Source: Thermoguttaceae bacterium
GTDB lineage: Bacteria; Planctomycetota; Planctomycetia; Pirellulales; Thermoguttaceae
Direction of reading: 5' to 3'
Length of the DNA: 27,629 bases
Assembly (NCBI GenBank): GCA_017447745.1
Contig: JAFSMW010000106.1
Location: 1 to 27,629 of the forward strand
Shown here: positions 1 to 27,629 of the stretch, piece after piece
Layout of the letters: the number at the start of each line of letters is the position of its first letter
Position numbering within the stretch: the stretch's first letter is position 1
Translations under genes and position numbers: made by a program
The notes under the pieces: generated by a model
The model's database searches: none
Seen by the model: only the letters and a program-made list of their open reading frames with translations
What the model was told of the DNA's origin: nothing

Positions 1-1
1 C

Positions 2-1621
2 GTTGCGGAAGAAATCGCCAACGCCTGGACGAATTTTGACCTCTGCCCCAAGCCGGAAGTCGCGGGACCCGGGTTTCTCAATATTCGCATTAACAACGCC
101 TGGCTGGAAAAGAGCGTTCAAGCGCAGCTGACTGACGAACGCCTGAGCGTCCCTGCCGTTGAAAAGCCCCGGACAATCGTTATCGACTATTCCGCGCCGA
201 ACGTCGCCAAGCCGATGCACGTCGGGCATATTCGCTCCACGTCCATCGGAGACGCGCTGTACAAGATTCTGAAATTCCTCGGACACAACGTTATCAGCGA
301 CAACCACCTGGGCGACTGGGGAACGCAGTTCGGCATGATTATCTGGGGGTATCGCCGATTCCTCAACCCGGAAGCGTATCAAGCCAATCCGGTGGCGGAA
401 CTGACCCGAATATATCGGCTGGTTCGTCAGCTTGTAGACGAAAAGAAAACGGTTAAAGAGGCAGTAGGCAGTAGGCAAGAGGCAGTAGATTCGCCTGACG
501 GCGATCAGCTGGTCGGCGACGCCGTTTTGATGGAGACGTCCAAACTGCATCACGGCGACGAAGAAAACCTCGCTCTGTGGAAACAGATCATGCAGTCCTG
601 TTACAAGGAAATCGACAAGGTCTACAGCCGGCTTAAAGTTCGATTCGACTACACGCTGGGGGAAAGCTCGTATCAGCCGCAGCTGGAACCGCTGGTTGAA
701 AGCATGATTGCCAGCGGGCTGGCGCAGGTCAGCGAAGGCGCCGTTGTCGTGTTTAACCCGGAAATTTCCGAAGCCCCGTTTTTAATCCGCAAGCGCGACG
801 GCGCGTTTATCTACGGCACAACTGACCTCGCGACGCTGGAATATCGCAAGGCGCATTTTCATCCGGACGCCGTGTTGTACGTTGTCGATTCCCGTCAGGC
901 GTTACATTTCCAGCAGCTTTTCCGCACGTGGCGGCGCATGGATCCCGCTAACGAAAACGTCGAACTCAAACACGTCTCGTTCGGCACCGTTATGGGCGAC
1001 GACGGCAAACCGTTCAAAACCCGTTCCGGAGACACGGTCGGGCTGGAAAGCCTTCTGGACGAAGCGGAATCCGCCGCATGGAAAGTCGTCGAGCAGTCGC
1101 AGGCGTGTCAGTCCATGACGGAAGAACAGCGGCGCGACGTCGCCCGAAAAGTCGGAATCGGCGCGTTGAAGTACGCAGACCTGAGCCAAAACCGCGATTC
1201 GGACTACGTCTTTTCCTACGAAAAAATGCTTGCCATGAACGGCAACACAGCAACGTACATGCAGTATGCCTACGCCCGCGTCAGAAGCATTTTCGACAAA
1301 GGCGGAATCGACGTCGAAGCGTTCCGAAAATCCAATCCGGCTATCGTTTTGACTCAGCCGGCAGAACGCGCTCTGGTTATCGAACTGTCACGGTTTGAAG
1401 AAGCGCTGCTATCTGCCGTTTCCGACTACCGACCCAATCAGCTGACGTCGTACCTGTTTGAACTGGCGGCGCGGTACTCAACGTTCTTTGAACGCTGTCC
1501 CGTTCTCAAAGCGGAATCGGAAGAAGCCAAAACAACCCGACTGGCTCTGTGCGACCTGACCGCTCGAACAATCCAAAAGGGCTTGGAACTGCTGGGAATT
1601 GAAACGGTAGAAAGAATGTGA
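2..1621 (+). CDS. argS: Arginine--tRNA ligase (ArgRS), 5'-partial (gene starts before window)
   Basis: Reading frame is open from the window edge. Translation from nt 2 gives ...IVIDYSAPNVAKPMHVGHIRSTSIGDA (class I HIGH motif region) and GDWGTQFGM. Length and C-terminal anticodon-binding-like region fit ArgRS. Track ORF 215..1621 is the same frame from an internal Met. Confidence 0.9.
   Translation, partial: VAEEIANAWTNFDLCPKPEVAGPGFLNIRINNAWLEKSVQAQLTDERLSVPAVEKPRTIVIDYSAPNVAKPMHVGHIRSTSIGDALYKILKFLGHNVISDNHLGDWGTQFGMIIWGYRRFLNPEAYQANPVAELTRIYRLVRQLVDEKKTVKEAVGSRQEAVDSPDGDQLVGDAVLMETSKLHHGDEENLALWKQIMQSCYKEIDKVYSRLKVRFDYTLGESSYQPQLEPLVESMIASGLAQVSEGAVVVFNPEISEAPFLIRKRDGAFIYGTTDLATLEYRKAHFHPDAVLYVVDSRQALHFQQLFRTWRRMDPANENVELKHVSFGTVMGDDGKPFKTRSGDTVGLESLLDEAESAAWKVVEQSQACQSMTEEQRRDVARKVGIGALKYADLSQNRDSDYVFSYEKMLAMNGNTATYMQYAYARVRSIFDKGGIDVEAFRKSNPAIVLTQPAERALVIELSRFEEALLSAVSDYRPNQLTSYLFELAARYSTFFERCPVLKAESEEAKTTRLALCDLTARTIQKGLELLGIETVERM
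458..505 (+). repeat. In-frame copy of the heptamer-array + hairpin element inside argS (gaggcagtaggcagtaggcaagaggcagtag + attcgcctgacggcgat)
   Basis: Matches the intergenic copies at 1620-1647, 15976-16006 and 23960-23980 (reverse complement). Translated as EAVGSRQEAVDSPDGD. The only unit that would put TAG in the argS frame is the GAG variant. Confidence 0.7.
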
Positions 1622-1680
1622 GTTAGGCAATAGGCAAGAGGCAGTAGTTTAAAAGTCCCTACTGCCTACTGCCTACTGCC
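1620..1680. terminator. Heptamer-array hairpin element between argS and ligA (arms gagttaggcaataggcaagaggcagtag / ctactgcctactgcctactgcc)
   Basis: Imperfect ~22-bp inverted repeat with an 11-nt loop. The left arm starts inside the argS TGA (TGAGTTAGG). TAG/TAA stops appear in all three frames within 34 nt of the stop. Confidence 0.5.
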
Positions 1681-1689
1681 TTAAATGCC

Positions 1690-4068
1690 ATGGACGAACG
1701 AGAACTATACAACCAACTCAAAGCCGAGATTCGTCATCACGACGAACTGTATTACCTCAAGGCGCAGCCGGAGATATTAGACCACGAGTACGACGCGCTC
1801 ATGCGTCAGCTCAAAGACCTCGAGGCGGCGCACCCGGACTGGGTTACGCCCGACAGTCCAACGCAGGTCGTCGGCGGCGAGTACCCGGAACCGCAAAGCG
1901 ACGCTGCGCTCGCGCCGGAGGTGGAATACAATCTCTTTGGGGAGGTTATCGAACCGGAAAAGCCCAAAGCGACGTCTAAGAAAAAGGCTCAACACGTCGC
2001 GCCGGCGCCCGTTTCGCAATCGGCCAAGCTCAACCGCGTCGTTCACGCCGTTCCGATGCTGTCGATTGACAACACGTATTCCGTCGGCGAGCTGGACGAC
2101 TGGGCGATTCGAACGCAAAAGTATCTTTCTCAGCGAACGTCCAACGATAAAATCGAGTGGGTTGTCGAACCGAAAATCGACGGCGTTTCCGGCGCTCTGA
2201 TCTACAAAAACGGAACGCTGTTACAGATGGTAACTCGCGGCAATGGTCAGGAAGGCGACGACGATTCCGCCAACGCGTGCATGCTGACAAACGTCCCGCA
2301 GACGCTGCAAATCGACTATGCCTCCGCGCCGGAACTCAAGGAGCTGGACTCGATTGAAATTCGCGGCGAAATCTTCATGACAAACGACAATCTGGTTGAG
2401 CTGAACCTGATTCGAGAGAAGGAAGGCGAGCCGCCGTACGCCAACACGCGCAACCTCACTTCCGGTAGCATTTCTCTGGGATACGACGACAAAGGGCAGG
2501 ATATTTTATCCATCGACCCGAATCAGTTTGACAATCAGGCGGACAGAAACAAACTCCTGCGGGATCAGGAAAAAGTTCGGCTGGAACGCTCTCGGCGCAA
2601 GCTGGGATTTTATTGTCACAGCATCGGGCGCACGGACGGATTGCCCGTCAAAACGCACATGGATTTCCTCAATCTCGTTTCGACCTGGGGACTCCAGCCG
2701 ACCCCGATGGCGGCGGTTTTCGACTCCTTCGACAAAGTTAAACAGCATTGCGAAACGATGATTGAAAACCTCGACCAGTTCGACGTCGAAATTGACGGGC
2801 TGGTCATCAAGGTCAACTCGCTGGCGCAGCGGGAAATTCTCGGAACGACGATGAAGTCGCCCCGCTGGGTTATCGCGTACAAGTTCCAAAAGTACGAAGC
2901 GCCCACAACGGTGCTGGGCATTCGCGTTCAGGTCGGGAAAAACGGGACGATTACCCCCGTCGCCGATGTAACGCCGGTGGAAATTGCCGGAACGACGGTC
3001 AGCCGGGCAAGCCTTCACAACTTCGACCAAATTGCAGAAAAAGACATCCGCGTCGGCGACGTCGTCATCATGGAAAAGGCGGGCAAGATTATTCCTCACG
3101 TCGTTCGAGCGGAAAAGCATCTGCGAAAGCCGGACGTTGAACTGAAGCCGTATCAGCCGCCGACGCACTGCCCGGTTTGCGGCTCCCCGCTGGTTAAAGA
3201 TGTCGACGCGGTTTTCCTGCGCTGCGTCAATCCGGATTGTCCCGCTCAGCTCAAGGAAAAAATTCGATTTTACGCCAGCCGAACCGCGATGGACATCACC
3301 GGCTTGGGCGACAAAAACGTCGAAGCGATTGTCGACGCCGGGCTGATTGAAACCTTCGCCGACATCTACCGTCTTAAAGACCGACGGGCTGAACTAATCA
3401 ACGTTTTTTACAAGCCAACGGACAAGGACTTGGAAAAGGCGAAGGCGTCGGGAACGGACTGGGCGCCCAAGTCCACGGCAACGGTCGACAACCTTTTAAC
3501 GGCGATTGAGAACAGCAAATCCCGCCCGCTGTCGCTGCTGATAACCGCGCTGTCGATTCAACACGTCGGAAAAAAGACAGCGACGATTCTCGTTCGGACG
3601 TTCAAAACGGCGGAAAATCTGCTTTCCGCAACCGTAGACGAGCTGTCACAAATCAACGACGTCGGACCGACCATCGCTGCGTCCGTTTGGAACTTTTTCC
3701 ATCTTCCCGACGGCTCCGACGCTCACGGCGCGACGGTTCTCAAGGAACTGCTCGAATTAGGCGTCTCTCAAGTTGAATCCGTTCCGGAAGAAGACAACGA
3801 CAACGCAACTTCGCTGGAAGGACAGACAATCGTTGTAACAGGGACGCTGGAAAAGTTCACGCGTCAGGAGATTGAAGATTTGATCGTCAAGCTCGGCGGT
3901 AAGGCGTCGTCGTCTGTATCCAAAAAGACGGCGTTCGTCGTAGCAGGTAAAGAGGCGGGCAGCAAACTGACCAAGGCCCAGCAACTGGGCGTTCCCGTCC
4001 TGACGGAACAAGAATTTCTGGACAAGATTGGAATGTCGAATGAAGAACAAAATCCACAGCTATTATAA
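1690..4068 (+). CDS. ligA: NAD-dependent DNA ligase LigA
   Basis: KxDG adenylation motif (EPKIDGVS), MLSIDN, and a Cys4 zinc finger (CPVCGSPLV...CVNPDCPAQ). HhH region and C-terminal BRCT-like segment (IVVTGTLEKFTRQEIE...). 792 aa, with two lineage-specific insertions relative to ~670-aa LigA. Confidence 0.95.
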   Translation: MDERELYNQLKAEIRHHDELYYLKAQPEILDHEYDALMRQLKDLEAAHPDWVTPDSPTQVVGGEYPEPQSDAALAPEVEYNLFGEVIEPEKPKATSKKKAQHVAPAPVSQSAKLNRVVHAVPMLSIDNTYSVGELDDWAIRTQKYLSQRTSNDKIEWVVEPKIDGVSGALIYKNGTLLQMVTRGNGQEGDDDSANACMLTNVPQTLQIDYASAPELKELDSIEIRGEIFMTNDNLVELNLIREKEGEPPYANTRNLTSGSISLGYDDKGQDILSIDPNQFDNQADRNKLLRDQEKVRLERSRRKLGFYCHSIGRTDGLPVKTHMDFLNLVSTWGLQPTPMAAVFDSFDKVKQHCETMIENLDQFDVEIDGLVIKVNSLAQREILGTTMKSPRWVIAYKFQKYEAPTTVLGIRVQVGKNGTITPVADVTPVEIAGTTVSRASLHNFDQIAEKDIRVGDVVIMEKAGKIIPHVVRAEKHLRKPDVELKPYQPPTHCPVCGSPLVKDVDAVFLRCVNPDCPAQLKEKIRFYASRTAMDITGLGDKNVEAIVDAGLIETFADIYRLKDRRAELINVFYKPTDKDLEKAKASGTDWAPKSTATVDNLLTAIENSKSRPLSLLITALSIQHVGKKTATILVRTFKTAENLLSATVDELSQINDVGPTIAASVWNFFHLPDGSDAHGATVLKELLELGVSQVESVPEEDNDNATSLEGQTIVVTGTLEKFTRQEIEDLIVKLGGKASSSVSKKTAFVVAGKEAGSKLTKAQQLGVPVLTEQEFLDKIGMSNEEQNPQLL

Positions 4069-4077
4069 CAGTTCTGT

Positions 4078-4641
4078 CTAAAGCGTCTGCGATTTTTCAT
4101 AAACATCGTATAGTTCAAAGAAAACCTCGCGGAGGCTGCCGTTGTGCTTCGTCAAAAGAGCTTCCAGGTTTTCAGGCGGTTCAGAGCCGGTAAGCGTTCG
4201 AACCAGCTTTTGGGCGGTTTCAAGATCAGCGCTCGTTTCCAGCAGCGTCGGCAGCCCAAACGAGACGTGCGACGTCGTCAGCAGCCCAACATGACGCCAT
4301 CGGGTTGACAGGACGATCCACCAACGGCGCCAAAACGGAAGCTGTTCGAAACCGTCGAGAATCAAAATGGAATCGCGCCGCAGCGTTTGCAGATTCTTTA
4401 GTTCACTTTTGTCAAACGAGTGGAGCGTTACAAGATGAACGGCCAGCCCGCGAGCGGCGAGTTCTTTTTGGATTGCAATAACAAACGTAGACTTTCCCGT
4501 CCCGTGCGGTCCGATAACCTGACCCCGTTGACCGTTAGATAAAAAACAATCCGCATAGTACGAAATCGACTTGCCGGGTGCGCACTGATACGCGATCGCT
4601 CCCGGACGGATAAACTTCGTACTAAACGGATTGCTGAACAT
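4078..4641 (-). CDS. Small P-loop NTPase (AAA-like), function unknown
   Basis: Walker A GPHGTGKST and a Walker B-like ILILDGFEQ; 187 aa. The ATG directly follows the 12-bp palindrome GGCGAATTCGCC (4642-4653). Convergent with ligA. Confidence 0.6.
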   Translation of the reverse strand: MFSNPFSTKFIRPGAIAYQCAPGKSISYYADCFLSNGQRGQVIGPHGTGKSTFVIAIQKELAARGLAVHLVTLHSFDKSELKNLQTLRRDSILILDGFEQLPFWRRWWIVLSTRWRHVGLLTTSHVSFGLPTLLETSADLETAQKLVRTLTGSEPPENLEALLTKHNGSLREVFFELYDVYEKSQTL

Positions 4642-4710
4642 GGCGAATTCGCCTGATTAGTTAGAATGATTATTTGGCGTTGGAAAGGATTGGTCTTTTC
4701 TCAACGCTTC

Positions 4711-6684
4711 TCAGAAATCAACGTCGTCATCCTGAATATCGACGTTGTCTCCAATTTCAAAGTTATCATCGTCATTATTGCCTACGTTGTCTTTATTGTC
4801 AGCGGCGTCTTCTTCAACGTCAGCATCGTCTTCAACGTCAGCATCGTCTTCAACGTCAGCGTCGTCTTCAACGTCAGCATCGTCTTCAACGTCAGCGTCG
4901 TCTTCAACGTCAGCATCGTCTTCAACGTCAGCATCGTCTTCAACGTCAGCGTCGTCTTCAACGTCAGCGTCGTCTTCAACGTCAGCGTCGTCTTCAACGT
5001 CTGCGTCGTCTTCAACGTCTGCGTCGTCTTCAGCGTCTGCGTCGTCTTCAGCGTCAGCATCGTCTTCAACGTCAGCATCGTCTTCAACGTCAGCGTCGTC
5101 AATGTCAACGTCCTCGTCAAAATCGTCGTCGAGATCTTCTTCGTTAACAATCAGTTCACCAAATTTCTCTGTAAGCGTTTCAACGAGGTAATCGTTTCGG
5201 AATTCAGTGGAGAACACTTTTCCGTCATTACCGACCAAGACCATACACGGCAGAGCAATAATTCCGTAGTATTCGCTGATGCTAACGCTGTCAACACGAG
5301 CATCCTTTTCCCACATATTAATCCAGGGGAATTTGTGTCTCTTAACGAACTTTGCAACCTGTTTTTTGTTTTGGTCCAAAGCAATGCAAACGATCTCAAA
5401 CCCTTTGGCTTTGTAGGCTGGATAGGCGCGTCTTAAGTATTTGAATTCTTCCATACTGGGCGGAATGGACGGCGACCAGAAGTAGACCAAAACGGTCTTG
5501 TCTTTCAGGTCAGCCATGTTGAACTCTTTGCCGTCAATTGTCTTTCCAGTTAGCGGAAGTTCTTTTCCTTTGAGAGTAAGGCGTTTGGCAGAACCGCGCA
5601 TTGTTTTAACAATTTCCTGAACCTTGGCGTCCTGAATGTTTTCAAAGGCGACAGCGTATTTTTCATAACGTGCGGCAGCGGCGGCGGTATCAAAAACTTC
5701 TTCGGTAAAAGCGGTCTGGAAAGCGATTGCAACCACCTTCAGATTGGCTTTCTCGCCGTAATCGGCAATCATGTCGTCAACAGCTTTAGCGGTTTTATCA
5801 AACTTGGCTTTGTCATTTTGAGCAACCGATTCTGACAGCGCGCTGGCAAGCTTGCCCATGAAGATGTCTTCAACCATATCAGACAAACCGGCTTCTTTGA
5901 TTTCTGCAATAACCGCTTCAAAATCTGCAGAATTGTCAACGCCTTTGAGCTGTCCGAGTCCTTTGATGCAAATCAGCTTAATCAGGTACAGACGCTGAAG
6001 CTTTTCTTTGTTTTCCGCAGGCGTCTTTTGGATGGTTTGACCTGTCTGCTCGATGATTTTTTCAACATCAGAATAATCGTTCGTCTTTTTGGCGTCCTGG
6101 AACGTCAAAGTAATCAATCCCATGACAATATCGTCTGCGAGTTGGGACTGTCCGATTTTTTCGAGCTGACCCGGCATGGAGTACAGTTGAACTTTCGCGT
6201 CTTTATCACCCGCCTTAATAAGAATTTGCAAACTCTTAATTTTTACGGCAACCGCACGCTGAATCTGTTCGACAGTTGCGTCTTTATGTTCAATGACCTT
6301 ATCAGCCGCCGCAACTTGAGCTTTACACAGCTTGGTGTAATGAGCAATCATTTCTTCCCGCGACTGGTCTGCAGGACGTTTGATGAGCATGAGTTTTTCG
6401 ATAAAAGCCAGATATTCTGCCGGCGTTCCGTTTTTTGGGACGGGGTATGCCTCGGAATCAACGCTCTCCTCTTCAAGAGCCTCTTCGACGTTCGCTTCCG
6501 CTTCTGTTTCTTCAGCGGGTGTTGTATCTTCAGCGGGAATCTGAGATTCGGCATCCTCAGTCTGTTCTGCGTTTTCAACAGCAGGCGCAGCGTCGGTCGG
6601 AACGGGAGCGTCGTCTGCAAAGCAGGACGCCATAAACAGGGTCATAGCCAAAAAGGCGGCTATATTCATCAATGTACAACGCAT
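4711..6684 (-). CDS. Secreted/lipoprotein-like protein with a CXXC-less thioredoxin-fold (TlpA/redoxin-like) domain and a poly-acidic (DDADVE)n tail
   Basis: Signal peptide with a lipobox-like MASC. An acidic N-terminal linker is followed by a ~320-aa helical region. The redoxin-like segment reads KTVLVYFWSPSIPPSMEEF...ALPCMVLVGNDGKVF; the WCxxC position is replaced by WSPSIPPS. About 16 DDADVE repeats lead to a terminal DDDVDF. SD AAGGAG lies 8 nt upstream of the ATG. Confidence 0.7.
   Translation of the reverse strand: MRCTLMNIAAFLAMTLFMASCFADDAPVPTDAAPAVENAEQTEDAESQIPAEDTTPAEETEAEANVEEALEEESVDSEAYPVPKNGTPAEYLAFIEKLMLIKRPADQSREEMIAHYTKLCKAQVAAADKVIEHKDATVEQIQRAVAVKIKSLQILIKAGDKDAKVQLYSMPGQLEKIGQSQLADDIVMGLITLTFQDAKKTNDYSDVEKIIEQTGQTIQKTPAENKEKLQRLYLIKLICIKGLGQLKGVDNSADFEAVIAEIKEAGLSDMVEDIFMGKLASALSESVAQNDKAKFDKTAKAVDDMIADYGEKANLKVVAIAFQTAFTEEVFDTAAAAARYEKYAVAFENIQDAKVQEIVKTMRGSAKRLTLKGKELPLTGKTIDGKEFNMADLKDKTVLVYFWSPSIPPSMEEFKYLRRAYPAYKAKGFEIVCIALDQNKKQVAKFVKRHKFPWINMWEKDARVDSVSISEYYGIIALPCMVLVGNDGKVFSTEFRNDYLVETLTEKFGELIVNEEDLDDDFDEDVDIDDADVEDDADVEDDADAEDDADAEDDADVEDDADVEDDADVEDDADVEDDADVEDDADVEDDADVEDDADVEDDADVEDDADVEDDADVEDDADVEEDAADNKDNVGNNDDDNFEIGDNVDIQDDDVDF
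4810..5105 (-). repeat. 18-bp coding minisatellite (gtcagcatcgtcttcaac and variants, ~16 copies) encoding DDADVE repeats
   Basis: Direct reading. Units differ mostly at synonymous positions (gca/gcg, gat/gac), with occasional V->A changes. It also generates the spurious repeat ORFs 4666..5436, 4674..5147, 4745..5191 and 4782..5150. Confidence 0.9.
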
Positions 6685-6797
6685 GGTTCTCTCCTTGTGG
6701 CGATGTGGTGAATAGTTGCGAGTAGCGAGTTGCGAGAGAAATTGTGTAAGGCGTATGCTTTCTCTTGTTTCGTGCTGCTCAATAGCTTCTTTATTAT

Positions 6798-6826
6798 ATA
6801 TTACCAGAAAACACCTAATTTGACAA
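6798..6826 (-). promoter_or_regulatory. Sigma70-like promoter candidate for the 4711..6684 gene (minus-strand -35 TTGTCA, 17-nt spacer, -10 TAATAT)
   Basis: Plus-strand sequence reads atatta(6798-6803)-17 nt-tgacaa(6821-6826). It lies ~115 nt upstream of the ATG at 6684, in an AT-rich patch. Confidence 0.35.
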
Positions 6827-6890
6827 GAGGAATTTTGGCTATTGTCCAGTTTGGGCGTTGCGAAAGATTAGATTTTTTGAGGCGCTTTGA

Positions 6891-6948
6891 CTCATCACTC
6901 CTCACTCCTAATTCCTAACTCAAACCACTCCCTATACTCTATTCCCCT
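6891..6948 (-). repeat. Heptamer array (CCTCACT/CCTAATT/CCTAACT ... TATTCCC on plus strand) overlapping the umuC-like stop codon
   Basis: The minus-sense strand reads TAGGGGAATAGAGTATAGGGAGTGG...GAGTTAGGAATTAGGAGTGAGG. The umuC-like TAG stop is the first TAG of the array. Confidence 0.7.
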
Positions 6949-8206
6949 ATTTTACTATCGGCAGATCGTCCCATTCGGTCGTGTATCGCGGGGACGTGTT
7001 TTGCTGGACAGATTTCCAGGAATCGTCTAAAAGCTGAGTTCCGGTCATGACAGAACTGCGACCGAACTTTTCGTTGAGTCGGTCGAGGGTTTTCATCAGT
7101 CCGGCGCGGCGTTCCAGTTCTTCCGGGTCGTCGAAAAAGGTCAGCTGGGCGCGATTGACAGCGGCGGAGGACAGGTCAATAAGGATGATTCCCGCTTTCT
7201 GATAGGCGTAGTTGGGCTGAAAGATTTTGGCAAGTCCGTCAAGAGCCGCCTGAGTCAGTACAAGCGTATCGCTGGTGGGACGTCCAAGCGGAACGACGGT
7301 TGACGCTGAATATTGCGCCACCGGTCGAAACGGGCTGGTGCGAATATAGACGTCAATAGCGCGGGCGACCTGCCCCTGTTCCCTCAGCTTTTCCGCCGCG
7401 CGGGAAACGAACGTCGAAATTGCGGAAGAAAGCGCGTCGAATTCGTATCGCGGCTTGCCGAACGTGCGTGACGTCTGAATGCTTTTCGCCGTTGGCGGGG
7501 ACTGCTGGTTGCCCAGACAGGATTCCCCGTTGAGTTCCCGAACCATCGCTTCCTGGATGACGGTAAATCGTTTGCGAATTTGAACCGGGTCTTGCTGAGC
7601 GAGGTCAAACGCCGACCGGATTCCCATTCGTTCCAGCTTGACCGACAGCTGACGTCCTACGCCCCAGACTTCTTCCACTGGAAAGCGTTTCAGAACGTCG
7701 ATTCGCTTCGATTCGTCCAGCAGCAGACAGGTTTTTACGCCATCCATTTTCGCCTGGCGGTTGGCGACTTTTGCCAGCGTCCGAGTCGGGGCGATTCCAA
7801 TGGAAATCGGAATGCCCGTCCAGAGCTTGACGCGGTCAACGATAGACTCAGCAAACTCCGTTGTAACGTTTCGCATTCCCGTCAGGTTCAAAAACGCTTC
7901 GTCGATAGAATACTGTTCAATTTCCGGAACCGCAGACGCCAGGGTTTGCATGACCCGCTGGCTCATGTCGCCGTACAGAGCGTAGTTAGAAGAAAAGACG
8001 GCAACGCGATTGGCGCGGCAGAATTCCCGAATCTGGAAAAACGGCGCGCCCATGGCAATTCCAAGCTGTTTCGCTTCCCGACTTCTGGCGACAACGCAGC
8101 CGTCGTTGTTCGACAGGACAATAACAGGGCGTCCGCGCAAAAACGGCTTGAACGCCGTCTCGCACGATGCGTAAAAACTGTTACAGTCAGCCAGAGCAAA
8201 GAGCAT
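6947..8206 (-). CDS. umuC: Y-family DNA polymerase, UmuC-like (error-prone translesion polymerase)
   Basis: The N-terminus MLFALADCNSFYASCETAFKPFLRGRPVIVLSNNDGCVVARSREAKQLGIAMGAPFF is near-canonical UmuC. The track ORF extends to 8383 only by reading through the upstream repeat; the true ATG is at 8204-8206. No umuD/LexA-like gene is adjacent. Confidence 0.8.
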   Translation of the reverse strand: MLFALADCNSFYASCETAFKPFLRGRPVIVLSNNDGCVVARSREAKQLGIAMGAPFFQIREFCRANRVAVFSSNYALYGDMSQRVMQTLASAVPEIEQYSIDEAFLNLTGMRNVTTEFAESIVDRVKLWTGIPISIGIAPTRTLAKVANRQAKMDGVKTCLLLDESKRIDVLKRFPVEEVWGVGRQLSVKLERMGIRSAFDLAQQDPVQIRKRFTVIQEAMVRELNGESCLGNQQSPPTAKSIQTSRTFGKPRYEFDALSSAISTFVSRAAEKLREQGQVARAIDVYIRTSPFRPVAQYSASTVVPLGRPTSDTLVLTQAALDGLAKIFQPNYAYQKAGIILIDLSSAAVNRAQLTFFDDPEELERRAGLMKTLDRLNEKFGRSSVMTGTQLLDDSWKSVQQNTSPRYTTEWDDLPIVK

Positions 8207-8235
8207 GGGGGATGTATGGGAACAGAAGTGGATTT

Positions 8236-8404
8236 GAGTTAGGAATGAGGAGGGAGGAGTGAGGAGTTGGTATAGCGCTTTGCGCCGACAGGGTCGGTTC
8301 CCGAATGGACGTGGGATGCGCCGAAATAGGCTTTTTCGGAGGCATAACCTTGTCCTCTTGCCCGCGCGGCTTCGCGCCCTCACTCCTAATTCCTAACTCC
8401 TAAC
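8236..8404. repeat. MITE-like unit: inverted heptamer arrays (gagttaggaatgaggagggaggagtgaggag ... cctcactcctaattcctaactcctaact) flanking a ~95-bp core with a gcgcg-gctt-cgcgc hairpin
   Basis: The arms at 8236-8269 and 8377-8404 are reverse complements of the same heptamer family. It sits between the metzincin stop (8423) and the umuC-like start (8206). Confidence 0.5.
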
Positions 8405-8422
8405 TGTTTAAACTACAGTCTA

Positions 8423-9826
8423 TTAATCCCTAATCTTTATATGAATCCCCTCCGTCTTTCCGTACCGGTCAATGACGTGCATTTCCAAATCGCCTTTGAA
8501 TTCCTCGCAGCCGTCTTTAAGTTCCTCTACAGAGAATCGCATCTGCTTCGGCAGCGGCTGACCGGGTTGAGGCGCAACGTAAAGTTGTCTATCTTCGCCG
8601 GACGCGACGCCGAAAAAGGCGATGCCGTTTTCCGCTTCGAGTTTAACGGACTGATTGTCGTCGATGAGTTCAATTTTGACGTCTCCTTCATCGTTTACCG
8701 GCGGTTCGTCCTGGAAGAACCGGTTGACGTTCAGCGCCGCGGCGGAAATGGGCGACCAGTTGGCGGCTTCGTCGTCAATATTTTCCAGCCAATCGTCGTT
8801 TTCTTTGCTGGGGGCTTCCCGCATGACAAAGAAACGGTTGAGCTGGTCGATTCCTCGCGTCATGATGTCGCGCGGTTCGTTGGAATGGGGCAGATCGAAG
8901 GTGTGTCCCAACTCGTGCAGAGCCGCGCCGATTGTCGTTGCCGCTGCCGCCCAGTAGACGGAACGGTAGGCGGAATCGTCATGGAAATGTTTGCTGTCAA
9001 CGGGGGTGGAGTCCGTAAACGCTTTGACGACGCCGTCGAGCGAGTCCGACCACGTATACATGCAGCTGGAACCGAACATCGCCTGACAGCCGCCACCCAA
9101 AGCAGTGTGACATTTCGTCTCTTTGGTTTTGGGATCAAAGCGCGTATAGGAGGGAATGACGAGGTTGCGTCCGGAATCTTCCGGGAACTGGGGCGTAACT
9201 TCGTCATAAACCATGTCGTACCAGTCTTCATCAGAAACGGAACCGTATTCTTTCGCCGTCTTCTTTCCTTTGAAGACGTGAACAATGACGTCGCCGTTTT
9301 CGTCCAGTTCCAGATTGAACGTCTTTCTGCCCAGACCAGCGTCGTTCATGGATTCCGCCGTAAAACACTGCATCAATTTGAGAGCGGTGTCGAGTTTTCC
9401 TTTGAAATTCTGTGGGTCGTTTTTATACGGCGTTTGAAACGTCGTGTCGCCGGTGGAATCCGTCATGTAAATCATACGGACAACCAGCGGATTGGAGTTC
9501 TTTTTGTAGTTCAGCTTCAGAGTCGTTTTATATTCTCCGCTTGTCAGTTCGAGTTCATTTTCTCCCGGAACGAGTTCAGCAAGAACCTTGAACTTGCCTT
9601 TCCAGGCGTCGCCATGAATCTTTCGAGACGCTTTCTGAGACGATAAATTTGTACAGACAATTTCCGTTGCGGATTCGTCGTACAGACGCCCTCGCAGCAA
9701 CGCGACCGGGTAATCAATTTCCGTCCCGTCGGTAAAATTAACGACTTGAATCGCCTCGTCGGCAAACAGCGCCGACGTCAGTGAAATAAGTAAAGCAAAA
9801 GCAATAGTTGTAATGTAACGAGTCAT
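8423..9826 (-). CDS. Secreted metzincin-type zinc metalloprotease (matrixin-like HEXXHXXGXXHS motif, here HELGHTFDLPHS, plus Met-turn DIMTRG), paralog A
   Basis: Signal peptide MTRYITTIAFALLISLTSALFA. Zinc-binding motif and Met-turn are present. Closely similar along its whole length to the 9933..11330 gene immediately upstream. Confidence 0.7.
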   Translation of the reverse strand: MTRYITTIAFALLISLTSALFADEAIQVVNFTDGTEIDYPVALLRGRLYDESATEIVCTNLSSQKASRKIHGDAWKGKFKVLAELVPGENELELTSGEYKTTLKLNYKKNSNPLVVRMIYMTDSTGDTTFQTPYKNDPQNFKGKLDTALKLMQCFTAESMNDAGLGRKTFNLELDENGDVIVHVFKGKKTAKEYGSVSDEDWYDMVYDEVTPQFPEDSGRNLVIPSYTRFDPKTKETKCHTALGGGCQAMFGSSCMYTWSDSLDGVVKAFTDSTPVDSKHFHDDSAYRSVYWAAAATTIGAALHELGHTFDLPHSNEPRDIMTRGIDQLNRFFVMREAPSKENDDWLENIDDEAANWSPISAAALNVNRFFQDEPPVNDEGDVKIELIDDNQSVKLEAENGIAFFGVASGEDRQLYVAPQPGQPLPKQMRFSVEELKDGCEEFKGDLEMHVIDRYGKTEGIHIKIRD

Positions 9827-9864
9827 AATATACAGGGATTAAATTGGAATGTCTGAGTCGTTTT

Positions 9865-9944
9865 GAGTTAGGAATTAGGAGTGAGGAGCGATATTCGCCG
9901 AAGGCGAACCACTACTGCCTACTGCCTCTTGCCTATTGCCTAAC
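9865..9944. repeat. Heptamer-array + hairpin element between the two metzincin paralogs (gagttaggaattaggagtgaggag / ttcgccgaaggcgaa / ctactgcctactgcctcttgcctattgcctaac)
   Basis: The central hairpin is a perfect palindrome. The right arm supplies the last three codons and the TAG of paralog B (..VRQ*). Confidence 0.7.
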
Positions 9945-11330
9945 ATGAACGCTTCTCGTCTTTCCGTAACGGTCAATAGCGTGAAGCTCCAAACCGTCTT
10001 TGAAATTTTTGACTTTGTCTTTGAGTTCCTGAACGGAGAATCGCATCTGTTTAGGCAGTTCCTGACCCGGTTGAGGGGCAACGAAAAACTGGCGATGTCC
10101 GTCAGACATGGCGCCGAAATAAGCGATGCCGTTTTCCGCCTCGACCTCAACGGTTTCCCCGTCGTCAACGATCTGCAGCGTAACTCTCCCTTGATTTTCA
10201 GCCGGCGGTTCGTCCTGGAAGAACGGGCAGACGTTCAGCGCCGCGGCGGAAATGAGCGACCAGTTGGCGGCTCGGTCGTCCAGGTTTTCTAACCAATCTC
10301 GATTGAATCTGCTGGGAGCTTCCCGCATGACGAAAAAGCGGTTAAGCTGGTCGATTCCGCGGGTCATGATGTCGCGCGGCTGGTTGGAATGGGGCAGACC
10401 GAAGGTGTGTCCCAACTCGTGCAAAGCCGCGCCAATTGTCGTTGACGCCGCCGCCCAGTAAACGGAACGGAAAGCAGTGTCGTCATGGAAACGCTCTTTA
10501 TCAACGGGCGTGGAATCCGTAAACGCCTTGACAACGCCGTCGAGCGAATCCGGCCACGTGTACATGCAGCCTGACCCGAACAGAGCCAGACTTCCGCCGC
10601 CTAACGCTGTGTGACATTTCGTCCTTTTGGTTTCTGGATCAAAGCGAGTATAGGCGGGAATGACGAGGTTTTTTCCATTGTACCACGGGAAGTCATTTGA
10701 TATTTCCTGATAGACCTTATCGTACCATTCATGATCGGAAAGAGCGGCGTATTCCTCCATCGTCTTCTGTCCTTTGAAGACGTGAACGATTACGTCGCCG
10801 TTGTCGTCCAGTTCCAGATTGAACGTCTTTCGACCCAGCCCAGAGTCGTTCATGGTTTCTGCTGTAAAGCACTGCATCAGCTTTAACGCGGTGTCGAGCT
10901 TGCCCTTGAAATTCTGCGGGTCGTTTTCATACGGCGTTTGGAACGTTGTGTCGCCGGTCGAATCCGTCATGTAAATCATACGGACGACCAACGGGTTGGA
11001 GTTCTTTTTGTAGTTCAGTTTCAGAGTCGTTTTATGATCCCCACTTGTCAGTTCGAGTTCGTTTTCCCCCGGAACGAGTTCCGCAAGAACCTTGAACTGA
11101 CCTTTCCAGGCGTCGCCGTGAATCTGTCGAGACGCTTTCTGAGAAGACAAATTCGTACAGACGATTTCCGTTGCGGATTCGTCAGAAAGACGCCCTCGCA
11201 GCAACGCGACCGGGTAGTCAATTTCCGTTCCGTTGGTAAAGTTAACGACTTGAATCGCCTCGTCGGCATACAGAGCCGACGTCAGCGAGATAAACAATGC
11301 AAAAACGATAGTTGTGATGGTGCGTGTCAT
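9933..11330 (-). CDS. Secreted metzincin-type zinc metalloprotease (HELGHTFGLPHS, Met-turn), paralog B
   Basis: Signal peptide MTRTITTIVFALFISLTSALYA. Canonical HEXXHXXGXXH is present. The preferred start is the second Met (matches paralog A); the track start at 11351 adds MINTLPT. There are 17 bp between it and the upstream oxidoreductase stop. Confidence 0.7.
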   Translation of the reverse strand: MTRTITTIVFALFISLTSALYADEAIQVVNFTNGTEIDYPVALLRGRLSDESATEIVCTNLSSQKASRQIHGDAWKGQFKVLAELVPGENELELTSGDHKTTLKLNYKKNSNPLVVRMIYMTDSTGDTTFQTPYENDPQNFKGKLDTALKLMQCFTAETMNDSGLGRKTFNLELDDNGDVIVHVFKGQKTMEEYAALSDHEWYDKVYQEISNDFPWYNGKNLVIPAYTRFDPETKRTKCHTALGGGSLALFGSGCMYTWPDSLDGVVKAFTDSTPVDKERFHDDTAFRSVYWAAASTTIGAALHELGHTFGLPHSNQPRDIMTRGIDQLNRFFVMREAPSRFNRDWLENLDDRAANWSLISAAALNVCPFFQDEPPAENQGRVTLQIVDDGETVEVEAENGIAYFGAMSDGHRQFFVAPQPGQELPKQMRFSVQELKDKVKNFKDGLELHAIDRYGKTRSVHVRQ

Positions 11331-11347
11331 GGTAGGGAGCGTATTAA

Positions 11348-12829
11348 TCAATCAATTGTCGGAACGATATACGGTGCGCGCTGCGGTCGCGTCAGCAGGG
11401 CGTTGGCTTCCGGCATGCCGTCAATCTGGAATGTTTCGTTGTTGATGGAAATCTTCTTGCCCAGCGTCCAGGCAACGTCTTTGTTGAGGTCAAGCTCCGG
11501 CAGACAGAACTGGACGTTTTCGAGCGTTTCGTCAATCGTCTGCTGCATAATCGGATTGTTCCCGACAGCGTCGCGGCAGGCGTTCAGAGACGCTGTTGAC
11601 CCGGAACGATAAGAGACGTTGCCCAAGTGACAAATTCCGGCGCTGAAATGCCCTTCGGTAATCGGCGCGTTGAGCTTGTCCGGCGTATTGTCGCGAACGC
11701 AGTTGATAAAGTTCTGGAAGATGTCGCCGGGGTTGAGCGCTTCGCAGTCAATATTGATTTGTTCCGTCTTTCCGTTGTTGGAATGGAACGTCGAACCTTG
11801 AATGTACCCATCTTCTGTTACAAACCAGCCAACTTCTCGCGGATTCCATTTGTCGTTGTTGCGATTTCTCAGATTGCAGGACTGGAAAATGAGCGGGATC
11901 CCGTTAAAGTCGCAAATTCCCAGCATGACAGTTGGTGTCTCAGCGGCGTCCTTGTAATTATGCTCTTTGTCGATAACCGTTCGCGTTCCGAAAAAGACGA
12001 CGTTTTGCGGGAATTTGAGATCGGGGAAAAGCTGCGTCAGACCGATTCGGCAGACGTCAAAGTAATGGACGCCGTTGTTGCCGATTTCTCCGTTTCCGAA
12101 ATTCCAGTACCAGTGCCAGTTGTATGGGACGTATCGTTCGCTAAAGGGAACCATCGCCGCCGGACCGACCCACAAGTCCCAATCGATGTTTTGCGGGGCA
12201 GGGGCGTCTGGAAGGAACGGCATGGGATTGCGCGGTCGATTGGCAAACGCCTTAACGGCAATCGGTTTCCCGAACATTCCCTTTGCCCAGGCGACTGCGC
12301 CTTTTTTTGTTCCGAAGTCGCACCGTCGCTGCGTTCCGTGCTGAATGCAGACGTTGTACTTTCTCATCGCCGCCGCCAACTGACAGCCCTCAAAGAGATT
12401 TTGGGAACAGGGCTTTTCGACGTAGACGTGCTTTCCCGCCTGCGCCGCCCAAATTCCCAAAAGCGAATGCCAATGGTTGCAGGACGCAATCGAAACAAAA
12501 TCGACGTCCTTGTCGTCAAAAAGCTGACGGGCGTCCTGAACGGCTTTGCAGTCGTTTCCCTTTTTATCTTTGATCCATTTAGCAGCGCTGTTGGCGCGAT
12601 TCAAATCAGCGTCCGCCGTTCCGACGATTTCCACGCCGTTGATGCCGGAAAACGCCTGAACGTGATGATTTCCTCGACTGCCAACGCCCAACACGGCGCC
12701 GCGAAGGCGGTCGTTCGCTCCAAACGCCTTGGACGAAATAAACAAAGGACAAACCGCCGCGCCGGAAATGACGACGCTGGCTTTAACGAAATCTCGTCTT
12801 GAAATCTTTCTTTTGAAAGTCATGATCAT
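11348..12829 (-). CDS. Gfo/Idh/MocA-family NAD(P)-dependent oxidoreductase with twin-arginine (Tat) signal
   Basis: RRDFVKASVVISGAA Tat motif. Rossmann-type VLGVGSRGNHHVQAF...VEIVG and EKPCSQ family motif. 493 aa. Confidence 0.8.
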   Translation of the reverse strand: MIMTFKRKISRRDFVKASVVISGAAVCPLFISSKAFGANDRLRGAVLGVGSRGNHHVQAFSGINGVEIVGTADADLNRANSAAKWIKDKKGNDCKAVQDARQLFDDKDVDFVSIASCNHWHSLLGIWAAQAGKHVYVEKPCSQNLFEGCQLAAAMRKYNVCIQHGTQRRCDFGTKKGAVAWAKGMFGKPIAVKAFANRPRNPMPFLPDAPAPQNIDWDLWVGPAAMVPFSERYVPYNWHWYWNFGNGEIGNNGVHYFDVCRIGLTQLFPDLKFPQNVVFFGTRTVIDKEHNYKDAAETPTVMLGICDFNGIPLIFQSCNLRNRNNDKWNPREVGWFVTEDGYIQGSTFHSNNGKTEQINIDCEALNPGDIFQNFINCVRDNTPDKLNAPITEGHFSAGICHLGNVSYRSGSTASLNACRDAVGNNPIMQQTIDETLENVQFCLPELDLNKDVAWTLGKKISINNETFQIDGMPEANALLTRPQRAPYIVPTID

Positions 12830-12929
12830 TTTTACAGGTTAAAAGGAAGGGAAAACGTTCGATGAAAACAGTCCATGCGACGCTCGGATTATAAATTATC
12901 ATTTATTATATCAAAACCGATTTTAAAAT

Positions 12930-13119
12930 GGAATAGGGGGGAGGAGATATAAGCTATTAGCTAATAGCTAGAAGCTAGCAACTCAAAAAATACTCCCTCC
13001 GTGGGTTAAAACCCACGGCTACAAATATTGAACTGCTACGCAGTTCTTGAGGAACGCTATCGCGTCTGTTTAAATAACTACGCCCTCTTCCCTACTGCCT
13101 ACAGCCTCTTTTTCCCTCA
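12930..13119. repeat. Divergent-promoter region packed with element parts: ggaataggggggaggag, an AGCTATT/AGCTAAT/AGCTAGA/AGCTAGC heptamer array, hairpin ccgtgggtt-aa-aacccacgg, hairpin gaactgc-tac-gcagttc, and ccctactgcctacagcc
   Basis: Direct reading between the oxidoreductase start (12829) and the M16 peptidase start (13247). Confidence 0.5.
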
Positions 13120-13246
13120 ATTTTAGATAAAAAAGAACAAATAGGGGGTTTTTGCCGTATCATTAAATATTGATTTCGTGTATAATATTTATATAGTTCA
13201 AAATATTATGTTGTTTCAATTTACCCCCCCAAAAAGAGAAAAACTT

Positions 13247-15970
13247 ATGTCCGTTCAATCCCATTCCAACGCCTGGACGTCCCGGGTTGCCCTTCTGGCA
13301 ATTGGAACGTTGATGGCTTTTGCGTCCAGCGACGCGTTTGCTCAAATTTCACCTCTTTCCACTACGCCTTCCGCTATGAACTCAACTTCATCTTCCGCGC
13401 CGACAACCGAACCGTTGACTGTACTCAGCCGAGAAACGCTTCAACCCGGTTTGACGATGGCGAAACTGTCCAACGGTTTGACGATACTCATTCAGGAAAA
13501 CCACACTGCGCCCAACGCGACGGTTCGCTGCTTTGTCAAAAACACGGGCAGCATGAACGAAACCGGACATCTTGGAGCCGGTTTGAGCCACGTTCTGGAA
13601 CACGTCGTTTCCGGCGGATCTACAGCAACTCGAACCGAGGCGGAAACGGAAGACATGGTCGACCGCATGGGCGGCGTTACCAACGCCTTTACGTCCATCA
13701 ACGTAACAGCGTACTTTATCGACTGCCCGTCCAAAGACGTCATCAAGGCAGTTGACATCATCGCGGACGAAATGCAGCACATCGCGTTTGTTCCCAAAGA
13801 ATTCAATCGGGAACTGCAGGTCGTTCAGCAGGAGCTTCGAGACGGCGAAGCCAGCCGCGCCCGGGTTATGTGGAAGATGATGGCGGAAACCCGCTATCTG
13901 AAGCATCCTGCCCGACTGCCCGTTATTGGATATTTGGACGTCTTGCAGCGAGCTTCCAACGACGATATTATTTCCTTCTATAAACAGCGATACATTCCCA
14001 ACAACCAGATCTTCGTCGTTGTTGGCGACGTCAAAACAGACGAGATTCTAGAACGCGTTCGCAAGAATTATGAGGGAACGCCCCGCGGCAAGATGAACGA
14101 CATTGTCGTTCCTCAGGAACCGCTACAGGCATCTCCCCGCTTTGCGGTTAGAGAGATGGACGGCGCGACTTTCGACGTAACCGTTTTCTGGCCGACGGTC
14201 AGCATCGATTCACCTGACATGTACCCGCTGGACATTCTCGACTACGTTTTGGCGGAAGGAGCCAGTTCCCTTCTGGTTAAAAAATACTGCATGGACAACC
14301 CCTTGGCGCTGTCGATTGGCGCGTCCAGCTCTACCCCCAACTACGCGCCGGGCATGTTTGCCGTTCAGATGTCTCTGACGGAAGAGAACTATCCCGCCGT
14401 TGTCGACCAAGTCGTTGCCGACGTCTACAGGATGCGCGACGTTCTCATTCCGGAAGAACTGCTCGAAAAAGCCAAAAAGCAGAAAATCGCCGAGCAGATT
14501 TTTGGTCTGCAGACGATTCAGGCGCAGGCGGATAATCTGGCGCAGTCGTACATTGCCACCGGCGACCCTCTGTTCGACAACACCTACGTTGAACAGATTA
14601 AAAAGGTAACAGCGCAGGACGTTCAGCGCGTTGCCAGAAAATACCTCGTTCCGGAACGATTCAACAAGGTCGTTATTACCCCGTTGGGCAAATCTCAAAA
14701 AGCGACTCAAAGCGCCGCTGAAGCGACCGATTTCCCCATTCAACAACTGACGCTGGAAAACGGCGTAACGGTTCTGACAAAGCGGATCCCTAACCTGCCG
14801 CTGGTTTCGATGCAGGTCTACGTTAAAGGCGGAGCGGTTATCGAAACGCCGGAAAACGCCGGGGTGAGTCTGCTGTCAGCCAACATGTTTGAAAAAGGCT
14901 GTCAAGGCATGACAGCCGCTCAAATCGCCGAATATTTTGACCTGATCGGCGGTTCGATTGGCTTCACAGCCGCCCGCAACACCACCTCCGGATCCATCCT
15001 GACCCTCAAAGAGGACTTCCCCAAGGCGTCGGAAATTCTGGCGGAATGCTTCCTCCGTCCGACGTTCCCGGAAGACGAATTCGCCAAGCTGAAAGTTCAG
15101 GCTCTCGGTCTTCTTCAACGAAAGAAAGCCGACCCGCGATCCGAAGCCCGCGACGCGTTCTTCAACGCTCTGCCCAAAACCAGCTCGTTTAGTCACATTG
15201 TCGGCGGAACGATTGAGTCCGTTTCCAACTTGACGCTGGACGACCTCAAAAAGTACCATCAGACGTACGTTCAGCCGGACGGCATGGTCGTCGCGATTTT
15301 TGGAGACATCTCTACAGAAGACGCCGTCGCGCAAGCGAAAAAACTCTTTGGAAACCTCAAGCAAACCGCTCGTCCTGTCGTTTCCTACGACCTGCCCAAT
15401 ACGATTGAAAAATCGGTTGTCAAACACGTCAAGACGGAAAAGACGACAGCCATGATTCTCATCGGGTACGAATGCCCGTCCATGCTCGACGTTGAAGATT
15501 ACAACGCGATGTACGTTCTCAACGGAATTGTTACCGGCTGCGGATACCCCGGCGGCTGGACGTTCCCGGAACTGCGCGGCGCGGGGCTGGTCTACAGCGT
15601 TCACGGAATCCGCATGGCGGGAATCAGCCCCGGATACTTCACGATTATCGCCCAAACCCGCCCGGACGCCGTTGACGAAGTCGTCGAACGAATCCGCAAG
15701 AACATCGAAAAAGCGAAGGCGGGAACGATTACCGAAGAAGAATTCGAAAAAGCCAAGGAAATGATTATCGCCATGGAAGCCCAGGACAACACGACTGCCA
15801 GCGATCAGGCGACTCAGGCGGCAGTCGATACAATCCTCGGTCTGGGTCCGGAATACCAAAAGGGTTCCGCCGCCCGAATCAACGCAGTTACCCTCGACCA
15901 GGTCAAAACCGTCGCGAAAAAATACCTGACCAATTCCGTTCAGGTTACGCTGTCGAATAAAGACGAGTAA
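13247..15970 (+). CDS. Secreted M16-family (pitrilysin/insulinase-like) zinc peptidase, fused active + inactive halves
   Basis: Inverted zinc motif HxxEH (GLSHVLEHVVSGGS) in the N-terminal half and an M16-like second half; ~907 aa. Signal peptide MSVQSHSNAWTSRVALLAIGTLMAFASSDAFAQ. The track start at 13178 is an upstream GTG/ATG extension. Confidence 0.85.
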   Translation: MSVQSHSNAWTSRVALLAIGTLMAFASSDAFAQISPLSTTPSAMNSTSSSAPTTEPLTVLSRETLQPGLTMAKLSNGLTILIQENHTAPNATVRCFVKNTGSMNETGHLGAGLSHVLEHVVSGGSTATRTEAETEDMVDRMGGVTNAFTSINVTAYFIDCPSKDVIKAVDIIADEMQHIAFVPKEFNRELQVVQQELRDGEASRARVMWKMMAETRYLKHPARLPVIGYLDVLQRASNDDIISFYKQRYIPNNQIFVVVGDVKTDEILERVRKNYEGTPRGKMNDIVVPQEPLQASPRFAVREMDGATFDVTVFWPTVSIDSPDMYPLDILDYVLAEGASSLLVKKYCMDNPLALSIGASSSTPNYAPGMFAVQMSLTEENYPAVVDQVVADVYRMRDVLIPEELLEKAKKQKIAEQIFGLQTIQAQADNLAQSYIATGDPLFDNTYVEQIKKVTAQDVQRVARKYLVPERFNKVVITPLGKSQKATQSAAEATDFPIQQLTLENGVTVLTKRIPNLPLVSMQVYVKGGAVIETPENAGVSLLSANMFEKGCQGMTAAQIAEYFDLIGGSIGFTAARNTTSGSILTLKEDFPKASEILAECFLRPTFPEDEFAKLKVQALGLLQRKKADPRSEARDAFFNALPKTSSFSHIVGGTIESVSNLTLDDLKKYHQTYVQPDGMVVAIFGDISTEDAVAQAKKLFGNLKQTARPVVSYDLPNTIEKSVVKHVKTEKTTAMILIGYECPSMLDVEDYNAMYVLNGIVTGCGYPGGWTFPELRGAGLVYSVHGIRMAGISPGYFTIIAQTRPDAVDEVVERIRKNIEKAKAGTITEEEFEKAKEMIIAMEAQDNTTASDQATQAAVDTILGLGPEYQKGSAARINAVTLDQVKTVAKKYLTNSVQVTLSNKDE

Positions 15971-16150
15971 GGGTTTAGGCAGTAGGCAAGAGGCAGTAGG
16001 CAGTAGTAGTTCGCCTTCGGCGAATTTTAAACTACGCCATATTACCTATTGTCTAAACTAATGTTTTCCGTTGGTTTGATGAATAAATAAGGCAGTATGC
16101 AGTAGAAAAGATTTCCCTATTGCCTACTGCCTACTGCCTAATGCCTCAAA
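15971..16150. terminator. Bidirectional element between convergent M16 peptidase and GH5 genes: TAGGCAG-type array (15976-16006), hairpin ttcgccttcggcgaa (16010-16024), second hairpin ggcagtatgcagtag...cctattgcctactgcctactgcc (16091-16140)
   Basis: Plus-sense array directly follows the M16 TAA; the minus-sense array follows the GH5 TGA. Perfect GC hairpin in the centre. Confidence 0.6.
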
Positions 16151-16170
16151 CTACTGTCTACTCCCTTTCT

Positions 16171-17733
16171 TCATCTCAACCTCTTCGTCTTGAACTGCTT
16201 CCCCGCCAACGCCTGTTTGACGTATACGCCCCAGAATTCCGTGGGCGTATAGTCCCAGTCTTTAATAACGTTGGGTCCGCACGTCGGGTGAAAGCTGAAC
16301 CCCGTCCAATTGAGCCGATAATGCTGAATCACGCCCAGCATGTCCGCCGGCCATGGGCTGTCTACTCCAACGACTTCATTCTGAGCGCTTTTGGGAATGA
16401 AGCTGAAATCGTCCCACGAACGCAGGTTTCCGACTTCGCCGATAAAAATCGGATATTTCTTTGCCGCGTCGATAAACGCTTTTTGCCACCCCATCTTCCA
16501 CGGATAGATATGTGACGAATAAATAATCCCTCGACCGGATTTTGAATCTGTCAGGACAAACTCCCCGCTGGCAACGGCGGATAAATCGTAGCTCCAGTCT
16601 AAACCGCCGACAATAACAGGGTTGTTCGCCCCGGTTTGACGAACGGCGTCGAGAAGCGACTGCATGGACGAGCGCCACGTTGCCCAATCGATGTCGTGCG
16701 GCTCGTTAAACAGTTCAAAAATAACGGCGGGATGATTCTTGTATCGAACGGCGGCGTCTGACCAGAATTTTTGATGTTCTTCTTTCGGCGTCCCGAACCG
16801 GTGCAGATCGAGAACCAGATACGCCTTGCGTTCTGCGCACAGCGCGACAACGCGGTCAACCAGCTGACGGTACTTCTCCCCGCCGTCGTTTTGCCATTTG
16901 TTCTGACCGAACCAGAACTCCTCGTTGACTGGAAGTCGAACGACGTTTGCCTTCCACTCGTCCAGAGCGACCGCAACGCTTTGCTCAATATGCTCGCCGC
17001 CCGCGCTCCATTCCAAAGAATCAATGCAGACGCCTTGAAGCCAAACCTCTTTTCCGTCTCGATTAACAATTCGGTTCCCTTCAATGCGAATCGGTTCCGA
17101 CAGTCCTGTTACATCGCGCGGCGTCTGAACGGTTGACGGTTTCGCCTGAACGCGGGGACGTTCTTTTTTCTCGGGCGGCGCCTGATCAGTTGCGCTGACT
17201 TGAATCGCAGCGAATTCCATTGTCCCTGACTGCGCCTGAAGGAAGTACGGCATCAGCTCGACAAACTGCGCTCCTTCTGGAACGGCGACAACGTACTCAA
17301 CAGTCTTCCAGCCGTCAGACGTTCCCTTAAACGTCGGCACGTGCGGAGTCGGCGAAAGCGTCTTGCCGTCGGACGATTTGAAGTTCATAATAACCCGTCC
17401 GTCGTTCCAGTTCTGCGCCCCGGACTGAACGTTCTCGTATCGAACTTTTAGCTGAACTTTAAGCGCTTTTGGCGGATTCTTCGGCAGATACATGCGTCGA
17501 TAAACCATCACGTTTGACCGCGTCTGTTTAACCGTCAGACGCAAAACCGGGACGTCTTTCCCGGCGATATTCACCGTCTGAACGGACGTCGTATCGCCGT
17601 TTACGCCCCAATCCGAGGCAAGCTGTGCCGCTGTCGTTTTGGAGAAATCGCCGTTAGACAGTTCCACCTGTCCGTACGCGGGAAGAGTCAATAACAAAAC
17701 CGTCAGGATGGGAAAGAATCGAGATTGTAACAT
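16171..17733 (-). CDS. Secreted glycoside hydrolase family 5 (cellulase-type) with N-terminal beta-sandwich (CBM-like) domain
   Basis: Signal peptide. GH5 catalytic acid/base motif IFELFNEPH, nucleophile motif IFIGEVGN, and HIY motif. Confidence 0.8.
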   Translation of the reverse strand: MLQSRFFPILTVLLLTLPAYGQVELSNGDFSKTTAAQLASDWGVNGDTTSVQTVNIAGKDVPVLRLTVKQTRSNVMVYRRMYLPKNPPKALKVQLKVRYENVQSGAQNWNDGRVIMNFKSSDGKTLSPTPHVPTFKGTSDGWKTVEYVVAVPEGAQFVELMPYFLQAQSGTMEFAAIQVSATDQAPPEKKERPRVQAKPSTVQTPRDVTGLSEPIRIEGNRIVNRDGKEVWLQGVCIDSLEWSAGGEHIEQSVAVALDEWKANVVRLPVNEEFWFGQNKWQNDGGEKYRQLVDRVVALCAERKAYLVLDLHRFGTPKEEHQKFWSDAAVRYKNHPAVIFELFNEPHDIDWATWRSSMQSLLDAVRQTGANNPVIVGGLDWSYDLSAVASGEFVLTDSKSGRGIIYSSHIYPWKMGWQKAFIDAAKKYPIFIGEVGNLRSWDDFSFIPKSAQNEVVGVDSPWPADMLGVIQHYRLNWTGFSFHPTCGPNVIKDWDYTPTEFWGVYVKQALAGKQFKTKRLR

Positions 17734-17765
17734 GATATAATAGTGTGTCTATGACTAATTTAATA

Positions 17766-17796
17766 CTACTGCCTATTGCCTACTGCCTATTGTCTA
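17766..17796 (-). repeat. Heptamer array (ctactgcctattgcctactgcctattgtcta) filling the GH5/beta-helix intergenic gap and supplying the ...NRQ-TAG end of the beta-helix gene
   Basis: Direct reading. The stop codon at 17780-17782 lies inside the array. Confidence 0.7.
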
Positions 17797-18844
17797 AATT
17801 CCATTTATCTGGAATTTTGTTTCCGGCCCGTATACTTTTCTGATTTCCGTGAGATTTTATCAGCGTTGCGGGAGCGCCTGATCCGGCGTCGGAAAAGACG
17901 TTGTCAAACAATACGACGTCTTTGCCGTCAGTAAGCTCGATAACAGGCGAAGAAAATGGCGTTTCAATTGCGTTGTTATTCAGAATGAGAGCGCCGTCGT
18001 GCGCCGCGCCGCCGTCTTTGCCGAAATGGATACATCCGCGGTTCCCTTTACACAAAGGGTCTTTTTTAATTGAGCAGTTGGAAATCAGAGCGTTACTGCC
18101 GGGAACGTCCGTACAGTCTTTGCCGTCGACCAAATCGATTTCCCGGTTGGCGGCGTCATGAATGGAGCAGTTGGAAATATTAACCCGACGAACTCGACAT
18201 TTGATATTATGCCCAGTCTTCGCCCGGGCGATCTCAGAATACTGAATTTTAACGCTGTCCCCGCCGAGATACAGATTGTGGTTGTACCCGGGCTCTTCCT
18301 CTGCCCCGTTGTCTGTAATGCGGCAATGGGTTATAAGCTGATTGGCGCCCAGCGGTTCAACGCCCTGTTTACCCGCGCGCCCATCACTCATAATTCCCAT
18401 GTCGTTGTTGAAAATATCGCACCGGGAGATTGTAACATCGTTCGCCTGTGAGATTCTCACGCCGGCGGCGTTGTGCGTCTCGTTATGAGCGTTGCGAAGA
18501 ATAAAACCGTCCAGCGTTCCGCCAGAACCGTGAGCGCAAAACTGAACAATCGCCCGAGGCGTCGAACCTGCGCCGGTATAGTTGACGCCATCCCCGTCAA
18601 GAACAACAGGATCATTCGGATTTGCCGCCTGAATCGTCAGATTCGGTTTATCGATCATCAATTTTACTTCTTCGTAAACCGCGCCGTTGGGAAGCGGCGG
18701 GTGAACAATTATTGTAGCGCCGGGCTTTGCCGCTGCAACGGCGTCTTCAATACGTGAAAACGCCTGACCTGGACCAACGTGCAGCGTCTCGCCGTAGGCA
18801 TTCGTAACAAGCAATACAATCGACAAAAAAAGTAAACGTTTCAT
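17780..18844 (-). CDS. Secreted right-handed parallel beta-helix repeat protein (pectate-lyase/polysaccharide-lyase-like fold)
   Basis: Signal peptide MKRLLFLSIVLLVTNAYG. Repeated beta-helix rungs (ISQANDVTISRCDIFNN, ITHCRITDNG, ISNCSIHD, ISNCSIKKD). Confidence 0.65.
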   Translation of the reverse strand: MKRLLFLSIVLLVTNAYGETLHVGPGQAFSRIEDAVAAAKPGATIIVHPPLPNGAVYEEVKLMIDKPNLTIQAANPNDPVVLDGDGVNYTGAGSTPRAIVQFCAHGSGGTLDGFILRNAHNETHNAAGVRISQANDVTISRCDIFNNDMGIMSDGRAGKQGVEPLGANQLITHCRITDNGAEEEPGYNHNLYLGGDSVKIQYSEIARAKTGHNIKCRVRRVNISNCSIHDAANREIDLVDGKDCTDVPGSNALISNCSIKKDPLCKGNRGCIHFGKDGGAAHDGALILNNNAIETPFSSPVIELTDGKDVVLFDNVFSDAGSGAPATLIKSHGNQKSIRAGNKIPDKWNLDNRQ

Positions 18845-18889
18845 GGATTCTGGAAATGGGAAAAAGAAAATGAGCTACAATACTAACTC

Positions 18890-20257
18890 TTACCGCTCCA
18901 AAACAAACATTCTCAGCTGGCTGGGCTGCGGAACGACGTTATGCGGTCGATCCCGGTTTATCGGCAGCGTTTCCCAAACGAAAAAGTACAGCCGATTTGG
19001 ATTGGACGCGTCTGTTACCGTAGCGACTTTCCGACCTTGATTTTCCTGCGTATTTTCTACTTTGTAACATTCCGCCGGGATTTTCGATTTTGGCGGAGCG
19101 GCTCCGATGGGCTTGAACGTTTCGTCGTCCAGTTCAAAGTCCCCGGACTTCTCATATTTCCGGTTCCACGACTGATACAGTTTTCCGTTTTCGGATCGAA
19201 CGGCAGAGAAGGACAATTCGCCTGGAATGCAACCTCTGCCAGAGAAAACCCAGCTATGCGTCCAGTCCGTTGTTTGATAATATTTCCAAACGCCGTCTTC
19301 CAGACGCGCCTGCATGATCTGATTGTTTTTGTTTTCATCATATCGAGTGTACGTTATCACAACGCGGTTTTGAGTATCAAACCCCAACTGAACCAGCGGA
19401 TTGAGAAGTCCTTCGCCGTTTTTCAGCGGCGCGACAACCTCGCCCGTCTGCTCTGTTACAGGCAGCGTCAGCGGTTTGCCCTGACTAGTCTCCCAATGAA
19501 TCAAATCCCGACTTCGCATATACGACAAATCGTGATTCGTCTCGCAGTCCGGCGTGTCCCGCCAAACCCACGCAATATGATACCAGCCGTCGGGTCCTTT
19601 AACCGGACCTTTGAAATAGGCATTGCACAGCCCCAAGCCGTCAAACATGGGGACGTCCAAAAACCGTTTCCAGGATTTCGAATCCGGATCGTAAACGTTC
19701 CACAGCTGGCTTCCGTTCCCGGACGCCCCGTCTCGATACGTGAAAACCAGCGCGCCGTCGGCCGATTGCATAAACATCGGGTACGTAACCCGATGCTCTC
19801 GCGCAGCAACGAGTTCCTCTTTAGACGTCCCTGCCGCCGTCATGCGATTGATTGGCTGAAGGGACTCTATATCCAGCGGCTTTGCCGATCGATAGTATAT
19901 CATAGGAACGCAATGCATGTTCCCGCAGACGTGAAGACAATTGTCCCGGTCAAACGCAATTGTAATATAATTGTGAGAATCCCAGCCGATTTTCGTATCC
20001 AGCTTTTTGAACTTCCACGCTCCGTCCGGCAGACGCTTCTGACCGATTACCATGCTCTTGTCTTCGCCGGAATAGAACCCGATAAACAGATACCCTTCTT
20101 TTTGAACGAATGCGAACTGAACGGGATTTCCAGACCAGACAGACGCAATGTTCTCTCTCGAGACGATTTTCCACGGCGCCGGATCTGCCGCTTCAATTTG
20201 GGTTTGACATAACGCGGCAATCAGCGCTGCGACGATAATTAATAATGAATGTTTCAT
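18890..20257 (-). CDS. Secreted hypothetical protein, beta-propeller/sialidase-like fold suspected (family not assignable by eye)
   Basis: Preferred start at MKHSLLIIVAALIAALCQTQIEA (signal peptide); the track start at 20380 adds 41 aa with no signal. Sits in the same secreted trio as the GH5 and beta-helix genes. Confidence 0.5.
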   Translation of the reverse strand: MKHSLLIIVAALIAALCQTQIEAADPAPWKIVSRENIASVWSGNPVQFAFVQKEGYLFIGFYSGEDKSMVIGQKRLPDGAWKFKKLDTKIGWDSHNYITIAFDRDNCLHVCGNMHCVPMIYYRSAKPLDIESLQPINRMTAAGTSKEELVAAREHRVTYPMFMQSADGALVFTYRDGASGNGSQLWNVYDPDSKSWKRFLDVPMFDGLGLCNAYFKGPVKGPDGWYHIAWVWRDTPDCETNHDLSYMRSRDLIHWETSQGKPLTLPVTEQTGEVVAPLKNGEGLLNPLVQLGFDTQNRVVITYTRYDENKNNQIMQARLEDGVWKYYQTTDWTHSWVFSGRGCIPGELSFSAVRSENGKLYQSWNRKYEKSGDFELDDETFKPIGAAPPKSKIPAECYKVENTQENQGRKVATVTDASNPNRLYFFVWETLPINRDRPHNVVPQPSQLRMFVLER

Positions 20258-20544
20258 GGCAGGGAAGGGAAGCTGTTGAGATTTGCAAGAGGATGAAAGG
20301 CGGTAATGACGGTTGGTCATTCCAGAGTTTTGGTTTGCCTTCGGCAAACTGCGTAATTCCGCTCCCGTTGGTCGCTCCATTACCGCCTTCCATTCTCATT
20401 ATAAACCAACCCAAAACAAAAATCAAGAATTTTCCTGTATTTTTCTCTTATCCCGCTTTCTTTTTTCTGAATTAATCGTATAAATATAAATAGAGTAATT
20501 GGTTTCTTTGCAAACGTTTGACAATATCACCCAATTTAAGAGTC

Positions 20545-21207
20545 ATGACAACGCTTTTAGTTTCTAACGATCTGACGTTCCTGTCAAGTGGAATTCATGG
20601 TCTTTATCTGATCTGCGCTATAGTCGGCGGGTTCATTATGGTCGTCCAGTTCCTGATGATGATTTTTGGATTTGGCGATTTTAATGACGTCGACGCTCCC
20701 GGCGACGCTCCAGACGTCAATTTAGACGGCGGCGACGTCGACGCTGGAGACACTGACGTTGGCAGCGGCGACGCTGACGTCGGCGGCGGAAACATGATTT
20801 CCTTGGCGCGCTTTTTGAGTTTTCGGGTTATTGTTGCTGCAAGCGCATTTTTTGGCGTTCTCGGATTATGGGCTGACAGCGCCAAATTCCACCCAATAGT
20901 CAGTTTTATTGTGGCTCTTTTAGGTGGATGGGTTGCCGGAGCCGCAGTTGCTTTTATTATGGGATTTATCAACAAACTGCAGTCCAGCGGAAACGTTAAA
21001 TTGGAATCTGCCGTTGGAAAAACAGCCACCGTCTACATTCGCATTCCAGAAAACAAATCCAATACCGGGAAAATTCAGCTAACCATCCAAGGACGAATTG
21101 ACGAAATGGAAGCCATGACGCCCGGTCCCGCCCTGCCCTCCGGCGCTACGGTCGTCATCAAAGAAATTGTCGATGGTCGCATCGCTATCGTTGAAGAAAA
21201 ACAATAA
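20545..21207 (+). CDS. NfeD-like membrane protein (short form: TM helices + C-terminal OB-fold), with an Asp/Gly-rich insert
   Basis: Hydrophobic helices followed by an OB-like C-terminus GKTATVYIRIPENKSNTGKIQLTIQGRIDEM...VVIKEIVDGRIAIVEE. Acidic segment DVDAPGDAPDVNLDGGDVDAGDTDVGSGDADVGGG. Lies upstream of flotillin, as in yuaF-floT-type operons. The track start at 20518 is a TTG; the ATG at ~20545 is preferred. Confidence 0.65.
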   Translation: MTTLLVSNDLTFLSSGIHGLYLICAIVGGFIMVVQFLMMIFGFGDFNDVDAPGDAPDVNLDGGDVDAGDTDVGSGDADVGGGNMISLARFLSFRVIVAASAFFGVLGLWADSAKFHPIVSFIVALLGGWVAGAAVAFIMGFINKLQSSGNVKLESAVGKTATVYIRIPENKSNTGKIQLTIQGRIDEMEAMTPGPALPSGATVVIKEIVDGRIAIVEEKQ

Positions 21208-21218
21208 CGTTAATAGCC

Positions 21219-21268
21219 AGGAGTTAGAAGCGATACATTTGGGATATACTTCTAACTCCTGTTTTTTT
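21219..21268 (+). terminator. Rho-independent terminator after the NfeD-like gene (12-bp stem aggagttagaag/cttctaactcct + T7)
   Basis: Perfect 12-bp stem followed by gttttttt, 12 nt after the TAA. The stem is built from the GAGTTAG heptamer. Confidence 0.7.
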
Positions 21269-21457
21269 CAATTCTGCTTCCACCAACCAGCTTCTTAACA
21301 TTCATCGTCAACGATAAAAGCGGATTGTCTTTTACCTGCATGCTGGCAGCTAACAGGTTTCAATCTATATTCTCTATTCCATACAATTATTGCATTCATT
21401 ACAAACCATACTCTCTACGGATTTTAATCCATATTTTTTATTTATCCTTCGCAAGAT

Positions 21458-21487
21458 TTTACATTTTGTCAAAATATATGATATAAT
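21458..21487 (+). promoter_or_regulatory. Sigma70-like promoter candidate for flotillin (TTTACA - 18 nt - TATAAT) within a 360-bp AT-rich leader region
   Basis: tttaca at 21458-21463 and tataat at 21482-21487, giving a ~125-nt leader to the ATG at 21620. That ATG has a good SD (GAGGT, 7 nt upstream). Confidence 0.35.
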
Positions 21488-21619
21488 TAAAGCTGGAGAA
21501 GATGTATCAACCATGCATTTCTGGTAATTTAAATTAATTGAAACAGATAAAGAGTCTTTGAATAAAGCGCTCTATCTTCAATTATCAGTTTTTAACGTTA
21601 ATCCAATCGAGGTAAAACC

Positions 21620-23260
21620 ATGACGCATTTAGCAACATTATCGCAGATAACAGAATCTTCGATGATCTATCCGGCAATTTTTATCGGATTGATTATTCTG
21701 CTTCTTGCCGGGCTGTTTGTTCTTTTTCTGAAATGTTATAAACGCTGCCCCAGTAACCGGATTCTTGTCATTTTCGGTATGACGGAAAAAGGCAAATCGG
21801 CAGTCTGCATTGCCGGCGGCGCGAGATTCGTCAAGCCGTTTATTCAGGATTACGCTTGGCTGTCTCTCGAACCGATGCAGATTGAAGTTCCTCTGCGCGG
21901 CGCGCTGTCTTTGGAAAACATCCGCGTCAACGTCCCCAGCGTGTTTACGGTTGCTATCGGAACGTCAGACGACCTGATGCAAAATGCAGCAGTTCGACTT
22001 CTCGGCTTGTCTTTCGGGGAAATCAAAAAGCAGGCAGAGGACATCATTTTCGGTCAGATGCGTCAGGTAATCGCGTCCATGCCGATTGTTGACATCAACC
22101 GCGACCGTGACAAGTTTCTGGAAAACATTCAACATTCTCTGGAACCGGAATTGCGAAAAATCGGTTTGATTCTCATCAACGTCAACATTACAGATATTAC
22201 TGACGAATCTGGCTACATCGAAGCAATGGGGCAGAAAGCGGCGTCTGAAGCGATTCAGAAGGCGCGCGGCGACGTTGCGGAAAACGAAAAGATGGGCGCT
22301 GTCGCCGTTGCCAACGCAGAACGGGAAAAGGCGGTTCGCGTTTCGGAAGCCAACCGCGACATGAACATCGGAACCCGTGAAGCTGAACGAGATCAGCAGA
22401 TTCGTTTGGCAGATCTGGCAAAAGAGCAGTCCATTGGAGAACAACAGGCGGAATTCCAGAAAGAAGCCGAAATCAAAGAAGCAGAACGGGAAATGCGAAT
22501 TCGTCTGGCAGACGCCAACGCGAAGGCGATTGAGGGCGAAAACATCTCTCAAGCCGTCATTGCAGCGTCTAAAGCCGAGTTGATGATCAAACAGGCGGAA
22601 GCGTTTCAGGCAGGCGGTACGAAAAAGGCCGTTGCGGAAGCCGCTGTTAAAGAAGCGGAAAACTTGGCTTTGGCAAAGGCGGCGGAAGCGGAAGCGGTTC
22701 GCATTGAAGCAGAGCGTCGCGCCGAACTGGAAGCCCCGGCAAAAGCCGAAAAGGCGAAAATCATCGTCGAGGCGGAAGCCGAAGCCGAGAAACGACGCGT
22801 CGAGGCGACTGGTCGAGCGGCAGAAATCTATGCGGAACTGGAAGCACGAGCCCGCGGCGAATACGAAATCCTCGCTCGGAAAGGCGAAGGTCTTCAGAAG
22901 ATTATCGAGGCGTGCGGCGGCGCGGAAGCTGCGTTCCGACTCCTGCTTCTGGAACATTTCGACACACTGATCGAATCCTCCGCAAAAGCCATTTCCAACA
23001 TCAAGTTCGACAAAGTCGTCGTTTGGGATGGAACTGGACAAGGCGGTCAAACGGCAACGTCCAACTGGCTTACCGGCATGGCGAAAACGCTCCCGCCGAT
23101 GCTCGAAGTCATGAAAGAAGTCGCCGGCGTCGACATCCTGCCGTCTATCACCGGAGCCGAAAGCAAAGAACCCGCTCCGGCGGCAGAAGCCCCTGTCCCA
23201 ACGGAACCCCCTGCCCCGGCGGCAGAAAAACCTGTAACAAAAACCGCTGCGAAGAAATAG
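21620..23260 (+). CDS. floT: Flotillin-like SPFH/band-7 protein (FloT-like)
   Basis: N-terminal membrane hairpin followed by an SPFH domain and a long Ala/Glu-rich coiled-coil (EA repeats); 546 aa. The TAG stop is part of the downstream GGGAATA array. Confidence 0.8.
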   Translation: MTHLATLSQITESSMIYPAIFIGLIILLLAGLFVLFLKCYKRCPSNRILVIFGMTEKGKSAVCIAGGARFVKPFIQDYAWLSLEPMQIEVPLRGALSLENIRVNVPSVFTVAIGTSDDLMQNAAVRLLGLSFGEIKKQAEDIIFGQMRQVIASMPIVDINRDRDKFLENIQHSLEPELRKIGLILINVNITDITDESGYIEAMGQKAASEAIQKARGDVAENEKMGAVAVANAEREKAVRVSEANRDMNIGTREAERDQQIRLADLAKEQSIGEQQAEFQKEAEIKEAEREMRIRLADANAKAIEGENISQAVIAASKAELMIKQAEAFQAGGTKKAVAEAAVKEAENLALAKAAEAEAVRIEAERRAELEAPAKAEKAKIIVEAEAEAEKRRVEATGRAAEIYAELEARARGEYEILARKGEGLQKIIEACGGAEAAFRLLLLEHFDTLIESSAKAISNIKFDKVVVWDGTGQGGQTATSNWLTGMAKTLPPMLEVMKEVAGVDILPSITGAESKEPAPAAEAPVPTEPPAPAAEKPVTKTAAKK

Positions 23261-23316
23261 GGAATAGGAATGGGGAATAGGGAGTAGACGCTTGCGTCAA
23301 CTCCTCACTCCTAACT
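23257..23316. terminator. Bidirectional element between convergent flotillin and minimal-metallopeptidase genes (tagggaataggaatggggaatagggagtag / acgcttgcgt / ctcctcactcctaact)
   Basis: The plus-sense array contains the flotillin TAG. The minus-sense array begins 2 nt after the metallopeptidase TGA. Confidence 0.6.
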
Positions 23317-23318
23317 AT

Positions 23319-23774
23319 TCAGTATCCTAACGATTCCAAATCGTCGTCGCTCAAACCGTGAAGATGTCCGTATTCGTGTAATATCGTAATACGGATTTCT
23401 TCGTCAAGTAGATCTAAATTAATATCAGACGGTTTGAGCAAATTCAGTTCCGGGTCGAGTCGTTCAAAGAATTCATCTGTTAACGACTCGTCCGCCTCTA
23501 ACGCCTGAACGATGATTCCCTCTCGATAAATCACGACGGAGTCCGGCGTCATCGGCTGGGCTTCAATGGATTTCTCTGTAATCCCGATTCCGGTAAACAG
23601 CCCGCACAGCTCGTCGCGAAACTCTATTCCCATGGTTTCCATGACCTCGTCGGACGGGTAATCCTCAACCAGCAGCGGAATCTCGTTGTTGATTATATCC
23701 AGGACCTCCGCCGGCAGCGTCTTTATAACTGCCTCAACCCGGGCGTCAAACAGTTTTCGTAATTCTCGTTTCAT
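23319..23774 (-). CDS. Minimal zinc metallopeptidase (COG3824-like 'MMP-like' domain, HEXXHXXGXXD: HEYGHLHGLSDDD)
   Basis: 151 aa from MKRELRKLF. The track start at 23891 reads through the GGGAATA array (PIPYSLLPIPYSL). Confidence 0.7.
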   Translation of the reverse strand: MKRELRKLFDARVEAVIKTLPAEVLDIINNEIPLLVEDYPSDEVMETMGIEFRDELCGLFTGIGITEKSIEAQPMTPDSVVIYREGIIVQALEADESLTDEFFERLDPELNLLKPSDINLDLLDEEIRITILHEYGHLHGLSDDDLESLGY

Positions 23775-23781
23775 AGATGCA

Positions 23782-23980
23782 GGGAATAGGGAGTAGGGAA
23801 TGGGGAGTAGGGAATAGGGAATAGGGAATAGGGAGTGGCAAGTGGATTGGAAGGCGGTAATGGAGCGACCAACGGGAGCGGAATTACGCATTCGCCGTCA
23901 GGCGAACGGAGGCATTAGGCGATAGGCAATAGGAAAGAGTGTAAAATTTCTACTGCCTACTGCCTCTTGCCTACTGCCTC
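23782..23980. repeat. Large composite element between the radical-SAM gene and the metallopeptidase gene: (GGGAATA/GGGAGTA)x8, hairpin ttcgccgtcaggcgaa (23891-23906), TAGGCGA/TAGGCAA/TAGGAAA array, then ctactgcctactgcctcttgcctactgcc
   Basis: Direct reading. The last arm encodes the final EAVGKRQ and the TAG of the radical-SAM protein on the minus strand. Confidence 0.8.
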
Positions 23981-25036
23981 CCTATAGTCCTCATAGCACA
24001 ACAGCGGCTCATTGCGGTCAAAGTCCCAGGTATGGGTTGAATCGCCGCCGCAAAGAAACCGCTCTGAACAGTTGACGCATTTGGAGCAGTCGGCAGTGCG
24101 GTCTTTTCTGAAAACCTGAAAACGATTCAGCCAGACGTCCATAAAGTTGTCCGTCTTGATATTCCCCTGAACCAGCTCCGGTCTGTTTTCGATATCCAGA
24201 CACGCACAGATGTCGCCGTTGCTTCTCACGCTGGCAACTAAGATTCCCGCTCCGCAGAGGAAATAATGATCGCGAACCATGCGCTCGTTCTCTGCTCCAA
24301 GGTAATGCGAGCACCCGAACGTTACTTCCATCTTGTTGGCGCTGTCAAATCGCTTGTTTCGTATATAGGAAATCAACTGAGCAAACTGTTCCGGCGACAA
24401 CAACATGTCGCTTGACTCACAAGCTCGTCCAATCGGCTCTACGTTGATCGGCCGCCAGTTGGTTATGCCCATCTGAGTGAGCATATCGTACAGCTCGTCC
24501 AGTTCGTTGAAGTTGTCTCGATGTAACACGGTCGTTACCTGCGGCTCGAACCCCGCCTTCTGCAGAGCTTTCAGCCCGCGCAGAGCAAGACGCCAGCTGC
24601 CCTTCCGCTGTCGGAGAGAGTCGTGCGAGCGCTCCAGCCCGTCCAGGCTGACGGACACCGTAGACATTCCAACCTGTTTAAGATTCTCTGCAATCACGTC
24701 GTCGATCAACGTCGCGTTTGTCGTCATGCCCCAATAGAACCCCATCGACCGAACGCATTGAGCTATCTCGAAAAAAGCAGGATGCATCATCGGCTCGCCG
24801 CCGGTTAAGCAGATTGAGGGTTTGTCGCCCTGAATGGTTTTCAGGACGCCTTTAATATCCTCGACGGTCAACGTCTGCCCATGAGCGGTGCAGTTACTCC
24901 CGCAATGCCGACACCGAAGATTGCATCGATTGGTAATTTCAAAGAAAAGCCACCGGAGATGCGGAGATTTTCGGAGGGATTCCCTGTGCTGCGCGACAAC
25001 TTCAAGCTGTGAACGTTTTAGCTCTGTTACATCCAT
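23957..25036 (-). CDS. Radical SAM enzyme with C-terminal SPASM domain (peptide/protein-modifying maturase-like)
   Basis: CxxxCxxC cluster ITNRCNLRCRHC and a GGEP motif (LTGGEPMMHP). C-terminal Cys-rich SPASM-type segment (CGAGILVASVRSNGDICAC ... CSKCVNCSERFLCGG). 359 aa. Confidence 0.85.
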   Translation of the reverse strand: MDVTELKRSQLEVVAQHRESLRKSPHLRWLFFEITNRCNLRCRHCGSNCTAHGQTLTVEDIKGVLKTIQGDKPSICLTGGEPMMHPAFFEIAQCVRSMGFYWGMTTNATLIDDVIAENLKQVGMSTVSVSLDGLERSHDSLRQRKGSWRLALRGLKALQKAGFEPQVTTVLHRDNFNELDELYDMLTQMGITNWRPINVEPIGRACESSDMLLSPEQFAQLISYIRNKRFDSANKMEVTFGCSHYLGAENERMVRDHYFLCGAGILVASVRSNGDICACLDIENRPELVQGNIKTDNFMDVWLNRFQVFRKDRTADCSKCVNCSERFLCGGDSTHTWDFDRNEPLLCYEDYREAVGKRQ

Positions 25037-25068
25037 TCGATAATCCCCCGCTTGTTGCGGCTCTCTCG

Positions 25069-25494
25069 CTACGACTCTTTATTTTCCTCGTTTTCCATTC
25101 TCGCGAAGGCGTTGTCGACGTACTCTCGAACGTTATCCAAGTACCCCTGGACGTTATCCAGTTGCTTTTCCAAGACAGGCGCAGGAGATTCAGGAACAAA
25201 TGCGCCCGCCTCGTCTCCATCCTTTGCTTTACCCGGGGCAGAACCGCCGCACTTCGGGCAATAGCGTTCGCGGTCAATCATCTGATTGGTTGTCCAAGTG
25301 TACCCACATTTTACGCATTTATGAACTCTCGTGATGGGCGGCGGTCCATAGATGCAGGCGAAGTTTTCTGGTATATAGGCGGGCTTCCCCATCTTCGCTC
25401 CGCAATACCGACAGTATTTATCCCCTTCAATATAAGTGTTTTTGCAATTAGCGCAAACCTTTCTCATCGGTCGTTTTCCAGGCATTCCAGGCAT
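25069..25494 (-). CDS. Cys-rich double zinc-ribbon protein with an acidic helical tail (candidate substrate or partner of the radical SAM enzyme)
   Basis: Two CxxC-x10-14-CxxC units (CANC..CRYC and CVKC..CPKC), followed by LDNVQGYLDNVREYVDNAF and an acidic end. Strong SD AGGAGG 5 nt upstream of the ATG at 25492-25494; the track start at 25518 overlaps that SD. 32-nt gap to the radical-SAM start. Confidence 0.6.
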   Translation of the reverse strand: MPGMPGKRPMRKVCANCKNTYIEGDKYCRYCGAKMGKPAYIPENFACIYGPPPITRVHKCVKCGYTWTTNQMIDRERYCPKCGGSAPGKAKDGDEAGAFVPESPAPVLEKQLDNVQGYLDNVREYVDNAFARMENEENKES

Positions 25495-25706
25495 AATATC
25501 CTCCTGTTTATAATACAATTTCTCTGCTAAATACGATTAATAGCGTATTTTTAATATAATCTATTCTCACTTTGTTTTCAAGTAGATTTTTAGAAATTGG
25601 GTAAAAAATTTGAAAAATAGATTATCTCGAGAGTTGCAACTGAGGGCGATAAATTTGGGGTTACGAAAGTAGGTGAGATTAACAATCGCATTCAATTTGA
25701 ACGTAG

Positions 25707-25933
25707 CCCACGCCTTTAGGCGTGGGTTCCAAAACGACATAAATAGTAATATAACGCACAAATTCCCTGTCCCTTCCCCGCTCCGAATGGAGCGGGGAAG
25801 GGACAGGGAGGGAAGCGTTTTGGGGAGGAGCATTTATTTAGTCCCCCAGATAAATCTGGGGGCTACGTTTTTTGAATTGTTTTTATTACCCACGTCTAAA
25901 GACGTGGGGATAAGAACAGATAAATCTGGAGAC
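25707..25933 (+). ncRNA. Cluster of GC hairpins in a 600-bp non-coding region. Hairpin cccacgcc-ttta-ggcgtggg (25707-25726). Perfect 20-bp stem ccctgtcccttccccgctcc-gaat-ggagcggggaagggacaggg (25765-25808). Hairpin cccccaga-taaa-tctggggg followed by cTACGttttttg (25843-25873). Hairpin cccacgtc-taaa-gacgtggg (25889-25908). Degenerate repeat cagataaatctggagactacg.
   Basis: Direct reading. The third hairpin plus T-run looks like a plus-strand intrinsic terminator, but there is no plus-strand CDS for 2.5 kb upstream. Hairpins 1/4 and 3/5 are duplicated units. Confidence 0.35.
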
Positions 25934-26057
25934 TACGACAAGGTTTCAAGGCTATTTCCTTTTTTCATGCCCCCAATTTTGAACACACTCTTCCGAATTC
26001 TGAATTAAAAATAGGTCTGGATAAAAATGGGGAAATATATTATAATAAGAGGTGTAT

Positions 26058-26118
26058 AGGGAATAGAGCTTCGCATTCGGCGAATTTAAATACTATTCCC
26101 TACTCCCTATTCCCTACT
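26058..26118. repeat. Heptamer-array + hairpin element immediately upstream of the 26122 start codon (tatagggaatagag / cttcgcattcggcgaa / tattccctactccctattccctacta)
   Basis: Direct reading. Same family as the elements at gene 3' ends. Confidence 0.7.
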
Positions 26119-26121
26119 ATC

Positions 26122-27629
26122 ATGAAAAACCACCTTAACTTTATCCTGCTCCTGACGTTATTCGCCTTTACAGGCGCAATCGCGACGGCGGACGCACCGG
26201 CGGGCGGCGCTCAAAGCGACGGCGTTCAAAATGAAGCCAACGAGGACGACATTTTCGACATGGAAGAAGACGCCGACAAGGAATACGACGATCTGTCCAT
26301 ACAAGCTATGGACGGTTCTCCCAGATATTTCTTTAATCGAGCGTCAGAGGAAGTCGTTCAACAAGCCAACCAGATTTTTGAGAACCCGGACTATCAGCAA
26401 GCCCTTCTCGACGCCCAGCGTCTGATTGAAGAAAACCCCGGAACGTTCTTTCCCGCCAAAACGGAATCGGTCAACTTCAGCCACAATATAACAAGAACTC
26501 AATGGTATCCAATTGAATGGGCGCTCAGTACTGGACGCAATCGGCGCTTGACTGACGACGAAGTCAAAATTTACCGTCAGATTCAGGACGAGGCGGCAAA
26601 CGCGGCTTACGACGAGGCAAACAAGACGTCTGACCCGCAGCTGCGTCTGGCGAAACTGGACGACGTCCGCCGGCAGTATCCGGGATCAAGCATCGCCCCG
26701 GCTATCGCTTTGGAATTGGGCGATGCGTTGGCGGCGCAAAGCGCTGCGCTTATCGCTTTTGATTATTGGACAAGCTCAATTCGTCCGGAAATTGGCAGAG
26801 CGTTTTTACAAGATAACCATTGGGATAATACGTATCCTTCTGAAAAATGCCGCGTTTCGGAAGCGGAACTGGTCTTTAGGGTTTATATTATTGGTTTACG
26901 AACAGGAATTTTCTTGCCTGTTTTGAAAAAAATTTCTGATAAAGAAACCGACCTTGAAGCGTTCAGACGTCTTTTCCCTACAGCCAAAGCCGTAGTCAAT
27001 TCTAAAAATATTGTTATTGCCTCTCCGAGTTATCCTTTTCCAGAATCCATGACGCGTTACGACGGAAAAGAAGTCGTTCTGGCGGATTATCTGACGGAAC
27101 TGAAAACGGAAATTGACGAGGCGCGAGAATCGTTCAAACATTCATTTATTGAGGACGATCCAGAAAATGAGCCCTCTGTAGAAGAGAATCCAGAGGATTA
27201 TTTATTATGTAATCAGTATGGTCTTTACGACGCTCGACCGGTAGAAATAAACGGCGCCATGTACGCTGGGAAATATTTATACTATCATAAATATAATGCT
27301 GAAAAACAATATAGTATAAAACAATTTCCATTTACCGTTCACCCGTCAAACGGGTTGACAGCGTTTCTACAAGGAGTTCGTTTTCAAGAGTCTTATGAAT
27401 TAGAAACTTCCGAAGACGATAACGCTCCTTATACCAGCGCGGAATCTGTTCTTTATCCAGGTCGCGTTCCCCAAGACTTTGAACCTGCAAGCAACTGGCT
27501 TATTTGCATAGATCGCGACAATGGAAACAAAGTCCTCTGGACGCGATCATGGAACAACAACCATTCTATGTGGAAAAATTCAGGATATTTTTTTCACGAT
27601 AAATTTTTCGCGCTTGAAGTTTCCTTAAA
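26122..27629 (+). CDS. Hypothetical secreted protein, 3'-partial (runs off window; absent from the ORF track because no stop is reached)
   Basis: Hand translation from the ATG at ~26122 gives MKNHLNFILLLTLFAFTGAIATADAPAGGAQSDG... with no stop through 27629 (502+ codons). Only short ORFs exist in the other frames. Confidence 0.6.
   Translation, partial: MKNHLNFILLLTLFAFTGAIATADAPAGGAQSDGVQNEANEDDIFDMEEDADKEYDDLSIQAMDGSPRYFFNRASEEVVQQANQIFENPDYQQALLDAQRLIEENPGTFFPAKTESVNFSHNITRTQWYPIEWALSTGRNRRLTDDEVKIYRQIQDEAANAAYDEANKTSDPQLRLAKLDDVRRQYPGSSIAPAIALELGDALAAQSAALIAFDYWTSSIRPEIGRAFLQDNHWDNTYPSEKCRVSEAELVFRVYIIGLRTGIFLPVLKKISDKETDLEAFRRLFPTAKAVVNSKNIVIASPSYPFPESMTRYDGKEVVLADYLTELKTEIDEARESFKHSFIEDDPENEPSVEENPEDYLLCNQYGLYDARPVEINGAMYAGKYLYYHKYNAEKQYSIKQFPFTVHPSNGLTAFLQGVRFQESYELETSEDDNAPYTSAESVLYPGRVPQDFEPASNWLICIDRDNGNKVLWTRSWNNNHSMWKNSGYFFHDKFFALEVSL

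Follow-up and report, generated by a model that had tools for sequence, protein, structure and literature searches.

The locus described here raises the question of how a copy of a heptamer repeat that lies mostly between genes, and whose units carry the stop triplet TAG, came to be translated within argS, the gene for arginine–tRNA ligase (ArgRS). The window, by which we mean the whole stretch of DNA analysed (27,629 nucleotides), is a contig of an uncultured Thermoguttaceae bacterium (Planctomycetota) known from metagenomes of the ruminant foregut. Several assemblies in ENA, NCBI and Logan contain the same ligA and a nearly identical argS, one of them GCA_017557195.1 (isolate RGIG7588, water buffalo omasum), and about 60 kb of this species' genome was covered. 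The argS gene occupies positions 2..1621 of the forward strand; its 5′ end is cut by the window edge, with the C-terminal 539 residues encoded, and the complete ArgRS of this form (allele A, below) has 597 residues. Its coding sequence matches the Pfam families tRNA-synt_1d (8.9e-97) and DALR_1 (2.9e-34), with Arg_tRNA_synt_N also present.

Within argS, positions 458-505 read GAGGCAG TAGGCAG TAGGCAA GAGGCAG TAG followed by ATTCGCCTGACGGCGAT, and the segment is translated in frame as EAVGSRQEAVDSPDGD, amounting to 16–17 extra residues from a 51-base copy. It has two parts. The first, at 458..488 (+), is a TAG-bearing forward array of 4.4 units of the TAGGCAG type, delimited by TRF, by exact intergenic matches and by its reading frames, and encoding EAVGSRQEAV; TRF reports it as a tandem array of 7-nt units in at least three copies (period 7, 459-488, 4.3 copies). 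The second, at 489..505 (+), is the small GC hairpin ATTCGCCTGACGGCGAT, identified by motif census and RNA folding and encoding DSPDGD. An initial annotation of this DNA had described an array with one GAG unit joined to half a hairpin. The array stands, with two units that begin GAG, at 458 and 479, and the hairpin is complete: its stem pairs 491-495 with 500-504 around a TGAC loop (TCGCC-TGAC-GGCGA). It belongs to the motif family TTCGCC-N3-4-GGCGAA and, apart from one mismatch, matches the reverse complement of 23891-23906.

The period-7 arrays of the window are built from several unit types, namely TAGGCAG, TAGGGAA, TTAGGAG/TGAGGAG, AGTTGCG and AGCTAAT. With at most one mismatch allowed, GGCAGTAGGCA has 20 matches in the window against 0.1 expected, and copies of this type occur in about ten spacers, mostly intergenic. 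The usual spacer composite runs from a forward array through a spacer, often with a small TTCGCC-N3-4-GGCGAA hairpin, to a reverse array, a layout in which, by our reading of the coordinates, the TAG-bearing strand would point inward from either flanking gene. A complete composite of forward array, loop and reverse array fills the spacer between argS and ligA (1622..1689, +); its RNA is predicted to fold at −32.5 kcal/mol (z = −5.75), and each arm has three units in the window and four in the other lineages examined. The composite at 9865..9942 (+) joins a TTAGGAG-type left array and the hairpin TTCGCCGAAGGCGAA to a reverse TAGGCAG-type array, the latter providing the stop codon of the gene at 9933..11351(−). 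An intergenic copy at 23891..23979 (−) combines the same hairpin as the argS copy (TTCGCCTGACGGCGAA, minus strand) with the array GAGGCAGTAGGCAAGAGGCAGTAGGCAGTAG. The closest full-length relative of the argS copy, at 15973..16024 (+), consists of a forward array and the hairpin TTCGCCTTCGGCGAA and lies directly 3′ of the stop codon of an M16 peptidase gene. Among 134 loci, the variant 17-mer TAGGCAAGAGGCAGTAG is confined to this Thermoguttaceae species group, and an 80% relative has other heptamer units. A collection-wide scan with GGCARKAGGCARKAGGCA returned loosely similar arrays in many phyla among the matches listed; many of these are GAGGCAG-only arrays, so the pattern is too loose to define the range of the family.

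The argS segment derives from this intergenic family and represents the left half of its composite (455-505), the second array arm being absent. Positions 465-488 equal 15976-15999 exactly over 24 nt, and beyond this match there are three further exact ones of 19–23 nt, among them 466-488 with the reverse complement of 23957-23979 and 456-474 with the reverse complement of 9912-9930. When the whole loop was aligned locally to the rest of the window, the best score was 50, compared with a maximum of 32 in shuffled sequences (n=100), and the best alignment, to 15976-16023, spans array and hairpin together. The proposal that an element copy lies within argS is thereby borne out. The nearest copies in the window differ from that in argS by one unit or in the hairpin loop, and the 23-mer across the array–hairpin junction had no match, and hence no exact donor, in the JGI metagenome contigs. 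A search of a 5.8-billion-protein collection with the query (EAVGSRQ)5+EAVDSPDGD for proteins with an embedded forward array returned just mini-ORFs of 35–67 residues, a weak negative since the search is blind to single 16-residue copies.

How the array can be read through follows from its phase. Only one of the three forward frames across the segment lacks a stop, and this is the frame that argS uses, as first noted; the +1 frame meets TAG at 465 and 486, the +2 frame meets TAG at 472 and TGA at 496, and all three reverse-strand frames are open. What keeps the argS frame open is that two units, at 458 and 479, start with GAG in place of TAG; being 21 nt apart, both fall in that frame. The unit at 479 corresponds to the one with GAG in the common variant of the family, TAGGCAAGAGGCAGTAG, and the unit at 458 (AAAGAGGCAG) is common to the argS segment and some alleles of the second type described below. 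After the M16 stop, too, one frame stays open, to position 16030. The initial annotation had gone further in holding that only the tolerated frame is used. Arrays in stop-containing frames exist and end genes, an array TAG being the stop codon of four genes in the window, so the pattern is one of survivorship and no property of the repeat element. A radical-SAM gene, for instance, extends seven codons into the array GAGGCAGTAGGCAAGAGGCAGTAGGCAGTAG of the copy at 23891..23979 before stopping (..YREAVGKRQ*). Of the TAG-bearing forward arrays in a set of 157 arrays, only that in argS is crossed by an ORF longer than about 130 codons. At a separate locus (L100), an array with a single TAG lies inside a 132-codon open stretch that is probably no gene.

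Between the anchors ELxRxY(R/Q) and ET(A/S)KLH, 126 planctomycete ArgRS proteins have a loop of 18–115 residues, which, judging by the yeast and E. coli structures, is probably the Ins-1 insertion of the catalytic domain. E. coli ArgRS (4OBY, 5YYM) has a 20-residue gap at exactly the loop position. AlphaFold2 modelling of the whole A protein (mean pLDDT 87.5) puts the element peptide, residues 211-226, between helices 188-204 and 229-241, with a pLDDT of 68 at residues 211-220 compared with about 90 in both flanks. We place the element at the tip of this hypervariable, tolerant loop, which is probably at the surface, as suggested at the outset. The 80% relative (P0002) has merely ETVDGAPVGEQV here, with neither of the two sequences found in the species complex, and 75% relatives have ETVEQSDGSTISVGDAV; the loop of the species complex is 10–15 residues longer than that of the outgroups. 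Among the ArgRS orthologs compared, no unrelated lineage carries the peptide of the argS segment.

Within the 90% cluster of window-type ArgRS, the loop exists in two forms, A and B. Form A is carried by GCA_017557195.1, for example, and form B by GCA_017406045.1 and GCA_017434505.1. The argS DNA of A and B strains is about 95% identical, and the proteins are at least 96% identical. Allele A (597 residues) reads KTVKEA-VGSRQEAVDSPDGD-(Q/L)LVGDAV, with the core ..KEAVGSRQEAVDSPDGD.., and allele B (598 residues) reads KTV(EQ/KE)A-EQE(F/L)SG(AA/TS/SA)VEGED(A/G)S-QLVGDAV. The loop DNA measures 51 nt in A and 54 nt in B, and the two have in common just AGGCAG (or AAAGAGGCAG) at the left edge and GGCGA at the right. 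The B loops resemble the window repeats no better than shuffled sequence does. We considered whether allele B might be the element in decayed form and dropped the idea as unsupported, the alignments of B and B′ to the repeats being at shuffle level; a hairpin-like TTCGGTCGAAGGCGAA in B′ has two mismatches, a level that recurs in ordinary coding sequence of the window. The initial annotation had read the segment as a surviving in-frame insertion. Its absence from orthologs agrees with this, but an unrelated 54-nt B sequence at the same place as the 51-nt A sequence argues for replacement within an already expanded loop and not for simple insertion into an empty one. In a neighbour-joining tree computed without the loop and rooted on two outgroups, the B clade has 94.5% bootstrap support and the A lineages are star-like and possibly paraphyletic, so A could be the ancestral form, with B as the replacement.

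The two alleles differ sharply in diversity. Five A lineages were compared, L004 (the window type), L132, L135, L137 and L138, which come from different samples. Outside the loop, their argS genes differ pairwise at 72–84 of 1731 positions, and one pair gave a dS of 0.20 and a dN of 0.0023 (dN/dS about 0.01), values that point to strong purifying selection and mark the allele A argS as a functional gene. The five lineages have 168 segregating sites in the gene and none in the 51-nt element, where synonymous-site diversity would lead one to expect about 18. The longest invariant run in the gene, 57 nt at 449..505 (+; gene coordinates 622-678), comprises the element and six upstream bases, with variation restarting one base 3′ and six bases 5′ of the element; 16 of 1744 windows of 51 nt lack a segregating site, and seven of the 16 lie on this stretch. 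In four B lineages, by contrast, no 54-nt window of the gene varies more than the loop, which has 18 segregating sites where windows average 4.0; this is about the level of neutral sites. The number of repeat units varies between strains in the argS–ligA spacer and is identical in the argS copies of all five A lineages; in argS such constancy is to be expected, since gain or loss of one or two units (7 or 14 nt) would shift the frame. The invariance of the A sequence as a whole needs an extra explanation, since a tolerated passenger should drift as the B loop does. This invariance across diverged lineages is the most informative point at the locus and had been missed in the initial annotation.

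We consider it probable that the segment is a translated passenger, copied from an intergenic element into a tolerant loop by microhomology-guided replacement. An element whose sequence would read ...GGCAAGAGGCAGTAGATTCGCCTGACGGCGAA... would have been copied into the argS loop by ectopic gene conversion or template switching, possibly guided by short identities, AAAGAGGCAG or AGGCAG at the left edge and GGCGA at the right one. The copy would have displaced a loop segment of nearly equal length, the site not being empty, and the resulting peptide would be a passenger for the enzyme. Templated copying is the best fit because it accounts at once for a 24-mer that is exact and has the hairpin attached, for a second arm and a target duplication that are both missing, and for an alternative allele of nearly equal length. 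The edge microhomologies (5–10 nt) could be coincidental, and the left one may be derived from the element itself and have passed to some B alleles by recombination.

Copying of this kind could be reconciled with the identity of the A sequences along two lines. The patch might be young and have spread among the lineages by homologous recombination, or intergenic copies might repeatedly overwrite the loop by ectopic conversion. In the first case, a non-homologous patch acting as the end point of exchange tracts would explain why diversity is normal right at the patch borders. If A is old, its invariance requires active maintenance or selection, and a pure passenger supplies neither. We raise, as a possibility that is on balance rather doubtful, that the repeat family imposes its sequence on a neutral loop across lineages with dS of about 0.2, either by repeated overwriting or by spread between strains faster than mutation. 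Either process would account for a loop that varies less than any other part of the gene in A strains and more than any other in B strains.

An alternative is that a mobile element of MITE or REP type transposed into a short ancestral loop, B being an independent expansion or a later replacement. This we regard as unlikely. Several features of the family would suit it: its copies are scattered over a dozen or more sites in 27.6 kb; next to the gene that precedes argS, an array is variable in presence, occurring in one lineage (L132) and absent from three (L004, L007 and L001); and GTAG stands directly before the palindrome at 485-505 (GTAG-A-TTCGCC-TGAC-GGCGAT), as in REP elements, with a similar arrangement at 16003-16024. 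The absence of the segment from the 80% relative can be read the same way. The argS copy itself, however, has neither terminal inverted repeats nor a target-site duplication in its flanks, ACGGTTAAA and CAGCTGGTC (GGTTAAA / CAGCTG), and contains just the left half of the composite, observations that speak against the mobile origin first entertained for it. Sister alleles moreover carry an unrelated sequence of nearly equal length at the same spot, and no transposase was seen in about 60 kb, the scanned ORFs of the window giving no Pfam transposase match.

It is less likely again that selection at the nucleotide level keeps the segment as a cis element, such as a putative binding site or a regulatory or recombination signal. 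The entire B clade lacks the segment while its argS is equally constrained, and the partner arm that underlies the stable intergenic hairpins is absent from the argS copy, whose RNA fold does not differ from that of shuffled sequences (z = +0.36); Rfam, at the gathering threshold, gave no match in the window. What such selection would account for is the complete lack of segregating sites over 51 nt, the longest invariant run in the gene, where the B loop is the most variable stretch, together with the variation of the argS–ligA spacer copy between the same lineages.

In-place slippage from a single GAGGCAG seed, with three units added and the frame kept, seems to us highly improbable. Three units do make 21 nt, arrays vary in unit number between strains, and AAAGAGGCAG is present at the same position in some B alleles. 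Slippage copies units faithfully, though, and the variant order in argS, TAGGCAG TAGGCAA GAGGCAG TAG, is that of the intergenic 24-mer and is followed by the family hairpin, so a slippage origin, which the initial annotation had also offered, fits poorly; nor do the A and B loops differ by an added block, being different throughout. Chance, codon bias or a metagenome assembly artefact, for which the shortness of the segment is the sole argument, has a negligible probability, chance being ruled out by the shuffle tests and an artefact by the recurrence of the identical A-allele segment, each time between unique flanks, in five or more independent assemblies that differ in sample and assembler.

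The locus offers a natural example of non-coding repeat DNA turned into protein sequence in an essential enzyme, with donor family, recipient loop and alternative allele all visible in one species complex. It indicates that stop-laden heptamer arrays can be co-opted if unit variants fall in phase, and the frozen A loop, set against a neutrally drifting B loop, provides a handle on how these abundant heptamer repeats move or are homogenised. Should the overwriting or spread described above be real, a neutral loop of an essential gene would be taking its sequence from non-coding repeats. Element-derived segments of this kind can also mislead gene callers and strain typing in Thermoguttaceae metagenome-assembled genomes.

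Variable loops of aminoacyl-tRNA synthetases carry lineage-specific insertions, and the site described here, which tolerates from zero to about 95 extra residues, is of that kind; it differs in that the source of the argS sequence, a family of non-coding repeats, can be identified. Short GC-rich palindromes headed by GTAG, with RAYT transposases, characterise the REP/BIME elements. The Thermoguttaceae repeats are similar in having such a palindrome after GTAG and many intergenic copies, often just 3′ of stop codons, but REPs have no heptamer arrays, and no RAYT was seen in about 60 kb. We know of no REPs that occur as translated in-frame copies in aminoacyl-tRNA synthetases.

A closer parallel is found in the Rickettsia palindromic elements (RPE), which Ogata et al. 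reportedly described in 2000 as lying in frame within protein-coding genes; a review of MITEs also mentions them (PMC10969869). As with RPE, a dispersed palindromic repeat is found in spacers and also, in frame, in a conserved, essential gene, where it adds a peptide that orthologs lack, at a tolerated and, for argS, putatively surface-exposed position. The likeness is by analogy only, since organism, length and architecture differ: RPEs are 100–150 bp long, lack tandem heptamers, face no stop-codon problem and are not known to share sequence with the argS element. The argS copy is 51 nt, half of a composite, and one of two alleles in its species complex.

Comparable heptanucleotide arrays include the cyanobacterial STRR and long simple sequence repeats (LSSR). 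Heptamer repeats of the unit TAACTGA are present in Beggiatoaceae, cyanobacteria and Bacteroidetes; they are mostly intergenic, and their forward strand has stops in all three frames and so ends ORFs, with occasional copies lying within ORFs on the reverse strand, including one in an RpoC-like protein that falls in a variable loop at the surface (PMC4679880). The Thermoguttaceae arrays share with all of these the tandem 7-nt units and the variable unit number. They differ from TAACTGA arrays in forming composites, together with a small GC hairpin and a second array in inverted orientation, and in that the ORF copies of TAACTGA are in the reverse, stop-free orientation, whereas argS translates the stop-bearing one by means of in-phase GAG variants. 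The locus falls into a known class, that of heptamer arrays and of repeats copied in frame into conserved genes; what is new is the translation of the stop-bearing orientation, the allelic dimorphism and the frozen copy.

Heptamer arrays, tandem 7-nt units of the TAGGCAG type and of several other families, are present in nearly every spacer of the window (1622-1689, 6685-6946, 8207-8422, 9827-9942, 12830-13177, 15971-16170, 17734-17796, 23256-23318, 23781-23980 and 26060-26120). The usual layout comprises a forward array, a spacer or small GC hairpin, and a reverse array, so that the stop-bearing strands point inward from both flanking genes; the left and right arms of one composite can belong to different unit families. 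One such composite separates the minus-strand genes 8423..9826 and 9933..11351, which are tandem paralogs encoding a putative metallopeptidase (PF12044). The hairpin between argS and ligA has three units per arm in the window lineage (1624-1681), whereas four units per arm are found in other lineages (L132, 11797-11868; L001, about 2027-2095; L007, 11800-11871). As unit number is altered in both arms together, the pairing of the arms is retained.

Arrays also supply the TAG stop codon of four genes in the window, encoding a metallopeptidase paralog (9933-9935), a beta-helix protein (17780-17782), a Band 7/SPFH protein (23258-23260) and a radical-SAM/SPASM protein (23957-23959). In the last of these, seven codons of the C-terminus, ..YREAVGKRQ*, come from the array. 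Further arrays sit in the N-terminal extensions of two mechanically listed ORFs, one IMS/UmuC-like (8236-8267) and one Zincin_1 (23781-23836), the Pfam domains of which lie downstream of the arrays. The start called for the IMS gene in L004, a locus of the window-type lineage, is likewise downstream of the arrays, giving 419 aa vs 478 aa for the ORF. The arrays in both extensions are most likely 5' leader DNA and not coding sequence.

A recurring module, GGAAGGCGGTAATGGAGCGACC..GGAATTACGCA followed by a hairpin of the TTCGCC type (TTCGCC-N3-4-GGCGAA), occurs in the window at 23848-23906 and, as the reverse complement, at 20334-20397, and in L004 at 564-640. At 20380 the module forms the beginning of a BNR_4 gene (MERPTGAELR..), and the same start at 23848 opens an ORF of only 21 codons. 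It may have arisen through duplication of a 5' leader or start module.

Two other repeats were observed in the window. An 18-nt tandem repeat at 4805-5100 (16.4 copies, 95% identity) lies in the minus-strand gene 4711..6684, where it gives the encoded thioredoxin-like protein an acidic (DDADVE)n tract in its C-terminal region. Outside the heptamer families, two perfectly complementary 21-nt arms separated by a 4-nt loop, TCCCTGTCCCTTCCCCGCTCC GAAT GGAGCGGGGAAGGGACAGGGA, form an inverted repeat at 25764-25809 within a small unannotated ORF.

Among the lineages compared, ligA is downstream of argS in every case, and past ligA the synteny of the window is unlike that of L132 or L007. The gene 5' of argS varies by lineage (L135, L137, L138, L004 and L007), being EamA in most, gyrB in L135 and a CD225/SBP_bac_10 gene in L137. 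Many relatives, namely P0050, one ArgRS in alignment A1, and about 50 other Thermoguttaceae ArgRS proteins, carry an A/E/K-rich insert of ~75-95 residues (A1 columns 215-290; anchor-to-anchor distance 92-115 aa) in the same hypervariable loop that holds the argS repeat copy.

Follow-up and report, generated by a model that had tools for sequence, protein, structure and literature searches.

A predicted exported TlpA-like protein with a degenerate active site and a length-variable polyacidic tail from a Thermoguttaceae bacterium

Calsequestrin, the eukaryotic SR buffer that binds Ca2+ with high capacity and low affinity, combines three thioredoxin domains without CXXC with an Asp-rich, disordered C-terminal tail; its surface is acidic and it undergoes Ca2+-dependent polymerisation. 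Its thioredoxin domains are reported to be metazoan paralogues of those found in the ER (PMC7016017), and acidic proteins from bacteria can give calsequestrin-like results in Stains-all and 45Ca assays (PMC4322793). The chaperedoxin CnoX (YbbN), whose E. coli form has SQHC, is a documented holdase that joins thioredoxin and TPR domains (PMC10998233, PMC6282202). Thioredoxin folds of the redox-active kind are found in the TlpA/ResA/DsbE (CcmG) family of extracytoplasmic thiol:disulfide oxidoreductases, with the catalytic motif WCxPC. Literature searches turned up no description of a bacterial TlpA that lacks the cysteines and bears an acidic tail, nor of a bacterial calsequestrin-like thioredoxin protein.

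The window analysed here is a stretch of 27,629 nucleotides from a Thermoguttaceae bacterium, and the gene, its parts and its downstream neighbour located below lie on its minus strand. An ORF confirmed in the ORF list (4711..6684) encodes a protein of 657 aa plus stop, which is best read as a Sec-exported, Cys-less TlpA-like protein of a rumen Thermoguttaceae bacterium. Its domain order is putative signal peptide, acidic disordered linker, 13-helix TPR-like solenoid, TlpA/ResA-type thioredoxin fold and a tail of 145 aa, with net charges by charge count of -20 for the linker, +1 for the folded body and -87 for the tail. Homologues of the whole CDS are 52-87% identical across the full body, and synteny around the gene is kept in the loci L001-L006. 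The exact protein is absent from a collection of 15 billion proteins, and the closest bodies are 86-89% identical. Opposite-strand ORFs over the repeat (4666-5436, 4745-5191 and others) lack homology support and were set aside as by-products of a stop-free repeat.

The folded body begins with the TPR-like alpha-solenoid (residues 80-372; 5569..6447), which is specific to a small planctomycete family, followed by the thioredoxin-fold domain (residues 373-512; 5149..5568), which is slightly basic (pI 8.5). Residues ~379-494 are matched above gathering scores by the Pfam families Thioredoxin_8, AhpC-TSA and Redoxin, with one matched stretch per family, and the AF2 model contains a single thioredoxin domain. 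In the family alignment, the degenerate active-site motif FWSPSIPPS (residues 402-410; 5455..5481) is aligned with FWATWCGPC of the relatives, so that I407 and S410 replace the catalytic cysteines. The model and the alignment thus agree with the first-pass annotation, which had claimed a thioredoxin fold without CXXC. No CXXC occurs among the other cysteines of the protein (3, 21, 120, 239, 433, 480), and P479, within ALPC, aligns with the IP of relatives, which would place it in the conserved cis-Pro loop that faces the active site. Because the catalytic CXXC is gone, the domain is predicted to be unable to perform dithiol-disulfide exchange.

To this loss can be added the profile scores, which stay below the NCBIfam equivalog/subfamily cut-offs for ResA (64.8 vs 170 bits) and TlpA (27.7 vs 230 bits); the remaining comparisons in the set of ResA, TlpA, DsbE and StoA (17.6 vs 123 and 33 vs 210 bits) do not reach them either. 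Databases call these proteins "TlpA family protein disulfide reductase", a label that very probably misstates their function, since both catalytic cysteines are lost and the scores lie far below the equivalog cut-offs. Both folded domains are under purifying selection: dN/dS is 0.08-0.14 in the body as a whole and 0.09-0.17 in the thioredoxin domain, alongside 0.05-0.16 for neighbouring genes. Values of ~0.1 in the folded domains therefore point to a functioning pseudoenzyme rather than a decaying gene. The body evolves faster than its neighbours by amino-acid identity (82-86% vs 92-97%), which would fit a surface or interaction role.

The N-terminus resembles a signal peptide by sequence (residues 1-24; 6613..6684; MRCTLMNIAAFLAMTLFMASCFA followed by DD), a boundary placed from the sequence, the AF2 model and family comparison; the model places a low-pLDDT helix at residues 2-22. 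The protein had been called lipobox-bearing, which is now doubtful. LFMASC is only a loose match to [LVI][ASTVI][GAS]C, with Met at -3, and CFA followed by DD fits the neighbouring secreted proteins. The signal-peptide cysteine is present in all listed family members except P0016, which has Ala in the same context (AVPAFA before DG), and the window also encodes two secreted metallopeptidases whose signal peptides finish with SALFA before DEA and SALYA before DEA. Given P0016 and these metallopeptidases, cleavage by SPase I after CFA appears as plausible as lipidation of C21. The P/A/E/T-rich linker that follows (residues 25-79; 6448..6612) has pLDDT <50, varies in length and is partly missing in aligned relatives, and its dN/dS of 0.17-0.32 lies above that of the folded body.

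The tail (residues 513-657; 4714..5148) is polyacidic and predicted to be intrinsically disordered, with 67 D, 21 E and 1 K, that is, 88 acidic residues, mostly Asp. In the AF2 model, residues 524-657 have pLDDT <50 and no strands, on an MSA that is shallow and poorly alignable in the tail, and searches of the tail against PDB and Pfam gave no meaningful match. The tail ends in DDDVDF (4714..4731), a conserved C-terminal end whose last residue is aromatic (F/Y) in most family members. TRF placed an 18-bp array at 4805-5100 (16.4 copies, 95% matches), and codon-level parsing resolved a coding minisatellite of 16 x 18 bp (residues 529-624; 4813..5100) made of 14 DDADVE and 2 DDADAE units. The count of ~16 tandem units given earlier was thus right, while the ~110 repeat residues given with it become 96 within units.

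Just three nucleotide columns vary among the 16 units: two synonymous third positions (C/T in 9/7 units and T/A in 13/3 units) and one non-synonymous column (V/A, 2 units). This variation amounts to a minimum of three mutations, two synonymous and one non-synonymous, spread by unit duplication. The preponderance of synonymous differences had been taken as a sign of selection for the peptide, a reading that is overstated on three variable columns; the relatives conserve acidity and not the peptide. All family members come from metagenome assemblies and the near-perfect arrays of 290-380 bp exceed typical short reads, so copy numbers, including the 16 in the window, may be mis-assembled.

About 25 relatives carry a Cys-less motif together with an acidic tail, and they come from rumen or gut Thermoguttaceae where the source is known. 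An absent or frameshifted tail in close relatives had been named as a sign of an artifact; the tail is present and in frame in every complete relative. Across the clade, tails are 33-234 residues long, disordered and 37-70% Asp+Glu with almost no Lys/Arg, and the repeat units of orthologues are 15, 18 or 36 bp, differing between lineages. Near-identical alleles of 646, 651, 656, 661 and 666 aa have identical bodies and differ in length by single pentapeptide units; alleles with 0 mismatches over 471 body residues carry 20-24 such units, and two alleles of equal length differ in sub-array composition. The expected variability of repeat number between strains is thus borne out between near-identical alleles of sister clades and not for the DDADVE array itself, because the exact protein is absent from the collection and its closest bodies share only the identity given above.

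Loss of the motif and gain of the tail go together among the relatives. Those keeping WCGPC are without such an acidic tail, and of 74 representative clusters that share the helical domain, the complete ones almost all have WC[GAKM]PC and short mixed-charge tails, with the Cys-less, polyacidic combination only in the rumen clade. A graded series runs from P0038 (WCGPC, no acidic tail) through P0016 (AASVRPC, 33-aa E-rich tail) and P0010/P0011 (SPSVRPC, 62-80 aa) to the window protein (SPSIPPS, 145 aa), and in some relatives the second motif cysteine alone is retained (WSPGVPPC, WSPSVRPC). P0033, from a distant lineage, is likewise Cys-less with an acidic P/E-rich tail.

Gene context was rejected as a functional clue, the surrounding UmuC-like polymerase, DNA ligase, two metallopeptidases and GFO oxidoreductase being unrelated housekeeping or secreted genes. 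A recurrent neighbour is a downstream gene for a 187-aa P-loop (minimal AAA+-like) protein (4078..4641), which starts 69 nt past the stop and is a possible operon partner. It adjoins in L001-L006 and at the P0016 locus (47% identity), where the other neighbours differ, and was not found beside P0013 or beside CXXC-type relatives. Its IstB/Hda/AAA matches are sub-threshold only and gave no family assignment. A promoter and terminator scan of 3900-7100 returned counts at chance level.

Taken together, the protein may be a redox-dead TPR/thioredoxin binding scaffold whose polyanionic tail, variable in length, works through its charge, a reading to which we give about an even chance. The ancestor would have been a planctomycete-specific periplasmic TlpA-like thiol:disulfide reductase with an N-terminal TPR-like helical domain. 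With loss of the catalytic CXXC in the rumen clade, the TPR-like and thioredoxin-like body would have become a binding scaffold, that is, a pseudoenzyme. The tail would be a polyelectrolyte selected for charge and not for sequence, acting in the periplasm or at the cell surface through low-affinity, high-capacity binding of divalent cations and/or by binding or repelling charged partners, and slippage would tune its length.

The first alternative is a calsequestrin-like, high-capacity store or buffer of Ca2+ (or Mg2+) in the periplasm or at the surface, in which the tail, and perhaps the body, would condense Ca2+ for cation homeostasis or mineral binding. This is the specific reading of the first-pass annotation, whose calsequestrin-like architecture holds as analogy only, as there is one thioredoxin domain instead of three and no detectable similarity. 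The 88 mostly Asp residues of the tail with their net charge of -87, the CXXC-less fold, the clade-wide conservation of acidity and the Stains-all/45Ca precedent of acidic bacterial proteins (PMC4322793) all suit such a store. However, the single thioredoxin domain is of TlpA type, the folded body is near neutral (+1) compared with the acidic surface of calsequestrin, and no cation transporter or Ca-related gene is adjacent to 4711..6684. Homology to calsequestrin was rejected, with no calsequestrin match in Pfam, among PDB sequence matches or among the top 50-60 fold matches, so that any likeness would be convergent. Any polyanion binds counter-ions whatever its role, and therefore binding alone would not prove storage. 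On balance, a store of this kind is possible but unlikely. The same low standing is given to a bolder proposal, that in rumen Thermoguttaceae a periplasmic disulfide reductase became, by convergence, a calsequestrin-style polyanion serving the enlarged planctomycete periplasm as a cation buffer or fixed-charge protein, with cysteine loss and growth of the Asp-rich tail coupled and slippage tuning ion-binding capacity between strains.

A little less probable is an envelope holdase or adaptor in the manner of CnoX/YbbN, whose TPR-like and thioredoxin-like domains would bind unfolded or specific clients while the acidic arms served as solubilising, anti-aggregation entropic bristles. The TPR-like solenoid is indeed joined with a Cys-less thioredoxin fold, purifying selection acts on both, and two acidic disordered arms stand on either side of the neutral body. 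The domain order is nevertheless opposite to that of CnoX, with the helical domain before the thioredoxin fold, the thioredoxin subtype differs (TlpA-like), and the protein is predicted to be exported while CnoX is cytoplasmic. No sequence relationship to CnoX was detected, and the length and variability of the tail are left without explanation.

Further down stands a surface-exposed, variable polyanion under diversifying pressure, which would intercept cationic antimicrobial peptides, lysozyme or phage receptor-binding proteins as a decoy or sink, or attach to cationic or mineral surfaces as an adhesin, with slippage providing rapid variation. Copy-number ladders among alleles with identical bodies, repeated replacement of lineage-specific repeat units and a body that evolves faster than neighbouring genes would be expected of such a protein. 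With a body dN/dS of ~0.1, however, positive selection is not apparent at this resolution, surface exposure is presumed, and repeat units in multiples of 3 allow length variation only and no on/off switch; we regard this role as improbable.

That the protein is still a redox enzyme, using C433 and C480 (the latter beside the cis-Pro) or, in the relatives ending in PPC, the single retained cysteine, is very improbable. Some relatives do keep the second motif cysteine, and many have a cysteine directly after the cis-Pro (ALPC). The window protein, however, has neither motif cysteine, the members examined have Ile/Val or Asp where the nucleophilic first cysteine would be, and C480 becomes Tyr or Arg in sub-clades. 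The strands of C433 and C480 presumably flank the active-site strand of the thioredoxin fold and are not adjacent, which we also count against this possibility. Least credible of all is a left-handed beta-helix in the tail, for which VEDDAD fits the hexapeptide consensus [LIV]-[GAED]-X2-[STAV]-X with period 6 and Val at a fixed position, and residues 553-651 give weak NCBIfam matches to LpxD (E 7.5e-4) and LpxA (6.6e-3), but these reach 13-19 bits against cut-offs of 207-231, Pfam Hexapep does not match, AF2 predicts disorder (no strands, pLDDT <50), and in relatives the period is 5 or 12 and there are units that contain no aliphatic residue (DDTAD, DDNAA).

The scaffold with an electrostatic tail would make this family a clean natural example of the passage from enzyme to pseudoenzyme, in which CXXC loss and an extreme, rapidly remodelled polyanionic tail appear in the same small clade and purifying selection continues to act on the fold. 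Should the tail turn out to buffer cations or to supply a fixed charge in the periplasm, bacteria would have converged on the calsequestrin design, and the envelope physiology of gut planctomycetes would gain a new element. In rumen metagenomes the copy-number ladder might also be used to tell strains apart.

Among the closest known systems, the planctomycete TlpA-like proteins (e.g. P0019-P0028, P0038, P0042-P0108) have the helical and thioredoxin domains in common with the window protein at 25-41% identity, together with a putative signal peptide and the same overall domain order. They differ in keeping WCGPC and in their short, K/E/P/A-rich tails of mixed charge, and most lack a ~115-residue insertion in the helical domain, of which P0038 has the long form. 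The TlpA/ResA/DsbE (CcmG) family shares the type of thioredoxin fold, from which the window protein departs by losing both catalytic cysteines and by its extra 290-aa TPR-like domain and polyacidic tail. With calsequestrin only the design is shared, and the body here is neutral and includes a TPR-like domain. CnoX/YbbN shares a catalytically degenerate thioredoxin fold with a TPR-type helical repeat, and so shows that such a pairing can bind clients without a redox function, but has no polyacidic tail. Coding minisatellites (VNTRs) of bacterial surface and secreted proteins likewise consist of in-frame tandem units, present in different numbers in near-identical alleles. Unlike these, the family of the window protein swaps the unit itself between lineages while keeping net charge, and its tail is essentially a pure polyanion carried on a pseudoenzyme.

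The minus-strand ORF at 4711-6684 (ORF listing) encodes a 657-aa Cys-less TlpA-like protein: a pseudo-TlpA confined to one clade, whose polyanionic tail is encoded by a minisatellite. Hits to Pfam Thioredoxin_8, AhpC-TSA and Redoxin cover residues ~379-494 and score above gathering, and the NCBIfam equivalog models ResA, TlpA, DsbE and StoA were all missed by a wide margin. An AlphaFold2 model built from a 28-sequence alignment has pLDDT >85 over residues 80-515, with thirteen helices at 88-369 followed by a thioredoxin fold at 375-510, and pLDDT <50 over residues 23-77 and 524-657. The thioredoxin fold without CXXC, proposed in the first-pass annotation, is borne out by this model and by the sequence, where no CXXC occurs anywhere in the 657 residues. 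In the family alignment, FWSPSIPPS (402-410) lines up with FWATWCGPC of distant relatives, placing I407 at the nucleophilic and S410 at the resolving Cys position; the cis-Pro is kept (P479). Across the clade of rumen and gut Thermoguttaceae relatives, the motif reads WSP[SGT][VI]xP[SC] or PWS[SP]SD..., the first Cys being present in no member and the second kept by some. The Trx domain is a TlpA homologue, but one that cannot be a dithiol oxidoreductase. The folded body (TPR-like and Trx parts) is nearly neutral at +1, the Trx domain has a pI of 8.5, and the flanks are acidic, with net charges of -20 for the N-linker and -87 for the tail.

The tail (residues 513-657, 145 aa) contains 67 Asp, 21 Glu and 1 Lys. 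Comparable acidity is absent from the other 16 large ORFs of the window, with a maximum D+E per 40-aa window of <=0.33 vs 0.70 here. Tandem Repeats Finder (TRF) places 16.4 copies of an 18-bp unit at 4805-5100, with 95% matching, and codon parsing resolved this array into 16 exact units at 4813-5100 on the minus strand (residues 529-624), 14 reading DDADVE and two DDADAE. The perfect repeats thus span 96 residues within the tail; the hexapeptides claimed earlier are real, but their length of ~110 residues was overestimated. A left-handed beta-helix, prompted by weak LpxA/LpxD matches, was rejected for the tail on the AlphaFold2 model and the TRF results for the orthologues' arrays. In a comparison of tails, the protein ends in DDDVDF (4714-4731, minus strand), and most complete members of the family finish on an aromatic residue (...DDDVDF, ...GGDDF, ...GGYDDF, ...DEEY). 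Such ends recall the partner-docking acidic tails that terminate in Phe, e.g. the SSB C-terminus; no docking of the tail end is seen in the AlphaFold2 model (pLDDT 30-37).

The N-terminus, MRCTLMNIAAFLAMTLFMASCFA followed by DD, is signal-peptide-like. The protein had been described as secreted and lipobox-bearing; the first part agrees with this N-terminus, while M-A-S-C is only a loose lipobox match and homologue P0016 carries Ala where the lipobox Cys would be (AVPAFA before DG). Two secreted metallopeptidases of the window have signals ending in ...SALFA and ...SALYA before DEA. Given these signal ends and the Ala of P0016, lipidation would be no more likely than SPase I cleavage after CFA.

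With residues 1-518 as the query, 18 close relatives were recovered at full coverage and 52-87% identity, together with ~19 distant ones. In scans of genomes and metagenomes, the close relatives, annotated at NCBI as "TlpA family protein disulfide reductase", fall in MAGs of Thermoguttaceae (Planctomycetota) recovered from the guts of ruminants, for example RUG11551 and RGIG7588 (buffalo omasum). The clade of Cys-less polyacidic proteins is small and uncultured, and no paper describing the Cys-less acidic-tailed TlpA-like family was found in the literature. One MAG has its orthologue annotated in two pieces of 233 and 388 aa (P0119/P0120; MBR5161845.1, MBR5161844.1) on one 4186-bp contig; the split falls inside the helical domain and might reflect a sequencing error, a frameshift or a pseudogene.

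TRF on the orthologous loci found 18-bp units in the window, L001 and L002, 36-bp units in L003 and L004, 15-bp units in L005 (20.4 copies), L008 (12.1) and L009 (25.1), and no tandem array in L006. Every unit length is divisible by three; slippage therefore alters length and leaves the frame intact. Tails of the 15-bp clade range from 138 to 206 aa on bodies 98.9-99.8% identical. One 90% cluster holds five proteins with zero mismatches over 471 body residues and 20, 21, 22, 23 and 24 pentapeptide units (646, 651, 656, 661 and 666 aa), and two 646-aa alleles divide their units differently between DDTDA and DDTAD sub-arrays. Individual copy counts may be wrong, since the arrays come from metagenome assemblies and, at 290-380 bp, are longer than a typical read. 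The predicted variability between strains holds for alleles of the 15-bp clade; for the DDADVE array itself no strain-level relative was available.

Using the Nei-Gojobori method against six orthologues, dN/dS was 0.08-0.14 across the folded body, 0.09-0.17 when the Trx domain was taken by itself and 0.05-0.16 in neighbouring genes; the low body and Trx values indicate that the Cys-less domain is maintained, not decaying. The body is less conserved in amino-acid identity than the neighbours (82-86% vs 92-97%). Synonymous differences within the array had been taken as selection for the peptide, but this argument is weak because the 16 units vary at only three nucleotide columns (two of them third positions with synonymous differences, the other a V/A change), requiring just three mutations that unit duplication then copies. 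Across relatives the units are DDADVE, EEPADV, EEDVNADEDVDV, DDLDVD, DDTAD, DDNAA, DDIDx and DDGGY, and whatever the unit, the tails have 37-70% D+E and 0-5 K/R. This comparative argument is stronger than the within-array one, and selection appears to act on tail composition and charge.

When 1.84 billion representative proteins were scanned in full with HMMER, only 74 clusters with the helical domain emerged. Nearly all complete members are ~400 aa with WC[GAKM]PC and short K/E/P/A-rich tails, the last 60 residues having 7-23% D+E; the rumen clade alone is both Cys-less and polyacidic. Homologues form a graded series, from P0038 (long helical domain, WCGPC, acidic tail absent) through P0016 (AASVRPC, Glu-rich tail of 33 aa) and P0010/P0011 (SPSVRPC, 62-80 aa) to the window protein and its closest relatives (75-146 aa) and P0012, P0013 and P0014 (174-234 aa). 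In a distant lineage, P0033 combines a Cys-less FWTAQSVSS with an acidic P/E/A/T-rich tail, and is either a second lineage with a similar layout or a deeply branching member of the first. This 626-aa ENA metagenome protein (24% identity across 73% of the query) also has a canonical lipobox (LISC) and a long helical domain. The association is strong in the family yet not universal, because other Cys-less TlpA-like proteins (P0029-P0031) are without such a tail. The evolutionary coupling of Cys loss and tail gain is solid, as is the allele ladder.

Gene order is kept in L001-L006: a UmuC-like polymerase, the Cys-less TlpA-like gene and a 187-aa P-loop gene (4078-4641, minus strand; GPHGTGKST, Walker-B-like ILILDG; sub-threshold IstB, Hda and AAA matches only). 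The P-loop gene lies immediately downstream in L001-L006 and at the P0016 locus (47% identity, all other neighbours differing); it is not adjacent at the P0013 locus or beside CXXC-type relatives. It shares lower GC and higher dS with its partner: in the closest MAGs both genes of the 4001-7000 stretch have dS of 0.53-0.83 vs 0.24-0.46 for neighbours, and GC is 46-49% vs ~55% on either side. Amino-acid composition, codon usage and recombination are candidate causes. The minus-strand UmuC-like Y-family polymerase (6947-8383; IMS, IMS_C, DUF4113), listed from GTG, begins with an Arg-rich extension of ~59 residues containing a heptamer array. Orthologue matches begin at residue 48-60 or later in four of five loci, and M60, near 8206, is probably where the protein really starts. 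Two secreted paralogues of the PF12044 'putative peptidase' type lie in tandem (8423-9826 and 9933-11351, minus strand; Metallopep plus a matrixin-like motif); each matches the other's orthologue in relatives at ~78-81% identity, and the duplication is kept in L002, L003 and L005.

Many intergenic spacers carry short tandem heptamer arrays (TAGGCAG, TAGGCAA, AGGGAAT, AGGAGTG), often paired in inverted orientation. They lie at 456-484 (in frame within the ArgRS ORF), 1624-1643/1654-1681, 6714-6736, 6888-6918, 8241-8267/8378-8405 and 9865-9888/9912-9942 in the first half of the window, and at 15976-16006/16113-16146, 17766-17792, 23781-23834, 23910-23933/23947-23979 and 26093-26116 in the second. 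CTACTGCCT occurs 20 times vs 0.02 expected, and two of three heptamer spacers tested form strong hairpins (z -5.3 and -6.7; third z -2.4). The arrays recall the STRR heptamer repeats of cyanobacteria and may be terminators or belong to a repeat family spread across the genome.

Taken together, the protein is a redox-dead and apparently exported homologue of TlpA, in which a conserved TPR-like domain partners the Trx fold and the polyanionic tail is disordered and varies in length. The body would be a binding scaffold and the tail would work electrostatically, a general scaffold-plus-polyelectrolyte reading that we consider evenly balanced between right and wrong. Ca2+ and Mg2+ will condense on any polyanion of -87, and the tail might serve as a buffer or fixed periplasmic charge. 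Alternatively, it may be a solubilising, anti-aggregation bristle of a CnoX-like holdase, or a variable surface decoy or adhesin. A specific calsequestrin-like Ca2+ store, predicted by analogy, seems unlikely. The observation in the first-pass annotation holds, and its interpretation is supported in part only: the Cys-less Trx fold with an acidic tail is present, but homology to calsequestrin failed on every count.

Among known systems, the protein is homologous to TlpA/ResA/DsbE yet lacks their defining CXXC. With calsequestrin it shares at most a likeness in design; one paper describes the Trx domains of calsequestrin as paralogues, in metazoans, of ER thioredoxin domains (PMC7016017), so any likeness would be convergent. 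CnoX/YbbN pairs a degenerate Trx domain with TPR repeats in a non-redox role (PMC10998233, PMC6282202); it is the closest precedent among bacteria for this pairing, although it is cytoplasmic and its sequence is unrelated.

Follow-up and report, generated by a model that had tools for sequence, protein, structure and literature searches.

What are the tandem heptanucleotides that crowd the spacers of this DNA, and why do they lie so regularly at the ends of genes? The question is raised by positions 15971–16150 of a 27,629-nt stretch (the window, by which we mean all of the DNA analyzed at this locus) from a gut Thermoguttaceae bacterium (Planctomycetota), which is the source of the arrays described here. 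An earlier note treated this interval as a single copy of an intergenic element in which 7-nt units flank a small GC hairpin. The interval is in fact two elements, 15976–16058 and 16090–16146.

The first begins with a purine-rich (R) array on the plus strand, TAGGCAG-TAGGCAA-GAGGCAG-TAGGCAG-TAG (15976–16006; period 7 and 4.4 copies by Tandem Repeats Finder, TRF), which starts 5 nt past the TAA stop codon (15968–15970) of a gene assigned to the M16 family by Pfam. Its apex is the GC mini-hairpin TTCGCC-TTC-GGCGAA (16010–16024), an exact match to the TTCGCC-N3-4-GGCGAA pattern with a predicted stem of 7–8 bp. A degenerate pyrimidine-rich (Y) arm follows on the same strand, CTACGCC-ATATTAC-CTATTGT-CTAAAC (16033–16058; inverted-repeat pair I13), and is predicted to pair with 15976–16006 via G-U pairs. 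The predicted fold of 15968–16064 on the plus strand is −39.6 kcal/mol (z = −6.45), against −29.7 kcal/mol for the minus strand. The second element has a short R arm on the plus strand (AGGCAGTATGCAGTAG, 16090–16109; direct-repeat family D10, 72% identical to 1625–1685) and a Y array at 16116–16146, which is a TAGGCAG-type R array on the minus strand (4.4 copies by TRF, 91% matches) and lies 24 nt past the GH5 stop codon at 16171. Its predicted fold is −24 kcal/mol (z = −5.5).

Period-7 arrays in intergenic DNA

The two elements belong to a family that pervades the window. TRF finds 18 period-7 arrays there, whereas 100 dinucleotide-preserving shuffles of the window average 0.49 and never exceed 3, so that the family stands well above background frequency. 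Sixteen of the 18 lie mostly within intergenic DNA, which makes up only 8.9% of the window, and all have 2.7–4.7 copies except one of 7.7. In 120 further metagenome loci, which are unrelated to and independent of the window and which served for the counts of arm order and gene ends given below, period 7 is again the commonest TRF period (276 rows, with 108 for the next period), and the 268 arrays have a mode of 4 units and a median of 4.4 copies. Period-7 arrays are thus a real and strongly ordered feature of intergenic DNA. Eleven of the 12 copies listed in the earlier note hold a TRF-supported array; the twelfth, 4642–4670, is only a palindrome, GGCGAATTCGCC, and one array, 6714–6736 (TTGCGAG/TAGCGAG), had been overlooked. 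The intergenic siting that it described is likewise correct for the 16 arrays above but not for the copy at 458–505, which lies within the argS reading frame and leaves that frame open.

The distribution of the arrays is patchy. Their density is 6.5 per 10 kb here; it falls to 3.7 in a relative whose LigA is 73% identical and to approximately nil in relatives at 55% and 47% LigA identity. Close relatives number their copies in the hundreds or lack them altogether, in agreement with the sporadic distribution of such repeats in the literature. At the same time, the identical heptamer unit is present in Cyanobacteria, Bacteroidota, Acidobacteriota, Planctomycetota, and Chloroflexota, and a 17-mer, TAGGCAAGAGGCAGTAG, was found again in metagenome contigs of widely different G+C content.

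The copies in the window vary considerably in build. Inside the argS coding frame, 459–505 on the plus strand is an in-frame copy of the module, a TRF-supported R array with the mini-hairpin TTCGCC-TGAC-GGCGA. Between argS and ligA, the element at 1624–1681 consists of an R array (1624–1647), the loop TTTAAAAGTC, and a Y array (1658–1681), with a predicted fold of −32.5 kcal/mol (z = −5.4). The pair at 6714–6946, supported by TRF, joins the TTGCGAG/TAGCGAG-type R array at 6714–6736 to an ACTCCTA-type Y array at 6897–6921 that decays into degenerate units up to the umuC stop codon; there is no G anywhere in 6891–6960. Both TRF-supported arms of 8236–8405 (R, 8236–8267; Y, 8378–8405) belong to the TAGGAGT family and enclose a GCGC-TTT-GCGC mini-hairpin and a dispersed repeat of ~100 nt (8282–8379 is 80% identical to 20121–20218 of strain L122). 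The element at 9865–9942 is of mixed family, with a TAGGAAT-type R array (9865–9888), the mini-hairpin TTCGCC-GAA-GGCGAA (9894–9908), and a CTGCCTA-type Y array (9912–9942) from which the second metallopeptidase gene takes its TAG stop. Its predicted fold has z = −2.1, and 9893–9943 is 96% complementary to 15975–16025 (inverted-repeat pair I2). A degenerate copy in a divergent spacer, 12930–13111, has a purine-rich stretch with a TAGCTAA array (12952–12970), a two-hairpin dispersed repeat (12992–13071), and a Y arm (13078–13111).

Toward the other end of the window, an unpaired TRF array on the minus strand (17766–17796), with no predicted fold (z = −0.1), is R-sense for the beta-helix gene and contains its TAG stop codon (17780–17782). 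Between convergent genes, 23256–23316 comprises a TAGGGAA-type R array (23256–23287) whose first TAG is the Band7 stop codon, the mini-hairpin GACGCTTGCGTC (23287–23298), and the Y arm AACTCCTCACTCCTAACT (23299–23316), with z = −3.7 for the predicted fold. The composite at 23781–23980 opens with an 8-unit TAGGGAA/TAGGGAG array (23781–23836), continues with a 63-nt dispersed repeat (23845–23907) that ends with TTCGCC-GTCA-GGCGAA, and closes with a TAGGCAG-family hairpin (23910–23980) that contains the radical-SAM stop codon and has both arms from that family (R, 23910–23933; Y, 23950–23980; inverted-repeat pair I1); the predicted fold is −39.9 kcal/mol (z = −6.7). Finally, 26057–26118 is made of TAGGGAATAGAGC, the hairpin TTCGCATTCGGCGAA (26070–26084), and a CTATTCC/CTACTCC Y array (26093–26118); it stops 3 nt short of the next gene's start codon (z = −2.9 for the predicted fold). 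A promoter-like site lies nearby, at 26018–26046.

Arm order, folding, and siting at gene ends

In general, an element consists of a purine-rich array (TAG plus 4 nt, ~4 units), an apex, and a complementary pyrimidine-rich array, the apex being either a GC mini-hairpin of 4–7 bp with a 3–4-nt loop or an AT-rich loop. The TTCGCC-N3-4-GGCGAA hairpin that the earlier note considered conserved has three exact matches in the window (9894, 16010, and 23891; 0.02 expected) and near-matches at 490–505 and 26070–26084, but it is one apex variant among several; the apex of the remaining copies is a different GC mini-hairpin (GACGCTTGCGTC, GCGCTTTGCGC) or is AT-rich and looped. The arms come in a set order. 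The purine arm comes first in 43 pairs and second in only 1 among the 120 metagenome loci; Thermoguttaceae loci give ~20 pairs to 0, and in genome loci from across the phyla, the purine array has its complementary partner on the downstream side in ~17 cases and on the upstream side in 1. Because the purine arm always comes first and its pyrimidine complement second, the element is the same when viewed from either side.

Each element is predicted to fold into an imperfect stem-loop of 20–30 bp. Pairs from one family fold at z = −5.4 to −6.7, and single arms have no fold (z = −0.1 and −1.0). Complementarity between arms is 0.696 within an element versus 0.640 ± 0.016 when arms are swapped between elements, a value that none of 300 shuffles reaches. 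Approximately one-third of pairs combine unit families, and there the arms pair only via the TAGG/CCTA core (z = −2.1). That different families flank the hairpin is thus true of part of the pairs, but in the window, both arms come from one family in 5 of 8. The terminator reading of these hairpins is not supported: long hairpins are indeed predicted, but there is no T-run after the stems, and wobble pairing does not favor the sense RNA. A search for canonical terminators at the elements found none with a T-run, and terminator-like sites occur at chance level (20 versus 20.5; 27 versus 18.4) and away from the elements. When G-U wobble is considered, the antisense RNA is the more stable in 9 of 14 elements, with no consistent direction.

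The relation of the arrays to genes is likewise ordered. Eleven gene 3′ ends in the window adjoin an array, and each has the TAG strand as its sense strand; at each of the 8 gene 5′ ends that adjoin one, the CTA strand is sense. Within −3 to +10 nt of a stop codon, the 120 metagenome loci have 43 purine-sense arrays and 1 pyrimidine-sense array, and unpaired arrays alone give 33:1; the bias was checked and is not an artefact of ORF calling. Since the purine strand is sense at stop codons by 43:1, unpaired arrays included, the rule that the TAG-bearing strand reads toward the gene ending beside it is real. Arrays occupy 42% of the spacers between convergent genes, 19% of tandem spacers, and 9% of divergent ones, so that occupancy tracks the number of gene 3′ ends in a spacer.

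Relation to known repeats and change among relatives

The earlier note did not recognize the family as a described repeat class. However, heptamer tandem repeats with the same features have been published (PMC4692102; also PMC4679880), and the elements here are lineage-specific copies of that bacterial class, known as STRR, long simple sequence repeats, or GGGAATC-type repeats. Our literature search found no paper on TAGGCAG-type units or on heptamer repeats in Planctomycetes specifically. The closest relatives are the GGGAATC/GGGGA(C/T)T repeats of Xanthomonas and Nostoc described by Rehm et al. in 2015 (GGGAATC in Xanthomonas, related repeats in Nostoc), which have ~4 units, a strong intergenic bias, and 70–75 convergent inverted pairs per genome. 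Where such an array overlaps a stop codon or lies within 50 bp of it, the G-rich strand is the coding one, and ahead of start codons it is the non-coding one; the repeats are rare between divergent genes, and their position is kept while their length varies between relatives (PMC4692102). The arrays here likewise have at least three head-to-tail 7-nt units above chance, typically ~4, with an intergenic bias, the G-rich strand at the stop codon, convergent pairs, and a fixed position with variable unit number, and the TAGGGAA unit is one base from GGGAATC. They differ in that they occur in another phylum, that several unit families coexist, most of them without GGG tracts, that the units contain TAG, TAA, or TGA, that a GC mini-hairpin apex is common, and that mixed-family arms are frequent.

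With the cyanobacterial STRR and long simple sequence repeats, to the extent that the work of Mazel (1990) and Mrazek (2007) is cited in PMC4692102 and PMC4679880, the elements share dispersed tandem heptamers, several families per genome, sporadic lineages, and slippage as a proposed origin. In the loci that we examined, however, many cyanobacterial arrays are long, reaching 35 units, and lack a partner arm, whereas in this clade, nearly all copies are short (3–5 units), paired, and at gene ends. The TAACTGA direct repeats of marine Beggiatoaceae, Cyanobacteria, and Bacteroidetes (MacGregor 2015, PMC4679880) are also intergenic heptamer arrays (2–6 units) with a unit shared across phyla, and they have stop codons in every frame on one strand, which was regarded as a constraint on placement. 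In contrast to the arrays here, which begin at stop codons and are mostly paired, they lie mostly just upstream of start codons and almost never form inverted pairs (PMC4679880).

Other known systems are more distant. REP, BIME, and REPIN sequences (repetitive extragenic palindromes and their inverted-pair mosaics) are likewise extragenic palindromes in great abundance at the 3′ ends of genes, in inverted pairs, with predicted RNA stem-loops that have roles in mRNA stability and termination. Their units, however, are single palindromes of 20–40 nt tied to a RAYT transposase, whereas here the arms are tandem heptamers that do not fold singly; the elements are therefore not REP/BIME-like, as the earlier note held. 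Nor, as it also held, are they CRISPRs, which have repeats of 23–50 nt with unique spacers, whereas these units are contiguous and only 7 nt long. The elements share with intrinsic terminators, bidirectional ones included, a stable stem-loop directly after stop codons that is symmetric both ways, but they have no U-tract or A-tract beside the stem, and their stems are much longer and built of repeats. Integron attC sites close cassettes that share one orientation and run from the inverse core RYYYAAC to the core GTTRRRY; GTTAGGC (1622) and GCCTAAC (9938) do occur in the window, but with the core first and the inverse core last, and the neighbors are housekeeping genes on both strands. A MITE, with terminal inverted repeats, a target-site duplication, and filled and empty sites, seems an unlikely reading: no target-site duplication is seen, and the sole filled/empty case, in argS, has the form of a replacement with microhomology at its borders. 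Rfam gave no match at gathering scores and, at E ≤ 1, only spurious matches of the hairpins to microRNA precursors. The idea that a conserved context common to 7 metagenome loci is an RNase P RNA with repeats proved wrong, as Rfam yields only a tRNA ~125 nt away.

Several comparisons record how the elements change. The argS-ligA element is 94–100% identical among four strains, in which four-fold degenerate sites are 77–82% identical; it thus changes 4–5 times more slowly than synonymous sites, although homogenization among copies, rather than selection, could be the source of this conservation. Across the four strains, it has 3 or 4 units, alike in both arms, a whole heptamer having been gained or lost in both. 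The in-frame copy in argS is present in the window and in L127 and absent from L122 and L128 (L121–L125 are 100% identical to one another). In this filled/empty comparison, one sequence has replaced another between borders of microhomology, and no duplication marks an insertion. The patch is a rare direct record of the spread of the module. Whole elements of ~60 nt are also dispersed (family D10; also L088), and at an orthologous gene end, the unit family itself has turned over, TAGGCAG following M16 in the window and TAGCGGT in L126. A heptamer origin for the ~125 extra residues of LigA was considered and rejected; these are a low-complexity linker with no period-7 signal.

Origin and possible roles

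Bacterial heptamer repeats have been known since 1990, with no accepted function or origin, and this clade offers a clean case, with short paired copies at ~6 per 10 kb and several unit families that obey two rules, purine arm first and purine strand sense at the stop codon, each at ~43:1. Several explanations can be weighed against these rules. The one advanced earlier, that the arrays are selected as three-frame stops for ribosomes entering the spacer and are joined to a terminator or insulator hairpin, is improbable. The stop-bearing strand does always point outward from the gene end, an array TAG is the stop codon in 5 of 11 array-adjacent genes, and the other two frames close within a median of 31 nt, where a null matched for composition gives 59 nt. 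But an intact array does not, as had been claimed, reliably close all three frames: only 32 of 89 gene-end arrays (36%) do so, 47 of 89 close two, about half of those in the window close three unaided, and the +1 frame after M16, inside the interval that raised the question, meets no stop for 91 nt. A TAG is lost in the GAGGCAG unit, which recurs widely, the argS copy is read through in frame, and base composition accounts for the stops (44 of 58 purine-strand unit families contain one, with 38.6 expected from letter composition). Moreover, GGGAATC has no stop in any frame, yet has the same placement (PMC4692102). The all-frame-stop idea is thus weak and can be set aside. A second proposal at the level of transcription is a Rho-linked polarity element. 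Rho loads on C-rich, G-poor RNA; RNA that follows the stop in the sense direction has much G and A but little C, and Rho would be unable to load on it, whereas RNA from the opposite direction or past the apex, C-rich and G-poor, would be a good loading site. Rho would in this way stop read-through as well as antisense transcripts, closing gene ends on either side. The pyrimidine arms suit this idea, with 0–4 G in 25–70 nt (6891–6960 being an example), as do the identical arm order for both directions of transcription and the absence of canonical intrinsic terminators from these gene ends. Nevertheless, it seems distinctly unlikely, as arrays of ~30 nt are below the typical length of a Rho loading site, the pyrimidine arm would be sequestered whenever the hairpin forms, and similar repeats are plentiful in cyanobacteria, which are not known to have Rho. 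It is also quite improbable that each heptamer is a site in a binding platform, either for a single-stranded RNA- or DNA-binding domain (cold-shock, S1, RRM, or CsrA-like) or, for GGAG/GAGG units, for the anti-Shine-Dalgarno end of 16S rRNA. The strict 7-nt register, the preference for ~4 units, and the strand-specific, gene-linked bias that includes unpaired arrays all speak for such a platform, and candidate binders have been proposed for TAACTGA repeats (PMC4679880) and for Nostoc repeats (10.1101/2022.06.06.494920); but many unrelated units occur within one genome, which argues against a single sequence-specific binder, and no candidate protein was found here.

Among the remaining explanations, G-quadruplex formation, as proposed for GGGAATC and GGGGAYT repeats, seems to us the least probable. 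The TAGGGAA/TAGGGAG family, one base from GGGAATC in its TAGGGAA unit and sharing its ~4-unit preference (PMC4692102), has a GGG tract every 7 nt, with 8 tracts at 23781–23836. The quadruplex subclass, however, is defined by at least four tracts of three or more G, which the elements as a group lack, GGG being confined to the TAGGGAA family; the dominant TAGGCAG, TAGGAGT, TTGCGAG, and TAATTCG families have none, yet their length, order, and placement obey the same rules, so that quadruplexes are not the general explanation. Because most families are unable to form them, the leading published explanation is removed as a general one. REP/REPIN-like DNA moved by a RAYT-type single-strand transposase that reads a GTAG head and hairpin would fit the inverted pairs at gene 3′ ends, the GTAG at TAGGCAG-family unit junctions, the dispersal of whole elements, and the argS patch, which shows that the module can be copied. 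This is very improbable, because the arms are built of tandem repeats and are not palindromes in themselves, families that lack GTAG behave no differently, arms of different families are combined, no target-site duplication is seen, and no transposase, including a RAYT (Y1 transposase), was found within the window, the sequence of this clade covered being ~100 kb in all. A dedicated machinery that moves between phyla and either writes arrays at hairpin apices or recognizes them on RNA is unlikely as well; it would account for the unit and the 17-mer shared across phyla, for the arm order and stop-codon starts at 43:1 each, and for copies numbering hundreds or none, and, if it exists, the arrays would be a general, transferable punctuation of gene boundaries. 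A more serious contender, doubtful but possible, is that the arrays have no adaptive role: slippage, template switching at hairpins, and gene conversion would generate them as a mutational or selfish by-product, which is tolerated after genes. Their patchy, clade-restricted distribution, heptamer-step length changes, invasion of the argS coding region, and turnover of unit families at an orthologous gene end all favor this possibility, and no function has been found in the literature. Tolerance alone, however, predicts neither the strand bias of unpaired arrays at stop codons nor the arm order, and the slow change of the argS-ligA element also speaks against it.

We therefore give about an even chance to a reading that combines spread with retention, in which heptamers of the known class are spread by slippage and copying and are kept at gene ends as 3′ stem-loops that end or insulate transcription and protect the 3′ end. 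On this reading, the class would have bloomed in the gut Thermoguttaceae clade. Replication slippage may alter the number of units, and template switching between the arms may keep them matched; unit number does shift in steps of an entire heptamer, and the two arms shift alike. The module of array and mini-hairpin can be copied to a new site by a gene-conversion-like patch with microhomology borders, for which argS is the one case. Copies would survive almost only at gene ends, with the purine strand sense from the stop codon, where they are probably tolerated and where some provide the stop codon itself. The transcript would thereby acquire a stable 3′ stem-loop, which could end or insulate transcription and shield the 3′ end, as in REP and BIME sequences. 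The TAG every 7 nt would be a by-product of a purine-plus-T composition and of the common descent of the unit families, not a selected function.

Several features sit awkwardly with retention as 3′ stem-loops. The stems lack a following T-run and often favor the antisense RNA, as described above; the mixed-family third of the pairs is held by the core alone; unpaired arrays, which are unable to fold, have the same gene-end bias; and one copy lies in a divergent spacer. In addition, near relatives do without the elements, so that any function must be dispensable. The remaining contest is thus between a role at the RNA level at gene ends and a copying process that is biased by strand. Whichever holds, the arrays bear on annotation, as they define or overlap many stop codons and lead to start codons being called too far upstream.

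Architecture and distribution of the heptamer family

The repeats of the window are a genuine, highly ordered family. In every window element the + strand reads as a purine-rich heptamer array (R), an apex and a pyrimidine-rich heptamer array (Y), and this order is constant under any orientation of the flanking genes, the divergent spacer 12830-13177 included. R units in the window belong to the families TAGGCAG/TAGGCAA, TAGGAAT/TAGGAGT/GAGGAGT, TAGGGAA/TAGGGAG and TTGCGAG/TAGCGAG. The apex is either a 10-16 nt AT-rich loop or a short GC stem whose loop measures 3-4 nt (in the window, TTCGCC-N3-GGCGAA, GACGC-TT-GCGTC and GCGC-TTT-GCGC; in relatives, ACGC-AAA-GCGT and CGCGAAGCG). The hairpin TTCGCC-N3-4-GGCGAA, which the earlier note took as conserved, does recur, with 3 exact matches versus 0.02 expected and near-matches at 490-505 and 26070-26084, but it is one apex form among several.

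Tandem Repeats Finder (TRF) detected 18 period-7 arrays in the 27.6-kb window, versus 0.49 on average and at most 3 in 100 dinucleotide-preserving shuffles. Of the 18, 16 lie mostly in intergenic DNA, which makes up 8.9% of the window when gene positions are taken from Pfam. Eleven of the 12 copies originally listed contain a TRF-type array, but the "degenerate" one at 4642-4670 is only the palindrome GGCGAATTCGCC, without an array; an array at 6714-6736 (TTGCGAG/TAGCGAG) had not been listed. The interval 15971-16150, flagged as a single copy, holds two elements: an R array, TTCGCC hairpin and degenerate Y arm 3' of M16 (15976-16058), and another, on the other strand, 3' of GH5 (16090-16146).

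The window LigA shares 95-96% identity with proteins from gut and rumen Thermoguttaceae MAGs. We compared the strains L122, L127 and L128, ~92-94% identical to the window in DNA (L121 and L123-L125 are identical to L122), and a more distant relative, L126, with 73% LigA identity. These relatives have the same architecture with additional unit families (TAGCAAT, TAATTCG/TAATGCG, TAGTGCC, TAGCGGT). Array density per 10 kb is 6.5 in the window and L122 and 3.7 in L126, but a relative with 55% LigA identity and cultured Thermostilla marina have virtually no arrays.

In a scan with one genome per species, three copies of (K)AGGCAR matched at least 120 loci, those listed coming from Cyanobacteria, Bacteroidota, Acidobacteriota, Planctomycetota, Chloroflexota and others; where the R array has a complementary partner among these listed matches, it lies downstream at ~17 loci and upstream at 1. 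TAGGCAAGAGGCAGTAG occurs at a minimum of 120 metagenome loci (719 kb among the matches listed). Among the metagenome loci listed, these matches are mostly part of longer in-phase arrays, TRF output is dominated by period 7 (276 rows), the modal array length is 4 units, and neighboring arrays of opposite skew are ordered R-then-Y in 43 cases and Y-then-R in 1. In seven metagenome contigs (L140, L143, L144, L188, L196, L216 and L235) a shared conserved flank precedes TAGGCAAGAGGCAGTAG and a heptamer hairpin, with a tRNA gene lying ~125 nt downstream; an RNase P RNA reading of this context was rejected, and no Rfam family matched.

The view that these repeats are not a described class does not survive comparison with the literature, as the same kind was published by Rehm et al. 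(2015; PMC4692102). In that work, GGGAATC in Xanthomonas and GGGGAYT in Nostoc form intergenic heptamer arrays, preferentially of four units, with 70-75 convergent inverted pairs per genome; they are scarce between divergent genes, are constant in position and variable in length between species, and have no established function. Likewise, TAACTGA arrays are common to Beggiatoaceae, Cyanobacteria and Bacteroidetes, with their stop codons a constraint on array location (MacGregor 2015; PMC4679880). The heptamer-repeat class is thus already known. We found no report on heptamer repeats in Planctomycetes or on the units of the window, and the window family extends that class to a new lineage with a new unit set.

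Placement at gene ends and the proposed role of stop codons

The proposed orientation of the TAG-bearing strand toward the gene end is borne out: the R strand is in sense at 11/11 array-adjacent 3' ends in the window, and the Y strand at 8/8 array-adjacent 5' ends. This rule holds partly because arm order is fixed, but the metagenome set shows more than that. Among the metagenome loci listed, arrays at -3 to +10 nt of a stop codon are R-sense in 43 cases (33 of them unpaired) and Y-sense in 1. Only 4 Y-sense arrays are hidden in the final 90 nt of reading frames in this set, so the strand bias is not an ORF-calling artifact. Array occupancy scales with how many gene 3' ends a spacer contains: 42% for convergent, 19% for tandem and 9% for divergent spacers.

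That the arrays serve as all-frame stops is unlikely. The arithmetic is correct, 7 being coprime to 3, but real arrays are inconsistent in exploiting the register. Among 89 R-sense gene-end arrays, three frames are closed in 32, two in 47, one in 8 and none in 2; at the M16 gene end no stop interrupts the +1 frame for 91 nt, and the recurrent unit order TAGGCAA-GAGGCAG-TAG loses one TAG. At the argS end, closure of the third frame comes from the loop rather than the array, and the copy inside argS is translated through. The stop codon is itself an array TAG in 5 of the 11 array-adjacent window genes. An R-strand stop is present in 44 of 58 unit families versus 38.6 expected when letters are shuffled within each unit (families used as search seed left out), and GGGAATC, with a stop codon in no frame, also lies with its G-rich strand in sense at or just after gene stop codons.

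Folding, spread and possible RNA function

Same-family elements, whose arms derive from one unit family, have strong predicted RNA folds: 1615-1690 (-32.5 kcal/mol, z = -5.4), 15968-16064 (-39.6 kcal/mol, z = -6.5), 16085-16155 (-24 kcal/mol, z = -5.5) and 23905-23985 (-39.9 kcal/mol, z = -6.7). For mixed-family elements the predicted fold is weak (9858-9948, z = -2.1), and single arms, when predicted alone, give no RNA fold. Arm complementarity is 0.696 within an element versus 0.640 +/- 0.016 for swapped arms. A terminator or insulator function, as the earlier note had it, is favored by this predicted stability and by position, which is that expected of terminators; beyond two of the elements lie promoter-like sites (9855-9827 and 17751-17724) for the gene that comes next. 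Against it, no T-run follows the stems of the window elements, and G-U wobble does not point to selection on the sense RNA, as 9 of 14 elements are more stable in antisense. Unpaired arrays, moreover, have the same gene-end bias as paired ones, and different unit families do flank one hairpin, as had been claimed, but in one third of all pairs, the rest not being mixed; that third also counts against a terminator.

Among four strains, identity is 94-100% in the argS-ligA spacer and 77-82% at four-fold degenerate sites of the genes on either side. The spacer varies in length only by a single complete heptamer, which both arms have gained or lost, and R-arm base differences lack compensation in the Y arm. 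Within essential argS, ~51 nt of native coding sequence are overwritten in frame by a 48-nt module of R array and mini-hairpin (window 455-505; compare L127 208-258 and L122 ~6584-6640), changing the peptide from EQELSGTSVEGEDAS to VGSRQEAVDSPDGD. The window and L127 have this patch; L122 and L128 retain a normally diverged native segment. Its edges have microhomology with the native sequence on both sides (GAGGCAG, GGCGA), and from its sequence the module looks like a templated patch, suggesting gene-conversion-like spread. In L126, the R array at the end of the M16 orthologue belongs to another family, TAGCGGT.

Heptamer arrays, then, would arise and change size by slippage, their arm pairing would be maintained by switching between arms, and elements would spread via patch copying, steps visible at the sequence level. 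Retention at gene ends with the purine strand in sense would, we infer, provide the transcript with a 3' stem-loop for its ending or protection. The main rivals to this model are that the elements are purely non-adaptive in origin and that they constitute a Rho-linked polarity system.

Other repeats and neighboring features

A heptamer element separates tandem PF12044 metallopeptidase paralogues (8423-9826 and 9933-11351; 75-85% DNA identity). A 63-nt dispersed repeat (20333-20395 and 23845-23907; copies inverted, 86% complementary) starts with a GC mini-hairpin and has a weak predicted fold; further copies are present in L028 (three), L120 and L122. A second small-hairpin family, of CCCACGG/CCGTGGG type, occurs at 12992-13071, 25706-25729 and 25890-25909, the first being an 80-nt two-hairpin unit 87% identical to L122 15925-16003 (fold z ~ -5.3). 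The ~600 nt at 25519-26121 are dense in perfect hairpins, including a 21-bp stem (25764-25810) and one followed by a T-run (25843-25862), without a credible gene; the ORF 25673-26008, without a Pfam match, is probably spurious.

The window LigA (1690-4068) has 792 residues versus ~667 in most relatives, an excess that includes a low-complexity linker (residues ~64-110) between the Ia and adenylation domains; a heptamer origin of this linker was considered and rejected. Upstream of argS, L122 has a MITE-like ~210-nt insertion with terminal inverted repeats (~5572-5785), absent from L128 (~510) and with similar ends in L028 and L126. Finally, an 18-nt coding tandem repeat (4805-5100; 16 copies, 95% identity), in the - strand gene 4711-6684, encodes the acidic (DDADVE)n C-terminal tail of a thioredoxin-like protein.

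What the first reader, a model, noticed from the sequence alone, without database searches (positions are those of the whole stretch)
23319..25494. Operon of a double zinc-ribbon Cys-rich protein, a radical-SAM/SPASM enzyme and a minimal HEXXHXXGXXD metallopeptidase: candidate protein/peptide post-translational modification system
The minus-strand order is a 141-aa Cys-rich protein (two CxxC...CxxC ribbons plus an acidic helical tail, strong AGGAGG SD), then 32 nt later a radical SAM enzyme with a SPASM auxiliary-cluster domain, then after one composite repeat element a 151-aa minimal zincin. SPASM-domain radical SAM enzymes typically install thioether or C-C crosslinks, or modify Cys/Ser in a partner peptide or protein encoded next to them. 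RiPP-like clusters also use a small dedicated protease. Here the adjacent candidate substrate is an unusually large, zinc-ribbon-type Cys-rich protein rather than a short precursor, and no sulfatase gene is nearby, as an anaerobic sulfatase-maturase reading would require. I do not recognise this three-gene combination as a described system.
Basis: partly seen in the sequence, partly recalled or inferred. Interest (0 to 1): 0.75.

Follow-up and report, generated by a model that had tools for sequence, protein, structure and literature searches.

The report
Zinc-ribbon protein with probable splicease partner
The small Cys-rich zinc-ribbon protein and the radical-SAM enzyme next to it form a two-gene module shared by rumen and gut bacteria of several phyla. 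It most likely works like the known "splicease" systems, which cut a tyramine unit out of an X-Tyr-Gly motif; the neighbouring metallopeptidase is only a local neighbour.

Summary
The triad is not a system. The zincin follows the radical-SAM gene only in the closest Thermoguttaceae relatives and nowhere else.

The conserved unit is a dyad: a zinc-ribbon protein (ZnR) plus a radical-SAM/SPASM enzyme. They are adjacent in 27 of 28 genome loci from Planctomycetota, Bacillota and Chloroflexota, with 59-97% enzyme identity. Adjacency survives reversed gene order, ZnR fusions (FHA, TM2) and arrays of several ZnR copies per enzyme.

Across 118 divergent ZnR relatives, a [I/V/L]-Tyr-Gly-Pro loop 17-21 residues after ribbon 1 is as invariant as the metal-binding cysteines. 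The sister enzyme family, TIGR04133, pairs with lipoproteins that all carry Glu-Tyr-Gly-[Ser/Thr]-Pro. Related enzymes also sit next to X-Tyr-Gly partners: the PlpX-type TIGR04103, the TIGR03913 "GDL" type and an Agathobacter enzyme.

Best reading (about 0.6): a binary splicease acting on a folded zinc-ribbon protein at Ile48-Tyr49-Gly50. The chemistry is inferred, and enzyme-level similarity to proven spliceases is weak. Verdict: a probable new member of a known kind.

The parts
25069..25494 (-). ZnR gene: a 141-aa double zinc-ribbon protein, the probable protein substrate of the radical-SAM enzyme.
   Evidence: ORF and translation. Pfam zinc-ribbon matches. 88 close homologues. 1232 representative relatives at E<=1e-3. 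Upstream of the enzyme gene on the same strand in 27/28 loci.
25500..25505 (-). Shine-Dalgarno AGGAGG, 5 nt before the ZnR ATG.
   Evidence: Read directly from the sequence.
25553..25581 (-). Promoter-like TTGAAA-17-TATATT upstream of ZnR. This is a consensus match only.
   Evidence: The number of such sites in the region is no higher than in shuffles, so the evidence is weak.
25402..25455 (-). Ribbon 1 (C14-x2-C17 ... C28-x2-C31). Proposed metal site and recognition scaffold that sits ahead of the target loop.
   Evidence: These cysteines are 100% conserved in 118 divergent relatives. Ribbon 1 is kept even in partners that lack ribbon 2 (L017; P0361 and P0389).
25336..25356 (-). Loop Cys47-Ile48-Tyr49-Gly50-Pro51-Pro52-Pro53. 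[quoted passage not shown]
   Evidence: Conservation: Y49 100%, G50 97%, P51 100%. The motif sits 17-21 residues after ribbon 1 in 121/147 representatives. The same Y-G-x-P motif is present in all 28 N-terminally complete TIGR04134 partners and in PlpX-type precursors (PMC10533398).
25249..25317 (-). Ribbon 2 (C60-x2-C63 ... C79-P-x-C82-G), with rubredoxin-like knuckles.
   Evidence: Cysteines 97-99% conserved. Weak matches to rubrerythrin-like and FmdB ribbons. Dispensable in some relatives.
25075..25179 (-). Lineage-specific C-terminal acidic helix (residues 106-140, LDNVxxY heptad repeats).
   Evidence: AlphaFold2 helix with high pLDDT. 21-nt tandem repeat. Absent from the ~90-aa homologues of other phyla.
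23957..25036 (-). Radical-SAM/SPASM enzyme gene (359 aa), the probable splicease-like maturase.
   Evidence: Pfam. NCBIfam best match TIGR04133 at 255 bits, below the cutoff of 425; TIGR04103 at 128 bits. 2261 homologues. AlphaFold2 model with pTM 0.85; the closest fold by TM-score is anSMEcpe.
24902..24925 (-). CxxxCxxC radical-SAM cluster motif (C38, C42, C45).
   Evidence: Sequence. Invariant in alignments.
23996..24313 (-). SPASM region with seven invariant cysteines (C242, C261, C279, C320, C323, C329, C347) for two auxiliary Fe-S clusters.
   Evidence: Alignment with distant family members and TIGR04133 proteins. Pfam SPASM match.
23775..23956 (.). Spacer made of heptamer tandem repeats (AGGGAAT x7.7; CTACTGC) plus a hairpin. 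Not specific to this locus.
   Evidence: The same heptamer families occur in many intergenic regions of the window.
23319..23774 (-). Zincin_1 (PF06262) minimal metallopeptidase, 151 aa. It is a lineage-specific downstream neighbour, not part of the conserved module.
   Evidence: Pfam 2.6e-21. Present only in L001-L005 and L007; absent from L006, L008 and all other phyla.

Best explanation
A self-contained two-gene protein-modification module of the splicease type.

Proposed steps (all inferred from homology, motif logic and published splicease chemistry):
1. The zinc-ribbon protein folds around two Cys4 metal sites. Between them it presents the loop Cys47-Ile48-Tyr49-Gly50-Pro-Pro-Pro.
2. The radical-SAM/SPASM enzyme is translated from the same transcript, 32 nt downstream. 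It binds this partner directly, because it has no RRE domain and there is no separate helper protein.
3. Using a 5'-deoxyadenosyl radical, the enzyme excises the tyramine part of Tyr49 (C8H9NO, -135.07 Da).
4. [quoted passage not shown]
5. Ribbon 1, always 17-21 residues upstream of the Tyr, probably plays the part that a leader helix or Y protein plays in described spliceases.

What is shown: the gene linkage, the motif conservation and the spread of the module across phyla. The product is a modified intracellular protein, not an exported peptide, because no protease or exporter is conserved with the pair.

What is speculation: by analogy with other ketoamides, the electrophilic site may act as a Ser/Cys-protease-inhibiting or covalent-capture warhead.

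The module appears to have spread by horizontal transfer among rumen and gut anaerobes, and this planctomycete acquired it. The zincin downstream is an unrelated neighbour.
For: Linkage:
- ZnR lies upstream of the enzyme gene on the same strand in 27/28 genome loci. These come from Thermoguttaceae, Acidaminococcaceae, Lachnospiraceae, Oscillospiraceae, Mogibacterium, Christensenella, Eubacterium ruminantium and Leptolinea.
- The one exception, L006, is cut by a contig end. No other neighbour is conserved.
- Distant members keep the link with reversed order and 4-nt overlap (L036, L037). It also holds at 46% enzyme identity (L038).

Substrate-like behaviour of ZnR:
- Four to five ZnR paralogues precede one enzyme gene in L042/L043, and two in L001.
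- There are tandem half-domains made of ribbon 1 plus YGP (P0361, P0389).
- The domain is fused to FHA or TM2 and still sits next to the enzyme gene.

Motif:
- Y49 and P51 are 100% conserved and G50 97% in 118 representatives that are <=50% identical to each other. That equals the conservation of the metal-binding cysteines.
- The spacing from ribbon 1 is fixed.

Independent families of related SPASM enzymes all sit next to X-Tyr-Gly partners:
- TIGR04133 with TIGR04134 lipoproteins: E-Y-G-[STQ]-P in 28/28 N-terminally complete members.
- Nostoc TIGR04103 (PlpX class) with a Nif11 precursor ending ...ALYGLPPELF and a 71-aa Y-like protein.
- B. pseudomallei TIGR03913 with DUF1842/1843 proteins carrying MYGV/PYGV.
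- An Agathobacter enzyme with an unannotated peptide ending ...PVMYGTGVRM.

Published chemistry:
- Spliceases are SPASM radical-SAM enzymes that excise tyramine at XYG.
- Binary systems without a Y protein exist in hundreds of pathways, and proteins can be substrates (PMC11414181, PMC11626197, PMC10533398, PMC9811515, PMC10849128).
- The native splice tag PIRPLYGLPI has Pro two residues after the Gly, much as here.

Enzyme level:
- TIGR04103 is the best-scoring experimentally characterised peptide-modifying family for the window enzyme (128 bits).
- TIGR04133 is the fourth-best family for the PlpX-like protein (152 bits over its full length).
- In a neighbour-joining tree all XYG-linked enzymes group together.
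Against: - Enzyme similarity to the PlpX class is low: 27% identity and 128 bits against a family cutoff of 725. The generic AhbD and NirJ2 models score slightly higher (about 147-150 bits).
- The clade of all XYG-linked enzymes has only 89/200 bootstrap support, with three outgroups and sparse sampling.
- No helix-forming leader or Y protein is present. In the systems I could read about, those elements activate the splicease (PMC11414181).
- About 4% of family members have Tyr-Ala-Pro instead of Tyr-Gly-Pro.
- I could not find a folded metal-binding domain described as a splicease substrate. The key survey (Scott et al. 2022, Chem 8:2659) is not in the library, so I cannot say whether this type was tested or predicted there.
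- There is no mass-spectrometric evidence.
Confidence: 0.6

Rival explanations
1. Same enzyme-substrate pair and same target loop, but a different radical chemistry at Cys-x-Tyr-Gly-Pro. Candidates are a Cys47-Tyr49 thioether, a three-residue Tyr-Gly-Pro cyclophane of the triceptide type, C-alpha epimerisation, or dehydrogenation.
For: - The ZnR-type/TIGR04133 clade is only about 27-33% identical to PlpX-like enzymes, and its grouping with them is weak (89/200).
- A Cys two residues before the Tyr is common in both partner families: 82/89 close ZnR homologues, 78/127 motifs in divergent ones, and most TIGR04134 members.
- SPASM enzymes perform many kinds of crosslink. CteB, SkfB and SuiB are among the structural neighbours.
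Against: - The Cys at -2 is replaced by T, E, D, L, M, V or P in about 40% of divergent members, while Tyr-Gly is nearly invariant. A thioether therefore cannot be the general reaction.
- The one chemistry known to need exactly X-Tyr-Gly is tyramine excision.
- Four other related enzyme families share the motif.
Confidence: 0.22
2. ZnR is not the substrate. It is an accessory partner, for example a rubredoxin-like iron protein that reduces the enzyme's cluster (as Dph3 does for Dph1-Dph2) or an adaptor, and the true substrate is a common cellular molecule.
For: - Ribbon 2 has rubredoxin-like CxxCG...CPxCG knuckles and weak rubrerythrin-like matches.
- The whole domain is conserved at a level similar to the enzyme.
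- No protease or exporter is linked.
Against: - Several ZnR paralogues occur per enzyme gene.
- Some repeats and variants lack ribbon 2.
- ZnR is fused to FHA and TM2.
- The sister enzyme's partner is a lipoprotein beta-sandwich with no metal site that shares only the Tyr-Gly-x-Pro motif.
- Tyr-Gly-Pro is as conserved as the ligand cysteines.
Confidence: 0.08
3. One reading: a RiPP-like system in which the zincin processes the modified Cys-rich protein.
For: - Same strand, and no terminator-like site between the enzyme gene and the zincin.
- The arrangement is kept in six closely related Thermoguttaceae MAGs.
Against: - The zincin is absent from L006 (94% enzyme identity), L008 (82%) and all 20 non-planctomycete loci.
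- It is separated from the enzyme gene by a 182-nt repeat spacer.
- Flanking genes differ even among close relatives.
- Ketoamides are described as inhibitors of Ser/Cys proteases, not as substrates of metalloproteases (PMC9811515).
Confidence: 0.05
4. The enzyme is a cofactor or sulfatase maturase (AhbD/NirJ-like or anSME-like) that merely happens to lie beside a zinc-ribbon gene.
For: - AhbD and NirJ2 models score about 147-150 bits over the full length.
- anSMEcpe is the best TM-score neighbour (0.71).
Against: - All these scores are far below the family cutoffs (500; 349 for anSME).
- The AhbD and NirJ2 models score about 133-154 bits on most of the related SPASM enzymes tested (about 93-97 bits on the Treponema TIGR04133 protein), so they carry little specific information.
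- There are no heme or sulfatase genes nearby.
- The strict cross-phylum linkage with ZnR is unexplained by this reading.
Confidence: 0.03

Closest known systems
Binary (type II-like) spliceotide pathways, e.g. RhaX/RhaA and RcsX/RcsA of Rheinheimera (PMC11414181, PMC11626197)
   Same: Two components only: an SPASM radical-SAM enzyme plus an adjacent precursor with a conserved X-Tyr-Gly site (LYG, MYG). There is no separate Y protein. [quoted passage not shown]
   Different: In those systems the substrate is a leader-core peptide whose leader helix binds and activates the enzyme. Here the substrate is a folded double zinc-ribbon protein with the motif in an inter-ribbon loop and no predicted leader helix. 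No protease or exporter is linked. Enzyme similarity to the only PlpX-class sequence I could compare is low (27%).
Type I spliceotide system PlpA/PlpX/PlpY (TIGR04103 / IPR026482); Nostoc sp. C057 example in L044
   Same: SPASM radical-SAM enzyme with an X-Tyr-Gly target followed by Pro (PIRPLYGLPI, ALYGLPPELF). The splice tag works inside whole proteins, independently of the leader.
   Different: Type I needs the small Y protein and uses Nif11/NHLP leaders. The window enzyme scores 128 bits against a cutoff of 725 for TIGR04103, so it is not a member of that equivalog family.
TIGR04133 radical SAM/SPASM protein with its TIGR04134 'radical SAM-associated putative lipoprotein' (Bacteroidales, Treponema)
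   Same: This is the nearest enzyme family: 33-35% identity, 255 bits, and 200/200 bootstrap as sister clade. It is also a two-gene unit with the partner gene directly upstream. The partner carries an invariant [C/A/V]-E-Y-G-[ST]-P motif.
   Different: The partner is an exported lipoprotein with CarboxypepD_reg-like beta-sandwich domains, not a cytoplasmic zinc ribbon. The window enzyme is below the TIGR04133 cutoff of 425. I found no experimental work on this family.
TIGR03913 'GDL motif peptide-associated' maturase with DUF1842/DUF1843 proteins (Burkholderia, Azospirillum, Ralstonia)
   Same: SPASM enzyme, 47-48% identical to the PlpX-like protein, next to ~200-aa proteins (not peptides) that carry M/P-Y-G-V motifs. 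This shows that protein-sized X-Tyr-Gly partners are common in this enzyme group.
   Different: Different partner fold and different phyla. Only about 100 bits to the window enzyme.
Anaerobic sulfatase-maturating enzyme (anSMEcpe, PDB 4K36-4K39)
   Same: Compact SPASM enzyme without an RRE that modifies a residue in a protein substrate. It is the best TM-score match to the model (0.71).
   Different: It targets Cys/Ser in a C/S-x-P-x-R motif of sulfatases. Here no sulfatase is nearby, and TIGR03942 scores 74 bits against a cutoff of 349.

Membership tests
Splicease / spliceotide systems | Radical-SAM enzyme with CxxxCxxC and a full SPASM auxiliary-cluster domain. | tested here: met
   Pfam Radical_SAM 4e-27 and SPASM 7e-7. 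C38/C42/C45 plus seven invariant C-terminal cysteines.
Splicease / spliceotide systems | Adjacent precursor or protein with a conserved X-Tyr-Gly splice motif. | tested here: met
   The window has Ile48-Tyr49-Gly50. Y is 100% and G 97% conserved in 118 divergent relatives. 121/147 representatives have the motif at a fixed distance from ribbon 1. Adjacency holds in 27/28 loci.
Splicease / spliceotide systems | Enzyme belongs phylogenetically with proven spliceases (PlpX class, TIGR04103/IPR026482). | tested here: inconclusive
   TIGR04103 scores 128 bits, far below its cutoff of 725, though it is the best characterised peptide-modifying family. The reciprocal match of the PlpX-like protein to TIGR04133 is 152 bits. 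The neighbour-joining clade of all XYG-linked enzymes has 89/200 support with only three outgroups.
Splicease / spliceotide systems | [quoted passage not shown] | not testable with these tools
   Needs co-expression and mass spectrometry. The expected peptide is MGKPAYIPENFACIYGPPPITR, shifting from 2434.22 to 2299.15 Da.
Splicease / spliceotide systems (type I only) | A small PqqD-like Y protein or a helix-forming leader that activates the enzyme. | tested here: not met
   There is no third conserved gene. The ZnR core model has only short beta elements. Binary types lack the Y protein but use a leader helix (PMC11414181).
TIGR04133 radical SAM/SPASM family | Score at or above the curated cutoff (425 bits). 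| tested here: not met
   255.6 bits. This makes it a sister family, with 200/200 support for the joint clade.
TIGR04133 radical SAM/SPASM family | Partner is a TIGR04134 lipoprotein. | tested here: not met
   ZnR has no TIGR04134 match, even at E<=10.
Anaerobic sulfatase maturase (TIGR03942) | Score at or above the cutoff, and a sulfatase target gene. | tested here: not met
   74.4 bits against a cutoff of 349. No sulfatase was found among the window ORFs scanned.
Classical exported RiPP cluster | Short leader-core precursor plus a conserved protease and/or exporter. | tested here: not met
   The partner is a conserved folded domain of about 80 aa. Across 28 loci no neighbouring cluster is conserved other than ZnR and the enzyme. 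The zincin is lineage-specific.
Zincin_1 (PF06262) minimal metallopeptidases (third ORF) | Pfam match above the gathering score, with the HExxHxxGxxD motif. | tested here: met
   75.8 bits against a cutoff of 22.4. HEYGHLHGLSD is present in the sequence.
Known anti-phage defence systems (PADLOC) | A specific model match for ZnR or the enzyme. | tested here: not met
   The enzyme gives only a generic radical-SAM-core match to pVip models, and ZnR gives none.

The most novel reading that the evidence does not exclude
The ZnR-type clade and the TIGR04133/TIGR04134 clade together form a large, experimentally untouched branch of radical-SAM enzymes that write a backbone modification into folded proteins at a Tyr-Gly loop.

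Two versions of this reading remain open:
- The modification is the ketoamide, giving genetically encoded covalent protease-inhibitor or capture modules. One form would be cytoplasmic (zinc ribbon, sometimes fused to FHA or TM2) and one displayed on the surface (lipoprotein). Both would have spread by horizontal transfer through rumen and gut communities.
- The chemistry is something other than tyramine excision.

In either case a metal-binding ribbon, rather than a leader peptide, would be the recognition element.
Probability: 0.3. Interest if true: 0.7.

Novelty: new member of a known kind. Interest (0 to 1): 0.45.

Why it matters
If the prediction holds, common rumen and gut anaerobes from at least three phyla insert a beta-amino acid/alpha-ketoamide into a small folded metalloprotein.

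- That would widen splicease biology from exported peptides to intracellular proteins.
- It would give a compact, naturally leader-free tag (zinc ribbon plus an I-Y-G-P-P-P loop) for protein engineering.
- It points to a possible family of protein-based covalent protease inhibitors in the rumen.
- It would also give a testable function to the unassigned TIGR04133/TIGR04134 pair of human-gut Bacteroidales.

If the chemistry turns out to be different, the pair would be a new radical-SAM protein modification with an easily assayed substrate.

For annotation, the lesson is that the zincin should not be grouped with the pair.

Tried and rejected
Tried, without useful result:
- Foldseek of the ZnR model against the PDB gave nothing significant, only generic MCM zinc ribbons at E>0.5.
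- PADLOC gave only a generic viperin-core match.
- The phage collection had no ZnR match, and the plasmid collection had no enzyme homologue above 34% identity.
- Rfam found nothing in the window.
- Literature searches for zinc ribbon + SPASM, for TIGR04133/4, and for rumen + radical SAM found nothing relevant.
- One broad search was wasted.
- Scott et al. 2022 could not be retrieved.

Ideas considered and dropped:
1. A glycyl-radical carrier like the NrdD C-terminus (zinc ribbon followed about 16 aa later by Gly). The RVxGY motif is absent and the enzyme is not a PFL-AE/NrdG-type activase.
2. A rubredoxin-like electron donor. See the rival explanations.
3. An obligatory Cys47-Tyr49 crosslink. 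The Cys is not conserved.
4. The heptamer inverted repeats at 23769-23801 and 26095-26127 as ends of a mobile cassette. The same heptamers occur in intergenic regions across the window.
5. A missed short precursor ORF next to ZnR. None is conserved.


Full report
**1. Observation**

The window is a chromosomal stretch of a Thermoguttaceae-like planctomycete from a ruminant gut.
- The radical-SAM protein is 97% identical to that of a goat-duodenum MAG, and the flanking DNA is about 86-94% identical to several such MAGs.
- The window also carries housekeeping genes: ArgRS, LigA, a DinB-type polymerase, an M16 peptidase, GH5 and flotillin.

The three minus-strand ORFs in the finding are exactly as described.
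- ZnR, 25069-25494, is 141 aa. It has AGGAGG 5 nt before the ATG, two CxxC...CxxC ribbons and an acidic C-terminal helix.
- The enzyme, 23957-25036, is 359 aa and starts 32 nt after the ZnR stop. It has CxxxCxxC and a seven-Cys SPASM region.
- After a 182-nt spacer of heptamer repeats comes a 151-aa Zincin_1 protein with HEYGHLHGLSD (23319-23774).
- The Pfam matches agree with these assignments.

**2. What is conserved**

A scan of one genome per species returned 28 true loci.
- ZnR lies upstream of the enzyme gene on the same strand in 27 of them. It is within about 300 nt in 26. The exception, L006, is cut by a contig end 162 nt upstream.
- The hosts are Thermoguttaceae, Succiniclasticum/Acidaminococcaceae, Lachnospiraceae, Oscillospiraceae, Mogibacterium, Christensenella, Eubacterium ruminantium FB3002 (an isolate), other Clostridia and a Leptolinea (Chloroflexota). 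Most are rumen or gut MAGs.
- Enzyme identity to the window is 59-97%, and about 74-76% for several Bacillota and the Chloroflexota member. DNA similarity between phyla is confined to the two genes.
- I read this as horizontal transfer of a two-gene cassette. That is an inference.
- Clustering all neighbouring ORFs found no third conserved gene.
- The zincin is present only in six Thermoguttaceae loci with at least 94% enzyme identity. It is absent from L006 (94%), L008 (82%) and every other phylum. The triad therefore fails the test its author proposed.

**3. ZnR behaves like a substrate**

- A profile search over 1.84 billion representative proteins found 1232 relatives at E<=1e-3 and 320 at E<=1e-10.
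- In distant members the enzyme gene is still adjacent. In L036 and L037 it sits upstream with a 4-nt overlap. In L038 the enzyme is only 46% identical.
- Some loci carry several ZnR genes for one enzyme gene: four to five in L042/L043, and two in L001. L039/L040 carry two ZnR genes in tandem on contigs too short to show an enzyme gene.
- The ZnR core is fused to FHA domains, a TM2 domain, long N-terminal regions or extra ribbons.
- Tandem units of "ribbon 1 + YGP" without ribbon 2 exist (P0361, P0389). One 73%-identical enzyme (L017) is paired with a partner that keeps only ribbon 1 and CLYGPPP.
- Multiple copies, fusions and repeats are what one expects of a modified substrate module, not of a dedicated redox partner.

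**4. The target motif**

- Among 118 family representatives that are <=50% identical to each other, these positions are 100% conserved: the four cysteines of ribbon 1, Gly32, Tyr49 and Pro51. Gly50 is 97% conserved and the ribbon-2 cysteines 97-99%.
- The Tyr lies 17-21 residues after the last Cys of ribbon 1 in most members. The preceding residue is I, V or L. The Cys two positions before it is present in only about 61%.
- The AlphaFold2 model is confident for both ribbons (pLDDT above 90) and lower for residues 41-50 (79), consistent with a loop.

**5. The same motif in other partner families**

- The closest curated enzyme family is TIGR04133 (255 bits, below its cutoff of 425). Its members are annotated next to a "radical SAM-associated putative lipoprotein", TIGR04134.
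- Every one of the 28 TIGR04134 relatives with a complete N-terminus has [C/A/V/T/D]-E-Y-G-[S/T/Q]-P a few residues after the lipobox. There is no metal site in these proteins. The only thing they share with ZnR is the Tyr-Gly-(x)-Pro motif.

**6. Link to known chemistry**

- X-Tyr-Gly is the defining target of spliceases. These are SPASM radical-SAM enzymes (PlpX and relatives).
- They excise a tyramine equivalent (C8H9NO, 135.06 Da) and join the carbonyl of the former Tyr to that of residue X. [quoted passage not shown]
- Later work from the same group is described as revealing hundreds of two-component pathways without the Y protein, sorted into types by splicease phylogeny and precursor identity. 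It reports 27 characterised and 939 predicted systems (PMC11414181, PMC10533398, PMC10849128).
- The native splice tag is PIRPLYGLPI (PMC10533398).

I checked three more relatives directly.
- A Nostoc TIGR04103 enzyme (PlpX belongs to IPR026482, PMC11002830) follows a Nif11 precursor ending ALYGLPPELF and precedes a 71-aa Y-like protein.
- A Burkholderia pseudomallei TIGR03913 "GDL" maturase follows DUF1842/1843 proteins with AAMYGVA, MPMYGVG and TPYGVA.
- An Agathobacter rectalis enzyme, about 32% identical both to the window enzyme and to the PlpX-like one, follows an unannotated small ORF ending PVMYGTGVRM.

So five related enzyme groups all sit beside X-Tyr-Gly partners.

**7. Enzyme-level evidence is only compatible**

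- TIGR04103 is the fourth-best NCBIfam match of the window enzyme (128 bits), and the best among experimentally characterised peptide-modifying families.
- Conversely, TIGR04133 is fourth for the PlpX-like protein (152 bits, full length).
- The AhbD and NirJ2 models score about 133-154 bits on most of these enzymes (about 93-97 bits on the Treponema TIGR04133 protein), so they are uninformative.
- In a neighbour-joining tree of 12 sequences, support was as follows:

| Grouping | Bootstrap |
|---|---|
| ZnR-type + TIGR04133 | 200/200 |
| PlpX + GDL + Agathobacter | 156/200 |
| All XYG-linked enzymes, against TIGR04053, MftC and PqqE | 89/200 |

- The model of the enzyme (pTM 0.85) is a compact SPASM fold without an RRE. 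It is closest by TM-score to anSMEcpe, with BlsE, CteB, SkfB and SuiB also near. No splicease structure was among the PDB matches.

**8. Mechanism proposed**

Shown:
- the gene pair is linked and conserved;
- the motif is conserved;
- there is no conserved protease, exporter or helper gene.

Inferred:
- The enzyme binds the folded ZnR, probably through ribbon 1.
- It abstracts a hydrogen atom and excises the tyramine unit of Tyr49.
- This leaves keto-beta-Ile48 joined to Gly50.

Speculative:
- The ketoamide serves as an electrophilic warhead. Spliceotides inhibit Ser and Cys proteases (PMC11626197).
- The FHA and TM2 fusions, and an Imm32 gene near L038, hint at signalling or conflict roles.

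One viral-collection contig carries the dyad immediately after a tyrosine integrase (L050). That fits mobility, but it is a single case.

**9. Rivals**

The rivals are:
- other chemistry at the same loop;
- ZnR as a redox or adaptor partner;
- the triad with the zincin;
- a cofactor or sulfatase maturase.

They are weighed in the Rival explanations section. Briefly, the non-conserved Cys argues against an obligatory thioether. The lipoprotein partner without a metal site argues against a redox-partner role. The neighbourhood data argue against the triad.

**10. Novelty and verdict**

- No curated NCBIfam model names either protein, sources call them "radical SAM protein" and "zinc ribbon domain-containing protein", and I found no paper on this pair.
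- The kind of system is nevertheless known. The 2022 survey that predicted 939 splicease systems could not be read here, so this type may already be listed there.
- I therefore file it as a probable new member of a known kind, with moderate interest.
Its interpretation is half right: the enzyme-substrate pair holds, but the peptidase and the claim of an undescribed system do not.

Noticed in passing
window 459-488, 1658-1681, 8236-8267, 8378-8405, 9912-9942, 15976-16006, 16116-16146, 17766-17796, 23256-23287, 23781-23836, 23950-23980: Short arrays (3-8 copies) of 7-nt tandem repeats (CCTACTG/AGGCAGT, AGGGAAT, CCTAACT, GAGTGAG) lie mostly in intergenic regions across the window; the arrays at 459-488 and 8236-8267 fall inside ORFs. 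They resemble cyanobacterial STRR elements. They encode the last codons of the radical-SAM gene (EAVGKRQ, where relatives have QFLE). They also produce the false N-terminal extension of the 190-aa zincin ORF.
   Followed up: partly
window 25614-25990: A cluster of perfect or near-perfect hairpins (for example 25764-25809, 25843-25862 and 25917-25937) lies upstream of ZnR. This segment has no match in the closest relatives (L002, L003, L007), so it looks like an insertion of REP-like palindromic elements.
   Followed up: partly
window 4805-5100 (inside ORF 4711-6684, minus strand): An 18-nt tandem repeat of 16.4 copies with 95% matches encodes (DADVED)n acidic hexapeptide repeats in the C-terminal part of a 657-aa thioredoxin-like protein.
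   Followed up: no
window 8423-9826 and 9933-11351 (minus strand): Two tandem paralogues of the PF12044 'putative peptidase' family (E 3.5e-74 and 1.7e-78), each also with a weak matrixin-like match.
   Followed up: no
window 20518-23260 compared with L001: The 229-aa ORF at 20518-21207 (membrane-protein-like; no Pfam match at E<=0.001) and the flotillin (SPFH) gene between the BNR_4 gene and the zincin are missing from the closest MAG (L001). There the zincin is followed directly by the BNR_4 homologue. This is an indel of about 3 kb between near-identical genomes.
   Followed up: partly
window 26122-27629 (+), runs off the window end: A divergently oriented gene for a signal-peptide protein of unknown function (no Pfam match for the 614-aa homologue in L001). 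In relatives it is followed by a McsB-like ATP:guanido phosphotransferase.
   Followed up: partly
L001 5013-5285 and 5378-5788; L042/L043 3606-5580: Extra ZnR paralogues sit ahead of one radical-SAM gene: two in a Thermoguttaceae MAG, and four to five (including half-domain repeats) in a metagenomic contig.
   Followed up: yes
L003 9284-9451 and L007 10624-10791: A second, partial copy of the zincin C-terminus (residues 96-151, 87% identity) lies about 4 kb downstream of the full gene in two relatives.
   Followed up: no
L045 about 2324-2428 (Agathobacter rectalis plasmid NZ_CP143948.1): An unannotated small ORF ending ...NLFGPVMYGTGVRM lies directly upstream of a radical-SAM/SPASM gene that is about 32% identical to both PlpX-like and ZnR-type enzymes, and an MFS transporter gene follows. 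It is probably an unannotated spliceotide precursor in a human-gut Firmicute.
   Followed up: partly
L050 4274-7065 (IMGVR_UViG_3300008268_000244): The ZnR/radical-SAM dyad (70% enzyme identity) sits immediately after a tyrosine integrase, with an HNH endonuclease and a repressor-like gene nearby, at the end of a predicted viral or prophage contig.
   Followed up: partly
L027 5732-6703 and L021 2688-6723: In L027 the dyad is decaying: ZnR is truncated after ribbon 2's first knuckle and the radical-SAM gene is broken. In L021 three ORFs (about 2.7 kb) are inserted between ZnR and the enzyme gene.
   Followed up: no

Follow-up and report, generated by a model that had tools for sequence, protein, structure and literature searches.

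The cluster of hairpins in front of a 623-aa gene in a rumen Thermoguttaceae bacterium (Planctomycetota) is probably an insertion of REP/REPIN-type repeats, that is, a non-autonomous palindromic mobile element; we put the probability of this reading at roughly 0.8. The cluster lies towards the end of the window, by which we mean the whole stretch of DNA analysed (27,629 nucleotides), and a related module stands alone at 12999-13046.

Architecture of the hairpin cluster

The cluster lies between a zinc-ribbon gene (25069-25494, minus strand) and the downstream 623-aa gene, which starts at ATG 26122. Metagenome gene callers placed no gene between 25494 and 26122, in agreement with the earlier note, which had described a gap free of plausible coding sequence. 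The hairpins that it reported at 25707-25726, 25764-25809, 25843-25862, 25889-25908, 25917-25937 and 12999-13018 are all present. For 25690-25945 the predicted fold is far more stable than that of shuffled sequence (z = -10.9 for the plus strand, -11.9 for the minus strand), none of 200 shuffles reaching the native stability. The features discussed below are the following.

12999-13046, minus strand: solo REP module in another divergent intergenic region, made of accessory hairpin, linker, CTAC and main hairpin
25553-25581, minus strand: promoter-like site of the zinc-ribbon/radical-SAM operon, outside the insertion and conserved in relatives (alignment)
~25625-25990, boundaries approximate, unstranded: lineage-specific inserted segment carrying all hairpins of the cluster (blastn and alignment)
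25648-25665, minus strand: probable third, half-length remnant of unit B, GATAAATTTGGGGTTACG (direct and inverted repeats)
25690-25878, unstranded: REPIN-like, symmetric unit of 190 nt, closed by an inverted repeat and composed of two inverted, GTAG-headed hairpins whose heads point outward, a mid stem and, at the centre, a 21-bp hairpin
25702-25726, plus strand: REP unit A, head CGTAG (GTAG at 25703-25706) and hairpin CCCACGCC-TTTA-GGCGTGGG at 25707-25726
25727-25736, unstranded: left half of the mid stem, TTCCAAAACG, pairing with 25816-25827 as helix 3 of the consensus structure
25764-25809, unstranded: central perfect palindrome of 46 nt, 21-bp arms TCCCTGTCCCTTCCCCGCTCC, loop GAAT (inverted-repeat search)
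25816-25827, unstranded: right half of the mid stem, GCGTTTTGGGGA (fold, consensus structure)
25843-25867, minus strand: REP unit B, hairpin CCCCCAGA-TAAA-TCTGGGGG (25843-25862), then CTACG, the GTAG head of the minus strand
25868-25873, plus strand: T-run (TTTTTT) that gives unit B the look of a plus-strand intrinsic terminator (terminator scan)
25889-25908, minus strand: hairpin A', CCCACGTC-TAAA-GACGTGGG, which repeats unit A in inverted orientation but has no GTAG head (inverted and direct repeats)
25917-25937, minus strand: B', a decayed copy of unit B, CAGATAAATCTGGAGACTACG, with 90% identity to 25847-25867 (direct repeat)
26018-26046, plus strand: promoter-like site of the downstream 623-aa gene, outside the insertion and conserved in L004, L005, L006, L007 and L010

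The main hairpins (25707, 25843, 25889 and 12999) are each 20 nt long, with an 8-bp stem and a 4-nt loop. GTAG, overlooked in the earlier note, lies directly beside four hairpins: that at 25707 on the plus strand, and those at 25843, 25917 and 12999 on the minus strand, where the plus strand reads CTAC. The hairpin at 25889 has none. Units A and B stand with their heads outward, 136 nt from start to start. The perfect palindrome between them is real and has the GAAT loop described before, but its arms measure 21 bp rather than 20 and its length is 46 nt rather than 44. The two cccacg hairpins, A and A', are indeed related, but as inverted copies with loops TTTA and TAAA and not in tandem; in place of the tandemly duplicated unit suggested previously, the cluster forms a nested inverted-repeat structure. 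B', which had been correctly recognised as a degenerate second copy of the terminator hairpin, retains its head and has a stem reduced to 4 bp. The remnant at 25648-25665 also pairs with 25958-25980 as an outer inverted repeat, and motifs like it adjoin repeats at L009 6640-6670 and L004 5271-5306. The hairpin at 25843-25862 with its T-run, described in the earlier note as a textbook plus-strand terminator, was flagged on that strand by our terminator scan. The T-run belongs to the element itself, as a variant form of its inverted flank: it lies in the flank CTACGTTTTTTGAATT of the right arm, which in inverted orientation corresponds to AATTTGAACGTAG of the left arm (25694-25706).

The layout of the 25690-25878 unit recurs, with different sequence, at two loci in related contigs (L007 8808-8974 and L035 451-630), and the three composite units share five helices in which 94.5% of the aligned cells pair. 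Of 52 pairs, 31 differ among the units in both partners, always with Watson-Crick compensation, and no pair differs in one partner alone. Covariation of this extent was unmatched in 500 shuffles, and structures slid along the alignment pair at only ~45%. The mid stem (helix 3) is conserved as A.CG / CG.T in all three units. The counterparts of the central palindrome are likewise perfect while differing in sequence (21 bp in L007, 23 bp in L035), and 11 of the 22 central-stem pairs differ on both sides across the three units, with none differing on one side.

Presence and absence in relatives

Five relatives (L004, L005, L006, L008 and L010) lack the segment ~25625-25990 in their orthologous intergenic region; their radical-SAM neighbour protein is 94-97% identical to that of the window. 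Both flanking genes are retained in all five and both promoters in four, L008 being without the plus-strand promoter region as well as the cluster. In the other four, the flanks 25520-25620 and 25991-26120 are conserved and 16-72 nt of heptamer repeats replace the segment, so that promoter spacing is ~100 bp in relatives and ~440 bp with the cluster. Since the cluster is missing from relatives that keep the flanking genes, it is to be regarded as an insertion and not as a conserved RNA gene. The same absence, together with the position of the cluster between divergent promoters, speaks against the earlier idea of a leader for the flanking operons. The two promoter-like sites point away from each other, and a promoter scan found no such site inside the cluster. 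No target-site duplication or clean empty site was seen at the cluster boundaries; the heptamer tract is replaced rather than simply interrupted. Heptamer arrays are abundant in the region and already form inverted repeats themselves.

Other relatives carry units in different arrangements. In L007 an analogous unit lies elsewhere in the same intergenic region, and in L035 a further unit adjoins the cluster; a homologue search with the 52-aa ORF fragment beside this second unit gave no match. In L010 a solo module stands between the zinc-ribbon gene and the radical-SAM gene, which are 32 nt apart in the window. Exact-protein matches returned identical or near-identical copies of the locus only. 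Several metagenome contigs end inside the hairpin cluster, an effect of the repeats themselves.

The wider hairpin family and associated Y1 transposases

The solo module consists of a main hairpin CCGTGGGT-TAAA-ACCCACGG (12999-13018), CTAC at 13019-13022 and an accessory hairpin GAACTGC-tac-GCAGTTC at 13030-13046. An identical main hairpin, with a co-varying accessory hairpin, occurs at another locus in L010, and hairpins of the 12999 type were found in at least 120 metagenome contigs. Of the 134 copies among the matches listed, 111 are NTAG-headed and 117 are preceded by an accessory hairpin; 15 heads-outward pairs are spaced 102-146 nt apart. These figures carry an ascertainment bias because the loci were selected by the 12999-type hairpin itself. 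The same bias applies to the motif CC-N6-TTYA-N6'-GG in the hairpin-selected metagenome loci (226 matches, 184 of them NTAG-headed). The motif has 10 matches in 127 kb of Thermoguttaceae loci, nine of them with a TAG or TAA head, and none in 296 kb of Firmicutes and Bradyrhizobium control loci.

A covariance model, R1, was built from the three rumen units only. It spans the whole 25690-25878 unit in a full-length match, and it also matches dozens of 12999-type inverted pairs over their full length (E ~1e-17 to 1e-9), with up to six matches within 15 kb of metagenome sequence; in the control loci it has no match. Hairpins of this kind occupy two intergenic regions within the ~35 kb seen of the window's genome and three further loci in ~100 kb of its relatives. 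The exact stems of A and B and the 46-nt palindrome occur nowhere else in 1.2 Mb of fetched loci (~160 kb of this lineage) or in the viral collection; viral contigs had no match to the 12999 hairpin, to unit A or B, or to the central arm, and a literature search with the hairpin sequence retrieved unrelated primers only. Only the three rumen copies have the CT-rich, perfectly paired central arm. In the wider family, two accessory hairpins make up the central stem, which has mismatches, and each module runs from outer hairpin through linker and head to main hairpin; hairpin A' of the window occupies the position of that outer accessory hairpin. Copies of the wider family lie in many unrelated contexts and have no tie to particular genes.

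A Y1_Tnp protein (PF01797) is encoded in nine of the at least 120 hairpin-selected loci, scoring 82-105 bits in the six that were scanned, and in eight of the nine its gene is <700 nt from a matched hairpin. At the four loci read in detail (L105, L112, L114 and L144), the Y1 gene stands between inverted hairpin modules in a REPtron-like arrangement. The REPINs flanking the gene in L144 are heterodimers of ATAG-CCCACCGA-TTCA-TCGGTGGG and CCCACACA-TTTA-TGTGTGGG, and they resemble the window's unit in stem type and in their heterodimer habit; the stem type of unit A (CCCAC...GTGGG with NTAG head and TTYA loop) is among those beside this gene. All six scanned proteins pass the IS200/IS605 model NF033573. 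With the REP-associated model NF047646, one of the six reached 23.7 bits against a cut-off of 80 and five had no match. In the alignment, all nine Y1 proteins near family hairpins show the signature Y---Q--HH, which places them in TnpA-Y1 subclass 1.2. No Y1 transposase gene was present in the Thermoguttaceae sequence examined. The contigs that bear the family range from 34 to 65% G+C and some are Bacteroidota-like. One such metagenome contig has a Bacteroidota-type sorting domain, and the Pfam assignments of other neighbours are not diagnostic.

Known systems, rival readings and a proposed origin

The same behaviour has been described for REPIN spacers, whose length and hairpin persist and in which compensatory changes are frequent (Bertels and Rainey 2011, PMC3116915). 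Like the REPINs of Pseudomonas fluorescens SBW25 and other bacteria, the window's unit has two inverted REPs, conserved ends and a drifting spacer in which the hairpin is kept; it is likewise intergenic and variably present among relatives, and in the wider family there is the same link to a Y1 gene flanked by the same repeats (PMC3116915). It differs from the SBW25 elements in being longer (136 nt between hairpin starts as against 71 bp between the conserved 16-mers), in having two REPs with different stems that fold separately as a clover instead of as one long hairpin, and in the perfect 21-bp hairpin of its spacer. The enzymes of the wider family also differ from those of REPIN systems, being IS200-like (Y---Q--HH) and not classical RAYTs.

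The window's hairpins share the unpaired GTAG foot of the GTAG superfamily, and their 8-bp stem and 4-nt loop fall within its ranges of 5-13 bp and 2-20 nt (Di Nocera 2013, PMC3733652). GTAG-tagged REPs form head-to-head and tail-to-tail dimers, heterodimers and clusters, have structured spacers and insert into palindromic targets, and they have already been reported in the planctomycete Rhodopirellula baltica as GTAG-20/21 (PMC3733652); the peptides listed for intragenic copies of the latter, however, do not correspond to the window's hairpins. Unlike the superfamily, the wider family has heads in which G, T or A can precede TAG, and most of its copies have an accessory hairpin ~10 nt outside the head. 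The REP/BIME elements of E. coli and their TnpA-REP enzyme (REPtron) are comparable in the GTAG-plus-hairpin substrate, the mosaic clusters of alternating units and the transposase gene bracketed by inverted REPs, but their sequence is unrelated, and the class recognised by NF047646 includes the E. coli enzyme, whereas the family's Y1 proteins fall short of that model. TnpA-Y1 subclass 1.2 has been described as mostly cyanobacterial and from Bacteroidetes, and as generally without terminal secondary structures (Quentin et al. 2018, PMC6006769); the present proteins agree with it in Y---Q--HH, whereas inverted GTAG-type hairpin modules frame the genes read in detail here. Integron attC sites are likewise variable-sequence imperfect palindromes recognised as folded single-stranded DNA. 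We rejected this assignment, there being no R''/R' core sites (RYYYAAC / GTTRRRY), no cassette ORFs and no integrase nearby; the ends of the units (ACGTAG / CTACGT in the window, TTGTAAC / GTTACAA in L007) do not fit the consensus either.

The earlier note had favoured a discrete plus-strand sRNA of ~170 nt ending at 25873. Such an RNA would form three stem-loops, the last being the hairpin 25843-25862 with its U-run. The very stable predicted fold, the terminator-like consensus site and the compensatory changes that maintain structure in three related units would all suit such a gene, yet the minus strand folds equally well, and the complete lack of one-sided (G-U-type) stem changes fits a DNA palindrome better than an RNA read from one strand. 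An sRNA gene also sits badly with the five relatives whose orthologous region has no cluster, the lack of an internal promoter-like site, the units of L007 and L035 that have no T-run, and the association of the family with transposase genes. At gathering thresholds, Rfam covariance models matched neither the window nor ten metagenome loci; a permissive search of 25500-26150 yielded only generic, sub-threshold hairpins of microRNA-precursor type, on both strands. We therefore regard an sRNA gene as highly unlikely. That the same hairpin is a working intrinsic terminator, stopping stray plus-strand transcription ahead of the downstream gene, seems extremely improbable: an 8-bp stem with six G-C pairs, a 4-nt loop and a T-run would serve, but the nearest upstream plus-strand ORF, whose distance had been remarked upon before, ends at 23260, 2.6 kb away, with three minus-strand genes in between, and the site is upstream of the downstream gene's own promoter and absent from relatives.

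A lineage-specific regulatory DNA element, possibly an exapted repeat, whose palindromes bind protein or extrude a cruciform and so insulate or co-regulate the divergent operons, is a very improbable alternative. The cluster does sit exactly between the two divergent promoter-like sites, with the spacing widened from ~100 to ~440 bp, and REP/BIME elements of E. coli bind gyrase and IHF. Relatives without the cluster nevertheless retain the genes and mostly the promoters, the L007 unit is at a different place in the region, and family copies in many unrelated contexts argue against a role tied to these operons. It is very improbable that the palindromes have another origin and merely resemble REPs, be it as a DDE-derived MITE or through local template switching in the heptamer tracts. 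Template-switch correction of quasi-palindromes would yield perfect arms, the region is rich in heptamer arrays forming inverted repeats, and the central arms are pyrimidine-rich as these arrays are; against this, the hairpins agree in their GTAG heads, TTYA loops and CC...GG closure with the family that flanks Y1 transposase genes, the full five-helix layout is common to three independent units, and R1 ties these units to REPINs near transposase genes. A DDE-type MITE was rejected: the whole unit has terminal inverted repeats, but no target-site duplication marks the boundaries and host sequence was replaced.

Under the REP/REPIN reading, the core at 25690-25878 would be a tail-to-tail doublet of GTAG-headed 8-bp/4-nt hairpins A and B, with a structured spacer predicted to fold as a perfect 21-bp hairpin, and the headless inverted copy of A (25889-25908) and the decayed copies of B (25917-25937 and 25648-25665) around it would make up a BIME-like array. 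A Y1 (HUH) tyrosine transposase with its gene elsewhere in the genome would recognise the units as folded single-stranded DNA, reading the hairpin with its unpaired GTAG foot and cutting and rejoining beside it, and would thereby copy or move the unit into intergenic DNA. The recombination site proposed in the earlier note was thus close, GTAG-tagged hairpins being the kind of single-stranded substrate that Y1/HUH transposases cut and rejoin. Because transposition would need the fold, the sequence would drift while compensatory changes preserve the pairing. The present copy would have inserted into the presumably untranscribed stretch that separates the divergent promoters, at the expense of part of a heptamer-repeat tract. 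Observation covers the structures, their lack in relatives, the family with its architecture and covariation, and the link of the wider family to transposase genes; we infer that a Y1 enzyme mobilised this copy and that the genome encodes one. The cluster is probably neutral at its present site, where it would act as terminator, insulator or cruciform only incidentally, if at all.

For the window, reading the cluster as a REP/REPIN insertion mainly prevents mis-annotation, since the orphan terminator and the structured sRNA become by-products of a selfish palindromic repeat. REP/REPIN-type elements are hereby documented in uncultured rumen Thermoguttaceae, with a covariance model and a simple motif for finding them, and such repeats are useful in the analysis of MAGs as strain markers and recombination hot spots. 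A more tentative proposition, which we hold to be possible but doubtful, is that KTAG-headed CC-N6-TTYA-N6-GG hairpins and their accessory hairpins are unrecognised REP/REPIN partners of TnpA-Y1 subclass 1.2 in a REPtron system, from which a clover-shaped REPIN evolved in rumen Thermoguttaceae. Such hairpins would then be candidate substrates of a subclass of IS200-like transposases that had no known DNA partner. If this were true, the REPtron system would span contigs of very different composition (34-65% G+C), and the 21-23 bp central stem of the rumen clover REPIN would stay perfectly Watson-Crick paired during sequence turnover.

Architecture of the hairpin cluster

The interval from the zinc-ribbon gene (25069-25494, minus strand) to the downstream 623-aa gene (ATG at 26122) contains no called gene, and all the structures listed in the earlier note were found in the sequence. 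Each arm of the perfect palindrome is one pair longer than had been described, giving 46 nt rather than 44. In addition, GTAG (CTAC on the opposite strand), which had been overlooked, directly adjoins the hairpins at 25707, 25843, 25917 and 12999.

Hairpins and promoter-like sites of the window
25707-25726, unit A hairpin, CCCACGCC-TTTA-GGCGTGGG
25764-25809, perfect 46-nt palindrome, 21-bp arms, loop GAAT
25843-25862, unit B hairpin, CCCCCAGA-TAAA-TCTGGGGG, then CTACG, then TTTTTT
25889-25908, hairpin, CCCACGTC-TAAA-GACGTGGG
25917-25937, decayed copy, 90% identical to 25847-25867
12999-13018, hairpin, CCGTGGGT-TAAA-ACCCACGG
25581-25553, minus strand, promoter-like site TTGAAA-17-TATATT
26018-26046, plus strand, promoter-like site TGGATA-17-TATAAT

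Positions 25690-25878 form a single large imperfect palindrome (AATTTGAACGTAG-hairpin ... hairpin-CTACGTTTTTTGAATT), and none of 200 dinucleotide shuffles folded as well as the cluster region (z = -10.9 and -11.9 on the two strands). The two divergent promoter-like sites enclose the cluster, and the site scan detected none within it.

We read the cluster as a repeat of the REP/REPIN type, with a probability of roughly 0.8. One REPIN-like doublet, comprising units A and B and the central spacer hairpin, plus remnants, would explain all the hairpins noted: 25889-25908 is an inverted, headless copy of unit A, sited where the outer accessory hairpin would lie, 25917-25937 is a clear decayed copy of unit B, and 25648-25665 is probably a half-length remnant of unit B. 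Di Nocera 2013 (PMC3733652) describes GTAG REPs, including families of the planctomycete R. baltica, as having a GTAG foot and 5-13 bp stems; they form heterodimers, tail-to-tail or head-to-head dimers and clusters, possess structured spacers and insert into palindromic targets. The window cluster agrees with these features. It also agrees in spacer behaviour and clover fold with REPINs, whose spacers keep their length and hairpin through compensatory change and whose clover fold was suggested to be the form on which the transposase can act (Bertels and Rainey 2011, PMC3116915).

Genomic setting and presence in relatives

The radical-SAM/SPASM neighbour matches Thermoguttaceae (Planctomycetota) MAGs from ruminant guts at 82-97% identity, and the window DNA is ordinary chromosome; its genes include ArgRS, LigA, DinB, peptidases and glycoside hydrolases. 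The radical-SAM/SPASM protein (23957-25494 region) also has homologues, at 59-76% identity, in Firmicutes MAGs of the rumen (L012-L031; Succiniclasticum, Lachnospiraceae, Mogibacterium, Oscillospiraceae), and the adjoining zinc-ribbon gene matches at the DNA level over its beginning, which together suggest horizontal transfer of the gene pair within the rumen. Elsewhere, a tandem repeat of GCGTCGTCTTCAACGTCA (4805-5100, period 18 nt, 16.4 copies, 95% match) lies inside a 657-aa thioredoxin-like ORF (4711-6684, minus strand) and would encode a hexapeptide repeat tract.

The intergenic region was compared with those of relatives by blastn and alignment A1. The flanks at 25520-25620 and 25991-26120, both promoters included, are kept in four related contigs (L004, L005, L006 and L010), where 16-72 nt of heptamer repeats (CTCGCAA and TTCCGAA arrays) stand in place of ~360 nt; L008 is also without the inserted segment. 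In L007, an analogous cluster occupies another part of this intergenic region, 3' of the plus-strand promoter and 5' of the ATG. In L010, the zinc-ribbon and radical-SAM genes are separated by a solo hairpin module, at a spacer that measures 32 nt in the window. As judged from sequence comparison, this patchy distribution, with units present or missing at several sites in close relatives, argues that the cluster is mobile or unstable repeat DNA and not a conserved RNA gene or leader, the segment being missing from L004, L005, L006, L008 and L010.

Contig L035 is 99.5% identical to window 25000-25920, diverges directly after the 25889 hairpin and enters another unit, and contigs L037 and L038 stop inside the cluster, at 25799 and 25829. 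These patterns reflect either true rearrangement at the cluster or assembly chimerism or breakage due to repeats. Beyond the 25889 hairpin, in L035 1-720 (against window 25905-25940), a REPIN other than the window's and a GYF-like ORF take the place of the window sequence.

Two further kinds of small repeat were observed. Nearly every intergenic region of the window contains short arrays in which a 7-nt unit is repeated in 3-8 copies, usually purine-rich (TAGGCAG, TAGGGAA, GAGTTAG) and then complementary (CTACTGC, CTACTCC), and therefore heptamer-built hairpins bracket gene boundaries. REP tails adjoin heptamer arrays in the rumen-type contigs. The arrays recall the STRR heptamers of cyanobacteria, and we know of no description of them for Planctomycetes. 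The second kind is a hairpin, GGAATTACGCA-(G)TTCGCC-loop-GGCGAA(C), that recurs just 5' of start codons or in the gaps between genes of an operon and could serve as a 5'-UTR or processing motif.

Heptamer arrays and small hairpins
Heptamer arrays, window: 1624-1681, 6714-6921, 8378-8405, 9865-9942, 15976-16146
Heptamer arrays, window: 17766-17796, 23256-23287, 23781-23836, 23910-23980, 26057-26118
Small hairpin, window: 20333-20349, 23885-23908
Small hairpin, relatives: L004 9825-9910, 16833; L007 9877, 9919; L008 5526, 5567; L010 4646, 10990

Covariation and a dispersed family

Three units share the same order of parts (window 25700-25869, L007 8808-8974 and L035 451-630): a head (GTAG, GTAA or ATAA), an 8-bp/4-nt hairpin with CC...GG closure and TTYA loop, ~35 nt with A.CG, a perfect 21-23 bp hairpin, CG.T, ~33 nt, the inverted hairpin and the inverted head. 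Their central arms differ, yet pairing is perfect in each.

Central arms of the three units
Window: TCCCTGTCCCTTCCCCGCTCC
L007: CGCTTTCCCTCCCGCGCCTCC
L035: CCCTCTTTTCTCCCCCCAGCGCC

In alignment A3 (the units were also analysed with RNAalifold), 94.5% of cells are paired, with both-sided change in 31 of 52 pairs and one-sided change in none; these counts are modest, since the independent units number only three and each was included on both strands. The observed pairing was reached by 0 of 500 shuffles, and slid structures pair at only 42-49%.

Beyond the REP/REPIN reading, the rest of the probability is shared by an sRNA, a true terminator, an exapted regulatory element and a palindromic repeat of another origin. 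Since one-sided (G-U-type) change is absent and the two strands are symmetric, the units suit a palindrome at the DNA level better than an RNA made from one strand, which speaks against an sRNA. The hairpin and T-run that the earlier note took for a textbook terminator are present, but the T-run is the unit's own flank in variant form and is missing from the sister units. We do not place the REP/REPIN reading higher because neither the A and B stems nor the palindrome, further copies of which the earlier note had proposed to seek as a 44-mer, recur in 1.2 Mb of loci (~160 kb from this lineage) and the viral collection; no Y1 transposase gene lies in the ~160 kb of the window's lineage; the insertion boundaries are replacements of sequence, not clean empty sites; and the perfect CT-rich central arm is restricted to rumen copies.

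The 12999-type hairpin was selected as query for a metagenome scan because the identical 20-mer occupies a different locus in L010, where the accessory hairpin beside it shows compensatory change (GAACTGC/GCAGTTC in the window, GAACCGC/GCGGTTC in L010). It occurs in at least 120 metagenome contigs from very varied samples. Among the matches listed, 134 copies have full flanks; an NTAG head is present in 111 (GTAG 48, TTAG 51, ATAG 10, CTAG 2), a small accessory hairpin ~10 nt outside the head in 117 (often CGTCGC-gta-GCGACG) and a further hairpin ~25 nt inside in 102. At least 15 heads-outward pairs (spacing 102-146 nt) and at least four heads-inward pairs (80-96 nt) were found, and paired copies form long hairpins whose ~22-bp central stem consists of two inverted accessory hairpins. 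Host contigs of the exact 20-mer CCGTGGGTTTTAACCCACGG span 34% to 65% G+C, and one encodes a Bacteroidota-type secretion sorting domain. An extreme dimer form was seen in L125 (117-192), a perfect hairpin with 36-bp arms in which two complete REP modules (each an accessory hairpin, linker, head and half of the main hairpin) are fused without a spacer around one common loop.

Covariance model R1, trained on the three rumen units only, matches dozens of metagenome pairs at full length (about 45-75 bits, E from about 1e-17 to 1e-9) and gave no match at E <= 0.01 in 296 kb of Firmicutes and Bradyrhizobium control loci. The sequence-free motif CC-N6-TTYA-N6'-GG (<=1 mismatch) has 10 matches in 127 kb of Thermoguttaceae loci, nine with a TAG or TAA head, 226 in the hairpin-selected metagenome loci (NTAG head in 184; non-query stems in 82) and none in the same 296 kb of controls.

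Association with Y1 transposase genes

Clustering of hairpin-adjacent ORFs, followed by tblastn, identified a ~150-aa protein in nine loci with KTAG-headed hairpin modules nearby (L105, L112, L114, L144, L150, L053, L051, L058 and L102). The six proteins scanned are all Y1_Tnp (PF01797, 82-105 bits) and pass the NCBI IS200/IS605 model; they do not pass the NCBI REP-associated model. DHVH, WQxGY and YIxNQxxHH are present in all nine (alignment A4), the last being the Y---Q--HH signature of TnpA-Y1 subclass 1.2, for which no terminal structures were found (Quentin et al. 2018, PMC6006769) and a low copy number has been reported. Nine genes in 0.73 Mb of hairpin-selected loci is far above that copy number, and none was found in the other 0.4 Mb examined; because the loci were selected by hairpin, the relation is an association and not a calibrated enrichment.

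In L105, L112 and L114, inverted modules lie on both sides of the Y1 gene, in the order accessory hairpin, GGTAG, main hairpin, ~22 nt, accessory hairpin, TTGAA, gene, and then the mirror image. This arrangement is similar to that of a REPtron (a transposase gene flanked by REPs), whereas the ends of IS200 are asymmetric. The gene-less hairpin pairs look like the same element minus its gene. In these three contigs (L105 391-2502, and the regions 5' of the Y1 genes in L112 and L114), the Y1 gene and REP modules lie directly 3' of a conserved gene whose product ends in ...IQENFEELGV; the L105 ORF, of 704 aa, may be a type I restriction-modification methylase (HsdM).

In L144, heterodimer REPINs (ATAG-CCCACCGA-TTCA-TCGGTGGG with CCCACACA-TTTA-TGTGTGGG) lie on each side of the Y1 gene and adjoin a canonical CCGTGGG-type REPIN. 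Their stem type is that of unit A of the window (GTAG-CCCACGCC-TTTA-GGCGTGGG), and in L144 and the window alike the stems differ within each hairpin pair. In L144, the Y1 gene, with REPINs before it and a REPIN after it, lies between two copies of a ~80-nt direct repeat (45-135 and 1245-1325), which would be unusual for a Y1 element; the repeat resembles the 5' end of a host gene that has been duplicated (...TTAATGCAACAAAGC.TGATCACAATCGCATACATCGCCGCGAG...).

REPs, REPINs and GTAG REPs in Planctomycetes are already known. As a tentative and rather doubtful extension, TnpA-Y1 subclass 1.2 may have its missing DNA partners in these hairpins, over contigs of very different composition.
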